From an uncultured Gammaproteobacteria bacterium (GTDB taxonomy: Bacteria; Pseudomonadota; Gammaproteobacteria; Nitrosococcales; Methylophagaceae): DNA of 64,000 nt. The translations under genes were made by a program, and so were the position numbers. The DNA lies in assembly GCA_937900515.1 (NCBI GenBank), contig CALCCU010000165.1:416-64415 (forward strand), in the 5' to 3' direction. Each line of letters starts with the position of its first letter. Position 1 is the stretch's first letter. Of the stretch, positions 1 to 64,000 are shown one piece after another. A model generated the notes under the pieces. The model was not told the origin of the DNA. It saw only the letters and a program-made list of their open reading frames with translations, and did not search any database.

Positions 1-56
1 CTAAGCCTAGCAATATATGCCGCTTAATTTGAGGTAGCATCGGTGCGTTTTTAGTT

Positions 57-623
57 TTATGCTCGTGACATGAATTTTGCTGAAACGGTATTCACTTTAA
101 TAATTTCACCCGGTTCAATATATTCTGGCACTTGAATTTCTAGGCCAGTTGCAAACATGGCAGGTTTAGTACGAGCTGTCGCAGAGGCACCTTTAATGCC
201 GGGCGCAGTTTCGGTAATTTCCATCGCAACAGCTGCAGGAAGTTCGATAGCCACTAGAATGCCATCTAATAACACAGCAACAACACCTTCTAGACCCTCT
301 ACTAGGTAGAGCTTTTCATCTTCAATATCTTCTGCATTGATGGTGTATTGCTCATAATCTTCTAGGCTCATGAAAGTGTAGCCATCATCGTCTTTGTAAG
401 AAAATTGCAGGACTTTCTTTTCGCAATCTACTTCTTTTAGAAAGTCGTCGCCTTTAAGCGTTTCATCTAGTTTTTGCTTTGTTTTTAGGTGATTAAAGCG
501 AATTTTGTATAATGTTGATGCGCCACGAGAAGAAGGGTTGCGTACTTCAATTTCTTTTACTGAGTATGGCTGATCGTTCACTTCAACGACCATTCCGCGT
601 TTCAAATCACTAGCTTTAGGCAT
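57..623 (-). CDS. yeiP: Elongation factor P-like protein (YeiP/EfpL family)
   Basis: 188-aa ORF of EF-P length and layout. It has an N-terminal KOW-like MPKASDLKRGMVVEV segment and a C-terminal OB region with TETAPGIKGASATARTKPA. Confidence 0.85.
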   Translation of the reverse strand: MPKASDLKRGMVVEVNDQPYSVKEIEVRNPSSRGASTLYKIRFNHLKTKQKLDETLKGDDFLKEVDCEKKVLQFSYKDDDGYTFMSLEDYEQYTINAEDIEDEKLYLVEGLEGVVAVLLDGILVAIELPAAVAMEITETAPGIKGASATARTKPAMFATGLEIQVPEYIEPGEIIKVNTVSAKFMSRA

Positions 624-791
624 TGTATAACTCTTATTTATTAATTAAGTGGCAGCAATTATACCCGACTCTGCTCGGGCATTTTTCATGTTGTTGATGA
701 CGTATGTAATGAGGCTTTTAGAATCATTAGTATCGACAATGAGTGAATGCGTTAAAATTACCGTAATAAACACTATTAGACTGAGACAATC

Positions 792-1625
792 ATGGCTGAA
801 TTAGGCAAATTAAATACCTTAACTGTACTGAAGAAATTAGATTTTGGACTCTATTTAGATGGTGGTGATGGAGAAGAAATTTTATTGCCACGTCGTTATG
901 TGCCAGAAGGTTGTTCAGTGGGTGATGCAATTGAAGTGTTTGTCTATTTAGATTCTGAAGACATGGTGATTGCAACCACTGAAACGGCGAAAGCAGAGGT
1001 CGGTGAGTGTGCTTATCTTAAGGTGGTTGAAGTGAATCGCATCGGCGCTTTTTTGGACTGGGGCTTACCAAAAGATTTATTAGTACCCTATGGCGAACAA
1101 CAAGTCCCGATGCAAGTAGGCCAATCTTATGTGGTTTATCCTTATATTGATCCTGCTTCACAACGTATTGCCGCGAGTAGTAAATTAGATAAGTTTTTAG
1201 CGGATACATCACCTTATTATAAAGAGCAGCAGAAAGTGGATTTGATGATCTGTGGTCGTACCGATTTAGGTTATAAAGCGGTGGTCGATGGTGCAACAAT
1301 TGGTCTGATCTTTAATAGTGATGTGTTTAAGCCTATCCGTATTGGTCAGAAGATGAAGGGTTATATTAAACATATTCGTGCAGATAAAAAGCTGGATCTG
1401 TGTTTGCAATTGGTCACGCGTGAAGCATTAGATGACTTATCTGAAAAGATTCTGGCTTTTATCAAAGCGGAAGGCGGTCGTACTACGATGACTGAAAAAA
1501 GCCCTGCTGATGTTATTTCAAAACAGTTTGGCGTGAGTAAGTCGAGTTATAAAAAAGCACTGGGAAAACTGTATAAGAAGCGTCTAATCTTGATTGAAAA
1601 AACACATATAGAGTTGGTTAAGTAA
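792..1625 (+). CDS. S1 RNA-binding domain protein, CvfB/YitL family
   Basis: 277 aa with repeated S1-like barrels (LDFGLYLDGG..., IGAFLDWGLPKDLLVP). The basic C-terminal end resembles the winged helix of CvfB-type proteins. Confidence 0.7.
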   Translation: MAELGKLNTLTVLKKLDFGLYLDGGDGEEILLPRRYVPEGCSVGDAIEVFVYLDSEDMVIATTETAKAEVGECAYLKVVEVNRIGAFLDWGLPKDLLVPYGEQQVPMQVGQSYVVYPYIDPASQRIAASSKLDKFLADTSPYYKEQQKVDLMICGRTDLGYKAVVDGATIGLIFNSDVFKPIRIGQKMKGYIKHIRADKKLDLCLQLVTREALDDLSEKILAFIKAEGGRTTMTEKSPADVISKQFGVSKSSYKKALGKLYKKRLILIEKTHIELVK

Positions 1626-2551
1626 TGGCTGCTATCAATTGGTATCCTGGCCATATGCATAAGGCCAGCAAAGAGATGCGTAAGATCGTCCCTCAAGTTG
1701 ATCTTATTATTGAAGTGTTGGATGCTCGCATACCGTTTAGTAGTGAAAACCCGATGATTGGTGAGATTCGCGGTGATAAACCATGCATTAAGGTATTGAG
1801 TAAAAGTGATCTCGCAGATCCTGAAATGACCAAGCAATGGCAAGATTATTTCGAGCAAGAAAATGGTGTGAAAACTATCGCTTTGACTACGGAAGAACCT
1901 GAAAAGATGCGAGAATTGCTCAACCTCTGTCACAAAATGGTACCAGGTAAAAGAGGTGGTGATAGTCGCGTTGAAGCAATGATTATGGGCATTCCCAATG
2001 TCGGAAAATCGACATTGATCAATAATCTTGCAGGGCGAATGATCGCTAAAACAGGTAATGAGCCTGCGGTCACTAAAAACCAGCAACGCATAAAACTTGA
2101 ACAAGATATTTTGTTATTAGATACCCCGGGTGTGTTGTGGCCTAAACTAGAAAATCAGCATGGCGGCTATCGTTTAGCAATTACCGGTGCAATTAAAGAA
2201 ACAGCCGTGAGTAATGATGATATTGCGATGTATGCTGTGGGTTATTTCAGAGCAGCGTATCCAGAACTTTTAAAGCAGCGTTATAACTTAACTGAACTAT
2301 CTGAAGATGAGCAGCAGTTGCTCGAAGCGATTGGGGCTAAACGCGGTTGTTTGCGTGGTGGTGGACGCGTTGATTTAGATCGTGCTGCGAAAATTGTGTT
2401 AACGGAATTTCGTGATATCAGCATCGGTCGCATTACTTTAGAGACACCTGAAATGATGGAACGTGAGTTAATTGAAATGGCTGAACTACGCGCTGAGAAA
2501 GAAGCCAAACTTGCAGCTAAAAAGAAAAAAAGACAGCCTCAAAGAGGCTAA
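1625..2551 (+). CDS. rbgA: Ribosome biogenesis GTPase YlqF/RbgA (circularly permuted GTPase)
   Basis: N-terminal WYPGHMHKA signature. The G4 motif (LSKSD) precedes the G1 P-loop (GIPNVGKSTLIN) and DTPG, which is the permuted motif order. The start overlaps the stop of the preceding gene (TAATG). Confidence 0.88.
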   Translation: MAAINWYPGHMHKASKEMRKIVPQVDLIIEVLDARIPFSSENPMIGEIRGDKPCIKVLSKSDLADPEMTKQWQDYFEQENGVKTIALTTEEPEKMRELLNLCHKMVPGKRGGDSRVEAMIMGIPNVGKSTLINNLAGRMIAKTGNEPAVTKNQQRIKLEQDILLLDTPGVLWPKLENQHGGYRLAITGAIKETAVSNDDIAMYAVGYFRAAYPELLKQRYNLTELSEDEQQLLEAIGAKRGCLRGGGRVDLDRAAKIVLTEFRDISIGRITLETPEMMERELIEMAELRAEKEAKLAAKKKKRQPQRG

Positions 2552-2864
2552 TTTATCGTTAAGAAAGACGGGTTTATTCACGTGTTAGCATCATGAACGG
2601 GGAATAAGCCATAAGGTTCATGCCTTTGACCTAATTTGAGTCTAGCTAAGGTCTAATTTTATGAACCTTATTTAGAGTGTGATTGCTATGTGAGCGATAA
2701 CATTCTCAAAAAATACGCCAAGAATACTCAAACAAATATCAAAATAATCTCCTCGAACAAAAACAGTTTTCATCAGTAGGACTATTTTCACCTAAATAGG
2801 TCTTCACTTGAATCAGCTACCAACCTGTAACGAAAAGAAAATTAATGCAAGTCTACTAGCTAAT

Positions 2865-2908
2865 CTAAATGAGAATGGTTTGCATTGCTTTTTTGTTTAT
2901 GTGATAAT
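2865..2908 (+). promoter_or_regulatory. Candidate sigma70 promoter (TTGCAT-17-GATAAT) with a Fur-box-like element overlapping the -35
   Basis: CTAAATGAGAATGGTTTGCATT at 2865-2886, then a 17-nt spacer, then GATAAT at 2903-2908, about 35 nt upstream of the porin ATG. The 22-mer matches the box at 32705-32726 (minus strand) at 19 of 22 positions. Confidence 0.45.
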
Positions 2909-2943
2909 TACCTCAATTATTTTGACGAAATTGGGAATGAGTA

Positions 2944-4209
2944 ATGAACTTTAAGAAAACGGTACTGGCTTTAAGCGTGATGGCTGCAGCAACAACTTCG
3001 GCAAATGCCGCTGCACCTAGCAATGAAGAAATCTGGCAGAAGTTGTTAGAAATGCAACAACAAATGGCGCAAGTTCAAGAGAAAAACCAACAATTACAAG
3101 CTGAAAATGAAAGTTTGAAAACGAAAGTTGAAGCGACAGAAAAAGTTGCTTTAGAGGCAACAGAAGCTGCAGAAGCAGTCGCTATCGCTACAGAAGAGGC
3201 AGTAAAAACAGCTTCTTCGGCTATGGATAAAAACTCAATAGGTGGTTATGGTGAGCTTCACTATAACAACCTAGAAGATGAAAATGGCAATGATACAAAA
3301 GAGATCGATTTTCACCGTTTCGTATTGTATTTCGGTCATGAGTTTAGAGATGACCTACGCTTCTTCTCTGAGTTAGAGCTTGAGCACAGTATTGCTGGTG
3401 ATGGCAAAAGTGGTGAGATTGAGTTAGAGCAAGCGTATATCGAATACGATATGAATGAACAGCATAGTGTTAAGGGTGGTTTGTTTTTATCACCTGTTGG
3501 CATTATCAATGAAACGCATGAGCCTAATACGTTCTATGGAACAGAGCGTAACAATGTAGAAAAAAATATTATTCCAGCAACATGGTGGGCTGCAGGTGCA
3601 ATGTTTAGTGGTGAGATTGGCAATGGCTTTAGTTACGACGCTGCGGTGACATCAGGTCTTGATGTAACTGCAGGAGGAACTAAAACAACGTATAAAATTA
3701 GAGATGGTCGTCAAAAAGTATCTAAAGCGTTGGCAGAAGACTTAGCGTACACAGGTCGTTTGAAATGGACAGGAATTCCAGGTGTTGAGTTAGGTTTAAC
3801 TGCACAGTATCAAGAAGATATTACTCAAAGTCAGGATGCTACAGCTGGTAGTGCAACATTATTAGAAACACATGCCGTTCTTCAACGTGGTGCTTTCGGA
3901 TTACGTGCTTTATATGCAACATGGGATCTTGAAGGTTCAGGCCCAGCGGCACAAGGTTATGATGAGCAAACAGGTTGGTATGTTGAGCCTTCATTCCGCA
4001 TTAATGAAAACTTTGGTGTGTTTGCACGCTATAACGAGTGGGATAACCAAGCGGGCGATGCTCTTGATAGTGAATACGACCAAATTGATTTAGGTGTTAA
4101 CTGGTGGCCGCATCAAGATGTGGTTGTGAAACTTGATTACCAAATGCAAGATAAACCAGCTGGTGGCGAGTTAGATGGCTTCAATGTTGGACTTGGCTAC
4201 CAGTTCTAA
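2944..4209 (+). CDS. Outer-membrane porin with N-terminal coiled-coil segment
   Basis: Signal peptide (MNFKKTVLALSVMAAATTSANA), a Q/E-rich heptad stretch, then alternating beta-strand sequence ending in aromatic ...GLGYQF, which is typical of a beta-barrel C-terminus. Confidence 0.7.
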   Translation: MNFKKTVLALSVMAAATTSANAAAPSNEEIWQKLLEMQQQMAQVQEKNQQLQAENESLKTKVEATEKVALEATEAAEAVAIATEEAVKTASSAMDKNSIGGYGELHYNNLEDENGNDTKEIDFHRFVLYFGHEFRDDLRFFSELELEHSIAGDGKSGEIELEQAYIEYDMNEQHSVKGGLFLSPVGIINETHEPNTFYGTERNNVEKNIIPATWWAAGAMFSGEIGNGFSYDAAVTSGLDVTAGGTKTTYKIRDGRQKVSKALAEDLAYTGRLKWTGIPGVELGLTAQYQEDITQSQDATAGSATLLETHAVLQRGAFGLRALYATWDLEGSGPAAQGYDEQTGWYVEPSFRINENFGVFARYNEWDNQAGDALDSEYDQIDLGVNWWPHQDVVVKLDYQMQDKPAGGELDGFNVGLGYQF

Positions 4210-4234
4210 GTTGAGCTGAGTAATAGATTAAGAA

Positions 4235-4777
4235 ATGGCGAGATTAAGTCAACAATATAGAGTTAAACAGAGCCTTCGTTTGCTAGGTATTGCTTTACTT
4301 ATGATCGCCTTTTCTGTTTCTGCCCGAGGCGTTTATCAAAGTGATGAAGCATTTTTAAACGAGGCGTTTAATAATGAAGTGCCCAGAAGTAAAGTGGTGT
4401 GGAATAAAGGTGAATTGCGCCAAGCGATTTCGACTATTTTAGGTCATGATTATGCTGGTTTGCGTATTCGGTATTGGAAAGACAATAATCGCAGCAGTTG
4501 GATTTTAGAAGAAATAGGAAAAGAAAAACCCATTACCTTTGGTGTCATTATTAGTGATGGAAAAGTTGAGCAAGTTAAGGTGCTCGCGTTTAGAGAAAGT
4601 CGGGGTGATGAGATTAGACATCCCGCATTTACAAGACAATTTGAACAGGCTGAATTAGAAAGTAATCAGCTAAATCGGCAAGTTGACGGTATTTCAGGGG
4701 CGACTATGTCAGTTAGGGCTATGACAGTGGTGGTAACACTGGCATTATATTTGGCTGAATCAATATCTACTGAGTAA
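4235..4777 (+). CDS. FMN-binding domain protein (periplasmic/membrane anchored)
   Basis: N-terminal hydrophobic anchor. The C-terminal VDGISGATMSVRAM matches the flavin-attachment (SGAT) motif of FMN_bind domains. Confidence 0.7.
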   Translation: MARLSQQYRVKQSLRLLGIALLMIAFSVSARGVYQSDEAFLNEAFNNEVPRSKVVWNKGELRQAISTILGHDYAGLRIRYWKDNNRSSWILEEIGKEKPITFGVIISDGKVEQVKVLAFRESRGDEIRHPAFTRQFEQAELESNQLNRQVDGISGATMSVRAMTVVVTLALYLAESISTE

Positions 4778-4781
4778 TTTA

Positions 4782-5501
4782 ATGAACCGTAAAATGCGAG
4801 TATTACATCGAACTATGGGCGCAGTGATTGCCATATTCGTTCTATTATTAGCGGTGACCGGGGTGATGCTCAACCATACAAGTGACTTTGAATTAGATAA
4901 ACGTTATTTAACGTGGGATTGGTTGCTTTCACATTATGGTGTGGGAACTGTTGAACCTGATGTCGTTTATTTACTAGATCAAAGTGCTATTTCGCAATTT
5001 GGTTCACAAGTCTTTATCGATGCTAGCCCAGTTGTAAACTCTCAAACTGCTATTTTAGGTGGTGTAGTCATTGATAACTTAATGGTTTTAGCAACCGAAA
5101 GTGAACTGCTGCTATTTACTCATGAGGGTGAATTCATTGAGAAAATGTCTGCTAGTGCAGGTGTACCGCCATTAATTCAGAATATTGGCCTGTTTCATGG
5201 TGAGCCAGTGTTACAAACTCGTAACGGCATGTGGCGTAGTGACTTTTTATTAGATCAATGGGAAGCAATTTCTCTACAAGGTGTTGGTTGGAGTCAACCT
5301 GAACCTATGCCTGATAATGTTGAAAAAGCATTAGCGGAGTATTTTCATGGTCGTGGAATTAGTATTGAACGCTTTGTTCTTGATTTACATAATGGTCGTA
5401 TTTTAGGTAATGTCGGTGTTTGGTTTATCGATATAATTGCAGGCCTACTCATTGTTATTTCATTAACGGGGATATGGATGTGGTTACGACGAGTAAGCTG
5501 A
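4782..5501 (+). CDS. PepSY-associated transmembrane protein
   Basis: N-terminal RVLHRTMGAVIAIFVLLLAVTGVMLNH and C-terminal LHNGRILG...FIDIIAGLLIVISLTGIWMW are the paired PepSY_TM helices. Confidence 0.7.
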   Translation: MNRKMRVLHRTMGAVIAIFVLLLAVTGVMLNHTSDFELDKRYLTWDWLLSHYGVGTVEPDVVYLLDQSAISQFGSQVFIDASPVVNSQTAILGGVVIDNLMVLATESELLLFTHEGEFIEKMSASAGVPPLIQNIGLFHGEPVLQTRNGMWRSDFLLDQWEAISLQGVGWSQPEPMPDNVEKALAEYFHGRGISIERFVLDLHNGRILGNVGVWFIDIIAGLLIVISLTGIWMWLRRVS

Positions 5502-5551
5502 TCTGATGCAGACAGTAGTTTTTATTGTTGATTACAGCTAGGTTTTCCCTA

Positions 5552-6511
5552 ATGAGAAACCTTGAATTTCCCTATTTACCAAAAGACTTTATTCAAACTA
5601 AAGAAGGTTTTATCTTCGCTGTTGTCAGCTATCAACAACACGATGGAAAAGTAGGCTGCTTTTTACGTTATATTGAGACGCAGCAAGGATGGAAAAAAAT
5701 AGGCACGGAGCAAGCAAATAGCTTACTCGCTGAATCATACCCCCAATATTTATATCAATCACCACAGTTCGATGCTGCTTTTCATGCCGTATCTCCTCAA
5801 GATATTGTTCAACATCATCAACCAGAAGTACATTTACAGGCTGTTCTAGAGCGAGCACCTCGCGATGAAATTGAGCGTAAACTCCATCAATTACATGCTG
5901 TTATGGTGCGTTATAAGGTTGATTGCACCTGTTTAGGGCTGACAGGATCGATGTTAATTAATCAGCAGAAAATAACTTCTGATATTGACCTTGTTGTTTA
6001 TGGCCGAGATCAATTTCATCAAACACGACGAGCAGTAGCATTAGCCGTGGATGAGGGCTTACTCTCTCCCTTAGATACAGAGTTAATGCTAGACAATTTC
6101 GAGCGTCGTGCAGGTGAGTTGAGCTTAGAAGAGTTTTCATGGCATGAATATCGCAAATGGAATAAGGCTGCGATTGAAGGAACAAAGTTTGATATTGGAA
6201 TGGTTTGTTTACCGGGTGAGTTTGAACATGATGAACAGCAATATCAAAAACAAGGAACACGAACATTTAACACTACCGTGATTGATGATTATCGTGCATT
6301 TGATTTTCCCGCCATTTATACCGTTGATGATCCACTGATCAATCAAGTCGTATCATTTACACATACCTACGTTGGACAAGCACAGGTAGGTGAGAAAATT
6401 AGAGTTTCAGGCGCCGTAGAGAGAAATGAAGTTTCAGGTCAATGCCGGCTTATCGTTGGGTCATCCCGCGAAGCAATTGGTGAATATATAAAGGTTATAG
6501 AAAATGAATGA
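5552..6511 (+). CDS. Nucleotidyltransferase-fold protein with C-terminal OB-like barrel (uncharacterised)
   Basis: Pol-beta-type NTase motif [23 protein letters not shown]. The C-terminal region ([24 protein letters not shown]...) looks like an OB barrel. I prefer the ATG at 5552 over the TTG at 5525. The stop overlaps the gnd start by 8 nt. Confidence 0.55.
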
Positions 6512-7970
6512 AGTAAAAATATCTAAGGAAGCTGATATTGGTCTCGTTGGTTTAGCGGTGATGGGCCAGAACTTAGTGTTAAATATGAATGACCATGGTT
6601 TTACAGTTGCAGTTTATAACCGCACAACCAGTAAAGTAGATGAGTTTTTAGAAGGGCCAGCAAAAGACACCAATGTGATTGGTTTTCATGACTTGAAAGG
6701 GTTTGTTGATAGTCTTAAAGCACCACGCCGTGTCATGCTGATGGTTAAAGCTGGTCCTGTTGTCGATCACTTTATTGAACAGCTTCTCCCTTATTTAGAG
6801 AAAGGGGATATCATCATTGATGGTGGTAACTCACTTTATAATGATAGTGACCGTCGTACGCATCAGCTACATAAGAAAGGCATTTTATTTATTGGTAGTG
6901 GTGTTTCAGGTGGTGAAGAAGGGGCACGTTTTGGACCTTCGATTATGCCTGGTGGTAACCAAGCTGCTTGGTTGGCCGTTAAACCTATCTTCCAATCTAT
7001 CGCCGCTCAGGTTGATGGTGAAGCATGTTGTGACTGGGTAGGTAATGATGGTGCAGGACACTATGTAAAAATGGTTCATAACGGCATTGAATATGGTGAT
7101 ATGCAGCTGATCTGTGAAGCTTACCAATTGATGCGCGAAGGCTTAGGTATGTCTGGCAATGAAATTCAGGCTGTGTTTGCCGAGTGGAATGAAGGTGTAC
7201 TGGATTCATATTTAATTGAAATTACGCGTGATATTTTAGCGGTTAAAAATGATGATGGCACTTTATTGGTTGATGATATTTTAGATACTGCAGGCCAAAA
7301 AGGTACTGGTAAGTGGACGGGTATGAATGCCCTAGACTTAGGTATTCCTTTGACACTAATTGGTGAAGCCGTGTTCGCACGTTGCCTATCTGCTCGAAAA
7401 CATGAGCGTGTGATCGCTTCAAAAGTATTACCAAAATTAGCCGCTGAATTTAGTGGCGATAAAAAAGAAATGATAGATGCTATTCGTGATGCCTTATATG
7501 CATCAAAAATCATCTCTTACGCCCAAGGGTATATGTTGATGCGTGAAGCAGCAATTACGTATGGTTGGGAGTTAAACTACGGTGGTATTGCCTTAATGTG
7601 GCGTGGTGGCTGTATTATTCGCAGTCAATTCCTAGCCAATATTCGTGATGCATTCACTAATCAACCTGATTTAGAAAACTTATTGCTTGATCAGTTCTTT
7701 ATTGATGCAATTACGGAAGCATTACCAGGTTGGCGTAAAGCCGTGGGCACAGCGATTTCATTAGGTGTGCCTGCTCCAACATTTAGTAGCGCACTGTCTT
7801 TCTATGATGGTTATCGAAGTGAACGGTTACCAGCTAACTTATTACAAGCGCAGCGTGACTACTTTGGTGCTCATACTTATGAGCGTATAGATAAACCTCG
7901 TGGGGAGTTCTTCCATACTAACTGGACGGGCCGTGGTGGTGACATTTCAGCCACTAACTATGACGTGTAA
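6504..7970 (+). CDS. gnd: 6-phosphogluconate dehydrogenase, decarboxylating
   Basis: 488 aa with the Rossmann motif [15 protein letters not shown] and full-length collinearity with Gnd (…[16 protein letters not shown]…, …[13 protein letters not shown]…). Confidence 0.96.
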
Positions 7971-7989
7971 ATAAATTTAGTTACGCAAT

Positions 7990-8019
7990 AAAAAAAGGCC
8001 GTTTTAACGGCCTTTTTTA
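7990..8019. terminator. Bidirectional rho-independent terminator
   Basis: AAAAAAGGCCGTTTTAACGGCCTTTTTT: a GC stem flanked by an A-run and a T-run, between convergent gnd and the 8031..8462 gene. Confidence 0.8.
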
Positions 8020-8030
8020 TTGATTGAGTT

Positions 8031-8462
8031 TTATTCGTCAACTTCATCTACATCAGCCTGTCCTGACATACGACGGCGAATATGCGACCAAGACATCCCT
8101 GTGGCAAGAATGGCTGAGAATAAGAATAGGATCATGTAGGTCATTACTGAAATGCTATCTACACCTAAGAGCCCAAGATCTACTAACCACCAAACGATAA
8201 TAGCAAAGAAAGAAAATGCAAGGACAAGTCCAAGCGTGCCTAATGAGCGAAGAGTGGCTCTGATATATACCGTCCAGCCAATAGCTAATACGACAGCAGT
8301 CATAGCGAGCGGTGGGGTAATAGTTAATGACTCGCCTAATAATGCTTCTTTAGCCCAGTGGTAAAAGCTGTAGCCACTAGGGTTGTAGCTAAGAAAAACT
8401 AATAAGAGTGCAAATACTAGTCGAATGAAAAAACTTTGCCAGTTGAAGGTTGAGCTAGCCAT
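8031..8462 (-). CDS. Small integral membrane protein (about 4 TM), unknown function
   Basis: 143 aa with four hydrophobic segments and an acidic C-terminal tail (DVDEVDE). I recognise no family motif. Confidence 0.5.
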   Translation of the reverse strand: MASSTFNWQSFFIRLVFALLLVFLSYNPSGYSFYHWAKEALLGESLTITPPLAMTAVVLAIGWTVYIRATLRSLGTLGLVLAFSFFAIIVWWLVDLGLLGVDSISVMTYMILFLFSAILATGMSWSHIRRRMSGQADVDEVDE

Positions 8463-8587
8463 GCCTGATTCCTTAAATTATGGGTATGGAGTGTTTATTG
8501 ATGATTTTAGGGTATTATAAGCGAACTAAATACTTTTAATTGTCATGCAATGTAATTCATATTGCTGATGGGGCGAGGAGTGTAGTT

Positions 8588-9586
8588 ATGAGTCAACCCA
8601 TACTTCCTGATGTAAGCGAACAGGTTTTAGCCGCTACCTTAGAAATTATCAGCGATGGAATATGGGACTGGAATGCTTTAACAGGCCATGTGTACCGAAG
8701 CCCTGGCTGGTATAGAATGCTCGGTTATGATGTAGACTCATTAGAAAATACAGTTTTTACTTGGGAAAGTGTAATCTACCCTGATGATTACGAACGAGTA
8801 ATGGCACACTTTGAAGCCTATATTTCTGGAAAATTAGCTACTTACAAAATCCAATATCGTTGTGTTACAAAGTCTGGTGGATTTATCTGGATAGAAGATC
8901 GGGGGCGAATTGTTGAACGGACGAACGAAGGTGATGTCGCTCGAATGATTGGCGCTCACCGAGATATTCATGCAGAAAAAATACTTCTAGAAAAGAGTAT
9001 GAGTGAGTCCTTATCATTGCAGAAAATGGTTGAGTTAAGAACTCATGAATTAAGTGAGATCAACCTACAGCTTGCAAAAAAAGTACATGAAGTCGAACGC
9101 CTTGCAACTGTTGACCCTCTTACCTCATTAGCAAATAGGTATTACTTCGAACACAAAATTGAGACTGAAGTTAGCCGAGCAAAACGCTTTAATCAGCCGT
9201 TGTCATTAATTGCCATTGATATTGATCACTTCAAAAATATTAATGATGATTTTGGGCATGCTTCTGGTGATAAAGCATTGGTTGCAATGGCAAATATTAT
9301 ATTAAACAACATTCGTGAAGTTGATACTGCAGCACGTTGGGGTGGTGATGAGTTAATGATTATTCTTCCCAATACACAACTCACCGATGCAACAGATTTA
9401 GCTGAAAAATTACGTGTATTAATAGGAGAGCTGCAATTAGAAATTGATACGAATATAACTGCAAGTTTTGGTGTTTCAGAATATAGTCTTGGGGAAACTA
9501 CGAAGCACCTTATGATTCGTACGGATGGCGCACTCTATGAGGCAAAAGAGTCAGGAAGAAACTTAGTGGCTGTAGCTAATGACTAG
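8588..9586 (+). CDS. PAS-domain diguanylate cyclase (GGDEF domain with GGDEL variant)
   Basis: PAS/PAC region (ISDGIWDWN...YRCVTKSGGFIWIEDRGR), a coiled linker, then a GGDEF domain (DIDHFKNINDDFGH...RWGGDELMIILP). The ATG at 8588 has a GAGGAG Shine-Dalgarno upstream, so I prefer it to 8540. Confidence 0.85.
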   Translation: MSQPILPDVSEQVLAATLEIISDGIWDWNALTGHVYRSPGWYRMLGYDVDSLENTVFTWESVIYPDDYERVMAHFEAYISGKLATYKIQYRCVTKSGGFIWIEDRGRIVERTNEGDVARMIGAHRDIHAEKILLEKSMSESLSLQKMVELRTHELSEINLQLAKKVHEVERLATVDPLTSLANRYYFEHKIETEVSRAKRFNQPLSLIAIDIDHFKNINDDFGHASGDKALVAMANIILNNIREVDTAARWGGDELMIILPNTQLTDATDLAEKLRVLIGELQLEIDTNITASFGVSEYSLGETTKHLMIRTDGALYEAKESGRNLVAVAND

Positions 9587-9618
9587 CTATGAGCCTCGGA
9601 CTCATAGCTAGTCTTTTC
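9584..9618. terminator. Hairpin terminator between convergent genes
   Basis: TAGCTATGAG-CCTCGGA-CTCATAGCTA is a perfect 10-bp stem followed by GTCTTTTC. It lies between the GGDEF gene and guaA. Confidence 0.6.
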
Positions 9619-9622
9619 TGGG

Positions 9623-11200
9623 TTATTCCCACTCAATCGTTGCTGGTGGTTTTCCTGAAATATCGTAGGTAACACGAGAGATACCATCTACTTCATTAAT
9701 AATTCTATTTGATACCAAACCTAAGAAATCATAAGGTAGGTGCGCCCAGCGAGCAGTCATGAAGTCAATGGTTTCAACGGCACGAAGTGATACAACATAG
9801 TCATAACGGCGACCATCGCCCATTACACCTACCGACTTTACAGGTAAGAATACAGTGAATGCTTGGCTCGTTTTATCGTATAAATCATGTTTATATAATT
9901 CATCGATAAAGATCTTGTCAGCCTTACGGAGTAAGTCTGCATATTCTTTTTTAACTTCGCCTAAAATACGAACACCAAGGCCAGGACCAGGGAAAGGATG
10001 GCGGTAAACCATATCTTTAGGTAAGCCTAGTTCAACACCTAATTTACGTACTTCATCTTTAAATAGTTCGCGTAATGGTTCAAGTAATTTCAGTGTCATG
10101 TGTTTTGGTAAACCACCCACATTGTGGTGTGATTTTATGACATGAGCTTTACCTGTTTTAGCTGCAGCAGACTCGATGACATCAGGGTAAATGGTTCCTT
10201 GAGCTAACCATTGAACATTTTCGATTTTATTGGATTCTTCTTCGAAAACTTCAACAAATACGCGACCAATAATTTTACGTTTTGCTTCTGGCTCATCTTC
10301 ACCTGCTAGTTCATCAAGGAAGCGTTTTTCAGCGTCAACGCGAATGACTTTGATACCCATGTTTTTAGCAAACATAGCCATTACTTGGTCGCCTTCATCT
10401 TGACGTAGTAGGCCATTATCTACAAATACACAAGTCAATTGAGTACCAATTGCTTTATGTAAAAGCGCCGCTACAACAGATGAATCAACACCACCTGAGA
10501 GACCTAATAAAACGTGATCTGTACCTACTTGTTTGCGAATAGTGTTAATACTATCTTCAACGATATGAGCTGATGTCCATAAGGTGTTACAGCCACAAAT
10601 TTCAGTTAAGAATCGTTCGATAATTCGCTGGCCCTGAAGAGTATGTGTTACTTCAGGGTGGAACTGTACGCCATAGAAGTTACGAGCTTCATCTGCCATA
10701 CCAGCAAAAGGAGCACTATCTGTGCTTGCAATGACTTTAAAGCCTTCAGGTAAAGCAGTAACTTTATCGCCATGGCTCATCCATACATCAAGTAAACCGT
10801 GGCCTTCTTCGTTGACATGATCTTCAATATCTCGGAATAAATTAGAGTGGCCGCGGGCACGAACTTGAGCATAACCGAATTCACGATGCTCTGAGGATTC
10901 AACTTGTCCACCTAGTTGCATTGCCATGGTTTGCATACCGTAGCAAATACCTAGAACAGGAATGTTGAGCTCAAATACAAAGGCAGGAGCAACAGGAGCA
11001 TCACCACCAATTGTTGAGTCAGGACCACCTGAAAGAATAATACCTTTTGGGTTAAATTCTTTGACTTCATCAGCAGTGATTTCAGGGTTTCTCAATTCAC
11101 AGTAAACGCCTGCTTCACGGATACGACGAGCAATAAGCTGTGTGTATTGTGAGCCAAAATCAAGAATAAGAATTCGGTGGTCGTGGATGTTATTGCTCAT
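9623..11200 (-). CDS. guaA: GMP synthase (glutamine-hydrolysing)
   Basis: 525 aa with a GATase domain (GICYGMQ), the ATP-PPase SGGVDSS motif, and the canonical C-terminus ...[10 protein letters not shown]. Confidence 0.97.
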
Positions 11201-11229
11201 AAGATTCTCTGTTGTAATCTGTGTAAAGG

Positions 11230-11266
11230 AAAAAAACCAGAGCCATAATCTATAGCTCTGGTTTTG
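11230..11266 (-). terminator. Intercistronic hairpin (attenuator/terminator-like) between guaB and guaA
   Basis: CCAGAGC-N11-GCTCTGG flanked by an A7 run and a T4 run. On the minus strand the T-run follows the stem. Confidence 0.4.
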
Positions 11267-11290
11267 ATTTCATTAAACTCGAATTTAAAA

Positions 11291-12805
<1,515 letters not shown>

Positions 12806-12828
12806 TTATAGGTTTTCTAAGCGTTTTT

Positions 12829-14325
12829 ATGGCAATAGATAACAATCCCAGCTTAGCAGCGCGTCCAGTTAAAGAGGTCTATGCCGTATCACGCTTAGTC
12901 CGCGAAGCTCGGGGCGTTTTGGAAGGCTCTTTTCCGCTAGTTTGGGTTGAAGGTGAAATTTCAAATCTTGCGATGCCTGCGTCAGGGCATATTTATTTCA
13001 CGCTAAAAGATGAAGTTGCGCAAGTTCGCTGTGCCATGTTTCGAACCCGTAATAGAAACCTTCGATTTACACCCAAAAATGGCTTGCAGGTGTTATTGCG
13101 AGTTAGAGTCACCTTATATGAAGGCCGTGGTGAGTTTCAACTAGTCGTTGAGCATATGGAAGAAGCGGGTAGCGGTGCCTTGCAGCGCGCTTATGATGCT
13201 TTAAAACATCGTTTGGGTGAGGAAGGTTTATTCGATCAGGCTCATAAGAAATCATTACCCTTATTACCGAGCCGTATAGGTATTATTTCATCGCCAGACG
13301 GTGCCGCAGTTCATGATATTTTAACGGTACTACATCGACGGTTTCCATCAGCGCAAGTGATTCTCTACCCAGTTGCCGTCCAAGGTGCTGATTCAGCTGT
13401 ACAACTTACTAAAGCTGTTAATTTAGCTGATAAAAGAAAGGAATGTGATGTTCTGATTATCGGACGAGGCGGTGGTTCACTGGAAGATTTGTGGAGCTTT
13501 AATGATGAGCAACTAGCGCGCGCATTATTCGCTTGTAAATTGCCAACTATCAGCGCTGTTGGTCATGAGGTCGATTTTTCCATTGCTGATTTTGTGGCCG
13601 ATGTGCGTGCCGCGACACCTTCTGCAGCGGCAGAGATTGCCGTCCCTGATGTACTTGAACTGACAGCTAAAATAAATAATTTTCATGGGCGTTTAACGGT
13701 ATTAATTCGCCACCGTCTACAAACTGAGTCTCACCAACTTAATTTATTAAAACAGCAATTACCCAACCCAGTTATTACGATTGCCAACAATATGCAGCAT
13801 GTAGATCGTATTGAACATCGTTTGCAGCGTGTTTGGGCACAATTAATGAGGGATAAACGTCAGCAAGTTGATTATTGGTCAGTACGGTTAACTCACCCTC
13901 AAGCTAAGATTGAGGCACAGCAGAATCGAGTATCTCAACGTGAATTACGCTTGCAGCAATTAATGCAGCAACAAATAGCTCAGAGACGGCACCGTTATGA
14001 AATGGTCTTACAGCGATTTAACGCTTTATCACCAGGGACAGAAATTAAAGAACAGAAGGCATTTATCGAGCAAACGACTAAAACACTTAATAGTGCGATT
14101 GCAAAATTGCTTGCAGGGCATAAATCGAGATTGGTAGCACAAATGAGGACGCTGGCAGCGGTAAGTCCTTTAAGTACTCTTGAGCGCGGATATAGCATTA
14201 GTTCTGTGGGGGCGACAAAGCAAGTTCTCGTGAATAGCCATCAAGTTGAACAGGGTCAGCACATCAACGTCAGACTGCAGCACGGTCAATTAGATTGTCA
14301 GGTAATGGTGGTGAAACATGACTAA
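12829..14325 (+). CDS. xseA: Exodeoxyribonuclease VII large subunit
   Basis: N-terminal OB fold (VWVEGEISN...SGHIYFTLKD), a catalytic region (RGGGSLEDLWSFNDE) and a long helical C-terminus. Divergent from guaBA, as in E. coli. Confidence 0.93.
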   Translation: MAIDNNPSLAARPVKEVYAVSRLVREARGVLEGSFPLVWVEGEISNLAMPASGHIYFTLKDEVAQVRCAMFRTRNRNLRFTPKNGLQVLLRVRVTLYEGRGEFQLVVEHMEEAGSGALQRAYDALKHRLGEEGLFDQAHKKSLPLLPSRIGIISSPDGAAVHDILTVLHRRFPSAQVILYPVAVQGADSAVQLTKAVNLADKRKECDVLIIGRGGGSLEDLWSFNDEQLARALFACKLPTISAVGHEVDFSIADFVADVRAATPSAAAEIAVPDVLELTAKINNFHGRLTVLIRHRLQTESHQLNLLKQQLPNPVITIANNMQHVDRIEHRLQRVWAQLMRDKRQQVDYWSVRLTHPQAKIEAQQNRVSQRELRLQQLMQQQIAQRRHRYEMVLQRFNALSPGTEIKEQKAFIEQTTKTLNSAIAKLLAGHKSRLVAQMRTLAAVSPLSTLERGYSISSVGATKQVLVNSHQVEQGQHINVRLQHGQLDCQVMVVKHD

Positions 14326-15172
14326 GGCAGCTATAGCTACTGTAATTATTTTACTGCTTAATTTTCACTTTGTATCTGCGAGTGAACTACCGCAACAATC
14401 TTTAGTACCCGGCGGAGTAGCTATTATTGCAATCAATGGTAGTGAGTCCAGTAAGCCAAAAGTAAGCTTTAATAATCGCCGAGTTATGGTAGTTAATAAA
14501 GAGCAGCAATGGTTTGCGGTAGTTGGAATTTCTTTATCAACAAAAGTCGGTCAACAATTTCTTGATGTGCAATCAGATCACAGAAATTATCAAATTGCTT
14601 TTATGGTGAGTGATAAGCAATATCCAACTCAGCACATAGAAATAAAAGATAAACGCAAGGTGAATCCGAACAATTACGATATGAAGCGCATCACATCAGA
14701 ACGAGCTCGAATTGATGGCGCTCTAGAAACTTGGACGGATGTTGAAAATATAGATTTTAATTTTATCTGGCCAATTGAAGGCCGAATTAGTGGTTTATTT
14801 GGTCGGAGGCGCGTTTTTAATGGGCAACCTCGCAAGCCTCACAGTGGAATGGATTTGGCTGCGCCAACAGGAACTCAAATTCATGCGCCTGCAGAGGGTG
14901 TTATCAGAAATACGGGAGAGTATTTCTTTAATGGCAATACTGTATTTATTGATCATGGCCAAGGTTTAGTGACGATGTTTTGTCATATGAATAAAATCCT
15001 CGTTGAGGATGGCCAAATTATCAAGCAAGGCGAAGTGATCGGTACTGTTGGAATGACGGGGCGAGTCACTGGACCACACTTACACTTTGGTGTGAGCTTA
15101 AATGATGAACGTGTTGAGCCACGATTATTCTTTCCTATGAGACCATCTATGGAAGGAGATGATTTAGAGTAG
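14318..15172 (+). CDS. M23 family metallopeptidase
   Basis: Signal peptide plus the HSGMDLAAP...DHGQGLVTMFCH...GPHLHFGV zinc-binding motifs of LytM/M23. Overlaps xseA by 8 nt. Confidence 0.87.
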   Translation: MTKAAIATVIILLLNFHFVSASELPQQSLVPGGVAIIAINGSESSKPKVSFNNRRVMVVNKEQQWFAVVGISLSTKVGQQFLDVQSDHRNYQIAFMVSDKQYPTQHIEIKDKRKVNPNNYDMKRITSERARIDGALETWTDVENIDFNFIWPIEGRISGLFGRRRVFNGQPRKPHSGMDLAAPTGTQIHAPAEGVIRNTGEYFFNGNTVFIDHGQGLVTMFCHMNKILVEDGQIIKQGEVIGTVGMTGRVTGPHLHFGVSLNDERVEPRLFFPMRPSMEGDDLE

Positions 15173-15175
15173 TGC

Positions 15176-16138
15176 TTAGTGTGGTGGAATATGATGATGT
15201 GTAAGACTTTCACCACAATGGGGACAGTGTTTGAAAGCTGTTGATGTTAGGTGGCCTGAACCTGATAATCGAATTAATGATTTACTTTCTTTTACGCTGA
15301 GCCCAAGCTCTATTCGAAGGTGTTCAAGATCACGCAGCTCTTCATGGGTGAGTCGGCCATCATCAGATAAAGATGTAATCACTTTGGCTTGAAATTCATC
15401 ACGCCTGTTTTGCATTTCAGTTGTGAAACCGCTCGCAAGAATACCGGCAGGTAAAGCTGCAATCCCTACACCTAGTATTGTAATAACGATGCTTATAGCT
15501 TTACCCATCAGTGTAACTGGCACAACATCACCATAGCCCACGGTTGTTATAGTAATTGTGGCCCACCACATTGCTTGTGGAATGGATCCAAAATCCTCTG
15601 GTTGAACATTACGTTCGACTAGGTACATTGCCGCAGAAGAAAAAATAATGAGTACTAATAAAAAGCTTAGGGCTGAAACAATACCCGCTATTTCATTTTT
15701 TATTACTTGTATCAAGGTACTCAGGGAGCTTGAGTAGCGGGTTAATTTGAGCAGTCGTAGTAAACGTATCGCTCGTAGATAACGAGTATCGATTTGGATG
15801 AACAGGCCTAGGTAGAAAGGCGCAATAGCCAATAGGTCTATAAGGGCGAGTGGACTGAGTATATAACGCCCGCGACTTTTCCAAGGGGTTAAAGGGTTTA
15901 ATTCTGCCGAGCTCCAGACGCGAGCAATATATTCAATACTAAATATAACTATAGATAGCTGCTCAAAGGTATGGAACCAACTTTTATATTCTTTATGTAT
16001 TTCAGGTACGGTTTCAACAAAAAGAATTACTAAGGTCAGTATTATCAAGCTTATGATACTGATGTTTATGAGCCGAGCGAAACCATTTTGCTCATGCTCT
16101 AATAGTTGAAAAATACGATGTCTGAAAGAGTTTTCCAT
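15176..16138 (-). CDS. Voltage-gated-type potassium channel (6TM, ion_trans family) with C-terminal cytoplasmic extension
   Basis: S4-like LRAIRLLRLLKLTRY and the selectivity filter TTVGYGD. The C-terminal ~90 aa end in HCPHCGESLTHHHIPPH. Confidence 0.8.
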   Translation of the reverse strand: MENSFRHRIFQLLEHEQNGFARLINISIISLIILTLVILFVETVPEIHKEYKSWFHTFEQLSIVIFSIEYIARVWSSAELNPLTPWKSRGRYILSPLALIDLLAIAPFYLGLFIQIDTRYLRAIRLLRLLKLTRYSSSLSTLIQVIKNEIAGIVSALSFLLVLIIFSSAAMYLVERNVQPEDFGSIPQAMWWATITITTVGYGDVVPVTLMGKAISIVITILGVGIAALPAGILASGFTTEMQNRRDEFQAKVITSLSDDGRLTHEELRDLEHLRIELGLSVKESKSLIRLSGSGHLTSTAFKHCPHCGESLTHHHIPPH

Positions 16139-16157
16139 TATTTATGATATTACTACG

Positions 16158-16883
16158 TTAAAGTTTGAAATCACGACCAAGGTAGACTTTGAGAACATGC
16201 TTATCTTGCATTATTTCTTCAGGCGTACCTCTGGCGATGACTTCGCCTTCATTGAAGATATAGGCTCGTTCACATACTTTAAGTGTTTCTCTTACATTGT
16301 GATCGGTAATTAATATGCCAATACCTCGTTCAGCGAGGTCTTTAATAATACCTTGAATGTCGAGAACCGAAATGGGGTCAACACCAGCAAAGGGCTCATC
16401 AAGTAATATAAATTGTGGTTCCATCGCAAGTGCTCTGGCAATTTCAACTCTACGGCGTTCGCCGCCAGATAAGGCCATACCTAATGAGTCACGAATATGC
16501 TCAATATGGAAGTCAGCTAATAGTCTTTCAAGTAGCTCTGCTTTTTCATCAGAGCTAAGCTCAGTTCGCGTTTCAATAATCGCATAGATATTATCGCTTA
16601 CTGATAGCTTTCTAAATACAGATGCTTCTTGAGGTAAATAGCCGATCCCCAGCTGAGCACGCTTATGGATTGGATCGTGGGTTAATTCTTTTTGATCAAG
16701 GAAAATAGTACCTGTATCAACAACCACTAGGCCAACGATCATATAGAAGCTAGTTGTTTTACCAGCGCCATTAGGACCCAGTAAACCAACAATTTCACCA
16801 CTCTTGATTTCTAAAGATATGTCTTTCACGGCTTGGCGTGTGCCATAGCGCTTTGATAAAGCTTGTGCTGATAAAATGCTCAT
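16158..16883 (-). CDS. lptB: LPS export ABC transporter ATP-binding protein LptB
   Basis: Walker [10 protein letters not shown], signature LSGGERRR, Walker B ILLDEP. Positioned immediately after lptA. Confidence 0.95.
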
Positions 16884-16902
16884 GCGGGAATATCGTTCCT
16901 AA

Positions 16903-17715
16903 TTAGTTACTTTCTCTAAGGTAACGACGCGACACCCAGCCAATTATGGCTTTTTCTTTATACATGCCTCTAACTTGCACCCATTTTTTTTGCTCAGTTA
17001 GGATATAAACTAAACTACCTGACGATAAAGTTCCGATTTTATTATATTGGGTACCGGGTCCGGTTCTGATATTTAAAGTCGTCGTGGTAGTTGCTGTTGG
17101 GTAACCTGCGACTTGCTTAGCTTCGATTATTTCCGGTTCCGAAGGTGTTTTTGAACTTATTTCTGGCTTTTTGCTGCTTGGATTTTTATTTTTACTGCCT
17201 GGTGGCTGAATGATGATATGAATCCGTTCTCTTTGCTGAGGTTTATCACCTGATGGTGCAGGTTTAGAGCTTGCATTAACCACATTTTTATTAATGTCAT
17301 ATTCGATGCGCGCACCGCTAAATTCGTCACCATTTTGCCATACATGACCTTTGCCTAATAAATAGATCATTTGTGTCTGAGCATGGTATTCCATTTGTAA
17401 GGCACGAGCTTTGACTGGCGATTCGCCTGGTTTTTGAATTTGTTGATATTTGGCTAAATTGCCTTGGGCGACCGCTTTGCTTAACTGCTTATTCTCATCA
17501 TAATAGAAAGTGATAATATCACCTTCTATTTTTAATGTTCCTTGAGTGAGAACGGCTGTACCTTTATATTGTGTAATGCCTTTAGCATCATCTAGTTGCG
17601 CATGGTCAGCTTCTATTTCGATAGGTTTTTCTTTATCACTAGGTAATGCCCAAGCAATGCTAGGAAGAATGATCAGCAGCAGTGTTAGTAGCTTATTTGG
17701 TCGGCGGAGCATCAT
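16903..17715 (-). CDS. lptA: LPS transport periplasmic protein LptA fused to a C-terminal SH3b-like domain
   Basis: Signal peptide and an OstA/LptA jellyroll (IEIEADHAQLDD...TLKIEGDIITFYY...). This is followed by a P/S/K-rich linker and an SH3_3-like module (LNIRTGPGTQYNKIGTLSSGSLVYILTEQKKWVQVRG...GWVSRRYL). It is 270 aa; E. coli LptA is roughly 185 aa. Confidence 0.8.
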   Translation of the reverse strand: MMLRRPNKLLTLLLIILPSIAWALPSDKEKPIEIEADHAQLDDAKGITQYKGTAVLTQGTLKIEGDIITFYYDENKQLSKAVAQGNLAKYQQIQKPGESPVKARALQMEYHAQTQMIYLLGKGHVWQNGDEFSGARIEYDINKNVVNASSKPAPSGDKPQQRERIHIIIQPPGSKNKNPSSKKPEISSKTPSEPEIIEAKQVAGYPTATTTTTLNIRTGPGTQYNKIGTLSSGSLVYILTEQKKWVQVRGMYKEKAIIGWVSRRYLRESN

Positions 17716-18271
17716 AATGTCCTTTTACTCTGGAATGAAGATTAATCGTTTTTTGTTTTAGTGAAGCATGCAAACCAACAGAATCAGTTATTCCATAAGG
17801 CGATTTCATCGTGACAGCAAGATCGGTATAAGCTGTATTATGCAATGTATCTAAATTTAATGCTTCTGTTTGTAGCTCAATTTCTGGATTAGCTGGCTGA
17901 GTAATGATGACGTTACCTGTTAGTAGTATGTCGTCACCTTTACCTACTGTATTGCCTTTATTAGCTGAGACCTGCCAAGTATCTTTACCTAATTCAATGA
18001 ATTGGGCAACGGGGTTGAAAATTTCCGTACTATCATCTTTAGGGTAATGCGCCATCTCCGTTCCAGTGATTACTCGTGAAGGATGACCTTGTATATCCAT
18101 TATGGTGAGCGTGAAATTGCTCATCGCATAATCGCTGGTTTTGTGAACTTCATTATTCACTTTTTTCTGCTCAGAGGGTGAATCACCATCTGAAATGAGC
18201 CATACAGTCAGTATCGCTACTATTAGCAGTACTGTTTTTGCGACTGGCGGGATGTTAGAAATGACGTTCAA
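17693..18271 (-). CDS. lptC: LPS export system protein LptC
   Basis: N-terminal TM anchor, a beta-jellyroll sequence, and the conserved position between kdsC and lptA. Confidence 0.8.
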   Translation of the reverse strand: MNVISNIPPVAKTVLLIVAILTVWLISDGDSPSEQKKVNNEVHKTSDYAMSNFTLTIMDIQGHPSRVITGTEMAHYPKDDSTEIFNPVAQFIELGKDTWQVSANKGNTVGKGDDILLTGNVIITQPANPEIELQTEALNLDTLHNTAYTDLAVTMKSPYGITDSVGLHASLKQKTINLHSRVKGHYDAPPTK

Positions 18272-18776
18272 TTTGGTCTTGCAGGTTACCCTGTCCTTCC
18301 ATTATTAATTCACAAACTTCTCGAGCTGCGCCTTTACCACCTTTAGAAGGGGTAATCCAATGTGCATGTTTTTTAACTATAGCATCAGCATCTTGAACGG
18401 CAATCGCAAGTCCAACACGGCTCATCACCGATAAATCAACCCAGTCATCACCTACATAGGCGCATTGTTCAGGTTTGAGGCCTAAACGATCAATAAGATC
18501 TTCAAAAGCGGGTAACTTTATTTGTTGACCTTGATAGAGATGATTAATTCCAAGGCTGTTGATACGGTGTTCTACAACTTTTGATGTTCTACCAGTAATA
18601 ATACCGATTTCGACACCTGTAAACTGAAGGAGACGCATACCGTGGCCATCGCGAGAATGAAATGCTTTGTATTCTTCACCATCATCGCCAATGATAATGC
18701 TGCCATCAGTCAGCACTCCATCGACATCAAAAATAACGAGTTTTATCTGTTTTGTTTTATCTAAAATACTTTGCAT
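18255..18776 (-). CDS. kdsC: 3-deoxy-D-manno-octulosonate 8-phosphate phosphatase
   Basis: HAD motif FDVDGVLTDG, ...GDDWVDL..., and 173 aa length, in the kdsD-kdsC context. Confidence 0.9.
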   Translation of the reverse strand: MQSILDKTKQIKLVIFDVDGVLTDGSIIIGDDGEEYKAFHSRDGHGMRLLQFTGVEIGIITGRTSKVVEHRINSLGINHLYQGQQIKLPAFEDLIDRLGLKPEQCAYVGDDWVDLSVMSRVGLAIAVQDADAIVKKHAHWITPSKGGKGAAREVCELIMEGQGNLQDQIERHF

Positions 18777-18790
18777 TCTTTTTCCTAATC

Positions 18791-19762
18791 TTAAACAACG
18801 CCAGCACGTAGTAAATCATGCATATTGATTGCACCAACCAGCTGTTGCTCATTATCTGTTATCAATAAGGCGTTAATTTTATGACGCTGCATTAACTCTA
18901 GTATTTCGGCCGCCAGCATTTCTGCTTGGCCTGTTTTACAGTTAATGGTCATAAAATCAGCAATTTTGTTGGTATGGATATCAATGGTCTGGGAAAGCAC
19001 GCGACGTAAATCACCATCGGTAAAAATACCAACTATGTGGTTTTTATCCATTACGGCTGTCATGCCAAGCCCTTTATCGGTCATTTCAACTAAGGCTTCT
19101 GAAATCAGGGCTTCGCAATTCACGGTAGGAATATTCTTGCCTGTATGCATAATGTCGCTAACATGTAGTAATAATCTGCGTCCTAAGTTGCCGCCTGGGT
19201 GCGATAAGGCAAAATCTTCAGCGGTAAAGCCGCGTGATTCGAGTAGAGCAATAGCAAGTGCATCGCCCATCACTAGCGCTGTTGTTGTACTTGATGTTGG
19301 TGCTAGACCGAGAGGGCATGCTTCTTTTTCAACGCTCACATCTATATGAACATTTGCACTTTGTGCTAATGGAGAGTGAGACTTACCTGTTAGAGCAATT
19401 AGAGGTACGCCTAAACGTTTGATGATTGGCAATATAGTGAGAATTTCACCTGTTTCACCTGAGTTTGATAAAGCGATAACCACATCTTTGTTCGTGATCA
19501 TTCCAAGGTCACCGTGGCTTGCTTCACCAGGATGAACGAAGAAGGCAGGGCTGCCTGTACTTGCTAATGTTGCAGCAATTTTTCCACCAATATGGCCAGA
19601 TTTACCCATTCCAATAACCACAATACGGCCTTCGCAGTTGAGTAAATATTGGCAAGCTTGGACAAATGAGTCATCAATACGGTTACGTAATGCAGATATA
19701 CTCTCAATTTCGGTGTTGATAACAGCTAGTCCGAGTGCTTTTAACTTGTCAGCTTCATTCAT
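18791..19762 (-). CDS. kdsD: Arabinose-5-phosphate isomerase
   Basis: SIS domain (GMGKSGHIG) followed by tandem CBS domains; 323 aa. Confidence 0.93.
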   Translation of the reverse strand: MNEADKLKALGLAVINTEIESISALRNRIDDSFVQACQYLLNCEGRIVVIGMGKSGHIGGKIAATLASTGSPAFFVHPGEASHGDLGMITNKDVVIALSNSGETGEILTILPIIKRLGVPLIALTGKSHSPLAQSANVHIDVSVEKEACPLGLAPTSSTTTALVMGDALAIALLESRGFTAEDFALSHPGGNLGRRLLLHVSDIMHTGKNIPTVNCEALISEALVEMTDKGLGMTAVMDKNHIVGIFTDGDLRRVLSQTIDIHTNKIADFMTINCKTGQAEMLAAEILELMQRHKINALLITDNEQQLVGAINMHDLLRAGVV

Positions 19763-19765
19763 CGT

Positions 19766-20749
19766 TTAGATGACTCCTTGGGAGTTCTGATATGCAAGTA
19801 AGCCATTGTAGCCGATATACGTTACTAGCATTAATGTGCCAGCTACTCTGCCTATTTTTCCTTGTCTGCCTGTCTTAGCAAATAAATAAAGTGCAATCGT
19901 GAGAACAAACATAAAAGAGAAGTCGCGAATTAACAACATCGGATCGATGGACGAGGCTTGAATTAGACCTGGCATAGCAAGTACAGCCAATAGATTAAAC
20001 ATATTGGATCCTAGGATATTACCGATGGCAATATCATGTTCGTTCTTTAATGCGGAAATTACTGATGCCGCAAGTTCAGGCAAGCTGGTACCTATCGCGA
20101 CGATAGTTAACCCTATAACTAAGTCACTAACTCCTAATAAATGAGCGACGCCCGTAGCTCCCCATACTAATGCTTTTGAGCCAATCAATAGTGCTGTAAG
20201 GCCAATCAAAAAGCTGGCAACCGCTTTTGGAGTAGACATTTTATGGGCTGCGGCTTCTTGCTCGAACTCCTGTTCTAGCTTGTCACTTTTACTACTGTGA
20301 ATGGCCAGATAGGCCATACCAAATAGTGTGATAATGAAACCTGAAAATAAAATTAAACCATCTTGGAAATCAAGTTCAAGATCCCAAACTAAGTAGGTAG
20401 CAACAGCCATTACAAACGCTAACATAGGAAATTCACGCTTCAATGTGTCTGAATGAACGGTTAGAGGCGTTACTAGAATGGTGATACCGAGAACTAAACC
20501 AATATTGGTAATATTGGAGCCAATAGCATTACCAATCCCCAGTGCGGGCACACCATCAAATGCAGCAAGTGCTGAAACTAACATTTCAGGTGCTGAGGTA
20601 CCAAAGCCAACAATAGTTAGACCAACAAGAAGGGGTGAGACGCCTAAGTTTGTTGCAATACTTGAGGCTCCTTCGACAAAACGATCTGCTCCCCAGATTA
20701 GGATGGCAAAACCAGCGAGTATGGCAACAATAAAGAGTGCTGTAGTCAT
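19766..20749 (-). CDS. yrbG: Calcium/sodium antiporter (YrbG family)
   Basis: Two alpha-repeat motifs (GTSAPE and GTSLPEL) in a polytopic 327-aa protein, upstream of kdsD as in enterics. Confidence 0.85.
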   Translation of the reverse strand: MTTALFIVAILAGFAILIWGADRFVEGASSIATNLGVSPLLVGLTIVGFGTSAPEMLVSALAAFDGVPALGIGNAIGSNITNIGLVLGITILVTPLTVHSDTLKREFPMLAFVMAVATYLVWDLELDFQDGLILFSGFIITLFGMAYLAIHSSKSDKLEQEFEQEAAAHKMSTPKAVASFLIGLTALLIGSKALVWGATGVAHLLGVSDLVIGLTIVAIGTSLPELAASVISALKNEHDIAIGNILGSNMFNLLAVLAMPGLIQASSIDPMLLIRDFSFMFVLTIALYLFAKTGRQGKIGRVAGTLMLVTYIGYNGLLAYQNSQGVI

Positions 20750-20771
20750 GAGTTCTATGAGTCAAAAATTA

Positions 20772-20801
20772 ATAAAAAAAGCCGAACTTAAAAGTCCGGC
20801 T
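20772..20801 (-). terminator. Rho-independent terminator downstream of mlaA
   Basis: Read on the minus strand: GCCGGAC-TTTTAA-GTTCGGC followed by TTTTTTTATT. Confidence 0.5.
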
Positions 20802-20849
20802 TTATATTATATGTTGCTAGCAACATAATGTCTTATTCAGCTGTAATTC

Positions 20850-21575
20850 CTAATCAGAAAACACATCAAAATCTTCTTCTGGTGGGTTGCCATCATAGAC
20901 AAGGTTAAGTCTTCGTTGTGTATAAGCATTACGGACGTAGCTATATTCATCTGTAGTGGCTTCGTCTAACACTTTACTAGCACCTAATAAACCCGCACGT
21001 TTTTCTACGAGGCCAGTGATAGTTAATGCATTACGTGTGCTTGTATCATCGATATAAGTGATAGGGTGAGTATACATATCACCAACTAAACCAAATGAGT
21101 CTCTAAAATTACGAGGTCCAAATATAGGTAAAACAACATAAGGGCCAGGTTGAACACCCCAGTAACCTAGTGTTTGACCAAAGTCTTCATTATTAGCTGT
21201 ATGGCCCGCATGACCCGCGACATCAAAGATACCACCGAAACCGACGGTTGTATTTAGTGCTAAGCGGCCAAAATCATCAGCGGCTTGTCCAAATTTAAAT
21301 TGCAACAGATCATTTATAACAACGCCTACTTCAGATAGGTTTTGGAAAAAGTTTCCAATACCCCAAATAATAGGTTCAGGAAGAACTGTATCGTAGACTT
21401 GAGCTGCGGGTTTAATGATTGCTTTATCCATTGCATCATTAAAACTGTACATTGCTCGGTTGTAGCCTTCTAAAGGGTCATTTACCCCGTCTACTTGTTG
21501 TGTTGTGGCACAACCACTTGTTACTGCTAGCGCACCTAAAAGGGCTAGCTTTGATGTTAATTTTAGCTTACGCAT
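20850..21575 (-). CDS. mlaA: Phospholipid-binding lipoprotein MlaA (VacJ)
   Basis: Lipobox LAVTSGC and conserved DPLEGYNRAMYSFND...NLSEVGVVINDLLQ... of the VacJ family. Confidence 0.87.
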   Translation of the reverse strand: MRKLKLTSKLALLGALAVTSGCATTQQVDGVNDPLEGYNRAMYSFNDAMDKAIIKPAAQVYDTVLPEPIIWGIGNFFQNLSEVGVVINDLLQFKFGQAADDFGRLALNTTVGFGGIFDVAGHAGHTANNEDFGQTLGYWGVQPGPYVVLPIFGPRNFRDSFGLVGDMYTHPITYIDDTSTRNALTITGLVEKRAGLLGASKVLDEATTDEYSYVRNAYTQRRLNLVYDGNPPEEDFDVFSD

Positions 21576-21715
21576 TAGTACTCTTTCCGTGACTATTATT
21601 CTTATATTGAGGTGAATAATCTCACGGTCTTACATTACAATCAAGTGAGCGTGGTAATTAATACACAAAGTTTATTTGGTTGTTGTTAATAAACAACTAT
21701 TGCAAAATAAATAAT

Positions 21716-22765
21716 CTATAAGCTCCAGAAACTAGGGTCAGTGATCGCCGTTTTTTTTTCTGTATCTGTCGAGTTATTGTGCATTAGCTGTAGGAAGGTA
21801 TGCGTACATGCTTTCCAGTTTCTCTGTTTTGCATAGTGGATACAGTCTTCGCTGTTTAGCATTAACGCTTGCTTAGTCGCAACAGTTAAATCATTATCTA
21901 GAACACCTGTTACACCTTGTTGAATGACATCTTTGGGTCCTGTGACTGGGTAAGCTGCAACAGGTACTCCACATGCCATTGACTCTAGTAGAACCAAACC
22001 AAATGTGTCTGTTTTGCTAGGAAATACGAATACATCACCAGCGGCAACCCAAGACGCTAATTCATGACCAAATTTAGCCCCTGTGAATAATACATCAGGG
22101 TAGCGTTGCTTTAATGAATCTAGGTCAGGACCATCACCAATGACTACTTTACTGCCGGGTAAATCAAGATCTAGATAAGCTTCAATATTTTTTTCAATTG
22201 AAACTCGTCCCATATTTACTGATATCGGTCTAGGCAGATCGAGAGGTTGAGGATTATCAGGTTGAAAAATATCAGTGTCTACACCGCGTCCCCATACAAA
22301 AACATTGGTGAAACCTCGTTTCTCAAGACGTTTTTTTTGAGAGGCTGTTGGTACAAGTGTGTGAACGGCTTTATTATGAAAACGTCTAAACCAAGCATAG
22401 GACCAACTTAGGGGAATGGGCAATCTCAGTTTTAGATATTCAGGAAATTGAGTGTGGTATGAGGTCGTAAACTTAACATTATTGCGTAAACACCAACTTC
22501 GAGCCGCTATTCCTAATGGACCTTCTGTTGCTATATGAATAGCATCAGGTCTGATTTTTTCTAATTGTTGGGATATTTTCCTGCCTGGGAATAAAGCAAG
22601 GGGAATGCTAGGGTAACTCGGGCATGGAATAGTCCTATGACCTTCAGGTGTCAGCATTGTGACTGTATTCCCTAGCTCGATGAGGTGATCTCGGGTCTTA
22701 GTTAATGTACGAACCACTCCATTTACTTGAGGTTCCCAAGCATCCGTGACAATGACTATATTCAT
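21716..22765 (-). CDS. GT4-family glycosyltransferase (Agt-like glycolipid synthase candidate)
   Basis: N-terminal IVIVTDAWEPQVNGVVRT and C-terminal FPSKTDTFGLVLLESMACGVPV (an E-X7-E type motif). It starts 1 nt after the stop of the upstream metallophosphoesterase gene. Confidence 0.75.
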   Translation of the reverse strand: MNIVIVTDAWEPQVNGVVRTLTKTRDHLIELGNTVTMLTPEGHRTIPCPSYPSIPLALFPGRKISQQLEKIRPDAIHIATEGPLGIAARSWCLRNNVKFTTSYHTQFPEYLKLRLPIPLSWSYAWFRRFHNKAVHTLVPTASQKKRLEKRGFTNVFVWGRGVDTDIFQPDNPQPLDLPRPISVNMGRVSIEKNIEAYLDLDLPGSKVVIGDGPDLDSLKQRYPDVLFTGAKFGHELASWVAAGDVFVFPSKTDTFGLVLLESMACGVPVAAYPVTGPKDVIQQGVTGVLDNDLTVATKQALMLNSEDCIHYAKQRNWKACTHTFLQLMHNNSTDTEKKTAITDPSFWSL

Positions 22766-23557
22766 CTACGCCACCTGTAATATTTGCTGGTCTTTATTAA
22801 TATAATCAGTCCACTTGAGTATTTCCATTGAGCCATCGCTGTTTTCTATAAGAGCGGTACAGCTTTCAACCCAGTCACCACAGTTATAATAATCGACACC
22901 ATGATGCTTTGTTATTTCTGCTCGATGAATATGACCACAGACAACGCCATCAACATTCTGACGTGATGCTTCATGGGCAACGGCTTCTTCGAAATTACCA
23001 ATATATTGCACAGCATTCTTAACTTTATGCTTTAAGAATGCGGCTAAAGACCAATAAGAAAACCCGAGTTTACGGCGAATATAATTGACCCAACGGTTAG
23101 CTCGTAATAAATAATCATATAAACGACTACCTATTTTCGCGAGCAGAGGAGAGCACTTCACAACACCATCAAATTGGTCGCCATGAATGATCAATAATTG
23201 TTTGCCATCAGCGGTGGTGTGAATGGTTTCATTTCTAATCTCAACATTACCAAACACCATGCCATCAAAGTCACGGAGCATTTCATCATGATTACCAGGT
23301 ACATAAATGACCTTAGTATTGTGTTTGGCTTTACCTAATATAGTTCTGATCACATTATTATGTGCTTGAGGCCAAAACATACGTTTTTTCATTTCCCATA
23401 CATCAACAATGTCACCTACCAAATAAAGGTATTCACATTCTGTTTGGTGGAGGAAATCGAGAAGAAAGTCGGCACTACAACCGCGAAAGCCCAAATGAAC
23501 ATCTGATATCCAGACGCTGCGAACTTTAATTTTGTCTGAGCTCAGTCTTTTTTTCAT
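22766..23557 (-). CDS. Metallophosphoesterase of the LpxH/PlcP type (candidate phospholipase C for lipid remodelling)
   Basis: Calcineurin-like motif series ISDVHLG, VGDIVD, PGNHDE, IHGDQFD, CGHIHR; 263 aa. Confidence 0.7.
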   Translation of the reverse strand: MKKRLSSDKIKVRSVWISDVHLGFRGCSADFLLDFLHQTECEYLYLVGDIVDVWEMKKRMFWPQAHNNVIRTILGKAKHNTKVIYVPGNHDEMLRDFDGMVFGNVEIRNETIHTTADGKQLLIIHGDQFDGVVKCSPLLAKIGSRLYDYLLRANRWVNYIRRKLGFSYWSLAAFLKHKVKNAVQYIGNFEEAVAHEASRQNVDGVVCGHIHRAEITKHHGVDYYNCGDWVESCTALIENSDGSMEILKWTDYINKDQQILQVA

Positions 23558-23617
23558 AATTGCTCTTTAAATATTTCTATATTTGAGCGAACAGTAACGA
23601 ACTTATATTGCAAAAAG

Positions 23618-23635
23618 ATGACTGAACTATGACGA
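23618..23635 (-). promoter_or_regulatory. Candidate Pho box (PhoB site) upstream of the metallophosphoesterase-glycosyltransferase pair
   Basis: The minus strand reads TCGTCATAGTTCAGTCAT, with two xGTCAT repeats 11 bp apart, against the consensus CTGTCATAWAWCTGTCAY. It is followed after 10 nt by TATAAG (-10), about 60-80 nt upstream of the ATG at 23557. Confidence 0.45.
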
Positions 23636-23713
23636 TATGATTACTTTAGGTTTATCATCGTCAGCTTGACGTATAATCACTTTAACTTTTTATTAAAAAT
23701 GATACTGAGCATT

Positions 23714-25753
23714 ATGACTAATCCTTTACTACACAATGAACGCTTACCTGCTTTTTCAAAAATTTCTCCTGAGTATGTCGAGCCTGCATTAGATCATGTT
23801 CTAGAGCAGTCGAAGCAGACGGTTCACAACTTATTAGCTTCACTTGTTGAGCCTACATGGGAATCTTTAGTGCTTCCTATGGAAGAGATGGATGCCAGTA
23901 TCGATCGAGTTTGGTCTCCTGTTAGCCACTTAAATTCTGTAATGAATTCTGATGAACTACGTGTCGCTTATAACGCTTGCTTGCCCAAGTTGAGTGAGTT
24001 TGGCACCGAGTTAGGTCAAAATGAACATTTATTTAATGCTTATAAAAAATTAGCTGAAAGTGAACATTATTCAGAGCTTGATACCGCACAAAAAAAAGTA
24101 ATTGATAATGCGATTCGTGATTTCCGCCTATCAGGTGTTGAACTATCACAGGCTGACCGTGATTCGTTTAAACAAATTTCACAACAACTGACGGAACGTA
24201 CAGCAAAGTTTGAAGAAAATTTAATGGATGCGACTCACGCATGGAAAAAACACATTACTGACAAAAGCCTACTATCTGGATTGCCGCCATCAACCGTTGC
24301 AATGGCTGAACAATTTGCCAAACGAGACGAGTTGGATGGTTGGGTGTTCACCTTAGATTTTCCATCGTATATGCCTGTGATGTCTTATGCTGATAATCGT
24401 GAGTTTCGTGAAGAAATGTATACAGCATTCGCTACCAAAGCCTCAGACCAAGGTCCTAATGCAGGCCAATGGAATAACACGGATGTGATGACGGATATCT
24501 TGAAACTCCGCCATGAACTAGCAGAACTCATTGGCTTTGAAAGTCATGCTCATCGATCATTAGCAACAAAAATGGCTCAATCACCCCAGCAAGTTTTAGA
24601 GTTTTTAACTGATCTTGCAGAACGTTCTAAACCGATAGCCGAAAAAGAATTCGAAGAATTAAAAGCCTATGCAAAAGAACAAGGTCATAGCGAACAGTTA
24701 GAATCTTGGGATGTGACGTATTTTGCTGAAAAATTACGCCAACAACGCTACTCCATCTCACAAGAAGAGCTCAAACCATACTTCCCTGAAGATAAAGTTG
24801 TCCAAGGGCTCTTTGCGGTTGTAAACAGACTTTATGGCCTGGAGATTAATGAGCGCCACGATATTGATGTATGGCATAAAGATGTACGCTTTTTCGATAT
24901 TTTTGATAGTGAAGGCGAATTACGAGGCCAGTTTTATTTAGATTTGTATGCACGAAATCATAAACGTGGTGGTGCATGGATGGATGAATGTTTGGTTAGA
25001 CGTCAAATTGAGGGTGGAATTCAAACACCTGTTGCATTTTTAACCTGTAATTTTTCTGAACCTGTTGGAGAGACTCCAGCGTTATTTACGCATGATGAAG
25101 TCACCACTTTATTCCATGAGTTTGGTCATGGTTTGCACCATATGTTGACTAAAATTCATCATGCTGGTGTATCGGGAATTAATGGTGTGGCTTGGGATGC
25201 TGTCGAACTACCAAGCCAATTTATGGAAAATTGGTGTTGGGAGCGTGAAGCCCTAGATTTGATTTCGGGTCACTATGAATCTGGTGAAGTATTGCCGCAA
25301 GAATTGTTCGATAAAATGATCGCTGCTCGTAACTTCCAGTCAGCAATGACGATGGTTAGACAGCTTGAATTCTCATTATTTGATTTCCGCCTGCATTTGG
25401 AATATCAACCAGATCAAGCTAACCAAGTTGATAAAGTGTTAGCGGAAGTTCGTGAGCAAGTTTCTGTTGTTCAACCACCGAAATTTAATCGCTTTGCTCA
25501 TAGTTTTTCACATATCTTTGCTGGTGGTTATGCCGCGGGTTATTACAGTTATAAATGGGCTGAAGTATTATCGGCTGATGCGTTCTCTAAATTTGAAGAG
25601 AAGGGAATTTTTGATCGTCAGACTGGTTTGGAATTTTTAAATAATATTCTAGAGCAAGGCGGTTCAAAAGAACCGATGGAATTATTTATTGCATTCCGAG
25701 GCCGTGAACCAGAAATTGATGCTTTATTAAGGCATTCAGGGATTGCTGCTTAA
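23714..25753 (+). CDS. prlC: Oligopeptidase A (M3 family)
   Basis: HEFGH zinc motif (LFHEFGHGLHH) and collinear M3A sequence. The ATG at 23714 (MTNPLLHNERLPAF) is preferred to the upstream TTG-extended ORF. Confidence 0.93.
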   Translation: MTNPLLHNERLPAFSKISPEYVEPALDHVLEQSKQTVHNLLASLVEPTWESLVLPMEEMDASIDRVWSPVSHLNSVMNSDELRVAYNACLPKLSEFGTELGQNEHLFNAYKKLAESEHYSELDTAQKKVIDNAIRDFRLSGVELSQADRDSFKQISQQLTERTAKFEENLMDATHAWKKHITDKSLLSGLPPSTVAMAEQFAKRDELDGWVFTLDFPSYMPVMSYADNREFREEMYTAFATKASDQGPNAGQWNNTDVMTDILKLRHELAELIGFESHAHRSLATKMAQSPQQVLEFLTDLAERSKPIAEKEFEELKAYAKEQGHSEQLESWDVTYFAEKLRQQRYSISQEELKPYFPEDKVVQGLFAVVNRLYGLEINERHDIDVWHKDVRFFDIFDSEGELRGQFYLDLYARNHKRGGAWMDECLVRRQIEGGIQTPVAFLTCNFSEPVGETPALFTHDEVTTLFHEFGHGLHHMLTKIHHAGVSGINGVAWDAVELPSQFMENWCWEREALDLISGHYESGEVLPQELFDKMIAARNFQSAMTMVRQLEFSLFDFRLHLEYQPDQANQVDKVLAEVREQVSVVQPPKFNRFAHSFSHIFAGGYAAGYYSYKWAEVLSADAFSKFEEKGIFDRQTGLEFLNNILEQGGSKEPMELFIAFRGREPEIDALLRHSGIAA

Positions 25754-25756
25754 TAA

Positions 25757-25783
25757 GCAAAAGGGCCGAAAGGCCCTTTTCAT
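25757..25783. terminator. Bidirectional rho-independent terminator
   Basis: AAAAGGGCC-GAAA-GGCCCTTTT between convergent prlC and the lysine-rich HTH gene. Confidence 0.8.
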
Positions 25784-25788
25784 TTCTA

Positions 25789-26229
25789 TCATTTTTTCTT
25801 CTTAGATTTCTTTTTTTTCTTATCTTTTTTATCTGACTTAGTTTTTTTAGAGTCTTTACCTTTCTTTTTAGGCTTGTCGTCTTTCTTTTTTTTCTTGTTA
25901 TTTTTAGGTTTAGATTTTTTTGTTTTCTTGTCGTTTGGCTTCACCTTTGTTGGTGTAACCTCCGTTGAAGTATTTACTGGCTCTGATTTAGCAGTTGGGA
26001 AAGCGGCCATACCATGTTGACGAAAACGGCCTACCCAGTAGCGTACTTGCCCAATGCTGAGCCCCGTTGCTACTGCGGTATTGGCTTGGGTTGTGCCTTG
26101 ATGTAATGTTAATAAGGCATTTGCACGAGCACTACTGTAATCATCGCCAGAAGTAGCAATTTTTTTACATTGTGTCACTTGGGCTGGTGTGAGTAATTTC
26201 TTTGGGCTACTGGCTTGTTGTGTCGTCAT
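25789..26229 (-). CDS. HTH protein (IS630-transposase-N-terminal-like) with lysine-rich C-terminal tail
   Basis: The N-terminal region LTPAQVTQCKKIATSGDDYSSARANALLTLHQGTTQANTAVATGLSIGQVRYWVGRFRQHGMAAF resembles the paired HTH of IS630-type transposases. By my count, 32 of the last 52 residues are Lys. The ATG at 26229 has a GGAGAG Shine-Dalgarno. Confidence 0.6.
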   Translation of the reverse strand: MTTQQASSPKKLLTPAQVTQCKKIATSGDDYSSARANALLTLHQGTTQANTAVATGLSIGQVRYWVGRFRQHGMAAFPTAKSEPVNTSTEVTPTKVKPNDKKTKKSKPKNNKKKKKDDKPKKKGKDSKKTKSDKKDKKKKKSKKKK

Positions 26230-26460
26230 CGTGCTCTCCATACTGCGACCATTGGCTTTATAAATGTGTAGAATCAAAATATTACTACTTAATCATATGA
26301 CAGTTTAGGTGGAAGGGGAAGTAATGATTTTATGATATCAAGCTCTATTTGTTGGTACTGATAGTATAGACTATATCTATACTTACTCATTGATAGTGGA
26401 ATTAGATTGAATGCTATCAACGAGGATCGATTAGCCATTTCAATCACATTGACAGATTCG

Positions 26461-27933
26461 ATGAAATATACAGATTTAAGAGACTTTATTAACCACCTTG
26501 AACAGCAAGGCGAACTTAAACGAATTAGCGTTGAAGTTGATCCTGTTTTAGAAATGACTGAGATTAGCGATAGGGTTCTACGCGCAGGTGGTCCAGCATT
26601 GTTATTTGAAAATCCTAAGGGTAGTGATATTCCAGTCTTAACCAATCTTTTTGGTACACCTGAGCGTGTGGCAATGGGAATGGGGGAAGATTCTGTTGAG
26701 GCTTTGCGTGAAGTGGGAAAACTACTGGCTTTTTTAAAAGAACCTGAACCACCTAAAGGAATGAAAGACGCATGGGATAAAATGCCCATCTTTAAGCAAG
26801 TGCTAAATATGGCGCCAAAAGAAGTTAAGTTCGCTGCATGTCAGCAAACTATAATTGAAGGTGACGAGGTAGACTTAAGTCAATATCCGATTCAACATTG
26901 TTGGCCAGAAGATGCTGCACCATTGATTACATGGGGGTTAGTGGTTACAAAAGGGCCACATAAACCACGCCAAAACATGGGGATTTATCGTCAGCAAGTG
27001 ATTGGTAAAAATCGAGTCATTATGCGTTGGTTATCGCATCGTGGTGGTGCTTTAGATTTTAAAGAATGGCAACTAGAGCACCCAGGAGAACCGTTTCCTA
27101 TCTGTGTCGTTTTAGGCTGTGATCCAGCTACTATTTTGGCGGCAGTGACGCCAATTCCAGATACGCTTTCCGAATATGCTTTTGCTGGGTTATTAAGAGG
27201 TTCAAAAACTGAATTAGTAAAATGTGTTGGCAATGATTTGCAAGTGCCTGCGACTGCTGAGATTGTCTTAGAGGGTTTTATCTATCCTGATGATATGGCT
27301 GATGAAGGACCTTACGGTGATCATACGGGTTATTACAATGAAATAGATCGATTCCCAGTCTTTACGGTTGAACGTATTACCCAGCGTAAAAATCCGATTT
27401 ATCATAGTACTTATACTGGTCGTCCACCTGATGAGCCTGCTATTTTAGGTGTGGCATTAAACGAAGTATTTGTGCCGATATTGCAAAAACAATTTCCTGA
27501 GATTGTTGATTTTTACCTGCCACCAGAGGGCTGTTCTTATCGAATGGCAGTGGTCAGTATGAAAAAACAATATCCAGGTCATGCTAAACGAGTAATGATG
27601 GGGATCTGGTCATTTTTACGGCAGTTTATGTATACCAAGTTTGTGATTGTTGTTGATGATGATGTGAATGTGCGTGATTGGAATGATGTAATTTGGGCGA
27701 TTACTACACGCATGGATCCTGCTCGAGATACCACCTTAATCGAAAATACACCGATCGATTATTTAGATTTTGCTTCACCGGTGTCAGGTTTGGGGTCCAA
27801 AATGGGGATGGATGCAACGAATAAACTACCTGGCGAAACAGATCGTGAATGGGGACGTCCTATTGAGCGAGATCAAACTGTAGTGGATCGCATTGATGAG
27901 TTGTGGGATTCATTAGGGATAAGCGACACGTAA
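26461..27933 (+). CDS. ubiD: 4-hydroxy-3-polyprenylbenzoate decarboxylase
   Basis: [22 protein letters not shown]... is the classical UbiD N-terminus, and the sequence is collinear along its full length. The start at 26461 is preferred to 26407. Confidence 0.93.
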
Positions 27934-27960
27934 GTTTAGATGACTGATAATTAAGAGTCT

Positions 27961-28542
27961 CTATGGCATTATTGTAGGTGTTATTGGGAATTGTTCGAAT
28001 ATAGCATTCACTATTTTAGGTATGGCAGAGTCTAACTTTGCCAACTTTTCTTGACTGACTTCTTCGACGGCAGCACCTTGCCATATCATTTTATTTTGTT
28101 GGCGGTCGACGATATCAATAGTAAGGGTACCTTGTTGATATTTTTCTAAATAAGGCTCAAACCCTACCCAAGTATCATAATAGAGTCGTCCTCCTGAGCT
28201 GTAATAACCGCCTTGGTGAGTGACGGGGAATTGTTTGAGTGCTTGTTTATCAACTACATCCTGGCGAAAGTTGATTAATAAATCAGGGCTATCTTGGGTA
28301 AATTTAAATCCACGGCGAAGCATCTCTTCCTTGGTACTAGCCTTTAAATATTGGCTAAGTAGTGATTCATAGCGTTGATCAGTATCTAGCTTGTCGAAGA
28401 AGCCAAATGATTTGTATTGATTGAGATTAACTTGTGGGGTTGCATTGCTGTGAATTGTTGGTCCGATAGCTACACATGCAGATAGTAGTAGCGTGAGCAT
28501 GACTAACAGTACTTTATTTTTCAACACGTCGAATTTCTCCAC
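27961..28542 (-). CDS. Lipoprotein, DUF4136-like
   Basis: Lipobox LLLSAC; the size and the pattern ...GTLTIDIVD...KMIWQGAA... recall DUF4136 lipoproteins. Confidence 0.55.
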   Translation of the reverse strand: MEKFDVLKNKVLLVMLTLLLSACVAIGPTIHSNATPQVNLNQYKSFGFFDKLDTDQRYESLLSQYLKASTKEEMLRRGFKFTQDSPDLLINFRQDVVDKQALKQFPVTHQGGYYSSGGRLYYDTWVGFEPYLEKYQQGTLTIDIVDRQQNKMIWQGAAVEEVSQEKLAKLDSAIPKIVNAIFEQFPITPTIMP

Positions 28543-28614
28543 CAGTAGTGTTTTTTATTAGTACACAAGGAGACTATTAACATTGAGCATAGTTCACTTG
28601 ATAGTACGAGTCGC

Positions 28615-29856
28615 CTAACAAGCATACTGCATTTCAAGCTGTTGAAAGCGTGGCGTGTTACGATCTTCCTTTCTACATATTTTTAATAGATCATCAACAA
28701 AATAGTGCAGTGCACGTTGCTCAATTTGCTTAATTTTTGTTTGTTGTTCATCGCTGAGCATGTGATACATGCTTGCTGCACCAAAATCACCAAATAGGAT
28801 CTGTCCAGACTGATCAAATAAGGTGTTATGAGCATATAGGTCGCCATGGGATACTTTATTGTTATGAATATGTTCGAACACATCCTTCAGCTGTTGGATT
28901 ATTTTATCTATTAATTCAATTTCTAATGTAAAGCCATCTGGAAAGGTATCTCTTGAACAAGTATCAAAATTGGGAGGAAGCCCAAGATTTTTATAGTGTT
29001 CAGGGATGAGTTTCATTATCAACGCTGAATAGTCACCTTCATCGACTTGAGCAATTGACTGAACTAGGTTGGGGTGTTGACCCACTTTCAAACACGCTTT
29101 TAATTCATCGGCCGGATATCCATCACTAGTGATACCACCTTTAAAGACTTTTACTGCTATATCATTAGGAAAATCTGTATTCACCGTATTCCAACGTGCC
29201 GTTGAAATAATGCCCGATGCGCCTTGACCTAATTGTTGATGGATAGTGAAGGTTGATGATGCTATTGCAGGAATAGACTCTATATGAGTATTGGATTGGC
29301 TAAATGGATTACCTGAAAATGCCAACCACGCTAGTCGAGGTAAGTCGAGGAGTTGATCGGGAAAGGCGGTTAATTGGTTGGCAGAAATTCTAACTAATTC
29401 TAAGTTCAGAGATTGTGATAACGTAGCAGGCAATTGGGTTAACTGATTACCCGCTAACATAAGCTTTTGTAGGCTAGGCCGCTCACCTAATGAGTTAGGC
29501 AAGGTTTCAATTTTATTATCTGTTAGTGTTAACCAACGTAGTTTAGGTGGTAATGAATTAGACGGTACGGTGTGAATTTTATTAGATTTGATACCAATCA
29601 TTTCTAAGTGTTCACATTGACCTAATACTTCTGGTAGTACCTCAAATTGGTTATTGGATAGAAAGATGATCTTTAGTTTTTTTAATTTACTAAGGCTATT
29701 AGGTAATTCTCTTAATTGATTATTAGATAAATCAAGAATCTCTAGGCTATCAGCAAGCGATAATATGTCTTCTGGGAGCGCGCTTAAACTTTGTGAAATT
29801 GAAAGGTGTTTAGTGCCAGTTAAATGGCCAGATGTAAGTTGTTCTAGTGTGTGCAC
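28615..29856 (-). CDS. Leucine-rich-repeat protein fused to a eukaryotic-like protein kinase domain
   Basis: About 7-8 LxxLxLxxNxL repeats (LEILDLSNNQLRELP, LKIIFLSNNQFEVLP, LRWLTLTDNKIETLP, LQKLMLAGNQLTQLP...). Then a Gly-loop LGQGASG, a VAIK-like IAVKVFK, a catalytic loop HGDLYAHN and DFG (FGDFGAAS). No signal peptide. Confidence 0.8.
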   Translation of the reverse strand: MHTLEQLTSGHLTGTKHLSISQSLSALPEDILSLADSLEILDLSNNQLRELPNSLSKLKKLKIIFLSNNQFEVLPEVLGQCEHLEMIGIKSNKIHTVPSNSLPPKLRWLTLTDNKIETLPNSLGERPSLQKLMLAGNQLTQLPATLSQSLNLELVRISANQLTAFPDQLLDLPRLAWLAFSGNPFSQSNTHIESIPAIASSTFTIHQQLGQGASGIISTARWNTVNTDFPNDIAVKVFKGGITSDGYPADELKACLKVGQHPNLVQSIAQVDEGDYSALIMKLIPEHYKNLGLPPNFDTCSRDTFPDGFTLEIELIDKIIQQLKDVFEHIHNNKVSHGDLYAHNTLFDQSGQILFGDFGAASMYHMLSDEQQTKIKQIEQRALHYFVDDLLKICRKEDRNTPRFQQLEMQYAC

Positions 29857-30144
29857 TGTGATTTTCTATAGCTGTTTTAAGGTGAATTATCCTAATAGTC
29901 TACAATAAAATGTAGTGCTTATTTTGGGCAGGTTCCTGAGCTATGTTAAAATGTGTATCGTAAGTGAGTTAGATTATTACTCTAAATTAATATCTCCATT
30001 CTCTGAATTCTCAAGCTACAGATAGAATAGCCTCGATATTAAAGAACTATGCTTACAAGGTGATTGTCATAAGCAGCGATTGCTCTCAGATCTACAAGAA
30101 CACTACATTAATGACTTCATAGACATTAATATACAAGGAACTCC

Positions 30145-31194
30145 ATGAATAAAAAAATTATTGCTATAGCCTTTACTATGGCTATGTCAGGCTCTGCTTA
30201 CGCATTAGATAAAGTAGAAACTAATGATGGCAGTATCTTAACTGGAACGATTAAATCTATTTCAGAAAAGACGATTACATTAGTGACTAGTTATGCCGGA
30301 GAATTGAAATTACAGCGCGATGAAGTGAAAGGTTTCAATACCGAATCACCTATTTTTGTTCGACTAAAAAGTGGCACTACACTAGCTGGGCAAGTGAGTC
30401 ATAACGGTGAAGGAAAATTGCTGATAGAAGGTGTTGATGCAACGATGACGACGAATACAGCATCAGTTGTTGAAAGTTGGTCGCCAGCAGACAATGATCC
30501 TCAATTAGTGCGTGCTGAAGAAGAAAAAGAAGCCTTAAAACGTCAATGGTCTTATAAAGCAGCTGTAGATATTGCTGGAAAAAGTGGTAACTCAAAAGAA
30601 TTCAGTTCACGGGTGTTGTTTGATGCACGTTTAGCAAGTGCGGATGATGAATTGAAGTTTTTTGGTTCAATAGATAAAAGTAGCAAAGAAGGCGAAGATA
30701 CCTCTGATGAAATGATTGTTGGTTCAGAATATAAAGCCTATTTTAGTAAAGTAATGGGTTGGTATGTTCGAGGTGAAGTAGAGCGTGATGATTTTGAAAA
30801 TTTAGATCTACGAACTACTCTAGGCGGTGGTTTAAATTATCGACTCTTTAAAGAAGAAGACCATGCGCTTGAGTTACGCTCAGGTCTTGGTTACCGTCAC
30901 GAAAGCTTTAATGATGGTACCACTGAAAATTCGCCTACTTTGGACTTTGGTTTAGAGCATTACTGGAACTTTATCAGTTGGGCTGAGATGACAAACAAAT
31001 TGACCTATGCACCTGCGGTTGATGATTTTAGTGATTACTTAATTACGCATGATTCTGGTATTGATATTCCATTAGGGCTATCTGATTATTGGAATATTCG
31101 TTTTGGTTTACGTAATGACTACAAGAGTCTTCCTGCCGAAGGTCGTGAGAATTTAGACACAAGTTATTACTCACGTCTGCAATTGAAGTGGTAA
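30145..31194 (+). CDS. Outer-membrane beta-barrel protein, DUF481/YdiY-like, with N-terminal extra domain
   Basis: Signal peptide; an N-terminal NDGSILTGTIKSI...TLVT repeat-like module; a C-terminal alternating barrel ending ...YYSRLQLKW. Confidence 0.65.
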   Translation: MNKKIIAIAFTMAMSGSAYALDKVETNDGSILTGTIKSISEKTITLVTSYAGELKLQRDEVKGFNTESPIFVRLKSGTTLAGQVSHNGEGKLLIEGVDATMTTNTASVVESWSPADNDPQLVRAEEEKEALKRQWSYKAAVDIAGKSGNSKEFSSRVLFDARLASADDELKFFGSIDKSSKEGEDTSDEMIVGSEYKAYFSKVMGWYVRGEVERDDFENLDLRTTLGGGLNYRLFKEEDHALELRSGLGYRHESFNDGTTENSPTLDFGLEHYWNFISWAEMTNKLTYAPAVDDFSDYLITHDSGIDIPLGLSDYWNIRFGLRNDYKSLPAEGRENLDTSYYSRLQLKW

Positions 31195-31233
31195 TTATTA
31201 AGTAGTAGCTCGATTACACAGCGTGATAAATAG

Positions 31234-31268
31234 AAAAGCGTGTTTCTTATTGAAATACGCTTTTTTTC
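31234..31268 (+). terminator. Rho-independent terminator
   Basis: AAAGCGT-N15-ACGCTTT followed by a T7 run, just after the DUF481 gene. Confidence 0.55.
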
Positions 31269-31306
31269 TGTGTGAACCTCGCGGTTAGTTTAACGTTCAG
31301 TAAGAT

Positions 31307-31450
31307 TTACATTATTGTTCCAATAAATGACCCAGTTTGCATATTCTTCTTGTCAGTCCTGAAAAGTATTAAGCCTGAATTATCTCGTCTCACACCACCT
31401 GCTAATAGGTTATAGATGCCAGCAGTCATAACAATTGCAATTGTACTCAT
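31307..31450 (-). CDS. Possible 47-aa small protein (below the ORF-track cutoff)
   Basis: ATG at 31450 preceded by AAGGA. Translation: MSTIAIVMTAGIYNLLAGGVRRDNSGLILFRTDKKNMQTGSFIGTIM, with a hydrophobic N-terminal segment. No family recognised. Confidence 0.25.
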   Translation of the reverse strand: MSTIAIVMTAGIYNLLAGGVRRDNSGLILFRTDKKNMQTGSFIGTIM

Positions 31451-31561
31451 GTATTCCTTACCGATTTTTAGCTTTAAAGACAGTATCTATCATAGAGGGT
31501 TAAAGGTTAAGATAACTTTGTTAGATAGTAGTGTAAGTTTGTTGAGAAAAGGATTCTAAAA

Positions 31562-31945
31562 ATGAGAATGTTACATACGATGTTACGTGTTGGTAGTTTG
31601 CAAAAATCAATCACTTTTTATACAGAAGTGCTTGGTATGTCTGTACTTAGAGAAGAAGAGTTTGCAGAAGCTAAGTTCAATTTAGCTTTTCTTGGCTATG
31701 GTGACGAACAAAGTAATACCGTACTTGAGCTGACCTATAACTGGGGAGTAGATAGCTATGATCTTGGAAGTGCTTATGGTCATATTGCTATTGCTGTACC
31801 TAATGCTGCTGAGGCCTGTGCACAGATTAAAGCCCTTGGCGGAAAAGTGATTCGAGAGGCTGGTCCAATGATGGGAAGCACTGAGGTGATTGCTTTTATT
31901 GAAGATCCCGATGGCTATAAAATTGAGTTAATTGAAAAAGATTAA
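31562..31945 (+). CDS. gloA: Lactoylglutathione lyase (glyoxalase I)
   Basis: [26 protein letters not shown]...ELTYNWG...YGHIAI...[11 protein letters not shown] matches the GloA pattern closely. Confidence 0.94.
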
Positions 31946-31947
31946 AA

Positions 31948-31982
31948 ATAAGGCCTCAGTTTATTCCGAGGCCTTTTCTTTT
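31948..31982. terminator. Bidirectional rho-independent terminator
   Basis: AGGCCTC-N10-GAGGCCT flanked by an A-run and a T-run. Shared by gloA (+) and the small-ORF operon (-). Confidence 0.7.
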
Positions 31983-32220
31983 AGCTGTTTAAAGTAGTCA
32001 CATTTGACCAGTTAAATCCAGTAGGTTCGAGCTCTCGCTGCTTCAACTTGGTAGCAGCTTTACTCATGTCAGCCATAAAGTCATCAAACTGACGACGAGA
32101 GAGCCGAAGAGTGACTGCACCGAGGTTGATATGTGTCATTTTACAATCAAAACAATATTGAATATCGCAACTAGAACCCTGTAGTAATGTTTCTGGTTGG
32201 CAAGATGTGCGGTGTTCCAT
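31981..32220 (-). CDS. Small Cys-containing protein (79 aa), unknown function
   Basis: The ATG at 32220 sits 4 nt after the stop of the upstream ORF, with AAGGAA upstream. Four Cys residues lie in the first 26 residues, including a CFDC pair. The longer ORF from 32283 would overlap the upstream gene by 59 nt. Confidence 0.45.
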   Translation of the reverse strand: MEHRTSCQPETLLQGSSCDIQYCFDCKMTHINLGAVTLRLSRRQFDDFMADMSKAATKLKQRELEPTGFNWSNVTTLNS

Positions 32221-32224
32221 AGTA

Positions 32225-32464
32225 TTATTCCTTATTATTTGCTGGTTTTTCACAGTATTGCTGCCAAGTTTTTTTCTGGTCAAGCCATTTATCTCGTTCT
32301 GTGCTAGCCATATTTTGTTCTAGCAATAAGCCGTAATTTCTATTTATAAGACTAGATAAACACCGGTTTGGTGAATTTAAATACATCATTTGTAAGTGCT
32401 GGATAGCTGCACGTAGTAACCCTATGTGGTCTTGCTCTATCTGAACTTGATTCATCGCAGCCAT
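32225..32464 (-). CDS. Small helical protein (79 aa), unknown function
   Basis: Its start overlaps the stop of the upstream ORF (TAATG). No family recognised. Confidence 0.45.
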   Translation of the reverse strand: MAAMNQVQIEQDHIGLLRAAIQHLQMMYLNSPNRCLSSLINRNYGLLLEQNMASTERDKWLDQKKTWQQYCEKPANNKE

Positions 32465-32646
32465 TAGATGTGTTTAGCTGCTAATGAACGCAGCATTCCC
32501 CATACGCTTTTCTTAGATTTGGGATCAAGGCAATGGAAGTCTTCAGGGTGCAATTTACCTTCCTGCATTAATGATTGAAGCTTATTTGGAGAAATAGCAA
32601 GGTTGATAATAGCCGTAGGCTGTGACTCAAAGAATAATGGTTTCAT
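32464..32646 (-). CDS. Small protein (60 aa), unknown function
   Basis: First ORF behind the Fur-box promoter. No family recognised. Confidence 0.4.
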   Translation of the reverse strand: MKPLFFESQPTAIINLAISPNKLQSLMQEGKLHPEDFHCLDPKSKKSVWGMLRSLAAKHI

Positions 32647-32682
32647 AGTATTTATAATCCCTCAGAAATAAACTGAAATTGA

Positions 32683-32726
32683 ATTATAAAATGTTATTTA
32701 TACAAATGCAAATGATTATCATTTAG
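32683..32726 (-). promoter_or_regulatory. Sigma70 promoter (TTGCAT-17-TATAAT) with overlapping Fur box
   Basis: The minus strand reads CTAAATGATAATCATTTGCATT-(17-nt spacer from the TTGCAT)-TATAAT. It matches the 19-bp Fur consensus GATAATGATAATCATTATC at 14 of 19 positions, with the central AATGATAATCATT perfect. The -35 is at 32706-32711 and the -10 at 32683-32688. Confidence 0.6.
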
Positions 32727-32742
32727 ATTAAAAAAGGGGGCG

Positions 32743-33570
32743 TTAATTATGCCTTGCCGCAGGCCACCATAATTGCAGATCTGAATTAGGTGTTCTAAAA
32801 GCAGCAATTTTAGCTTGAGTACTGGCTTTAAGCAGATAGTCTTGCAAGGCTTTTGCCCCAGCATAATTAGAGCTATTCATCTTCTTGGGATTAACAATGG
32901 TTGAGCTCATGACTCGCTGTAATAGCGGGTCATCATTAATCAGTATGGTTAATTTGCTATTGTTTTTAGCCTTATATTTTAAGAATGGAATCGCACCCCA
33001 AATAAAATAAGCCTGCTGCTGTTCAGCAAATTTGGCCACAGAATTGCCACCGTCATTGGGTTCAATAAACCAAGGGGATTTATTTGGTTGCCTTGCTTGA
33101 TTCCAGATTATATCTGTTAAGTACTGAACGCCGGCTTGTGGGCTGGCAATAAATTTAGACTGGCTATGAGCAATTTTTATGAGTGCTTGGGCAGCATTGA
33201 TAGATCCTTTTATCTTGGCAGGATCGGAGGAGGGGCCAATAATCACTGCCTGATTTGAAAACACCATCCTGGGCCACTCACCAAACCCCTCTAATACAAA
33301 CTGATCAAGATGTGCTTTACCAAAATGTGAAATAACGATATCAGCTTGTTCTAATTTAGCTATTTCAAACACATCACTACCATTTGTTAGCTCAACATGG
33401 AGCCCTGTCTGCTGTTCAAAATCGTTTATTAAATATTGGATAAGACCACTGTAAACAGGGGTGTTGACGATAGCTAGGCGGATGGGAGTGGGATTAGATA
33501 CTTGTGTGACATCAGCATAGTTACTGAAATTGAAGAAGAGTAAAAATAACAAAGTGAATAGTCGAGTCAT
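32743..33570 (-). CDS. Periplasmic binding protein, TupA-like fold but lacking the tungstate-binding motifs
   Basis: Signal peptide. It is collinear with the TupA at 41221..42027 (...VISHFGKAHLDQFV..., ...VIIGPSSDPAKIKG..., ...AQALIKIAHSQSKFI..., ...QQAYFIWG...). However, TTTS is replaced by VNTP and RGDDSGT by SPQAGVQ. Confidence 0.65.
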   Translation of the reverse strand: MTRLFTLLFLLFFNFSNYADVTQVSNPTPIRLAIVNTPVYSGLIQYLINDFEQQTGLHVELTNGSDVFEIAKLEQADIVISHFGKAHLDQFVLEGFGEWPRMVFSNQAVIIGPSSDPAKIKGSINAAQALIKIAHSQSKFIASPQAGVQYLTDIIWNQARQPNKSPWFIEPNDGGNSVAKFAEQQQAYFIWGAIPFLKYKAKNNSKLTILINDDPLLQRVMSSTIVNPKKMNSSNYAGAKALQDYLLKASTQAKIAAFRTPNSDLQLWWPAARHN

Positions 33571-33645
33571 ATTTTTACCTTGATTGTCGTGTCTGCGGCA
33601 GCTCTGGCTAAGAAAAATCTAAGCCAGAGCTATCGAGATAATACT

Positions 33646-35655
33646 TTATTTGAAGTCTAGCTTAACACCAGTATAGAAAAAACGACCTGCTTGTGGGAAG
33701 CCGTAACTAGTCGAATAGTCTTCATTAAATAAGTTATCAGCACCCACATAAACACTACCTAATTGTTTTGGTAATGCGTAACTTAATTTAGCGGATACTA
33801 GATTGAACGCTGATAATTTACGATAAATAGTAGGATCTACACGAGAAAAATAAGCTTGTTCGCCGATACGTTGGAAGCTACCGTTAAGGGTAATATTGTT
33901 TGAAATATCATAGTCTGCTTGTAACGATAGTTTTGACTTAGGGCGATATTGCAATGTGGTCGAGTCTGCATTGGCAGATTTGTCCGTTGCATGTAGTAAA
34001 CCTAAACTTGCTCTAAGCGCTAATTGGTCTGTTGCTTGAATCATGCCTGACATATCAATACCTTCAAGCTCCATTTTTTGGCGATTCATATATTGGTTAG
34101 CATTATCTTTTTCAATAAAGTCATAAACGATTGAATGATAGGCTGCAACATCTAGGCTGGCATTTTGCCAGTTGTTGTTGATACCCACTTCATAGTGGTT
34201 GGCACGTTGAAAACCGAGAGCGTCATTTCCAGAGCTGGCATCATAAAGTTGTTTAATGGTGGGTGCATCTACTTTACGACCATAACTCGCATATACGGAT
34301 GTATTTGCATTAAAGGCTTTAGATAATGCTAACTGAGCCGATTGAGTATTATCATCGCTGCCACCGTCTTTATCTAATTGATGATAACCAACACCTGTTA
34401 CTAATGTTAAATCGTAGGCCAATGGTTGGGTCACTTCAAAACCGTATGAACGTACATTGATATCTTTATTCACATTGGTAGTAACATATTTAGAACTGTT
34501 ATTACAGGTTCCCGCATTACATTTAGTTTGTTGCGAATCGAATGATTCACGTCGTTGATCTATACTGAATGCTAATTGGGTGTCACTGCCAACCATGCCA
34601 TTTAATTGAGCATGAGCGCCACGGATATCAGTTTTATCTCTTTGAATAAATGAATTCTTTTTGATAATGGTGTTGTAGTTATTGTCATCATAACCGGCAG
34701 AATTTTCATTTTCGTGGTTGTTGAAGAACCATAACTTTCCTGCCCAGTCATCAGTGAAGTCATAATCTGCACCGACTTGGAAAGATGTGCCTTGTTGATC
34801 TTCAGTACGTTCGTATTTTGCTTTTTGAGCAAAGTCATCGGTGCCATTATTAAACACAGTTGGTGGTTTGCCATAGTCACCATCAAAATGATTAATAAAG
34901 AGGCCTAGACGCAATTTATCCGTGACTTGACGGTTATAAGACCCCATAAAGTTAACACGACGATAGTCACTATTATTACGATCATTATCATCTTGATAAT
35001 TTGCTACTGTTGTTGCTAGCACTGGATCGAAGTCATTGGATACTGAGAAGGCATCGCGAGCTCTGACACCGGCAGAAAAGAAGAAGTCATTTTTAGCATC
35101 GCCATAACCCGTATACGCATTGGTCTGCCAATAATGGTCACTACCTAATTCTGCTTTACCACCAGATTGAAGTCCATCAAAGCTACTGCGAGTGTGAATA
35201 TCTAAAACACCGCCCATACCACCATCACCATATAAAACAGATGATGCACCAGCTCGAAGATTGATGGAGTCGATGGCGAAAGTAGGGATAAGTGTGGGAT
35301 CAAACTGACCGTCGTTAGTCGAGTTTAAAGGAATACCGTTTACGAGTAGTTTAATTTGACGGGTACGTAAACCACGGATATCTATTCTAGGCGTGCCATC
35401 CGCACCATTGCGAACATTAAGTGAAGGGATAAAGCGTAAGGCCTCATCTAATGAGCGAGCACCTGAACGTTCAAAATCAGTTTGAGAAAGTGAAAACGAA
35501 CTGCCAATAGCAAGCGATGGGTTAACGATAATTTGACCCAATTGGTATGAATCTTCAGTCGCAGCGTAAGAAGATGTCGCAATACTAAGGGCAAGTGTGC
35601 TGAAAAGAGTAGAGGTTATATTCCTACAAATATAACGGTTATTAAACAATTGCAT
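33646..35655 (-). CDS. TonB-dependent outer-membrane receptor
   Basis: Signal peptide, a TonB-box-like QIIVNPS, a plug domain (ARSLDEALRFIPSLNVRNG...IDIRGL), a 22-strand-type barrel, and the C-terminal ...FYTGVKLDFK. Confidence 0.9.
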   Translation of the reverse strand: MQLFNNRYICRNITSTLFSTLALSIATSSYAATEDSYQLGQIIVNPSLAIGSSFSLSQTDFERSGARSLDEALRFIPSLNVRNGADGTPRIDIRGLRTRQIKLLVNGIPLNSTNDGQFDPTLIPTFAIDSINLRAGASSVLYGDGGMGGVLDIHTRSSFDGLQSGGKAELGSDHYWQTNAYTGYGDAKNDFFFSAGVRARDAFSVSNDFDPVLATTVANYQDDNDRNNSDYRRVNFMGSYNRQVTDKLRLGLFINHFDGDYGKPPTVFNNGTDDFAQKAKYERTEDQQGTSFQVGADYDFTDDWAGKLWFFNNHENENSAGYDDNNYNTIIKKNSFIQRDKTDIRGAHAQLNGMVGSDTQLAFSIDQRRESFDSQQTKCNAGTCNNSSKYVTTNVNKDINVRSYGFEVTQPLAYDLTLVTGVGYHQLDKDGGSDDNTQSAQLALSKAFNANTSVYASYGRKVDAPTIKQLYDASSGNDALGFQRANHYEVGINNNWQNASLDVAAYHSIVYDFIEKDNANQYMNRQKMELEGIDMSGMIQATDQLALRASLGLLHATDKSANADSTTLQYRPKSKLSLQADYDISNNITLNGSFQRIGEQAYFSRVDPTIYRKLSAFNLVSAKLSYALPKQLGSVYVGADNLFNEDYSTSYGFPQAGRFFYTGVKLDFK

Positions 35656-35675
35656 TGTTACAGTCCTAGATAAAA

Positions 35676-36239
35676 TTAATTAGATTGAGTGCTTTTTTGG
35701 AAGGTTTTCCAGGCTAATAAGCCAAAAACACCGCCAATAAAGCCGAATAGTGAGTGTGAAAGTAATGGCATTAACACGCCAAAATTAAGTGAGTCGCTGT
35801 AGATAGCAAAGTTAGTTTGGGCAGCGGCTTTAATAAGCGGTTTTAGCATATGGGCAATAGCAGTAAACAGCGGTACTAAAATTATTAAACGACCTTGCCA
35901 ACTCAGACGGTTGTATAACAGATCCAGCGTTAGACCTTGTGCTAACAAAATAATAAGGCCAACTGGGCTTGCCGAGAACATCGTTAACGCAAGCATTGAA
36001 CCGGTGCTGGCAATCGTTGCTGCCCATTTTTGTTGTGATGCTAAACGCAAGAAAGCAAAAATCGCCATAAACTCTAAACCATGACGACCGGGCATATCGA
36101 GCGGCCAACGTAGCGTTTTATGCAATAAGATCGCCACTGCACCAGTACACACTAGCAACAGAAGTTCACGTTGCTTAGCGCTAATCAGATTAAAACTGTC
36201 TGAGATACTCTTTTCTTGCAACTTGCCAGACATCGGCAT
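35676..36239 (-). CDS. Small polytopic membrane protein (about 5-6 TM), unknown function
   Basis: 187 aa, mostly hydrophobic helices. It overlaps the upstream gene by 50 nt if the ATG at 36239 is used. It resembles no transporter family I can name; its size recalls ECF S-components. Confidence 0.5.
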   Translation of the reverse strand: MPMSGKLQEKSISDSFNLISAKQRELLLLVCTGAVAILLHKTLRWPLDMPGRHGLEFMAIFAFLRLASQQKWAATIASTGSMLALTMFSASPVGLIILLAQGLTLDLLYNRLSWQGRLIILVPLFTAIAHMLKPLIKAAAQTNFAIYSDSLNFGVLMPLLSHSLFGFIGGVFGLLAWKTFQKSTQSN

Positions 36240-36948
36240 TCTCCGTTGATTGTTCTATAATTAAAGTAGCTTTACCACCGATCCAAATTGCTCTTGGCCA
36301 TGCGCCCATGGCAATGATTAGGTCTTGGTTGCTAATGACTTGCCCTTCTAGCGATTGAATAACATCTATACCGCTGTCATTTAATAATTCGCCCACAGAC
36401 ACACTTTGCTCTGCTCGTTCACGCATACCTTTTAGCCATAACATACGACCATCACTGCCTGAGCCATTTAAGCCAACGGATGCTAATGCGCCAATCACCC
36501 CTTGAAAGTCACCGCCTAAACCCTGTAGTGAAACGCATGCTTGTTTGGCAATATCATGCGCATCATCTTGAGTAACGACTTGGTGCTTAGCTAAAAATCC
36601 AAATTGAATCATGGCATGATTTACTTGGCTGGTATCAGCAATGCACAAGCCAGGATCGGATCCTTCTGCACTCTCATTGATTAAATAATCACGACAAAAA
36701 GATGAAATGTCATCAACATGATCTGAGCTTGTCGCCACCGTAATACATGCTGCGCTGTTATGTGAAGTGAACGGAACATGAGGACTTACTAATAATTGGT
36801 GGCGAGTAATAACATTACATTCACCCCAGTTATTCTCATCCATTGCGGCGCCAATTGAACGGGCATGATACCCAGTACCTCGGCTGTCTAGATTATCGGT
36901 ATCGTCGATGCCTATAAGTAAGTGAATAGGACGTTTTTGCAAAGACAT
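36190..36948 (-). CDS. TiaS kinase-domain (TCKD)-like protein, stand-alone
   Basis: The N-terminus IHLLIGIDDTDNLDSRGTGYHAR resembles the GIDDTDSxxGMCTTY start of archaeal tRNA(Ile2) agmatidine synthetase TiaS. Later ...SDPGLC... and ...QGVIGALASVGL... fall in the same order as the TiaS npG and GLIGALAAVG segments, as I recall them. Confidence 0.5.
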   Translation of the reverse strand: MSLQKRPIHLLIGIDDTDNLDSRGTGYHARSIGAAMDENNWGECNVITRHQLLVSPHVPFTSHNSAACITVATSSDHVDDISSFCRDYLINESAEGSDPGLCIADTSQVNHAMIQFGFLAKHQVVTQDDAHDIAKQACVSLQGLGGDFQGVIGALASVGLNGSGSDGRMLWLKGMRERAEQSVSVGELLNDSGIDVIQSLEGQVISNQDLIIAMGAWPRAIWIGGKATLIIEQSTENADVWQVARKEYLRQF

Positions 36949-36972
36949 AGTCTATCTTGGGGTTATCAGTGA

Positions 36973-36996
36973 CGTTATATTCAACCATATATATCG
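36973..36996 (-). promoter_or_regulatory. ModE operator (molybdate-responsive) upstream of the TCKD-like/TBDR operon
   Basis: The minus strand reads CGATATATA-TGGTTG-AATATAACG against the published ModE consensus CGnTATATA-N6-TATATAnCG. There is one mismatch across the two 9-nt arms. It lies 25-48 nt upstream of the ATG at 36948. Confidence 0.6.
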
Positions 36997-37014
36997 GTTG
37001 GTGTAAATGATGGT

Positions 37015-37362
37015 TCATTCTTGCTTTAATTCACTCATTAATTTGATAGAAGTTGTATCAATAGCTTCCAATGCCTGTCGTTCCATCTGGCGATAAATCT
37101 GAATCACGTTGAGACCAAAATCACTGACTTGAGCTCCACCGCCATGTTTTCCACCCGTTGCAGTTATAACTAGGGGCTGCTTAAAGCTAATATTCATCAT
37201 ATTGACTAAATCCCAAGCACGCTTGTATGACATATGCATCGATTTAGCGGCGGCAGAGATTGAACCAGTTGTGACAATGGCTTCCAGTAAGTCGACTTTG
37301 CCTGGGCCTAGTGCAGTATCACCATTAAAAGGGATTCGGATATTAAGTTTGATAGCACTCAT
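37015..37362 (-). CDS. ModE N-terminal-domain-only winged-HTH protein (no Mop/TOBE domains)
   Basis: TGSISAAAKSMHMSYKRAWDLVNMMN...ATGGKHGGGAQVSDFG parallels E. coli ModE residues SGSISQGAKDAGISYKSAWDAINEMN...ATGGKGGGGA. The protein ends after 115 aa. Confidence 0.75.
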   Translation of the reverse strand: MSAIKLNIRIPFNGDTALGPGKVDLLEAIVTTGSISAAAKSMHMSYKRAWDLVNMMNISFKQPLVITATGGKHGGGAQVSDFGLNVIQIYRQMERQALEAIDTTSIKLMSELKQE

Positions 37363-37368
37363 TTTTAT

Positions 37369-37803
37369 CTAGCCTGCAGTATTGTGTTCAACCCAAACAT
37401 TACCATCGGGACGCGCTTCTTTTTTCCAGAATGGTGCTTTGAATTTAAGTTCTTCTATCAACCAGTTACAAGCATCTAATGCTGCTCGACGGTGTGCTGA
37501 CCAACATGCAATTACAACAATGGCATCGGCAGGTTTGATATGACCAACACGGTGAGCAATTAAGCAATCAATGAGCGGCCATTTCTGCGTTGCTTCAGCT
37601 TCTAATTTTTTAAGATAACGCTCGGTCATTTCAGGATAATGTTCTAATACCATCTCAGTGACCGCAGCATCATCATTAAAATCGCGCATGCTGCCAATAA
37701 ATGTCGCTGTAGCACCAAATTGACGGCCAAGATTAGATTGGGTTTCATGTTGGCTGATTAGTTGCCATGGCTCAAAAGTATGTGCTGAAATGTGGATAGC
37801 CAT
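37369..37803 (-). CDS. moaE: Molybdopterin synthase catalytic subunit
   Basis: 144 aa with GATATFIGSMRDFN... and ...IVVIACWSAHRRAAL... typical of MoaE. Follows moaD by 2 nt. Confidence 0.9.
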   Translation of the reverse strand: MAIHISAHTFEPWQLISQHETQSNLGRQFGATATFIGSMRDFNDDAAVTEMVLEHYPEMTERYLKKLEAEATQKWPLIDCLIAHRVGHIKPADAIVVIACWSAHRRAALDACNWLIEELKFKAPFWKKEARPDGNVWVEHNTAG

Positions 37804-37805
37804 TA

Positions 37806-38033
37806 CTATCCTCCTGTCACTGGCGGAAAGAAAGCAACCTCATCGCCATCGTTAACAGGACTCGCTAGTTTTGCATATTCTAGGTTGATCGCAACCAAAA
37901 GGTTATCTGGTTGCTCAGCATTATTTGTAGCAATTTTCCACACTTCATCTGCCGTTGATGCATGTTCAATGCTACGATCTGACTGCCCGATTTGTTCACG
38001 AAGGCTTGCAAAGAATTTGACTTGTATACTCAT
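37806..38033 (-). CDS. moaD: Molybdopterin synthase sulfur-carrier subunit
   Basis: 75 aa, ubiquitin-like, with the C-terminus ...FFPPVTGG (Gly-Gly end). Confidence 0.87.
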   Translation of the reverse strand: MSIQVKFFASLREQIGQSDRSIEHASTADEVWKIATNNAEQPDNLLVAINLEYAKLASPVNDGDEVAFFPPVTGG

Positions 38034-38077
38034 CTGGTTGAATGTTTATTTTAATTTAAAGACTATAGGATACTCTG

Positions 38078-38557
38078 ATGGCTGATTTAACGCATTTTAA
38101 TCAAGCAGGTGAAGCGCATATGGTTGATGTTGGCAGCAAATCTGTCACGAAGCGTATTGCTGTTGCGGAAGGTAAAATTATGATGCTTGAAAATACCTTT
38201 GAGCTCATAAAACAAGGTAATCATAAGAAAGGTGATGTGCTTGGAATTGCTCGGATCGCAGCAATTATGGCCGCTAAAAAAACAGCTGATTTAATTCCTT
38301 TATGCCATCCTTTAGCGCTGACTAAAGTTACAGTAGACTTTCAGCTCTTAGAAAGAGAAACAGCAGTTCAGTGTCGCGCTCAAGTGGAACTGAGTGGACA
38401 AACTGGTGTTGAGATGGAAGCGCTAACTTCAGTCCAAGTCGGCTTATTGACCATTTATGATATGTGTAAAGCGGTGGATCGAGGTATGGTGATTACCGAT
38501 GTACGCCTACTAGAAAAAGCAGGCGGTAAGTCAGGACATTGGGTGAGAGAGCTGTAA
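38078..38557 (+). CDS. moaC: Cyclic pyranopterin monophosphate synthase accessory protein
   Basis: [18 protein letters not shown]..., [37 protein letters not shown]...[10 protein letters not shown]: a textbook MoaC. Confidence 0.94.
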
Positions 38558-38561
38558 GTAC

Positions 38562-39620
38562 TTAAGCAAAGATTTTATTGAAGGGAACCACCTCACCTGA
38601 CTGAGTCACATCATAACCAGATAAACCTGCGAGTTGTTGTTTATAAGCGTCACTTTTCAGGATTGTAATAATTTGTTGGACAGCAGGACTGTGTGATGAA
38701 GCCTGTGGGACTGCTAGGCAGTAATGTTCCCATACAAGTGGTATAAACTCGAGATTAAACTTCTCAGCCATGGGAGCAATACCAAAGCCGACATCAGCCG
38801 CACCGCTTGCAATCATTGCCGCTACGGCCATATGGGTGAACTCCTCATTGTCATAACCAGTGATTTGTGATGCTGAAATAGCATGCTTTTTGAGTAAGTG
38901 ATCGAAAAGTAAGCGTGTGCCAGAATTAGCTTGGCGGTTAATAAATTGGATATTCTGCTGGCAGAGTGATGCGATGCCTGAAATTTGTTTATCAGTATCT
39001 TTACTGACCATTAAGCCTTGATTACGCTTAACGATATAGATCAGTTGGTGAGAATCAGGAGAGAGAGTAGACAGGTAATGTGAGCTTATTTCTTGTGAGA
39101 AAGGTGCTTCTGGAATATGAAAACCTGCAAGATTACACTGTTGTGAATCTAAAGCTTGAATACAATCCAAGCTACCATGGAAGTGTAAATCTAACCGTAA
39201 GTCAGATTGTTGGTGCATTAAGTCACGTAAAGTGCTGACAGCTAGACCATGACTGGCATATATAGTAGTTCGCTCCTCAGAATGTGTTGAAAGAATAGTT
39301 TCAAGCTCTTGTTTGAATTGCGTTGATACATTATCAAGCTCTGGTGAGAAACGTGCCGTTAATTTCTGATTAGCATTGATAAGTGCCTGCCCCGCCGCTG
39401 ATAAACGTGCGCCTCTACCACGCTCTAGAATCACTAAAGGTTTTTGCAGTCTATCTTGCCACTTATTAAGTAGACCCCAAGCAAAACGGTACGATACGTT
39501 TGCATGCTGTGTGGCTTTTTGTAGTGAGCCATTTAGAACAATACCTTCCAATAATGTAAATAGAATAGGATCGATATCGTGCTTCGCCATTTGCCAGCGA
39601 AGGTTTAATTTAATTTCCAT
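38562..39620 (-). CDS. Transcriptional regulator: ModE-type wHTH fused to a periplasmic-binding-protein-like domain
   Basis: The N-terminus NGSLQKATQHANVSYRFAWGLLNKW...ERGRGARLSAAG is ModE-N-like. The C-terminal ~240 aa look like a type-2 PBP fold (...IYASHGLAV..., ...GAADVGFGI...). The start could be 39620 (MEIK) or 39638. Confidence 0.7.
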   Translation of the reverse strand: MEIKLNLRWQMAKHDIDPILFTLLEGIVLNGSLQKATQHANVSYRFAWGLLNKWQDRLQKPLVILERGRGARLSAAGQALINANQKLTARFSPELDNVSTQFKQELETILSTHSEERTTIYASHGLAVSTLRDLMHQQSDLRLDLHFHGSLDCIQALDSQQCNLAGFHIPEAPFSQEISSHYLSTLSPDSHQLIYIVKRNQGLMVSKDTDKQISGIASLCQQNIQFINRQANSGTRLLFDHLLKKHAISASQITGYDNEEFTHMAVAAMIASGAADVGFGIAPMAEKFNLEFIPLVWEHYCLAVPQASSHSPAVQQIITILKSDAYKQQLAGLSGYDVTQSGEVVPFNKIFA

Positions 39621-39649
39621 ATAAGCATGCCTTAACATATTTTAGTGAA

Positions 39650-39665
39650 GAAGCAATATTGCTTC
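39650..39665. promoter_or_regulatory. Perfect 16-bp palindrome in the regulator/porin divergent intergenic region
   Basis: GAAGCAATATTGCTTC lies 12-30 nt upstream of the regulator start. Possibly an autoregulatory operator. Confidence 0.3.
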
Positions 39666-39840
39666 CATTATTTTCTATAGTTGATTTTAGTCAGTTTTAG
39701 CCTGATTTTATATATGTATATGTAAACATATTTCTATTGGTTTAAACAAGGTTTAGACTTCAGTTATTCACGCTTCTAATATGTCACATGGTTCATATTA
39801 AAGGTGTGCGAATAATTATTAAAAATGGGGAGAGTTAATA

Positions 39841-41190
39841 ATGACAAATTATAAAAAACTACTTGCAGCAACAATACTATCTGCAATGACGACGTCAGCA
39901 TATGCGGGATCTGAAATTGAAACGTTGATTAACATGTTGCATGAAAATGGAATGGTAAGTGATGCACAATTTGGCCGCTTACAAGCTGAATTAAAGCAAA
40001 ACCAAATTCAAGCAACAGAAAAAGCGGCACAAGTAGATAAGCAACTTGCTGAAGCGACTAAACCTTCTGACGTTGAAATTGAAGTGAAAGGTGGCGTGAG
40101 TCTTAAAACTCGCGATGGTAAATTTACAACTAAGTTGGGCGGACGAGTCCAAGCTGATGCAGCAAGCTATAGTGGTGATCCTGATATTGGTAATGGCACA
40201 GAAATTAGACGTGCACGGTTATACTTACAAGGCACTATGTACAATGATTGGGGCTATAAATTACAGTATGATTTTGCAAGTACGGGAGCCAACGGTAAAG
40301 GTATTGCTGATGCTTTTATTACCTATAATGGTTTCGATGACTTACAACTAAAAGTCGGTAACTTTAAAGATCCGTTCAGTTTAGAACAACAAACTAGTTC
40401 TAAATTTGTACTGTTCACAGAGCGATCATTAGCAGGCGCTTTTGCAGCTGGTCGACACATTGGTTCAATGGTAAGCACAAAACAAAAACACTGGTCATTA
40501 GCGGGTGGCGTATTCGGTGATTCCCTCACGGCAACGAATGGCAATAATCACGATCAAGATGAGGGATGGGGCTTAGGGGCGCGAGGAACTTATGCGCCTA
40601 TTAATGAAAAAACTAAACTTGTCCATTTAGGGGTAGGGTTAAATTACCGTGATGCGGGTGGTGCAAATACAGCACGTTTTAAAACGCAAGCTGAGACACA
40701 TATTGGTGGTGTAAATATTCTTGATACAGGCAGTATCTCTGCTGTTTCAGATTACACTAAAGTTGGTTTTGAGCTTGCTTCTGTAGTGGGACCTTTCTCG
40801 GCTCAAGCAGAATATATAACAACATCTGTAAACCGTAATAATGCGACTGATTTAGATTTTGATGGTTGGTATATCCAAACAGGTTACTTCTTGACGGGCG
40901 AATCACGTAATTATAAAAAAGGTGCTTTTGGTGGGGTGAAACCAAAATCTAATGTAGGTGAAGGTGGTATCGGTGCCTGGGAATTAGGGCTTAGATATAG
41001 CACGCTAGATTTGATTGATGCAGATGTTGATGGTGGTGAGGCTGACTCTGTAACCTTAGGTTTAAATTGGTATCCAACACCAACATTACGTTTTTCTGCT
41101 AACTACGTTGATGTCTTAGAAGTAAAAGGTGGAACGTATGCTGATGAAGAATCTCGCGTTTTTCAATTACGTAGCCAATGGGCATTTTAA
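39841..41190 (+). CDS. Anion-selective porin of the OprO/OprP (phosphate-selective porin O/P) type
   Basis: Signal peptide, a short coiled coil, then GGRVQADAASY...IRRARLYLQGTMYNDWGYKLQYDF... and the C-terminal ...FQLRSQWAF, characteristic of Porin_O_P. Confidence 0.8.
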   Translation: MTNYKKLLAATILSAMTTSAYAGSEIETLINMLHENGMVSDAQFGRLQAELKQNQIQATEKAAQVDKQLAEATKPSDVEIEVKGGVSLKTRDGKFTTKLGGRVQADAASYSGDPDIGNGTEIRRARLYLQGTMYNDWGYKLQYDFASTGANGKGIADAFITYNGFDDLQLKVGNFKDPFSLEQQTSSKFVLFTERSLAGAFAAGRHIGSMVSTKQKHWSLAGGVFGDSLTATNGNNHDQDEGWGLGARGTYAPINEKTKLVHLGVGLNYRDAGGANTARFKTQAETHIGGVNILDTGSISAVSDYTKVGFELASVVGPFSAQAEYITTSVNRNNATDLDFDGWYIQTGYFLTGESRNYKKGAFGGVKPKSNVGEGGIGAWELGLRYSTLDLIDADVDGGEADSVTLGLNWYPTPTLRFSANYVDVLEVKGGTYADEESRVFQLRSQWAF

Positions 41191-41220
41191 TAGTTAAATA
41201 TCATTTTAAGGATAAGAATA

Positions 41221-42027
41221 ATGACGTTATTTCAAAAAGTTATAACAATTATGCTGATGTTGGTCATAAGCTCAGCAGTATTCGCGGTTGAGCATTTAAA
41301 ATTATCGACGACAACGAGTACCGATAATTCGGGTTTATTAGCTGTATTACACCCACAATTTGAAGAGAAATACGGTGTAAAGGTCGATGTTATTGCTGTT
41401 GGCACTGGTAAAGCATTGAAGATTGGTAGTAATGGTGATGTGGATGTTGTGTTTGTTCACGCACCTGCTGCTGAACTGAGTTATGTTGAAAGTGGTGATT
41501 TTATTGATCGTAAGGCTGTCATGCATAACGATTTTGTAATTGTTGGGCCAACTGTCGACAAAGCTGGTTTGGCAGGCGCTAAATCAGCCGCTCATGCATT
41601 ACAACTTATTGCTGAAAGTCAGTCAGAGTTTATTTCGCGTGGTGATGACTCAGGGACACATAAAAAAGAAAAGTCATTGTGGTCTGGAGCGGCTATCAAG
41701 CCAGAAGGTCAGTGGTATGTCGCAGCTGGCCAAGGAATGGGAGCTGTATTGAAAATTGCTGATGAAAAACAAGCCTATGCTTTAACTGACCGAGGTACGC
41801 AGATTGCTTATGCCGACAAAATGAACTTGAAAGTGGTATTTGAAGGTGATGAAGTTTTGTTCAACCCTTATCACGTAATGGCTGTTAACCCAGCTAAACA
41901 TCCGCATGTTAAATATGAGTTGGCTTCTCAATATATTGAGTTTGTTACAAGTGCAGAAGGTCAAGCGATCATCGCTGGCTTTCGTAAAGCTAATCAACAA
42001 TTATTCTACCCTGATGCAGTTAAATAA
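41221..42027 (+). CDS. tupA: Tungstate/molybdate-binding periplasmic protein TupA
   Basis: Signal peptide; the canonical TupA anion-binding motifs LSTTTSTDNSGLL and SRGDDSGTH; 268 aa. Confidence 0.8.
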   Translation: MTLFQKVITIMLMLVISSAVFAVEHLKLSTTTSTDNSGLLAVLHPQFEEKYGVKVDVIAVGTGKALKIGSNGDVDVVFVHAPAAELSYVESGDFIDRKAVMHNDFVIVGPTVDKAGLAGAKSAAHALQLIAESQSEFISRGDDSGTHKKEKSLWSGAAIKPEGQWYVAAGQGMGAVLKIADEKQAYALTDRGTQIAYADKMNLKVVFEGDEVLFNPYHVMAVNPAKHPHVKYELASQYIEFVTSAEGQAIIAGFRKANQQLFYPDAVK

Positions 42028-42037
42028 TAAGTTCAAA

Positions 42038-42090
42038 GAGGGTAGGTCATGTTTTGTTCGACCTGCCCTTGTCCGACTTATTTTTTATTA
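42038..42090 (+). terminator. Possible terminator after tupA
   Basis: A 10-bp stem GAGGGTAGGTC...GACCTGCCCT. The T-run begins only about 10 nt after the stem, so this is weak. Confidence 0.3.
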
Positions 42091-42165
42091 ATTGGGCTGG
42101 ACAATTTGGCTCTGTGATATGGTAATATCAAACACCTACAAAATGTGCGTGATTAAAATAAGGAG

Positions 42166-43320
42166 ATGACATTGTTCTACCACAACGATCATTTGCCGGG
42201 ATTGAATTCTCAACTCCCTTTAAAGGCCAAGCTGGCTGAAGTTCACGAGCTTATTCAAACTGATCTTCCTTTCGTTGCCCGGATATCTATGGCGGTCTAT
42301 GACAGTGATACTGGAATGTTAAAAACATTTTTAGAGAGTAATGATAAAGGACACATTGTTTCTTCCTTAGCTAATCATGAGGCACCTATTAAACAGTCAA
42401 CATCCTTAGTCAAAATGATGGAAGAAGGTATTCCACGCGTGATTAATAGTTTGTGCAAACTGCCAGAAATTAAACTTGAGCAAACAAAAAAGGTGATAAA
42501 AGCAGGCTATGTTTCAAGCTATACCAAGCCAGTTTATAAACATGGTGAATTTGTAGGTTTTTTATTTTTTAATTCAAAACATGAAAATGTGTTTGATAAA
42601 CACGCATTACGCCAATTAGATGTGTTTGGTCATATGCTTTCTTTGATGATTTTTTCCGAATTATCGATGATAAAAACAATGACGGCAGCAATGAAGTCGT
42701 CGAATAGACTGACTAGTTTAAGAGACCCTGAAACGGGGGAGCACTTGGAGCGAATGTCTCGATATAGTCGGCTTATTGCTAGTGGCTTAGCCGATAAGTA
42801 CCAACTTTCTGATGAATATATTGAGTGTATATTTATGTTTTCACCTCTTCATGATATTGGAAAAATTGGTATCCCTGACCAGATCTTAATGAAGCCTGGA
42901 AAGTTAGATGAGGAAGAAATGGCGCTGATGAAAACGCATTCAACATTAGGCCGTAAGATTGTTGATGAAATTATTGATGATTTTAATTTAAGCAAAATTC
43001 ATAATATTGATATTGTCCGTCACATTGTTGAGTTTCACCATGAAACACTAGATGGCTCAGGCTATCCAAAAGGTCTAACAGGCGAACAAATTCCACTTGA
43101 AGCGAAGATAGTAGCGGTAGCGGATATTTTTGATGCATTGACGAGTCAAAGGCCATACAAAGAAGCGTGGTCAAATGAAAAGGCATTTGAGCTACTACGT
43201 GATTTGGCAGGTAAAAAGCTCGATCAGGATTGTGTTGATATTTTGCTGGCTAATACTGAAGCCATCCGGCGTATTCAACAACAGTTTAGCGATGCTGAAA
43301 CAGAAGTTCTTGATTCTTAA
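42166..43320 (+). CDS. HD-GYP domain c-di-GMP phosphodiesterase with N-terminal GAF-like sensor
   Basis: HD...HDIGK and HHETLDGSGYP motifs. The N-terminal ~170 aa are a sensor domain. Confidence 0.85.
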   Translation: MTLFYHNDHLPGLNSQLPLKAKLAEVHELIQTDLPFVARISMAVYDSDTGMLKTFLESNDKGHIVSSLANHEAPIKQSTSLVKMMEEGIPRVINSLCKLPEIKLEQTKKVIKAGYVSSYTKPVYKHGEFVGFLFFNSKHENVFDKHALRQLDVFGHMLSLMIFSELSMIKTMTAAMKSSNRLTSLRDPETGEHLERMSRYSRLIASGLADKYQLSDEYIECIFMFSPLHDIGKIGIPDQILMKPGKLDEEEMALMKTHSTLGRKIVDEIIDDFNLSKIHNIDIVRHIVEFHHETLDGSGYPKGLTGEQIPLEAKIVAVADIFDALTSQRPYKEAWSNEKAFELLRDLAGKKLDQDCVDILLANTEAIRRIQQQFSDAETEVLDS

Positions 43321-43344
43321 CTGATCAATGTGTGACTCGAAGAT

Positions 43345-43734
43345 TTATTTCATAACATCATTTGCGATGGTCTGAGTTGACTTCATTGCTCTTTGAGACG
43401 TTTCTTTAATTGAGTCGATGGTTTCGCCTGCGACCTCAACCGTTTTATCACCGGCATCTTTTATCAACTTACTAGAGTCATCAATTAACTCTGATGTGTT
43501 ATCAGTAATTGTACTCGCCACTTCATTGCTGGCTTCTATGGCCTTATTCATGACCTTTCTTGCTTCAACAGATATATCGTTTTTGAGCAAATGGCCAGCT
43601 TCAACTGTACTGTTTTTAATGTCATCAGCATGATCTTGAATAGACTTGTTTGTATGTGAATCAGTATTTTGTTCACAGGCTACAAGCACGAATAGTGATG
43701 CCACTAAAAAAGTGCTTAATGACGAGGTTTTCAT
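43345..43734 (-). CDS. Lipoprotein with helical repeat region, unknown function
   Basis: Lipobox LVAC, followed by a low-complexity amphipathic helical sequence. Confidence 0.5.
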   Translation of the reverse strand: MKTSSLSTFLVASLFVLVACEQNTDSHTNKSIQDHADDIKNSTVEAGHLLKNDISVEARKVMNKAIEASNEVASTITDNTSELIDDSSKLIKDAGDKTVEVAGETIDSIKETSQRAMKSTQTIANDVMK

Positions 43735-43765
43735 TTTATTTCCTTGGTTTGTATTTCTGACGGTT

Positions 43766-44830
43766 CTAACCTTGGTTTAATAGGCTACGTAAATCAATGA
43801 TTGCAGCATTTGCACGTGAAATATACGATCCCATCACGAGAGAATGATTAGCCATAATGCCAAAGCCACTACCATTTAATATTACTGGGCTCCAGACAGT
43901 TTCTTGGCTTGCTTCAAGTTCACGAATAATTTGACGTAAACTGACGAGTGCATTTTTCTTTTCCAGAATATCAGAGAAGTCATGTTCCACTGCTTTTAGT
44001 AGGTGAACCAAAGCCCATGCTGAGCCACGAGTTTCGTAGAAAACATCATCTATTTGACTCCAAGGAGTTTGGGTTAGTACTTCATCGGGAGTAGGTGTTG
44101 ATTGATTTGCTGCTGAATCTCCTGCTAAGTCTGTATTAATACGGATTTGGCCGACACTCGCACTCAATCGCTGTGACAGGCTACCTAAACGCTTTTCAAC
44201 AATAGCTAACCAATCCGCTAAATTGTCGGCACGTGCATAAAACTGGGCATCATTGTTAGAGGGATCACTAAGACGCGCTAAATAGGATTCTAATGCTGCT
44301 ACACCTTTACGATATTCACGTTCAGTTGGAGGAAACATCCATGAATCATTGTTGAAATTAAACTGTGGTTCAGCAATTGATAGATCTGGGTCTTCTAATG
44401 ACTGAGACTGCGAGCGGCTAATATCATTACGTAAGGCGCGAGAAAAATCTCGAATTTGTACTAAAACACCGAACTCCCAGTTTGGAATATTGTCCATCCA
44501 TATCGATGGGGGCATGACGTCATTACTTAAATAGCCACCAGGTTTATCTAATAAGGAACTAGTTAAGGTAATTAGTGTTGCTGTTGAGGTATAGCCTGTT
44601 ACTATTTGTTGTTGTCTGATAGCTGCCATTTCTGTTGCATTATCGCTCGGGTTGAAGTCGCTGGCGGTCTGATCCCACCACAACATCAAAATAAGTAATA
44701 CCAGCACAGTAATGGTAATTAATAGAGTGATAAATTTAACTGTTTTACTGCGAGCATTGGGATCATTAAATGTATCTATGATTGTCCATACAAAGTCTCG
44801 TCCGCGTTCAAATAAGTTTGAAAGTGCCAT
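43766..44830 (-). CDS. DUF2333-like membrane-anchored protein
   Basis: One N-terminal TM helix (FITLLITITVLVLLILMLWW) and a large soluble domain. I remember this pattern as DUF2333. Confidence 0.5.
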   Translation of the reverse strand: MALSNLFERGRDFVWTIIDTFNDPNARSKTVKFITLLITITVLVLLILMLWWDQTASDFNPSDNATEMAAIRQQQIVTGYTSTATLITLTSSLLDKPGGYLSNDVMPPSIWMDNIPNWEFGVLVQIRDFSRALRNDISRSQSQSLEDPDLSIAEPQFNFNNDSWMFPPTEREYRKGVAALESYLARLSDPSNNDAQFYARADNLADWLAIVEKRLGSLSQRLSASVGQIRINTDLAGDSAANQSTPTPDEVLTQTPWSQIDDVFYETRGSAWALVHLLKAVEHDFSDILEKKNALVSLRQIIRELEASQETVWSPVILNGSGFGIMANHSLVMGSYISRANAAIIDLRSLLNQG

Positions 44831-45012
44831 GTTGAATTTATCAAGTCCTGAGCTGTAATTTGAATAATTAACAAACAGATTATTCCCTTAACAGGGCAAT
44901 GGCAATAGAAAATAAGTCAATTAGAATAAAACAAACTTGACTTGTTGTTGCTATGCCCAGAATAATGGCCGGTTATAAAAAAAAATATTGAGAGAGAGGA
45001 CGATTTTTTGTC

Positions 45013-45954
45013 ATGACATTAAGAATCGAGATCGACAATTTAGCCAAGCATTTTGGCGAAATAAAAGCTGTAGATGGTGTGTCATTTTCAGTGAATAAGG
45101 GAGAGGTGTTAGGTTTCCTCGGGCCAAATGGTGCGGGTAAATCGACTACCATGAAAATGGTAACAGGCTTTCTAACCCCGACTAGCGGAACAGTAAGAGT
45201 CTGCGGTCACGATGTTTTAGAAGATCCTATTTCGGTGAAAGCAAACTTAGGTTATCTTCCTGAAGGCGCGCCTGCTTACGCTGATATGACTCCTGATGGC
45301 TTTTTAAGGTTTATTGCTGATGTTCGAGGTTTATCTGGTGCTGCGAAACAATATGCTGTTGAACATGCCGCCGAAAGAGCACAAATTAAACATGTAATGT
45401 TTCAGCCGATTGAAACATTATCTAAAGGTTATAAACGCCGAGTAGGTTTAGCCCAAGCGATTTTGCACAATCCTCCTGTTTTAATTTTAGATGAGCCTAC
45501 TGATGGTTTAGATCCGAACCAAAAACATGAAGTGCGTACGCTTATTAATGAAATGTCTCACGATAAAGCAATTATTATTTCTACCCATATCTTGGAAGAG
45601 GTACATGCTTTATGCCATCGCAATGTATTGATTGCTAATGGTAAGCTGAAATTTGATGGTACGCCGAATGAGCTTGAAGCAATGTCTCGTTATCATAATG
45701 CGGTGTGTGTGGCAGTTGCGAACGTCGACAATGATAAAGTTTTATCTTTCCTTAAAAGCTTAGCCTATATAGCTTCGGTCGAAGAGTTGTCAGGAACTAG
45801 AGGCTTCAGAGTTTATCCTCAACAAGGTAAACAAATTACCGCAGAACTTTCACAATCTATTCGTGACAACAATTGGGACATCAGTTCTCTTCATGCTGAA
45901 AATGGTCGTTTAGATGAAGTATTCAGAACCATCACAATGGGTAGCAACAAATGA
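45013..45954 (+). CDS. ABC transporter ATP-binding protein (ABC-2/GldA-like)
   Basis: Walker A GPNGAGKST, signature LSKGYKRR, Walker B LILDEP. Confidence 0.9.
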   Translation: MTLRIEIDNLAKHFGEIKAVDGVSFSVNKGEVLGFLGPNGAGKSTTMKMVTGFLTPTSGTVRVCGHDVLEDPISVKANLGYLPEGAPAYADMTPDGFLRFIADVRGLSGAAKQYAVEHAAERAQIKHVMFQPIETLSKGYKRRVGLAQAILHNPPVLILDEPTDGLDPNQKHEVRTLINEMSHDKAIIISTHILEEVHALCHRNVLIANGKLKFDGTPNELEAMSRYHNAVCVAVANVDNDKVLSFLKSLAYIASVEELSGTRGFRVYPQQGKQITAELSQSIRDNNWDISSLHAENGRLDEVFRTITMGSNK

Positions 45955-46691
45955 ACATGAGTAATATTTGGTTTATTATGAAGCGTGAGTTGAGTGGCTA
46001 TTTTGCTACGCCAGTCGCTTATGTTTTTATTATTAGTTTTTTATTATTAACAGGGTTTTCAACATTTTTTGTTGGTAATTTCTTTGAGCGTGGAGAAGCT
46101 GATTTATATCCTTTCTTCTCTATTCACCCATGGATTTATGTATTGTTGATTCCTGCTATTTCTATGCGATTATGGTCTGAGGAGCGTAAAAGCGGATCAA
46201 TAGAACTGTTGATGACTCTCCCTGTTTCTGTGTTTGAAGCGGTATTGGGTAAATTCTTTGCTGCCTGGTTATTTACTGGTCTGGCATTATTTTTAAACTT
46301 TCCTTTATGGATCACGGTTAACTATCTTGGTTCTCCAGATAACGGTGTCATCATTACTGGCTTTTTAGGTAGTTTTTTAATGGCTGGTGGCTTTTTAGCT
46401 ATTGGTGCCTGCGTTTCTGCAACAACAAAAAATCAAGTTATTGCGTTTGTATTGAGCTTAATTGTGAGTTTGATTTTTGTGTTGAGTGGCTACGGCATTG
46501 TATTAGACTTTTTTAGTAGTTGGGCACCAAAAGTACTGGTTGATGCAATTAGTTCTTTTAGTTTCTTAACTCACTTTGATGCGATTTCTAAAGGTGTGAT
46601 TGATTTGCGTGATATGTTCTATTTCGCATCTGTCATTTTTGTATGGCTATTTGCGAATGCCATTGTTGTTAATGCACGCAAAGCCGACTAG
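45951..46691 (+). CDS. ABC-2 type permease (GldF-like)
   Basis: Six hydrophobic segments; overlaps the ATPase gene by 4 nt. Confidence 0.8.
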   Translation: MNMSNIWFIMKRELSGYFATPVAYVFIISFLLLTGFSTFFVGNFFERGEADLYPFFSIHPWIYVLLIPAISMRLWSEERKSGSIELLMTLPVSVFEAVLGKFFAAWLFTGLALFLNFPLWITVNYLGSPDNGVIITGFLGSFLMAGGFLAIGACVSATTKNQVIAFVLSLIVSLIFVLSGYGIVLDFFSSWAPKVLVDAISSFSFLTHFDAISKGVIDLRDMFYFASVIFVWLFANAIVVNARKAD

Positions 46692-46704
46692 GAGTTTTTG
46701 ACAG

Positions 46705-48615
46705 ATGAATAAGCAATTATTATCGACAACTGGCTTAGTTTTAGCGGTTATCTTATTTTTATCATTCAATATTGTCACTAATGACAATATGAAATCAGCG
46801 CGAGTTGATTTAACGGAAGATAAGCTTTACACCTTATCAGACGGTACTCTCAATATTCTTGAATCATTAAACGAGCCGCTCACTCTGCGTTTCTATTATT
46901 CAGAATTAGCGGGCCAAGATTTACCCAGTATCAAATCGTATGCTCAACGCGTTCAAGAGTTATTAGAGGAATATCAACGAGCTTCAAACGGTATGATTCG
47001 TTTGATTGTTATTAACCCAACGCGTTTTTCTGATAACGAACAGCGTGCTAAGCAATACGGTTTACAAGGTGTGCCTCTTGAAGGTGGTACGGATCCTTTA
47101 TTCTTCGGTTTGGCTGGCGGTAATTTACTTGATGGAAGGGAAACGATTTCATTTTTCCAACCAGAAAAAGAAGATGTACTGGAATATGACATTACTAAAC
47201 TGATTTACAAACTTTCTAGTGTAGAAAGAAAGTCAGTAGCAGTAATGAGTTCACTTGAAGTAGATGGTAAGCAATATGACCATGCTAAAGGTGAAGCCCC
47301 TGCAGATGGCGATGCCAAGCCTTGGGCTGTGATGGCTGAGCTTCGCCAACTATTTAATGTGTCAGTATTACCTCTTAATGTGAAACGAATTCCATCTAGT
47401 ATTGATGTACTTATGGTCATTCACCCTAAAGAGTTCTCAGATAGCGCTCTATATGCGATTGAGCAATATGTCTTGCGTGGTGGTAAATTAATTACCTTTG
47501 TTGACCCTTATTCTGAAAGTGATATTCCAGAAAAGGATCCTGATAATCCAATGTCAGCTATGTTGAAATCTCGTAGCTCAAATATGCCTACGTTATTTAG
47601 AGCATGGGGCTTTGAGCGTCATGGTGCTGATGTGGTTGCTGATCGTAAAACTGCAATCAAAGTAGATTTTGGTGCCCGTACTAATAATCAGCCTATTGAT
47701 TATGTATTGTGGCAATCGATTCCAGATGATCAGTTGAATAAAGAACAGATGATCACGCAACAATTGAAGAAAGTTGAGATGGCAACTGTAGGTCGGTTTG
47801 TCACATTAGACAATGCGAACACAACGGTAACACCTCTGATTTCTTCAAGTAATGAAGCAATGCTGGTCGATAAGCGTGTTGTACAGTTCCGTAATGATCC
47901 GATGGCATTATTGACTAAGTATCAACCAGGAACATTAAGCTATGATCTCGCTGTAAGAGTTAATGGTAAAGTAAAATCAGTATTCCCTGATGGCGTAGCT
48001 GATGATAGTGGCCAGAAGAGAAAAATATCTGGTCACCTCAATGAATCGAAGCAAGATATTGACGTGATTGCGATTGCAGATGTCGATATGCTGCAAGATC
48101 GTTTTTGGGTGCAATTGCAAGAGTTCTATGGTGAGACAATCGCTTATAGCACATCAAACAATATTGATTTCTTGATTAACTCGATTGATCAGATGTCTGG
48201 TGCTAATGGTTTAATTGGTGTGCGCTCTAGAGCAGGTTTTTCACGTCCATTTGATCGTGTTTTAGATCTTCAACGAGATGCTGAAAAGCGTTATAGAACT
48301 AAAGAACGTGAATTACAAAAAATCTTAAAAGAAACCGAACAGCGTATTGCAAGAATGCAAGTTGAGCGTAGTGGTAGTGATGATCATATTTTAAGTCCTG
48401 AGCAGCAGCAAGAAATTGCTGAGTTGCAAACGATGAAGAATAAAACCGAACAACAGTTACGTGAGGTACAAGGTAATCTACGTCAAGATATTGATAAGTT
48501 AGATACGCAGCTGAAATTCTTCAATATAGGCTTGGTACCACTTTTAGTGGCATTGGTAGCTATTATTACTGGTTGGTTACGAGTTCGTAAACGTACCCAT
48601 GGCCGTAAGCTATAA
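46705..48615 (+). CDS. GldG-family ABC auxiliary protein
   Basis: N- and C-terminal TM anchors, a large periplasmic domain and a C-terminal coiled coil, in the typical ATPase-permease-GldG order. Confidence 0.7.
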   Translation: MNKQLLSTTGLVLAVILFLSFNIVTNDNMKSARVDLTEDKLYTLSDGTLNILESLNEPLTLRFYYSELAGQDLPSIKSYAQRVQELLEEYQRASNGMIRLIVINPTRFSDNEQRAKQYGLQGVPLEGGTDPLFFGLAGGNLLDGRETISFFQPEKEDVLEYDITKLIYKLSSVERKSVAVMSSLEVDGKQYDHAKGEAPADGDAKPWAVMAELRQLFNVSVLPLNVKRIPSSIDVLMVIHPKEFSDSALYAIEQYVLRGGKLITFVDPYSESDIPEKDPDNPMSAMLKSRSSNMPTLFRAWGFERHGADVVADRKTAIKVDFGARTNNQPIDYVLWQSIPDDQLNKEQMITQQLKKVEMATVGRFVTLDNANTTVTPLISSSNEAMLVDKRVVQFRNDPMALLTKYQPGTLSYDLAVRVNGKVKSVFPDGVADDSGQKRKISGHLNESKQDIDVIAIADVDMLQDRFWVQLQEFYGETIAYSTSNNIDFLINSIDQMSGANGLIGVRSRAGFSRPFDRVLDLQRDAEKRYRTKERELQKILKETEQRIARMQVERSGSDDHILSPEQQQEIAELQTMKNKTEQQLREVQGNLRQDIDKLDTQLKFFNIGLVPLLVALVAIITGWLRVRKRTHGRKL

Positions 48616-48648
48616 CATTGAACACTACTCAAAATAGGTTGTAAAAAA

Positions 48649-49770
48649 ATGAAAAAATTAAATAGCCTGACTATTTTATTTATCGTTACTGCGGTGATGG
48701 TGGTATTGATGTTGATTACTATTCAGCGTCCGAGTCAGAGTAATGACGATGAAGGTTTATTATTCCCTGATTTATATAGTCAGTTGAGTGATATTAATAA
48801 GATTAAAGTGAGTAGTAACCAAGAAGAATTCACTATTGTTCGTGACGGTGAAGATTGGTATGTACAGGAACGTTGGAACTATCCTGCTGACTTTAACTTA
48901 GCAAAACGTACATTAATTGATCTTGCTGATGCTAAGATTCTTGAGACTAAAACCGATAAGCCTGAACAGTATGGTGTGCTAGGTGTTGATGGCATGGAGG
49001 AGGGGGGAGAAACGGTTCACTTAACTCTCTTAAATGATGATGATACTGTTGCGGGCTTACTCTTAGGGCGTGAGCGTGAGCTAGGCCAAACAGGAGGCCC
49101 ACGTCAATTTTATGTGCGACGTGCAGGTGAAGAGCGTAGTTGGTTGGCTGAAGGCTATTTGAATATTAATCCGTTGATGCTGAACTGGGTGAATAGTGAA
49201 GTGATTACGGTTGCTCGTGAACGAATCGCTCAGGTTAATATTATTCAGCCCAATGGTACAACTGCTACTCTTATTAATTTAGGACAGAAAGATAAGTTTG
49301 GTACGCCTGAATCACGTGACAAGACAGTGTTTAAATATGCTCAATTAGGCTACGACATTGCTGGAACATTGTTTCAATTACGTATGGAAGATGTGCAACC
49401 ATTAAGTGGTTTCTCTCGCGGTAAGGCAGAAATTGTTACTGCTGAATTTATTACTTTTGATGGCCTGAAAGTTGTGACAGAAACTTCTTTTGATATCGAG
49501 AGCGGCTTATACTTTACGACCTTTAAAGCAGAATTTACTCCAGAAAATATCTCTAATGCACCAAAAGATATTGCAGCACTAAACGTTTTAAAAGATGAGC
49601 AACAAGTAAAACAAGAAGTTGCCGACTTAAATAGGCGGCTGTCTAATTGGGTATATCGTTTTGGAGGATTTGTAGGTACTAACTTAATGCGTGCAAAAGC
49701 TGATATGGTTACTGAAGCAGATAAAGTGATACCTATGCCTGCTGATGTTACTGGCGGGTTCGGCTCATAA
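48649..49770 (+). CDS. DUF4340-like protein (partner of GldG-type ABC systems)
   Basis: N-terminal anchor, size, and position directly after the GldG-like gene. Confidence 0.55.
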   Translation: MKKLNSLTILFIVTAVMVVLMLITIQRPSQSNDDEGLLFPDLYSQLSDINKIKVSSNQEEFTIVRDGEDWYVQERWNYPADFNLAKRTLIDLADAKILETKTDKPEQYGVLGVDGMEEGGETVHLTLLNDDDTVAGLLLGRERELGQTGGPRQFYVRRAGEERSWLAEGYLNINPLMLNWVNSEVITVARERIAQVNIIQPNGTTATLINLGQKDKFGTPESRDKTVFKYAQLGYDIAGTLFQLRMEDVQPLSGFSRGKAEIVTAEFITFDGLKVVTETSFDIESGLYFTTFKAEFTPENISNAPKDIAALNVLKDEQQVKQEVADLNRRLSNWVYRFGGFVGTNLMRAKADMVTEADKVIPMPADVTGGFGS

Positions 49771-49795
49771 TCAGAACGATAAAACCTTTAAGTTA

Positions 49796-49826
49796 AGAAA
49801 GGCTCCTTTAGGAGCCTTTCTTTTTT
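49796..49826. terminator. Bidirectional rho-independent terminator
   Basis: AGAAAGGCTCC-TTTA-GGAGCCTTTCT followed by a T-run, between convergent genes. Confidence 0.8.
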
Positions 49827-50775
49827 ATTCGTTGGAAAGTTGCTCTTGTTGCCATTGCGTCACAAACTCTTGAACCGTATTCGCAAGTTCGTCAGGTGAA
49901 AATTTGGCAATGAATTTATCTGCACCTACCTTTTTAGACATATTAGTATTGAAAGTGCCACTCATAGATGAATGCAGTAATACCTTGATATCAGCGATTC
50001 TAGGGTCCTTACGAACCTCTGAGGTCAATGTGTAGCCATCCATTTCAGGCATTTCGATATCAGATACTAATAAGGCAATGTGCTTAGTTACATCAATACC
50101 TTCATCAGCCCATGCTTTTAATTGATCTAGTGCTTCTTTACCATTACGAGTAATAGTTGTGTCAATACCTATTTGTGCCATTGCTCGTTTAACCTGATTT
50201 CTAGCAACACTGGAATCATCGGCGACTAAAATATGGGGTCTTACTGCTGCATTTTGTGATGAGAAATTGTCGACCAAGTCACTTGATACGACTTCATCTG
50301 AGCCGATGACTTCTACCATTACTTTTTCAACATCAATTATTTCAACCAATTCATTATCGATATTGGTGATTGCAGTCATATACGTGTTGGTTCCAGCCAC
50401 CTTAGGGGGCGGCAATATATCAGTCCAGGTTGTATTAACAATACGTTCAATACTTGAAACCAAAAAACCTTGGATTGAGCGGTTATATTCGGTAATGATG
50501 ACAAAGCTCTGACTGAGGTCTTCGACGGGTTTTCCACCAATACCCATTGATAAATCAAAAATACTAATCGCAGAACCACGAATATGGGCGGAGCCTCTAA
50601 CAACTGGATGTGAATGAGGTAAACGGGTCAGCTTAGGGCATGGAATTGCTTCTTTTACTTTAAATACATTAATGCCGTAGCGTTGTTTACCATCTAAGGT
50701 AAACAAGAGTAATTCTAATCGATTTTGACCTACAAGTTGGGTTCGTTGATCGACACCATCAATCATACTGGCCAT
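49825..50775 (-). CDS. cheV: Chemotaxis protein CheV (CheW-like + receiver domain)
   Basis: An N-terminal CheW domain (LELLLFTLDGKQRYGINVFKVKE) and a C-terminal REC domain (ILVADDSSVARN...SDIEMPEMDGY). Confidence 0.9.
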   Translation of the reverse strand: MASMIDGVDQRTQLVGQNRLELLLFTLDGKQRYGINVFKVKEAIPCPKLTRLPHSHPVVRGSAHIRGSAISIFDLSMGIGGKPVEDLSQSFVIITEYNRSIQGFLVSSIERIVNTTWTDILPPPKVAGTNTYMTAITNIDNELVEIIDVEKVMVEVIGSDEVVSSDLVDNFSSQNAAVRPHILVADDSSVARNQVKRAMAQIGIDTTITRNGKEALDQLKAWADEGIDVTKHIALLVSDIEMPEMDGYTLTSEVRKDPRIADIKVLLHSSMSGTFNTNMSKKVGADKFIAKFSPDELANTVQEFVTQWQQEQLSNE

Positions 50776-50806
50776 GTTGAAACTCTCCGTTACTTTAGTG
50801 AATAAA

Positions 50807-50833
50807 TTATCGGTTATTTATTCGTGATCTTTA
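50807..50833 (-). promoter_or_regulatory. Sigma28 (FliA) promoter for cheV
   Basis: The minus strand reads TAAA-N15-ACCGATAA against the consensus TAAA-N15-GCCGATAA. The -10 ends 31 nt upstream of the ATG. Confidence 0.55.
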
Positions 50834-50857
50834 GCAAAGAATTGGATACATAATTTT

Positions 50858-50873
50858 TGGCTTGGTTATTGCT
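50858..50873 (+). promoter_or_regulatory. Sigma54 (RpoN) -24/-12 promoter candidate for flgA
   Basis: TGGCTTGGTTATTGCT against the consensus TGGCAC-N5-TTGCW. The GG and GC spacing is correct, and it lies about 58 nt upstream of the flgA ATG. Confidence 0.45.
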
Positions 50874-50930
50874 TTTAACTAATTAAATAATGTTTAATGA
50901 CATAAAAATGACACGGTTAGGAGTCATGAA

Positions 50931-51635
50931 ATGAATACTAGTTGGAAGCAAAAATTAAGTCTGCTTGTAGCTTTATTCTTCGGGATAAATGCTTATGCAG
51001 ACACTGTACATCCTATTAATGCGATCGAGCAAGCAGCCTATGAATTTTCTTTGGCTAAAGCTCAGGAAAACTTTGATAACCCGCAAGTTGTTACAGGAAA
51101 ATTAGATAGTCGGTTACGTTTAAAGTCATGTGACGGTGGTTTAACGGTATTTAGCAAAAGCGAATCCGTTTGGATAGGTAAAAAAACGGTGGGAGTGCAA
51201 TGTAATGGGCCTGTTGCATGGACTGTCTATGTGCCAGTGCAAATAAAAGTATTTAAGCCTGTTTATGTGGCTGCACGAGCATTAGAAGCTAATAAAATAA
51301 TCGCTCCGATTGATTTAAAGTTACAGCAGTGGGATGTAGGAAGTTTAAATCAGGGCTACGTGAAAGATCGTAAGCTGATTATTGGCCAACAATTAAAGTA
51401 TCCAGTGGCATTAGGTTCAGTCATAAAATCTACACATTTACGCCCGCAAAAAATAGTTCGTCGAGGTGAATTTATTACCTTGGTGGCAATTGCTGGCTCA
51501 ATGGAAGTAAGAATGAATGGTACTGCTTTATCTGATGCGACCTTAGGTCAACGAATTAAGGTGAAAAACTCATCATCGAAACGCGTTGTTGAAGGAATTG
51601 TTGATGCGCCAGGCATCGTTATGGTCCAGTTATGA
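50931..51635 (+). CDS. flgA: Flagellar basal-body P-ring formation chaperone FlgA
   Basis: Signal peptide, a C-terminal SAF domain (...RGEFITLVAIAGSMEVRMNGTALSDATLGQRIKVKN...), and its position before flgM and flgN. Confidence 0.85.
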   Translation: MNTSWKQKLSLLVALFFGINAYADTVHPINAIEQAAYEFSLAKAQENFDNPQVVTGKLDSRLRLKSCDGGLTVFSKSESVWIGKKTVGVQCNGPVAWTVYVPVQIKVFKPVYVAARALEANKIIAPIDLKLQQWDVGSLNQGYVKDRKLIIGQQLKYPVALGSVIKSTHLRPQKIVRRGEFITLVAIAGSMEVRMNGTALSDATLGQRIKVKNSSSKRVVEGIVDAPGIVMVQL

Positions 51636-51676
51636 TTGTGAGACAATTTTTTAATAAAAAAATCTGATGTTTTTAC

Positions 51677-51703
51677 TCAAGTTATGAAAAATCTTGTCGA
51701 TAA
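51677..51703 (+). promoter_or_regulatory. Sigma28 (FliA) promoter for flgMN
   Basis: TCAA-N15-GTCGATAA, with one mismatch in each element against TAAA-N15-GCCGATAA. It lies 32 nt upstream of the flgM ATG. Confidence 0.55.
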
Positions 51704-51735
51704 GATGATCGTAAATAAATTAAAGGGACATAATT

Positions 51736-52041
51736 ATGTCAGAAATTAATATTAAGGCGACGGGACTAGCTGGGCTTACAACGCCTAAGCAAGCTAATGC
51801 TACTACGCAAAACCAAGAGTCGAAAACGACTGGAGTACAAACTGGCGTTGTAACGGATAAGGTTAGCTTAACTGATACTGCCAACCAACTTCAGTCTGTA
51901 CAACAAACAGTAGCGGATGCTTCTGCTGTAAATAAGGAACGGGTCAACGAGTTACGGGCAGCCATTGCTGATGGCTCTTACAGTGTTGACGCCACAGAGT
52001 TAGCTAAAAATATGATTAATTTTGAAGATCAGCTTCGTTAA
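51736..52041 (+). CDS. flgM: Anti-sigma-28 factor FlgM
   Basis: 101 aa. The C-terminal segment ...RVNELRAAIADGSYSVDATELAKNMINFE is the conserved FlgM sigma28-binding region. Confidence 0.87.
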   Translation: MSEINIKATGLAGLTTPKQANATTQNQESKTTGVQTGVVTDKVSLTDTANQLQSVQQTVADASAVNKERVNELRAAIADGSYSVDATELAKNMINFEDQLR

Positions 52042-52052
52042 GGAAATTTAAA

Positions 52053-52541
52053 ATGGCTATGACTTCTCTACAACAACTTCGTAGTATTTTATTAGCAGAG
52101 CGTGATACCGCTTCTGCATTATTAGCGCTACTGAAAAGTGAACGTGAACCGTTAACGAGTTCAGATTCCGAAGTCATGACTAAAATTTCTGCTCAAAAAC
52201 AGCCGCTATTGGTTCAATTAGAGCAATTAGCTCGTCAACGAGTAGTCGTTTTAAATTCTGAAGGTTTTTCAGCTGATAAGGATGGGCTTGAGGCCTTTAT
52301 AGAAAACCAAACTGAACCAGCCGCCAATGAGTTAAAGGTGATTTTAAAATCTCTTAAATTAGCTGCTAAGGGCTGTAAAGAAAATAATCAAATCAACGGC
52401 AGTATAGTTAATGTAAATCGTCAGTACCTTCAAAAAGCAATGAGTATTCTTCGTGGAAGGGATGTTAACTCAACAGCTTATGGCCCAGGTGGTGAATACA
52501 CTGATCAAGTCGTGAGACAACCTTTACTCGGCCGCGTTTAA
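52053..52541 (+). CDS. flgN: Flagellar export chaperone FlgN
   Basis: 162 aa, helical, directly after flgM, with an N-terminal LL..ER.....LL..E segment. Confidence 0.78.
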   Translation: MAMTSLQQLRSILLAERDTASALLALLKSEREPLTSSDSEVMTKISAQKQPLLVQLEQLARQRVVVLNSEGFSADKDGLEAFIENQTEPAANELKVILKSLKLAAKGCKENNQINGSIVNVNRQYLQKAMSILRGRDVNSTAYGPGGEYTDQVVRQPLLGRV

Positions 52542-52852
52542 CATTCCTCCAAGATCGAGTTCGTAGCAACATAACCAGCGGCCTAGTGACTTTCTCGTCA
52601 CATCTTTGATGCCAATCAAAATATTCAACAGCCATAGAGGAGCCTTGCTCACTATGAACTGCAAGTTGCCCGAAATCTAATAAATAGTGAAATAAAGTGT
52701 CTATGATTCGATGAATTATAGTTTTTAGTAGATTTTGATGTGATGGCTACTTTTTATCATAGTGAATTAAAATAGGTTTTAGCTTTAAGAGATTTAATGG
52801 ATAATGAATTTATCCGTCATAATTTGAATTATGTGTAATTAGGAAGCTGGTC

Positions 52853-53176
52853 ATGAAATCTATTTCCTTAAGCCTAGTCCTCGTATGTTTGAGTGTGCTT
52901 TTATCCGCGTGTGATAATGATGTCCATAATCACTCTAAAAATATAACAGGAAAGCAATTATTTGAATTACATTGTGCTAGCTGCCACAACTCTGACGGTA
53001 ATGGACAGTTTTTGCTTGGTGTTCCTTCAAATCGAGATACAACCTTAATTAATAGTTATATTCGCGACAAAATGTTGCATGGTTCTGGTACTGATTCAAG
53101 TATGCCGATATTTGCCGCTATGCCCGAAAAAGAAGCAATAAAAATAGTTCAATATTTACGAAAGTTAGCTAAGTAG
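52853..53176 (+). CDS. Lipoprotein c-type monohaem cytochrome
   Basis: Lipobox LLSAC, haem motif CASCH, and a distal SMP methionine candidate; 107 aa. Confidence 0.75.
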   Translation: MKSISLSLVLVCLSVLLSACDNDVHNHSKNITGKQLFELHCASCHNSDGNGQFLLGVPSNRDTTLINSYIRDKMLHGSGTDSSMPIFAAMPEKEAIKIVQYLRKLAK

Positions 53177-55739
53177 CACTGCTCTTATTTAGTAAAGTTT
53201 CAAATTCTTCAATTGGAATTGGTTTACTGAATAAGTAACCTTGAAAGTGTTTGCAGCCTTCTTGTAATAGAGCTTGCTTCTGTTCGATAGTTTCAACGCC
53301 TTCTGCAATGACACCAAAACCTAAACTATGTGCCATGGCTATAATAGTTTGAACAATCACTCGATCGCTCACATCAGTAACTAGGTCTCGAACAAACGAT
53401 TGATCGATCTTAAGTTGATTGAGTGGTAGTCGTTTCAGATATTGTAGCGATGAATAGCCTGTACCAAAATCATCTAAAGAAAATTGAATGCCTAGTTTAG
53501 CGATATGATTCATCTTATTGATAATTTCATCGTTATTGTTGAGAAGCAGGCTTTCTGTTAATTCAAGTTTGAGCTTTTCTGGGCGAATATTATATGAATT
53601 AATAAGCATTTCCAGTTCAGGTAAAAACTCTTTTTGATGAAATTGTTGGGCACACACATTGACTGATAGCACCAAGTTTTTGGTTTGTTCACTTTTTTCC
53701 CACTCTTGAATTTGCTTACAGGCCGTGGCTAAAACCCATTTACCAATCGGTATGATTAGCTCTGTTTCTTCCGCGATAGAAATAAAGTGGAAAGGGGAAA
53801 GAACGCCTCGTTTTGGATGGATCCACCGGATTAAAGCTTCGGCACCAATTACCGATTCATTTTCATCGATTTGTATTTGGTAAAACAAGCTAAATTGTTG
53901 AAAATCAATGGCTTGCTCTAACTCTTTCTCTAATGCTACACGAGATGTAATTGTTGTCTGCATATCCTCTGAAAAGATACGAAATGCATTCCTTCCGCTA
54001 TCTTTAGCTTGATACATTGCAATATCTGCTTGCTTTAACAGTTCATCGACAGTTGTTTTTTGCTTATGGAAGAGCGTTGTGCCAATACTTGCACTACTAT
54101 TATATTCATGATTTCTCAATCGATATGTTTGATTGAGGGCGGTCACCAATTTGTGGGCCGTTTTCTCTGCATAGCATGCCGCTTGTTCACGATCATCGCC
54201 CAGATTCTCAAGTAAAACAACGAATTCATCTCCCCCAAATCGGGCTATAGTATCTTCTCTTCGTAGATTTGAGGATATACGAGCTGCTACTTGTTGGAGT
54301 AGGACATCCCCTATAACGTGTCCTAATGTGTCATTTAGTGTTTTGAAATAATCAAGATCAATAAATAATATTGCACAGTAATTATCGCTTCGAACATTGC
54401 TTGTTATAGAGTGGTTTAAACGATCGATTAAAAGTCTACGGTTAGGGAGTTGTGTTAATGGATCATAAAAAGCCAGGTTTTCAATCTCTTTTATTGCGGC
54501 TAATTCAGACTGTTTACGCTCCGTTATGTCATAAAATGTGATGGGATCATCCGTAGTAGTGCTTGCTGACAAGCTAACTAAGACCGTCTTTATTTCTCCA
54601 TTTTTACAGTGAAAGTTAACTTCTAAAGGCATTAATGAATCTTTAGATGACTTGAACTCATTGAAGTACTTATTCCATTGAACTTTAATTTGATCACGGT
54701 AGGTCTCATCAGGATAAGCGTTTAACCACCAATCTTCATCCGTTCTTAAGTCAGCAAGTGTGTAGCCAAACAGTCGAGTAAAGGCTGAGTTTATGAAAAC
54801 TACCTGCCTATGCTTATTATTCAACACGTAGGGTATCGGAGTGTCCTCAAGATACTGTTTAAACTTGAGATTAGTGAGTGCTGAGTTCATCAGTGTTTTG
54901 ATAAATGTAAACAATAATATGAACAGTACTGTTGCTGATAGCAATAGGTAGGAACGTGTCAGCCAAATGTCATCAGGCGCGGCTGTCCAGTCTCCTACGG
55001 GCCTTGCTGCTATTACCCAAGACCCATTGGGTAGAGCTATAGTGCTTTTAATATGGCGACTTTGGAATAAAGAGGGATCGCCAAAAAACACATCGCCATC
55101 AATGCCCAAACCGTCTTTTCCTCGAATGCTGATTTCAATTGATAAGTTGGGATTCAATAACCCACTTTGTTCGAAAAAAAGATCAGCATCAATGACGGCA
55201 GAAATGATTCCCCAAAAATATTCATTCCCAGAGCTATCGTCAATGAATACTGGAATTCTAGATATTAACCCTGCTCCTCCTTGAACTAATTTAATAGGAC
55301 CTGCCAACGATAAGGTCTGTGAGTTTTTTGCTCTAAGTACAGACTTTAGTTGCTCTGGTTTAGTTCTATAATCCAAGCCCACTGCTAATTCATTACCTTT
55401 GATAGGGTACATATATCGAATAACAAGGTCGGGTGCCGCAGCAATATTTCGTAACTGCGTGTTATTAACCAATACTTGTTTGGCTGCAGAGGAAAATTGC
55501 TGCTGAGACAAGGTTGGGTTGATTGCAAAAATGGAGGGGAGCCCTTTGACCACCTGAATATTATTATAAAGGTTTAGTAATAGTTTATTGTGGATCTCGT
55601 AGAGGCTATGAGTAGTTTCTTCATGAGAAGAAGCTATATGTGCATCTCTGATAAGTTTGTCTGCATAAAGCCCGCCGCCGAGTAGAGATAGTACAAGGAT
55701 GGTGATTAGCAGATAGAATTTAATTTTGGTATTAGTCAT
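53169..55739 (-). CDS. Sensor protein: periplasmic CHASE-like domain, PAS, GGDEF and EAL domains
   Basis: Two TM helices flank a ~240-aa periplasmic domain. Then PAS (NSAFTRLFGYT...), RFGGDEFVVLL, and an EAL domain (EALIRW...DDFGTGYSSL...KIDQSF). Confidence 0.88.
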   Translation of the reverse strand: MTNTKIKFYLLITILVLSLLGGGLYADKLIRDAHIASSHEETTHSLYEIHNKLLLNLYNNIQVVKGLPSIFAINPTLSQQQFSSAAKQVLVNNTQLRNIAAAPDLVIRYMYPIKGNELAVGLDYRTKPEQLKSVLRAKNSQTLSLAGPIKLVQGGAGLISRIPVFIDDSSGNEYFWGIISAVIDADLFFEQSGLLNPNLSIEISIRGKDGLGIDGDVFFGDPSLFQSRHIKSTIALPNGSWVIAARPVGDWTAAPDDIWLTRSYLLLSATVLFILLFTFIKTLMNSALTNLKFKQYLEDTPIPYVLNNKHRQVVFINSAFTRLFGYTLADLRTDEDWWLNAYPDETYRDQIKVQWNKYFNEFKSSKDSLMPLEVNFHCKNGEIKTVLVSLSASTTTDDPITFYDITERKQSELAAIKEIENLAFYDPLTQLPNRRLLIDRLNHSITSNVRSDNYCAILFIDLDYFKTLNDTLGHVIGDVLLQQVAARISSNLRREDTIARFGGDEFVVLLENLGDDREQAACYAEKTAHKLVTALNQTYRLRNHEYNSSASIGTTLFHKQKTTVDELLKQADIAMYQAKDSGRNAFRIFSEDMQTTITSRVALEKELEQAIDFQQFSLFYQIQIDENESVIGAEALIRWIHPKRGVLSPFHFISIAEETELIIPIGKWVLATACKQIQEWEKSEQTKNLVLSVNVCAQQFHQKEFLPELEMLINSYNIRPEKLKLELTESLLLNNNDEIINKMNHIAKLGIQFSLDDFGTGYSSLQYLKRLPLNQLKIDQSFVRDLVTDVSDRVIVQTIIAMAHSLGFGVIAEGVETIEQKQALLQEGCKHFQGYLFSKPIPIEEFETLLNKSSAT

Positions 55740-56034
55740 TTAATCGTCATTATACAGATTAATAACCTTATAATTACCGAGACTATTCAAATGCCTAGCC
55801 CATAGTTGTCGATGAGTACTGGTATTAATGAGCGGTAGTGCTTTTTCTGCATACTGTTTAATTGCTTTATGGAGTATATATCGACTCATAATCAAGCTAT
55901 GAGTCATTGCATGGCCTGAAATAACTCATTAACTAAATGACTAAGAAAGTAATGGACTCCAGATAAGCCAGTAAATATATACAATGAAAATGAAATGACT
56001 TAGAAAGTTCCTCAGCATTTAAAAGTAGGTTTTA

Positions 56035-56064
56035 TTGACAATTAGTTAGCTGGCTAACTATAAT
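56035..56064 (+). promoter_or_regulatory. Consensus sigma70 promoter with embedded palindromic operator (MarR autoregulation)
   Basis: TTGACA (56035-56040), an 18-nt spacer, then TATAAT (56059-56064). The spacer carries TAGTTAGC-TG-GCTAACTA, a perfect 8-bp inverted repeat at 56043-56060. The -10 ends only 7 nt before the ATG at 56072. Confidence 0.6.
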
Positions 56065-56071
56065 TGACAGC

Positions 56072-56575
56072 ATGCTGCAATTACAAGATTTACCAGATAC
56101 TAAAATACTCAATAAATTCGCACATCGTTACCCCGATGCGAATATTGAGCACGTCCTGCACTTTTTAACATTATTACGAGTTGGCTCTGATTTATCAGAT
56201 GTCCTTGATCGTTTTTTGACGGGCTATGGTTTATTACAAGGTCGCTGGTGGGTATTAATTCTTTTAATGCGTGAACAAGACTTGATGTCGACACCATCAT
56301 CATTGGCTGAAAAAGCGGGTGTTTCACGAGCAACGATGACGGGACTTATTGATGGTTTGGATAAAGAAGGTCTGATCATGAGAGTTACTGATGTGAATGA
56401 TAGGCGTAAGTTACAGATAAAACTTACCTCAACTGGACAAGCGAAGTTGGATGAAGTTATGCCAGAGTATTACAGACGAGTGAGTGAGTTAATGTCAGTT
56501 TTATCATCAGAACAAAGTGAATCATTAATTTCATCACTGACAAAATTACAAAATAACAGCGACGTATTTAAATAG
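56072..56575 (+). CDS. MarR-family transcriptional regulator
   Basis: A winged HTH: ...SSLAEKAGVSRATMTGLIDGLDKEGLIMRVTDVNDRRKLQIKLTSTGQ. Confidence 0.87.
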   Translation: MLQLQDLPDTKILNKFAHRYPDANIEHVLHFLTLLRVGSDLSDVLDRFLTGYGLLQGRWWVLILLMREQDLMSTPSSLAEKAGVSRATMTGLIDGLDKEGLIMRVTDVNDRRKLQIKLTSTGQAKLDEVMPEYYRRVSELMSVLSSEQSESLISSLTKLQNNSDVFK

Positions 56576-56586
56576 TTTTAACTTAT

Positions 56587-56604
56587 TAGTTAGCTAGCTA
56601 ATTA
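56587..56604 (+). promoter_or_regulatory. Second copy of the MarR-type operator palindrome
   Basis: TAGTTAGC-TA-GCTAATTA, with one mismatch from perfect symmetry. It lies 34 nt upstream of the next gene. Confidence 0.5.
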
Positions 56605-56637
56605 GTTTGCGTCAATTCAGGTAACCGAGGAGAAAAA

Positions 56638-57096
56638 ATGAAAAAATTATTATCAACACTAACGCTATGTAGCTGCATTGTAGGTGGTTCAGTAGGCTCT
56701 GCTATGGCAGGTGATACTAGTCCTGAAACAATATTACAAACGGTTAATGCTAACTGGAATGCTACTTTTAATAGTGGTGATAGTGCTAAGTTAGCAACGC
56801 TTTATACTGAAAATGCGACTCTTTCCCCTGGTAATGGTGAAATCCTGCTTGGGCAAGATAAAATTGGCGAACTGTTCAAAAGTTTTATCGATAATGGTGT
56901 TCATAACCATACTATAGAAACGGTTGAAGCGTATCGAGATAACGGTCAGATAGTGCAGCTTGGAAAGTGGAGAGCGGAAGGTGTTAATGATAAGCAAGAA
57001 GCGATCAGCTTTGGAGGTGTACTTATGACAGTTATTCAACAGAATGCTGAAGGTGCTTGGTTAACGCAGTCACATGTATGGAATATGGGTAATTAA
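56638..57096 (+). CDS. Secreted NTF2-like (SnoaL/DUF4440-type) protein
   Basis: Signal peptide; ...NANWNATFNSGDSAKLATLYTENATLSP... is a typical SnoaL-like/DUF4440 N-terminal pattern. Confidence 0.6.
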   Translation: MKKLLSTLTLCSCIVGGSVGSAMAGDTSPETILQTVNANWNATFNSGDSAKLATLYTENATLSPGNGEILLGQDKIGELFKSFIDNGVHNHTIETVEAYRDNGQIVQLGKWRAEGVNDKQEAISFGGVLMTVIQQNAEGAWLTQSHVWNMGN

Positions 57097-57149
57097 TTAG
57101 AACTGGCAGGCTTCTTCTTATGAAGGAGTGTTAGTTAGTCTATCAAATT

Positions 57150-57190
57150 GAAAGCCGTAGTGATTGAGTTCATTACGGCTTTCTATTTGA
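57150..57190. terminator. Hairpin terminator between convergent genes
   Basis: GAAAGCCGTA-N14-TACGGCTTTC followed by TATTT. Confidence 0.55.
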
Positions 57191-57221
57191 TGGTTCTCTT
57201 CAGCCTAGCAGAGTGCACAAT

Positions 57222-57566
57222 TTAACCTCGAAACAGGTGGAGTGAAGCCAACATTAACAAATAGGCGATGATAGTTAGAGCTATTGATATACCTAGACTG
57301 AGATAAAAGTTGAATTCGTGTTTAAGAAGTATCGGTAGGGTGAGAAACAATACAAGTGAAGGCAGAACTAACCATACAATGTTAGAGGCTAATGCAATGA
57401 CTTTGGTTGTATCACCACTCTCGTGATACAACCAAATCATAGCAATAATGGATACCATGGGTACTGAAGCTAAAATCGCGCCCATCATGGAGCTCCGTTT
57501 TGCAACTTCAGAAATAGCAACGATGAGCACTGCACTCAGAGCTATTTTACTTATGTAGTACCACAT
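57222..57566 (-). CDS. DUF3147-like small membrane protein
   Basis: 114 aa with 4 TM segments, and MWYYISKIALSAVLIVAISEVAKRS... as in DUF3147. It follows czcA by 12 nt. Confidence 0.55.
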   Translation of the reverse strand: MWYYISKIALSAVLIVAISEVAKRSSMMGAILASVPMVSIIAMIWLYHESGDTTKVIALASNIVWLVLPSLVLFLTLPILLKHEFNFYLSLGISIALTIIAYLLMLASLHLFRG

Positions 57567-57578
57567 ACCGAGTTCCTT

Positions 57579-60500
57579 TTATTTTCTGCGCTTATCACTT
57601 CTGCGATGGAACAGCAGATATAGGGCTGGCAATACGACTAGTGTCAGCAGCGTTGATGATACGATCCCTCCGACAACTACTGTTGCTAGAGGTCTCTGCA
57701 CTTCTGCACCTGTGCCTGAGTTCATCGCCATGGGTATAAAGCCGAGACTGGCAACGAGTGCGGTCATTAATACTGGACGTAGGCGCTGCATCGCTCCGTT
57801 TCTAACAGCAATCAGTAGTGTGCCACCTTCATCTCGCAACTGCTTGATAAACGATAGCATTACAATGCCATTCAGGACGGCGATACCTGATAAGGCTATA
57901 AAGCCGACAGCCGCTGAAATTGACAAGGGCATATCCCTAACTGTGAGCGACAATATGCCACCCGTCAGAGCTAATGGAATTCCGGTGAAAACCAGTAATG
58001 CATCCTTGATGGATTTAAAGGCGCTGATCAATAAGCCCAGAATCACCAGCAAGGTGATTGGTACAACAATGGATAGTCGTTGGGTGGCTGACTGAAGTTG
58101 CTCAAATGTACCACCGTAGTCGACCCAGTAACCCGCAGGTATATCAAGTTGCTGGTTGATAGTGTTTTGAAGATCGGTGATAAATGAACCGAGATCACGA
58201 TCGACAACATTAGCGGAAACTAATACATGTCGTTTACCACTTTCACGATTGATTTGGTTAGGGCCGATATAAGTTTTGATGTTAGCAATCTCACCTAATG
58301 GTACGTAGGAAAGATCAGGATCCTCACTATTTGTTAGTGCTACCGGGAGTTTAGAAAGGTAATCAATGTTCTGTCGTTTATCATCAGTCAGTCTGACAAC
58401 CAGTTTAAAACGACGATCACCTTCATAAATGAGCCCAACGTCCTGTCCTCCGATGGCCGTTTTTACGGTCTGCTGCATATCACTGACATTCAGTCCCAGA
58501 AGAGCAAGGTGGAAGCGATCAGGCTCAATTGATAGCATGGGAAGACCCGTTATTTCCTCCATACGGACATCAGCAGAACCCTCAATAGAAGAAATCAGGT
58601 CAATGGCCGATCTGCCCACCATATTGAGTTGCTCCAAATCGTCACCGTAAATTTTTACAGCAACATCAGCTCGAACACCTGCAATCAGTTCATTGAAACG
58701 CATCTCAATAGGTTGAGTGAACTCGTACTTATTACCGGGAACCACTTCTACTGCTTGACGAAGCTCTGCAAGAAACTCAGTTTTAGTTTGAGTGGGATCG
58801 GCCCAATCTGAACGTGGTTTGATGATTAAAAAGGTATCTGCCACACTCGGTGGCATTGGGTCTGTTGCGATGTCTGGTGTGCCGATTTTGGCGAAGACTC
58901 GTTCTACTTGATCAAACTCTCGAATTACTGATTCCAGTTGGTTTTGCATACCTACAGCTTGCTCAAGACCCGTACCACTAATACGGAGGGCATGAAGTGC
59001 GACATCACCTTCATCTAGTTTGGGTAGAAACTCTGTGCCCATACGTGTTGATAGGCTTGCTACCCACACCACAAAAAGCAGTGCAGCGAGGCTCACTATT
59101 AATGGCATTTTCATAGTAAAGCTGAGAAACGGGCTGTAAATCATTCTGGCGCCACGCATCAGCAGGTTTTCTTTGTGTTGGATGTTACCGCTCACAAAAA
59201 TGGCGATAGCAGCTGGGACAAATGTGACGGCTAGTATAAGGGCGCCTGTCAATGCAGCAATGACTGTAAAGGCCATAGGCTCGAACATCTTAGCTTCTAC
59301 ACCGCCAAGGGCGAACAGTGGGAGATAAACCAACATGATGATGAGTACCCCGAACACTGCGGGATTAAAAACTTCTCGAGTACTGTCTGTAACTTCCACT
59401 AGACGTTCTTGAAGAGTGAGTAAGCGGCCCAGACGCTGTTGTGCGAGTCCAAGTCGACGCAAAGCATTTTCAACCACGATGACAGCGCCATCGACAATCA
59501 GTCCAAAATCTATCGCACCCAGACTCATTAGGTTGCCAGAGACACGGTTGCTAACCATGCCAGTAATTGCAAATAGCATACTTAAGGGAATGATAAGTGC
59601 CGTAATGAATGCTGCACGGAAATTACCCAGCAAGGCAAACAGTACGACGATGACTAAAATCGCACCTTCTAGCAGGTTTTTTTGCACCGTAGCGATGGTG
59701 TCTTCAACCAGTTTAGTGCGAGTGTATACTGCTTCAGCTTTGATGCCTTCTGGCAGGCTACGGTTAATCACCGTCAATTTTTCTGCTACCGCCTTAGAAA
59801 CGATACGACTGTTTTCACCCATCAACATCAATGCCGTGCCGAGCACGGTTTCTTTACCATTGTGAGTGGCTGCACCAGTACGTAATTGCTTGCCTAGGAA
59901 TACCTTTGCAATGTCAGCGATAGTGATAGGCATGTCATCACGTTTAGCGACAACGACATTTTCGATGTCTTCCAGTGTTTGTAGCTGCCCCGGTGAGCGG
60001 ACGAGCCACTGCTCACCATTGGGTTCGATATAGCCAGCACCTATATTTTGATTATTGTTTTGCAGTGCTTCGGCTACATCTGCCAGTGTGAGCTTGTAGG
60101 CAATCAATTTAGCAGGATCGGGTGCTACTTGATATTCACGTTCAAAACCACCGACACTGTTGATTTCTGTCACTCCTGGCACTTTGACCAGCTGCGGACG
60201 TATGATCCAGTCTTGAATGGTTCTCAGGTCTTCTGCTGTATAGGGTTTGCCATTTTCATTGACAGCACCTTCTTCAGCACTAATGGCATAGGTGAATATT
60301 TCCCCTAGTCCACTTGCTACCGGTCCGAGTTGTGGTTCTATACCCTGCGGCAATTCAGACCGAATGGATAACAAACGTTCGCTGATTTGCTGACGGGCAA
60401 GGTAAATATCTTTGTCATCTTCAAATACTACCGTCACTTGAGATAAGCCATAACGTGAAATGGAACGTGTATATTTCAACTCAGGCAAACCGGCCATTGC

Positions 60501-60713
60501 CGTTTCAACTAAATAGGTGACACGCTGTTCAGATTCGAGCGGTGAATAGCCTGCTAGTTCAGTGTTGATCTGTATCTGTTTATTGGTAATGTCAGGTACG
60601 GCATCAATGGGTAGTTTGTAGATGTTATAAATACCAAGCCCTGTGATAAGTAGAGTCAAGAAAATCACCAACCAGCGCTGGTTTATCGCAAAGCGAATAA
60701 TAGAATCAATCAT
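57579..60713 (-). CDS. czcA: Heavy-metal efflux RND pump, CzcA family
   Basis: 1044 aa. The N-terminus IIRFAINQRWLVIF...LPIDAVPDITNKQIQINT...YSPLESEQRVTY...RYGLSQVTVVF matches CzcA closely. Confidence 0.93.
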   Translation of the reverse strand: MIDSIIRFAINQRWLVIFLTLLITGLGIYNIYKLPIDAVPDITNKQIQINTELAGYSPLESEQRVTYLVETAMAGLPELKYTRSISRYGLSQVTVVFEDDKDIYLARQQISERLLSIRSELPQGIEPQLGPVASGLGEIFTYAISAEEGAVNENGKPYTAEDLRTIQDWIIRPQLVKVPGVTEINSVGGFEREYQVAPDPAKLIAYKLTLADVAEALQNNNQNIGAGYIEPNGEQWLVRSPGQLQTLEDIENVVVAKRDDMPITIADIAKVFLGKQLRTGAATHNGKETVLGTALMLMGENSRIVSKAVAEKLTVINRSLPEGIKAEAVYTRTKLVEDTIATVQKNLLEGAILVIVVLFALLGNFRAAFITALIIPLSMLFAITGMVSNRVSGNLMSLGAIDFGLIVDGAVIVVENALRRLGLAQQRLGRLLTLQERLVEVTDSTREVFNPAVFGVLIIMLVYLPLFALGGVEAKMFEPMAFTVIAALTGALILAVTFVPAAIAIFVSGNIQHKENLLMRGARMIYSPFLSFTMKMPLIVSLAALLFVVWVASLSTRMGTEFLPKLDEGDVALHALRISGTGLEQAVGMQNQLESVIREFDQVERVFAKIGTPDIATDPMPPSVADTFLIIKPRSDWADPTQTKTEFLAELRQAVEVVPGNKYEFTQPIEMRFNELIAGVRADVAVKIYGDDLEQLNMVGRSAIDLISSIEGSADVRMEEITGLPMLSIEPDRFHLALLGLNVSDMQQTVKTAIGGQDVGLIYEGDRRFKLVVRLTDDKRQNIDYLSKLPVALTNSEDPDLSYVPLGEIANIKTYIGPNQINRESGKRHVLVSANVVDRDLGSFITDLQNTINQQLDIPAGYWVDYGGTFEQLQSATQRLSIVVPITLLVILGLLISAFKSIKDALLVFTGIPLALTGGILSLTVRDMPLSISAAVGFIALSGIAVLNGIVMLSFIKQLRDEGGTLLIAVRNGAMQRLRPVLMTALVASLGFIPMAMNSGTGAEVQRPLATVVVGGIVSSTLLTLVVLPALYLLFHRRSDKRRK

Positions 60714-60722
60714 TGTCCGCTC

Positions 60723-61943
60723 CTAATGGTTGTGGCTGGCGCCATCTTTTAAAATTTCTGCCTTGAGGAGATAACTATTGTGGGTGACATAGTCGGAGCC
60801 TTGCTTAAGTCCACTTTTAACTTCGACATAATCTTGATCCTGACGACCAAGATCGACCATCCTGACTTCGAAGACATTACCAAAACGAGCAAATACAACA
60901 GGCATGTTACGGAACGTTTGTAAGGCTGATCGCTTCACAGCTAGAGCTACTTCGACACGATCAATGACGACCTTTGCCATCACATGCATGCCAGGACGCC
61001 AATCGCCATTAGGATTAGCGATAGTTGCTCTAGCTCGAGCAATATGACCGCCAGTCATTTGTGGGGATAGATAATCCAGCTTACTTTCGACAGAATGTTC
61101 ATCATGTAAATCACTAATGATGACGGGCATACCTTTGGAGATTATTTCAATGTCTTGAGGAAACATCGACATTTCGACCCAGACGCTAGATAAGTCACTG
61201 ACCTCAATTAAGGTTCCCATATCAGTGTGATCGCCACGTTTGACCGGACGAAGGGTGATTTCACCTGAAGCAGGGCTTGTTACAGTATAAGTCTGTAAGT
61301 TTTGTTGATTAAGAACGGTGAGCAGGCGCTGCCCTTTCTTGACTTTGTCACCAGTTTCGACATCAACCGACTGAACAATACCAGCGTATGGTGCATGAAC
61401 ATGGAATACCATGTCTTCTGATTTACTGATAATGCCATAGACCATATTGGTGACAGTGAGCGTTTTAGGGCCGGCAGTTTCAGTTTTTATCTCAGACAGT
61501 TCGATTAATCGAGGTGGAATCTCTGTGCGGCCTTCGTAGCTTTCAAAGTGCCAATGATAGTCACCGCCTTTGTAACTTGCATTGACCTCTACGTCGAATG
61601 AATGTGGTTCTACAATCACAGTATCACCCAACAAATAATCTGCTTCCGCATTGAAATCGATGAGATCTTGTTGTCCTCCTGTGCGGTTGAGGCTAACAGT
61701 CATTGTGATTTCATCAGGTTTGAGAGCAGATCCATCTTTTAAATAGGGGTAAATGCGTAACTCAGGTGGTATGCCTGACTCAAAAATTGTGAATTCTAGG
61801 TTTAATTCATCGCTTTCTAGCAATTTACCACCACGTGGGCCTTCTGGCGTTGCTTCGTGCGCCGTATCGTCATGACCATGGTCTCCAGCGGCAAATAATG
61901 GCATGTGAAATAGCAATGCCAAAACAAATAAGTATGATTTCAT
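60723..61943 (-). CDS. czcB: Efflux RND periplasmic adaptor (CzcB family) with His-rich N-terminus
   Basis: Signal peptide, GDHGHDDTAHE, and lipoyl/beta-barrel MFP motifs (GDKVKKGQRLL). Confidence 0.85.
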   Translation of the reverse strand: MKSYLFVLALLFHMPLFAAGDHGHDDTAHEATPEGPRGGKLLESDELNLEFTIFESGIPPELRIYPYLKDGSALKPDEITMTVSLNRTGGQQDLIDFNAEADYLLGDTVIVEPHSFDVEVNASYKGGDYHWHFESYEGRTEIPPRLIELSEIKTETAGPKTLTVTNMVYGIISKSEDMVFHVHAPYAGIVQSVDVETGDKVKKGQRLLTVLNQQNLQTYTVTSPASGEITLRPVKRGDHTDMGTLIEVSDLSSVWVEMSMFPQDIEIISKGMPVIISDLHDEHSVESKLDYLSPQMTGGHIARARATIANPNGDWRPGMHVMAKVVIDRVEVALAVKRSALQTFRNMPVVFARFGNVFEVRMVDLGRQDQDYVEVKSGLKQGSDYVTHNSYLLKAEILKDGASHNH

Positions 61944-61946
61944 GAT

Positions 61947-63209
61947 TTATTCCTTGTTCGCAGCTTGAAGCGTTAGATCATGTCCGCTCAGGCGCTCTAA
62001 TTCTAGATATTGGAGGTGGATAGCGTGTTGGGCTTCGATGCGTTTCCGTTCAATATTAAATAGTTCATCTTGGGCATCAACCCATTGTAAAACGCTATAT
62101 AGACCGATTTGATAGCCTTGCTTTACCTCGTCGAGTAAGGAATATGCTACTGGTTGTAAATCAGAACCAATGAGCTGAAGTTGCTTGAGGTTATTCAACA
62201 TAGCTGAATGGATCCGTTGCAGCGACGTCTCAAGGCGTATTTTCATCATATCCTGATGAGCAAGGCTTTTCTCATACAAGGCCCGCGCTGTGGCAATGTT
62301 GCCTTGATTGCTATTTTGCCATTGTAACGGCATGGAAATATTGAACACGAAGGCATTGTCATTATTGGCTTCTAAACGCCTAATCCCAGCACCAACTGTG
62401 ATGTTAGCTTGCCCCTCGGCGTGTGCCAAAGCTAGTTGGGTTTCATTAGTACGGGCTTGTGTAACAGAAAGTAAATAATCAGGTGCTGATTGAACGGCTT
62501 GACTGAGGCTTTCCAGAGTTGGCGCAGAAGGTATTTGACTTAAGTCACCTACGACCTCGGTGAAATCAGCGCTTTCAGCCCAGTTAGCGGCTAGTACATT
62601 CAATGAATGTGCATGCTGGGCCTTCAGTGCAGAGTGTTTGGCCTGTGATTTAGCTAACCTCAGTTGCATGCGCATGACATCTGCCTTGCTTACTACACCG
62701 GCATTGGCACGCCGTTCGATTACTTTTAGCGCTGCCTGTTCTGTTTTAATTCGCTGACTATTCCAAGTCATCAAATGTTGAAGACGAAGTGTTTGATAGT
62801 AATCACGCAGCAAGCTAGCAATGATATCCAGTCTTTTGACTTCATACTCTTGCTGTATAGCCAGAGTTTTACGGTCAACAAGGTCGATACGTTTTTCCCG
62901 CTTTTGACCCAACTCAATGACCTGACTTAATGATAAGGTCAATTCATGCCCAGCTAGAAAACGACTGTCGCCAGTGCCAAATATATTTTCCACATCGACG
63001 TGCAATGTTGGATTGAGTTTGAGTCCTGCCTGAATGGCTTGGCCTTCAAGTGCACGAACATGATAAGGGTAGAGCTGTAACTCTGGGTTTGCTTCGAGTG
63101 TGCGAGTGACTGTCGTTGATAATTCAATGGCAAAAGTGAGGCCTGATTTTGCTGACAGTAGTAATAATGCCGCGATACAAATAGCGCGACGATTCAATAG
63201 TAATTTCAT
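61947..63209 (-). CDS. czcC: Outer-membrane efflux protein (CzcC/TolC family)
   Basis: Signal peptide, two helical OEP repeats, and its position upstream of czcB-czcA. Confidence 0.85.
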   Translation of the reverse strand: MKLLLNRRAICIAALLLLSAKSGLTFAIELSTTVTRTLEANPELQLYPYHVRALEGQAIQAGLKLNPTLHVDVENIFGTGDSRFLAGHELTLSLSQVIELGQKREKRIDLVDRKTLAIQQEYEVKRLDIIASLLRDYYQTLRLQHLMTWNSQRIKTEQAALKVIERRANAGVVSKADVMRMQLRLAKSQAKHSALKAQHAHSLNVLAANWAESADFTEVVGDLSQIPSAPTLESLSQAVQSAPDYLLSVTQARTNETQLALAHAEGQANITVGAGIRRLEANNDNAFVFNISMPLQWQNSNQGNIATARALYEKSLAHQDMMKIRLETSLQRIHSAMLNNLKQLQLIGSDLQPVAYSLLDEVKQGYQIGLYSVLQWVDAQDELFNIERKRIEAQHAIHLQYLELERLSGHDLTLQAANKE

Positions 63210-63270
63210 AGTCCATTCCCATAACGATACTTACGCATGTAGCGTAAAAAAAGTAATTGTTCGAGATGAA

Positions 63271-63564
63271 TTAAGCGTTGGGTGGTGGAATTGGCGGAGA
63301 GTAGGTACGAGAAATTAGCTGTGATGGGTAATCTTCACTAGCCAAACTGACAGGTCGTGTTAGTGAAAACGACTCTAATTCAACTAAATCGCCGACAACT
63401 TGCAAGTTGAAATGATGGGCATGTTCTGCTTCAACATCATGACTTTCATGCTGGTGTTCGAGCGTATCGTGTTGATGCTCACCAATGTGCAAAAATGCCG
63501 ACGCACTAGCCGAGAAGACCATGCAGAAAGTAAGCATTAGAGATATTAGGTGAAGACGTTTCAA
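63271..63564 (-). CDS. Small secreted His-rich protein (CzcI-like position)
   Basis: Signal peptide followed by HIGEHQHDTLEHQHESHDVEAEHAHH, with the C-terminus ...SPPIPPPNA. It is the first gene of the czc operon. Confidence 0.5.
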   Translation of the reverse strand: MKRLHLISLMLTFCMVFSASASAFLHIGEHQHDTLEHQHESHDVEAEHAHHFNLQVVGDLVELESFSLTRPVSLASEDYPSQLISRTYSPPIPPPNA

Positions 63565-64000
63565 AGGTTATCCGCCATTTTAGGTGAAGTAGAATCCTAT
63601 CTTGCCAATTCAAAATAATCAACTATTTTGATGTGGTGAAATAGGTTCGTTATACCAAAAATATTGAGTATTTTTAATCTTAGCTGTAAGTTTGTTTTGG
63701 GCTGTGAGACTGTAATATAGACAAAGTTGTCTTGTGGATAGCGGATGTCTCGTATGATAGTTGATGGGGAATTACTAAGTCAGTCTGGTTTTCTTAAAAG
63801 TAAGGTTTAAACCTTTTTTTGATGGCAAGATAATCTCATGAGTTAGCTATGTTTTTTTGATTTAGCGGTTATCTGTCTACTTGCTGTCTATTGCTAGAGT
63901 CAGTTAATGATGTGAAGTAGTGAGAAAATTATCTATTTTGATACAAAGTTGGTTGAAATCTACGGTTTGTGGACCTTATTTGTATTTATATATAACTATT

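Follow-up and report, generated by a model that had tools for sequence, protein, structure and literature searches.

Closest described systems

Rempel and colleagues are said to have described, in 2018, a solitary S-component, BtuM, that works with BtuB for cobalamin in Gram-negative bacteria. The locus presented here, from a 64-kb stretch of DNA analysed as a whole (the window), resembles this pair in encoding a proteobacterial six-helix protein of S-component fold (Memb) without EcfT or EcfA, beside a BtuB-like TonB-dependent receptor (TBDR), and uptake is in both cases presumed to be driven by the fate of the substrate after binding. It differs in having a predicted ModE operator rather than a B12 riboswitch, a TCKD enzyme (TiaSL) as an obligatory partner and, frequently among its relatives, binders of the TupA, WtpA or MolA type. 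Group I ECF systems (YkoEDC, CbiMNQO, NikMNQO) offer a second comparison, as Memb is homologous to a Chloroflexi S-component encoded with fused EcfAA' and EcfT; unlike them, neither the window nor most of the related loci contain an ECF module, and the Memb family has no Pfam model. Since bare metal ions (Ni, Co) are among the substrates of group I, an S-component fold need not imply an organic ligand. We know of no S-component for an oxyanion and of none that cooperates with a periplasmic binding protein; nor do we know of an ECF system that has an oxyanion as substrate, such a binding protein or a partner of the TCKD type.

With the Mo/W ABC importers ModABC, TupABC, WtpABC and MolBCA the locus shares a regulon (ModE box, TunR-type regulators, Moco/Tuco riboswitch), and the binders of three of them (TupA, WtpA and MolA-like proteins) are encoded beside TiaSL. 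It departs from these systems in that the window encodes neither an ABC permease nor an ABC ATPase for them, and in that the binder in its operon (TupAL) has lost the anion site; in locus L081, TiaSL-Memb stands after WtpA, where WtpBC would be expected. A membrane carrier without its own motor, paired with an ATP-using cytoplasmic protein, also recalls trapping by PnuC and NadR, as a functional analogy only. The ATP-dependent molybdenum storage protein MoSto is an example of a kinase fold put to use in the ATP-driven handling of molybdate or tungstate. TiaSL-Memb has no homology to either NadR or MoSto.

Layout of the locus

The features of the locus are as follows:
32743-33570, minus strand: TupAL, 275 aa, periplasmic TupA-family binding protein (SBP_bac_11)
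33646-35655, minus strand: TBDR, 669 aa, TonB-dependent outer-membrane receptor with signal peptide (Plug and TonB barrel)
35676-36239, minus strand: Memb, 187 aa, six-helix inner-membrane protein, ECF S-component homologue by structure and hhalign
36190-36948, minus strand: TiaSL, 252 aa, predicted cytoplasmic, similar to TiaS_TCKD, methanogenesis marker 11 and TiaS
36973-36996, no strand assigned: ModE-like box (predicted operator) between modE-N and tiaSL
37015-37362, minus strand: ModE-N regulator, 115 aa (TIGR00637 ModE_repress 3e-24; HTH_1)
37369-37803, minus strand: moaE (Pfam MoaE 6.5e-33)
37806-38033, minus strand: moaD (ThiS family 6.5e-14; C-terminal GG)
38078-38557, plus strand: moaC, divergent (Pfam MoaC 1.8e-58)
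38562-39638, minus strand: regulator with ModE-HTH and PBP_like domains, TunR-type architecture (PBP_like 1e-57; ModE_repress domain 7.5e-9)
39841-41190, plus strand: anion porin (Porin_O_P 6.6e-75)
41221-42027, plus strand: canonical TupA (3lr1 match 5e-84; STTTST and RGDDSGTH intact)

The original prediction had described four packed minus-strand genes running from 36948 down to 32743, and both the ORFs and the spacings (-50, +20 and +75 nt between TiaSL, Memb, TBDR and TupAL) were found exactly so; the setting it gave was confirmed as well, with moaD, moaE and moaC, ModE-type regulators (two of them), an anion porin and a true TupA of canonical type. Upstream, moaE and moaD lie on the same strand as the TiaSL operon. 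The true start of Memb is probably the Met of MSGK at 36233, and the overlap with tiaSL spans 44-50 nt. No homologue of TupB, TupC, ModBC, EcfT, FecCD, WtpA or MolA was found within the 64-kb window, the canonical TupA and the porin being orphans without TupBC, ModBC or EcfT. The claim that the locus lacks any ABC permease or ATPase holds for importers, but the 64 kb do contain two ABC ATPases, LptB (16158-16883) and a GldA-like ABC-2 exporter (45013-45954), and only these.

TiaSL and Memb

TiaSL consists of an N-terminal TCKD (TiaS kinase-like) domain (residues ~1-160) and an unassigned, beta-rich C-terminal domain (~165-252). Its earlier description as TiaS-kinase-like was borne out by a genuine TiaS TCKD fold: the AlphaFold2 model (pLDDT 90.4) aligned in Foldseek with the TiaS structures 3amu, 5xob and 3amt (E-value 3e-9, rmsd 2.1 Å, ~155 columns), and the TiaSL profile (A1) matched TiaS in the PDB at 8.5e-9 and 1.5e-6. 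Domain models gave 2e-14 for NCBIfam methan_mark_11 and 20.7 bits for Pfam TiaS_TCKD, under its gathering score of 27. The family has 6067 homologues; clustering at 50% identity gave 1191 groups, every one of standalone proteins of ~250 aa. Its invariant residues include D15 D16 T17 D18, T25, R49 H50 Q51, T61 S62 H63 N64 S65, C68 and C102; the ATP-site residues are conserved. With archaeal TiaS (tRNA-Ile2 agmatidine synthetase) TiaSL shares the fold of its N-terminal ~160 residues, the GIDDTD metal/ATP motif, the GxIGALAAVG motif and a Thr, T25, aligned to TiaS Thr18. In structural work on TiaS, the TCKD reportedly autophosphorylates this Thr18. The differences are a ~90-residue beta-rich C-terminal domain that no TiaS domain matches, given that the Foldseek alignment with TiaS spans just ~155 columns, an invariant TSHNSAAC in place of TiaS TRGNGA, an extra GLC motif, and a bacterial origin with transporters rather than translation genes as neighbours. 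To our knowledge, TCKD-type ATP-using enzymes are otherwise restricted to archaeal tRNA modification.

Memb, previously described as a small polytopic membrane protein, is indeed small and six-helical (AlphaFold2 pLDDT 91.3), and we revise the description to an ECF S-component homologue on the basis of its model and profile. Its best Foldseek matches were S-components, namely 5edl (TM 0.58, prob 1.0), presumably YkoE, followed by ThiT, RibU and PanT, so that thiamine/HMP, riboflavin and pantothenate S-components head the structural matches. Because the Foldseek E-value is weak (0.011), the assignment rests on the consistency of these top matches and on an hhalign link (prob 98.3%, E-value 1e-14) between the Memb profile (A3) and the S-component of a Chloroflexi ECF operon (L017:11449-12033), which itself scores 27.4 bits against Pfam PF09819, over the cut-off; a direct phmmer comparison with the Chloroflexi S-component gave 7e-7. 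Memb belongs to no Pfam family and had no PDB match by sequence search, and BtuM appeared neither among its Foldseek matches nor in the PDB sequence searches. A positively charged periplasmic loop is conserved (R44, P46, P50-G51-R52-H53-G54-L55-E56). As an S-component homologue, Memb would supply the missing inner-membrane step.

Conservation across genomes

TiaSL was directly followed by Memb, with overlapping genes, in 78 of 82 loci, which span Gamma-, Alpha- and Betaproteobacteria, Bacteroidota, Chloroflexi and cyanobacteria, and a TBDR adjoined the pair in 62 of the 82. TupAL is missing in the closest relatives (L001 and L002), where a convergent glyoxalase I gene directly follows the TBDR. 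We therefore revise the proposed four-gene unit: what is conserved is TiaSL and the S-component, with or without a TBDR, and TupAL is an accessory outside the core.

We counted as Mo/W-linked neighbours ModE- and TunR-type regulators, TupA, WtpA, MolA-like proteins, formate dehydrogenases and the Moco riboswitch. At least one was present in 47 of the 82 homologous loci (57%), in four or more phyla, against our rough expectation of ~10% for a random 15-kb stretch. The remaining 35 loci had no recognisable Mo/W gene in the fetched DNA (13 are contigs shorter than 10 kb). They count against a W/Mo module and speak for an alternative in which the substrate is a micronutrient of another kind, for instance a corrinoid or a haem-like compound, imported in the style of solitary BtuM and BtuB, with the Mo/W setting a coincidence. 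A solitary S-component with a TBDR is the pattern reported for that pair, and the TBDR is annotated "outer membrane cobalamin receptor" in one source, its best named families being BtuB-type. Still, we give this explanation hardly any credence: the linkage exceeds expectation and spans four or more phyla, the ModE operator is conserved, a Moco/Tuco riboswitch precedes a Firmicute operon, and Rfam scans of the window and 20 of 87 loci at gathering score, the cobalamin family included, gave Moco-type riboswitches only. The BtuB-type scores of the TBDR (124 and 115 bits) also lie 5-7 fold under the cut-offs (600 and 836).

Receptor and binding proteins

The TBDR has clear Plug (2e-21) and barrel (1.4e-26) domains, and its sequence matches in the PDB cover the plug region only. 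Given the BtuB-type scores, it was ruled out as an equivalog of any characterised receptor. In Bacteroidota loci, a ~310-aa lipoprotein with faint HmuY similarity is inserted before the TBDR; such receptors and lipoproteins are more typical of organic chelates and cofactors, which counts against a W/Mo module.

TupAL (SBP_bac_11 8e-9) is homologous to the TupA structures 3muq, 3kn3, 3lr1 and 5my5. Its reading as a degenerate TupA-like protein was correct: it scores 61 bits against the NCBIfam TupA cut-off of 400, VNTP replaces TTTS, S-PQAGVQY replaces SRGDxSGTH, and every canonical tungstate ligand is lost. The same degenerate class occurs beside TiaSL-Memb-TBDR in L007, L008, L049, L052, L060, L062, L067, L070, L078 and L080. 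That the binder inside the operon itself has none of these ligands is a further observation at odds with a W/Mo module.

Elsewhere, oxyanion binders of three unrelated families (TupA, WtpA, MolA-like) lie beside TiaSL. Canonical TupA with an intact TTTS/RGDxSGT site accompanies it in L017, L043, L048, L053 and L072; in the Chloroflexi among these (L017, L043, L048), TiaSL is first in an operon with fused EcfAA', EcfT and the Memb-homologous S-component. The gene order in L008 is TiaSL-Memb-TBDR-TupAL-porin-TupA-TupB-TupC. WtpA directly abuts TiaSL-Memb in L081 and passes the NCBIfam equivalog cut-off (377 vs 355), with no ABC genes within 10 kb. In L076 and L083, TiaSL comes after genes for a MolA (HI_1472)-like protein, FecCD and an ATPase; the best PDB match of the MolA-like protein is an unnamed periplasmic binding protein, and MolA follows closely as second (3.5e-31). 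As TiaSL also stands beside complete ABC importers (MolBCA-like, TupABC), it is not the energiser, another point against a W/Mo module. Formate dehydrogenases adjoin TiaSL in three lineages: a gamma subunit that passes the cut-off lies directly upstream in 13 gammaproteobacterial loci, an NAD-linked enzyme in an FdsD/FdhD-type gene cluster in L082, and Sec-FdhA with MoeA in L083. The Firmicute MolBCA-like operon of L076/L083, which ends in TiaSL, is preceded by a P3-less Moco riboswitch, a class that correlates with tungsten-cofactor metabolism (Regulski 2008, PMC2408646).

These partners bear on whether the system imports an organic form, such as a complex with a tungstophore or molybdophore, a thio- or polyoxometalate, or a pterin precursor that has been dephosphorylated (cPMP/MPT salvage), with TiaSL acting in salvage or release, for instance as a kinase by which the imported molecule is trapped or taken apart. 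Kinase trapping has precedents in NadR for PnuC and thiamine kinases for ThiT, vitamins and cofactor precursors are the classical cargo of S-components and ECF systems, vitamin S-components head the structural matches of Memb, and the TBDR nearest to BtuB-type receptors, the lipoprotein faintly similar to HmuY, the conservation of TupAL as a class despite its lost ligands and the chelate-type FecCD/Peripla_BP_2 importer ahead of TiaSL in L076 all fit. A dedicated enzyme would also make more sense for such a form, TupABC in the same loci being otherwise redundant. We nevertheless consider it rather unlikely, since the canonical partner binders are of the oxyanion type (equivalog-level WtpA, intact-site TupA, a MolA-like protein), neither the window nor the loci showed genes for chelator biosynthesis, both Moco and MPT are highly unstable, and bare Ni and Co are carried by group I ECF systems.

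Regulation

The near-consensus ModE box reported ahead of the operon was recovered at 36973-36996 (minus-strand letters CGATATATA-TGGTTG-AATATAACG), between the ModE-N stop codon and the TiaSL ATG, with one mismatch to CGNTATATA-N6-TATATANCG, presumably the E. coli ModE consensus; shuffled sequence gave 0.3 sites per window even with up to three mismatches. A predicted box is kept at the same place upstream of TiaSL in L001-L007 and L036, and from this conserved operator we infer repression by a ModE-type regulator. ModE-N is a ModE DNA-binding domain without the molybdate-binding Mop domains; its homologues stand immediately before TiaSL in Methylophaga-type loci (L001-L008) and in Bacteroidota (L055, L061, L069, L074, L077, L081), while homologues of the TunR-type regulator lie near TiaSL in ~15 other loci.

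The recurrence of a Mop-less ModE-N in two such distant lineages, the invariant T25 aligned to the Thr that TiaS is said to autophosphorylate, and the presence of TiaSL beside several different self-sufficient importers could indicate a sensor, in which Memb would act as a transceptor for periplasmic W/Mo and the TiaSL kinase would signal to the sensor-less ModE-N or gate neighbouring transporters. This is very unlikely, because most loci lack ModE-N, many carry a regulator with its own PBP_like sensor domain, TiaSL-Memb and the TBDR are the sole transport-like genes in many loci, the window has no other inner-membrane importer, and the homologous S-component is encoded inside a complete ECF transporter operon.

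Proposed function

The locus is best explained, with moderate confidence, as a module of the Mo/W regulon for acquiring and handling W/Mo, with TiaSL translationally coupled to the S-component Memb as its core; the substrate is probably tungstate. A ModE-type repressor would leave the operator, allowing expression of the operon. The TBDR, judging from its family, would then pull the scarce substrate, most likely tungstate or molybdate, over the outer membrane, and a periplasmic binder may pass it on, in this locus TupAL and in others canonical TupA or WtpA. Memb would bind it at the positively charged periplasmic loop and, like other S-components, move it through the inner membrane. TiaSL would spend ATP on capturing, activating or relaying the imported metal towards W/Mo-cofactor synthesis, chiefly for formate dehydrogenases, and uptake would become effectively irreversible, much as in metabolic trapping.

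The original prediction had favoured import of a complexed form (molybdophore, tungstophore or polyoxometalate). Our comparison favours free tungstate or molybdate, because TiaSL is partnered in other loci by canonical binders of oxyanions from three families; the lost TupAL anion site, the use of a TBDR and the lipoprotein of Bacteroidota with faint HmuY similarity keep the complexed ligand alive. That free tungstate has no known need for ATP-dependent processing speaks against the module. Comparative genomics lends strong support to the broader proposal of an undescribed Mo/W acquisition system, and our literature search found no description of a TiaSL-Memb module. If correct, the module would represent an undescribed acquisition route for tungsten and molybdenum that recurs across bacterial phyla.

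Operon, operator and surroundings

The four genes that the original prediction had assigned to one operon are packed on the minus strand with spacings of -50, +20 and +75 nt, exactly as it had described, and are headed by the near-consensus ModE box that it had placed there.

Operon and operator
36190-36948, minus: TiaSL, TCKD-domain protein (252-aa ORF)
35676-36239, minus: Memb, membrane protein (187-aa ORF)
33646-35655, minus: TBDR, TonB-dependent receptor (669-aa ORF)
32743-33570, minus: TupAL, degenerate TupA-like protein (275-aa ORF)
36973-36996: ModE-like operator, 24-bp palindrome, 1 mismatch to CGNTATATA-N6-TATATANCG
37015-37362, minus: ModE-N, 115-aa regulator with the ModE DNA-binding domain only (Pfam and NCBIfam)

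The operator, scored against the E. coli ModE consensus, lies in the promoter region, as in a ModE regulon. Shuffled sequence yielded 0.3 sites per window even with 3 mismatches allowed, and the box recurs at this position ahead of TiaSL in eight related loci (L001-L007 and L036). A second ModE-box-like palindrome (35614-35637, 3 mismatches) falls within the first codons of the TBDR gene and, given the 0.3 sites expected per window, is probably a chance occurrence. Scans of 32300-38300 for sigma-70 promoters and terminators returned no more sites than shuffles, and the operon was not delimited by them.

Upstream of ModE-N on the same strand lie moaE and then moaD, with moaC divergent; beyond moaC we found a ModE-type regulator, an anion porin and a canonical TupA (41221-42027) with intact STTTST and RGDDSGTH motifs. 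All of these neighbours had been named from the sequence and were recovered using Pfam and NCBIfam, with a match of TupA to 3lr1 at 5e-84. The regulator (358 aa, 38562-39638, minus), divergent from the porin and TupA genes, combines a ModE-type HTH with a PBP_like (PF12727) sensor domain, the architecture of TunR, a tungstate regulator. ModE-HTH or HTH_17 joined to PBP_like is reportedly the TunR-type architecture described by Kazakov and colleagues in 2013, and about 15 other loci have such homologues in the vicinity of TiaSL. The porin (Porin_O_P, phosphate-type), TupA and an HD-GYP-like protein, the last similar to NosR-family c-di-GMP phosphodiesterases (1e-29), follow one another at 39841-43320 (plus). 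In locus L008 the porin-TupA pair is followed by TupB-TupC, and no TupBC occurs anywhere in the window's 64 kb; from the gene order, the porin would be an outer-membrane anion channel dedicated to tungstate, and TupA an orphan possibly feeding another carrier.

The claim that the locus holds no ABC permease or ATPase was also right for importers: the 64 kb encode just two ABC ATPases, LptB and that of a GldA-like ABC-2 exporter, and no homologues of TupB, EcfT, FecCD, WtpA or MolA were found in the window. The GldA/GldF/GldG-like ABC-2 system (45013-48615, plus), below equivalog cut-offs and in a non-Bacteroidota genome, is the ABC transporter nearest to the TiaSL operon, yet unrelated to it. 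Elsewhere, a 413-aa protein (28615-29856, minus) carries LRR_8 (5.5e-24) and Pkinase (2e-13) domains, an unusual bacterial LRR-kinase.

TiaSL and Memb

In Pfam and NCBIfam searches, TiaSL scored 20.7 bits against TiaS_TCKD, below the gathering score of 27, and matched methanogenesis marker 11 (2e-14) and TiaS (5e-8). In an AlphaFold2 model built from 18 homologues (pLDDT 90.4), residues ~1-160 superposed on the TCKD domain of archaeal TiaS (3amu, 3amt, 5xob; Foldseek E-values of 3e-9 to 1e-8, rmsd 2.1 A), which upholds its description as a TiaS-kinase-like enzyme, and the family profile also finds TiaS by sequence (8.5e-9 and 1.5e-6). The beta-rich C-terminal ~90 residues had no Foldseek match, only ~155 columns being aligned to TiaS. 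TiaSL has the TCKD fold and a conserved ATP/metal motif: the GIDDTD motif (D15 D16 T17 D18) is invariant, as is T25, which aligns with the Thr18 position of TiaS, so that the fold, DDTD and the Thr18 equivalent are all present. Further invariant residues are specific to TiaSL and not found in TiaS (R49-H50-Q51, T61-S62-H63-N64-S65, C68, C102, D166-G167-R168, W217 and W241). TiaSL differs from TiaS itself in scoring 31.9 bits, over residues 9-160 and model positions 2-152, against an equivalog cut-off of 600 bits (NF040849), and in ending at residue 252, with nothing aligned to TiaS by Foldseek beyond the TCKD domain, after which TiaS has a tRNA-binding FLD, an OB-fold and a zinc-ribbon.

Homologues of TiaSL numbered 6067 in a 90%-clustered database, forming 1191 clusters at 50% identity. 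Almost all are standalone proteins of ~250 aa, annotated in source databases as "hypothetical protein"; among the 150 best representatives we found no fusion to another recognisable domain, and four had terminal extensions of ~40-70 residues. In Nitrobacter winogradskyi NBRC 14297, an intact TiaSL-Memb-TBDR set has just upstream of it another TiaSL-like copy, broken into two ORFs (L037 6653-7425). A metagenome scan with a Firmicute TiaSL retrieved only 5 loci, which were near-identical.

Memb had no match in Pfam, NCBIfam or PDB sequence searches. Its AlphaFold2 model (pLDDT 91.3, 59 homologues) has six transmembrane helices, and the top Foldseek matches were S-components, the substrate-binding membrane subunits of ECF transporters (5edl, ThiT, RibU and PanT; TM 0.53-0.58, probability 0.99-1.0, with weak E-values of 0.011-0.3). 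In Chloroflexi, an operon encodes in order TiaSL, a fused double-ABC EcfAA', a CbiQ-family EcfT and a 194-aa S-component protein (L017:11449-12033) that is above the Pfam cut-off for PF09819. This protein aligned with the Memb family profile (hhalign probability 98.3%, E-value 1e-14) and directly with the Memb of the window (phmmer, 7e-7). Because of the structural matches and of this alignment, we classify Memb as an ECF S-component homologue, having the six-helix fold as well as a homologue encoded alongside EcfA/A' and EcfT. Conservation in Memb peaks in the first periplasmic loop (R44-x-P46...P50-G51-(R/H)52-H53-G54-L55-E56). No ECF module (EcfT with EcfA/A') was found in the 64-kb window nor in most loci.

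Conservation across genomes

A scan of one genome per species yielded 567 relatives, from which 80 loci were examined; with two more fetched by exact protein, neighbours were counted in 82 loci after unbiased clustering of all neighbouring ORFs.

Neighbours of TiaSL in the 82 loci
TiaSL: 82/82
Memb directly downstream of TiaSL, usually overlapping: 78/82
TonB-dependent receptor: 62/82
TupA-family binding protein: 20/82
~310-aa Bacteroidota protein between Memb and TBDR: 16/82
Formate dehydrogenase (FDH)-type trio directly upstream of TiaSL: 13/82

TiaSL occurs in Gamma-, Alpha- and Betaproteobacteria, Bacteroidota, Chloroflexi, cyanobacteria and Latescibacterota, its proteobacterial carriers including Methylophaga, Lentisalinibacter, Bradyrhizobium, Nitrobacter and Castellaniella. 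These counts point to a conserved core of TiaSL and the S-component, with the TBDR added in diderms. Of the four-gene unit first proposed, the obligate TiaSL-Memb pairing and the TBDR stand, and the association of these three is real; TupAL drops out, being absent from two loci, L001 and L002.

The ~310-aa protein, found in 16 Bacteroidota loci (among L033-L079, and L081), is labelled a putative lipoprotein solely from a faint, sub-threshold similarity to HmuY, and may be a surface ligand-capture protein for the TiaSL-Memb-TBDR system. In L081 (11280-12200 and 14405-16184), two further paralogues of it lie beside a second TBDR.

TBDR and TupAL

The TBDR passed the cut-offs for both Plug (76.9 bits) and the TonB barrel (94.8 bits) and begins with a hydrophobic N-terminal signal in translation; it has the Plug, 22-strand barrel domain and signal peptide of a TonB-dependent receptor. 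Memb and TBDR display the structural and homology features of the S-component and TonB-receptor classes, respectively. The best named families for the TBDR are BtuB-type, yet it differs from BtuB in scoring 5-7 fold below the cut-offs (124.5 and 114.6 bits against 600 and 836 for TIGR01779 and NF007926).

TupAL has an SBP_bac_11 domain and is homologous to TupA structures (3muq at 2e-24). Its description as degenerate proved apt: it differs from TupA in scoring 61 bits against an equivalog cut-off of 400 (NF041772) and in having lost both anion-binding motifs (TTTS to VNTP, SRGDxSGTH to S-PQAGVQY). This degenerate class, with two sub-types, adjoins TiaSL-Memb-TBDR in ten other loci; canonical TupA, where present, is further off or together with TupBC, and L008 shows the order TiaSL-Memb-TBDR-TupAL-porin-TupA-TupB-TupC. 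In the closest relatives, L001 and L002 (82% identity), a convergent glyoxalase I gene directly follows the TBDR in place of TupAL; TupAL is accessory. Three small ORFs (100, 79 and 60 aa; 31981-32646, minus) without family matches lie between TupAL and glyoxalase I in the window and may not be genes; as they too are absent from L001 and L002, the ~1.6-kb stretch, TupAL included, was either inserted or lost in a lineage-specific way.

Link to molybdenum and tungsten

At least one Mo/W-linked neighbour was present in 47 of the 82 loci, and 13 of the remaining 35 were contigs shorter than 10 kb. With the operator kept in eight loci, the proposed Mo/W interpretation is well supported; import of an unrelated micronutrient was graded less likely, as a highly improbable reading. 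In Methylophaga-type and Bacteroidota loci, TiaSL is immediately preceded by a ModE-N regulator.

Three unrelated families of oxyanion binders, TupA, WtpA and MolA-like, accompany TiaSL. Canonical TupA with intact TTTS/RGDxSGT is found with it in Chloroflexi and some Gammaproteobacteria. In L081, a wtpA gene abuts TiaSL-Memb; its product passes the NCBIfam equivalog cut-off (377 against 355) and matches 2onk_E at 4.9e-72, and no ABC genes were found within 10 kb of it. In Syntrophomonadaceae (L076 and L083), TiaSL comes last in an operon that starts with a Moco riboswitch and continues with a Big_5 protein, a FecCD permease, an ABC ATPase and a Peripla_BP_2 binding protein; the two best PDB matches of this binding protein were 4ovk (2.5e-31, an unnamed periplasmic binding protein) and then HI_1472 (3.5e-31), the molybdate/tungstate binder MolA.

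The P3 stem is missing in all four riboswitches of the Syntrophomonadaceae locus, and the P3-less class of Moco riboswitch correlates almost perfectly with tungsten-cofactor metabolism (Regulski et al. 2008, PMC2408646), so that the Mo/W regulatory and genomic context is of tungsten type in one lineage. Three of them, P3-less Moco/Tuco riboswitches in tandem (L083 8176-8756, also in L076 and L085), precede FdhA and two MoeA-like genes (L083 8867-13879) just downstream of TiaSL; a "triple arrangement" was likewise described for Syntrophomonas wolfei (Regulski 2008, PMC2408646). An in-frame stop, probably a selenocysteine codon, interrupts the FDH alpha subunit of L083. No riboswitch was detected by Rfam in the window, L081, L082, L010 or L072, which leaves the Syntrophomonadaceae loci as the only ones under riboswitch control.

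Formate dehydrogenases recur elsewhere: the trio upstream of TiaSL comprises a 961-aa molybdopterin subunit, an Fe-S subunit and a cytochrome b subunit passing the FDH-gamma cut-off, and in L082 an NAD-linked enzyme (FdsD/FdhD-type cluster) adjoins TiaSL-Memb-TBDR. In an Anaerolineales MAG (L017), a 435-aa protein (5091-6398, minus) joins TupA to a C-terminal Oxidored_molyb domain (sulfite-oxidase-type, Moco-binding) and lies beside a 504-aa Oxidored_molyb protein (3348-4862, minus); L043, L048, L053 and L063 have TupA homologues that measure 398-485 aa.

Proposed function

The idea that TiaSL stands in for an ATPase and powers a solitary S-component was rejected as a general role, since there are loci in which it accompanies a complete EcfAA'T module, TupABC or a MolBCA-like importer. 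TiaSL is thus more than a motor, and more likely captures, activates or channels the imported substrate. A signalling role for TiaSL-Memb was graded less likely and appears quite improbable.

In the mechanism that we propose, the operon would be derepressed once the ModE-type repressor is metal-free, the TBDR would bring in the scarce substrate, Memb would carry it across the inner membrane and TiaSL would perform an ATP-dependent cytoplasmic step. Capture, activation or channelling by TiaSL would render uptake through a motor-less S-component irreversible. The candidate mechanism of the original prediction is plausible; on one point, uptake of a complexed metal, the evidence leans the other way, towards free metal. 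As the partners are canonical WtpA, TupA and MolA-like proteins, tungstate/molybdate is the favoured substrate, taking somewhat over half of our belief in the overall model. An organic or complexed substrate (metal bound to a metallophore, a thio- or polyoxometalate, or a dephospho-pterin that a kinase would salvage) is rather unlikely against these partners; it is kept because the anion site of TupAL is lost, a TBDR and a putative lipoprotein are present, S-components usually carry vitamins and free tungstate is not known to require processing with ATP.

With tungstate/molybdate as substrate, we tentatively suggest, as a possibility short of an even chance, that TiaSL-Memb is an unrecognised inner-membrane route in which an S-component-type carrier would be loaded by TupA, WtpA, TupAL or the TonB receptor, and the TCKD enzyme would use ATP to modify or sequester the metal, giving both driving force and W-versus-Mo selection for the FDH cofactor. 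The metal could end up as a phospho- or adenylyl-metalate, or as an intermediate that stays on the enzyme until it is handed to MoeA.

The Mo/W importers known from bacteria are ABC systems of the inner membrane, and the module of the window differs from the Mod, Tup, Wtp and Mol importers in being without permease or ATPase. Its nearest functional likeness is BtuM/BtuB, a solitary S-component with a TonB receptor; it also resembles the kinase-type metabolic trapping of PnuC/NadR. That a kinase-fold protein can act on these oxyanions has a precedent in the ATP-dependent Mo storage protein. Literature searches (TonB/tungstate/ModE/TiaS, ECF with molybdate/tungstate, Moco riboswitch with ECF, and TiaS/TCKD/marker 11) found no description of such a system, and the available part of an account of the W-specific MoeA1/MobB/FdhD pathway (PMC13197769) names no TiaSL-like component.

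The TiaSL module bears on how Mo/W oxyanions present at pM-nM concentrations get across the outer membrane and on how tungsten and molybdenum are kept apart en route to the cofactor. It is widespread, with ~6000 homologues in ~1200 clusters at 50% identity across at least five phyla, in proteins annotated only as "hypothetical", and its carriers include Bradyrhizobium, Nitrobacter, Methylophaga, methanotrophs and Bacteroidales and Chloroflexi of anaerobic digesters. Its ties are to formate dehydrogenases, which attract interest as enzymes for CO2 reduction. If true, the proposed route would represent a new class of coupling between transporter and enzyme and would give the TCKD fold its first function outside tRNA. 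The module offers a candidate TonB-dependent step for W/Mo, what may be a new S-component substrate class, possibly with binding-protein dependence, a candidate for the first role of the TiaS kinase fold in bacteria and outside tRNA, and a concrete, genetically tractable handle on W/Mo trafficking.
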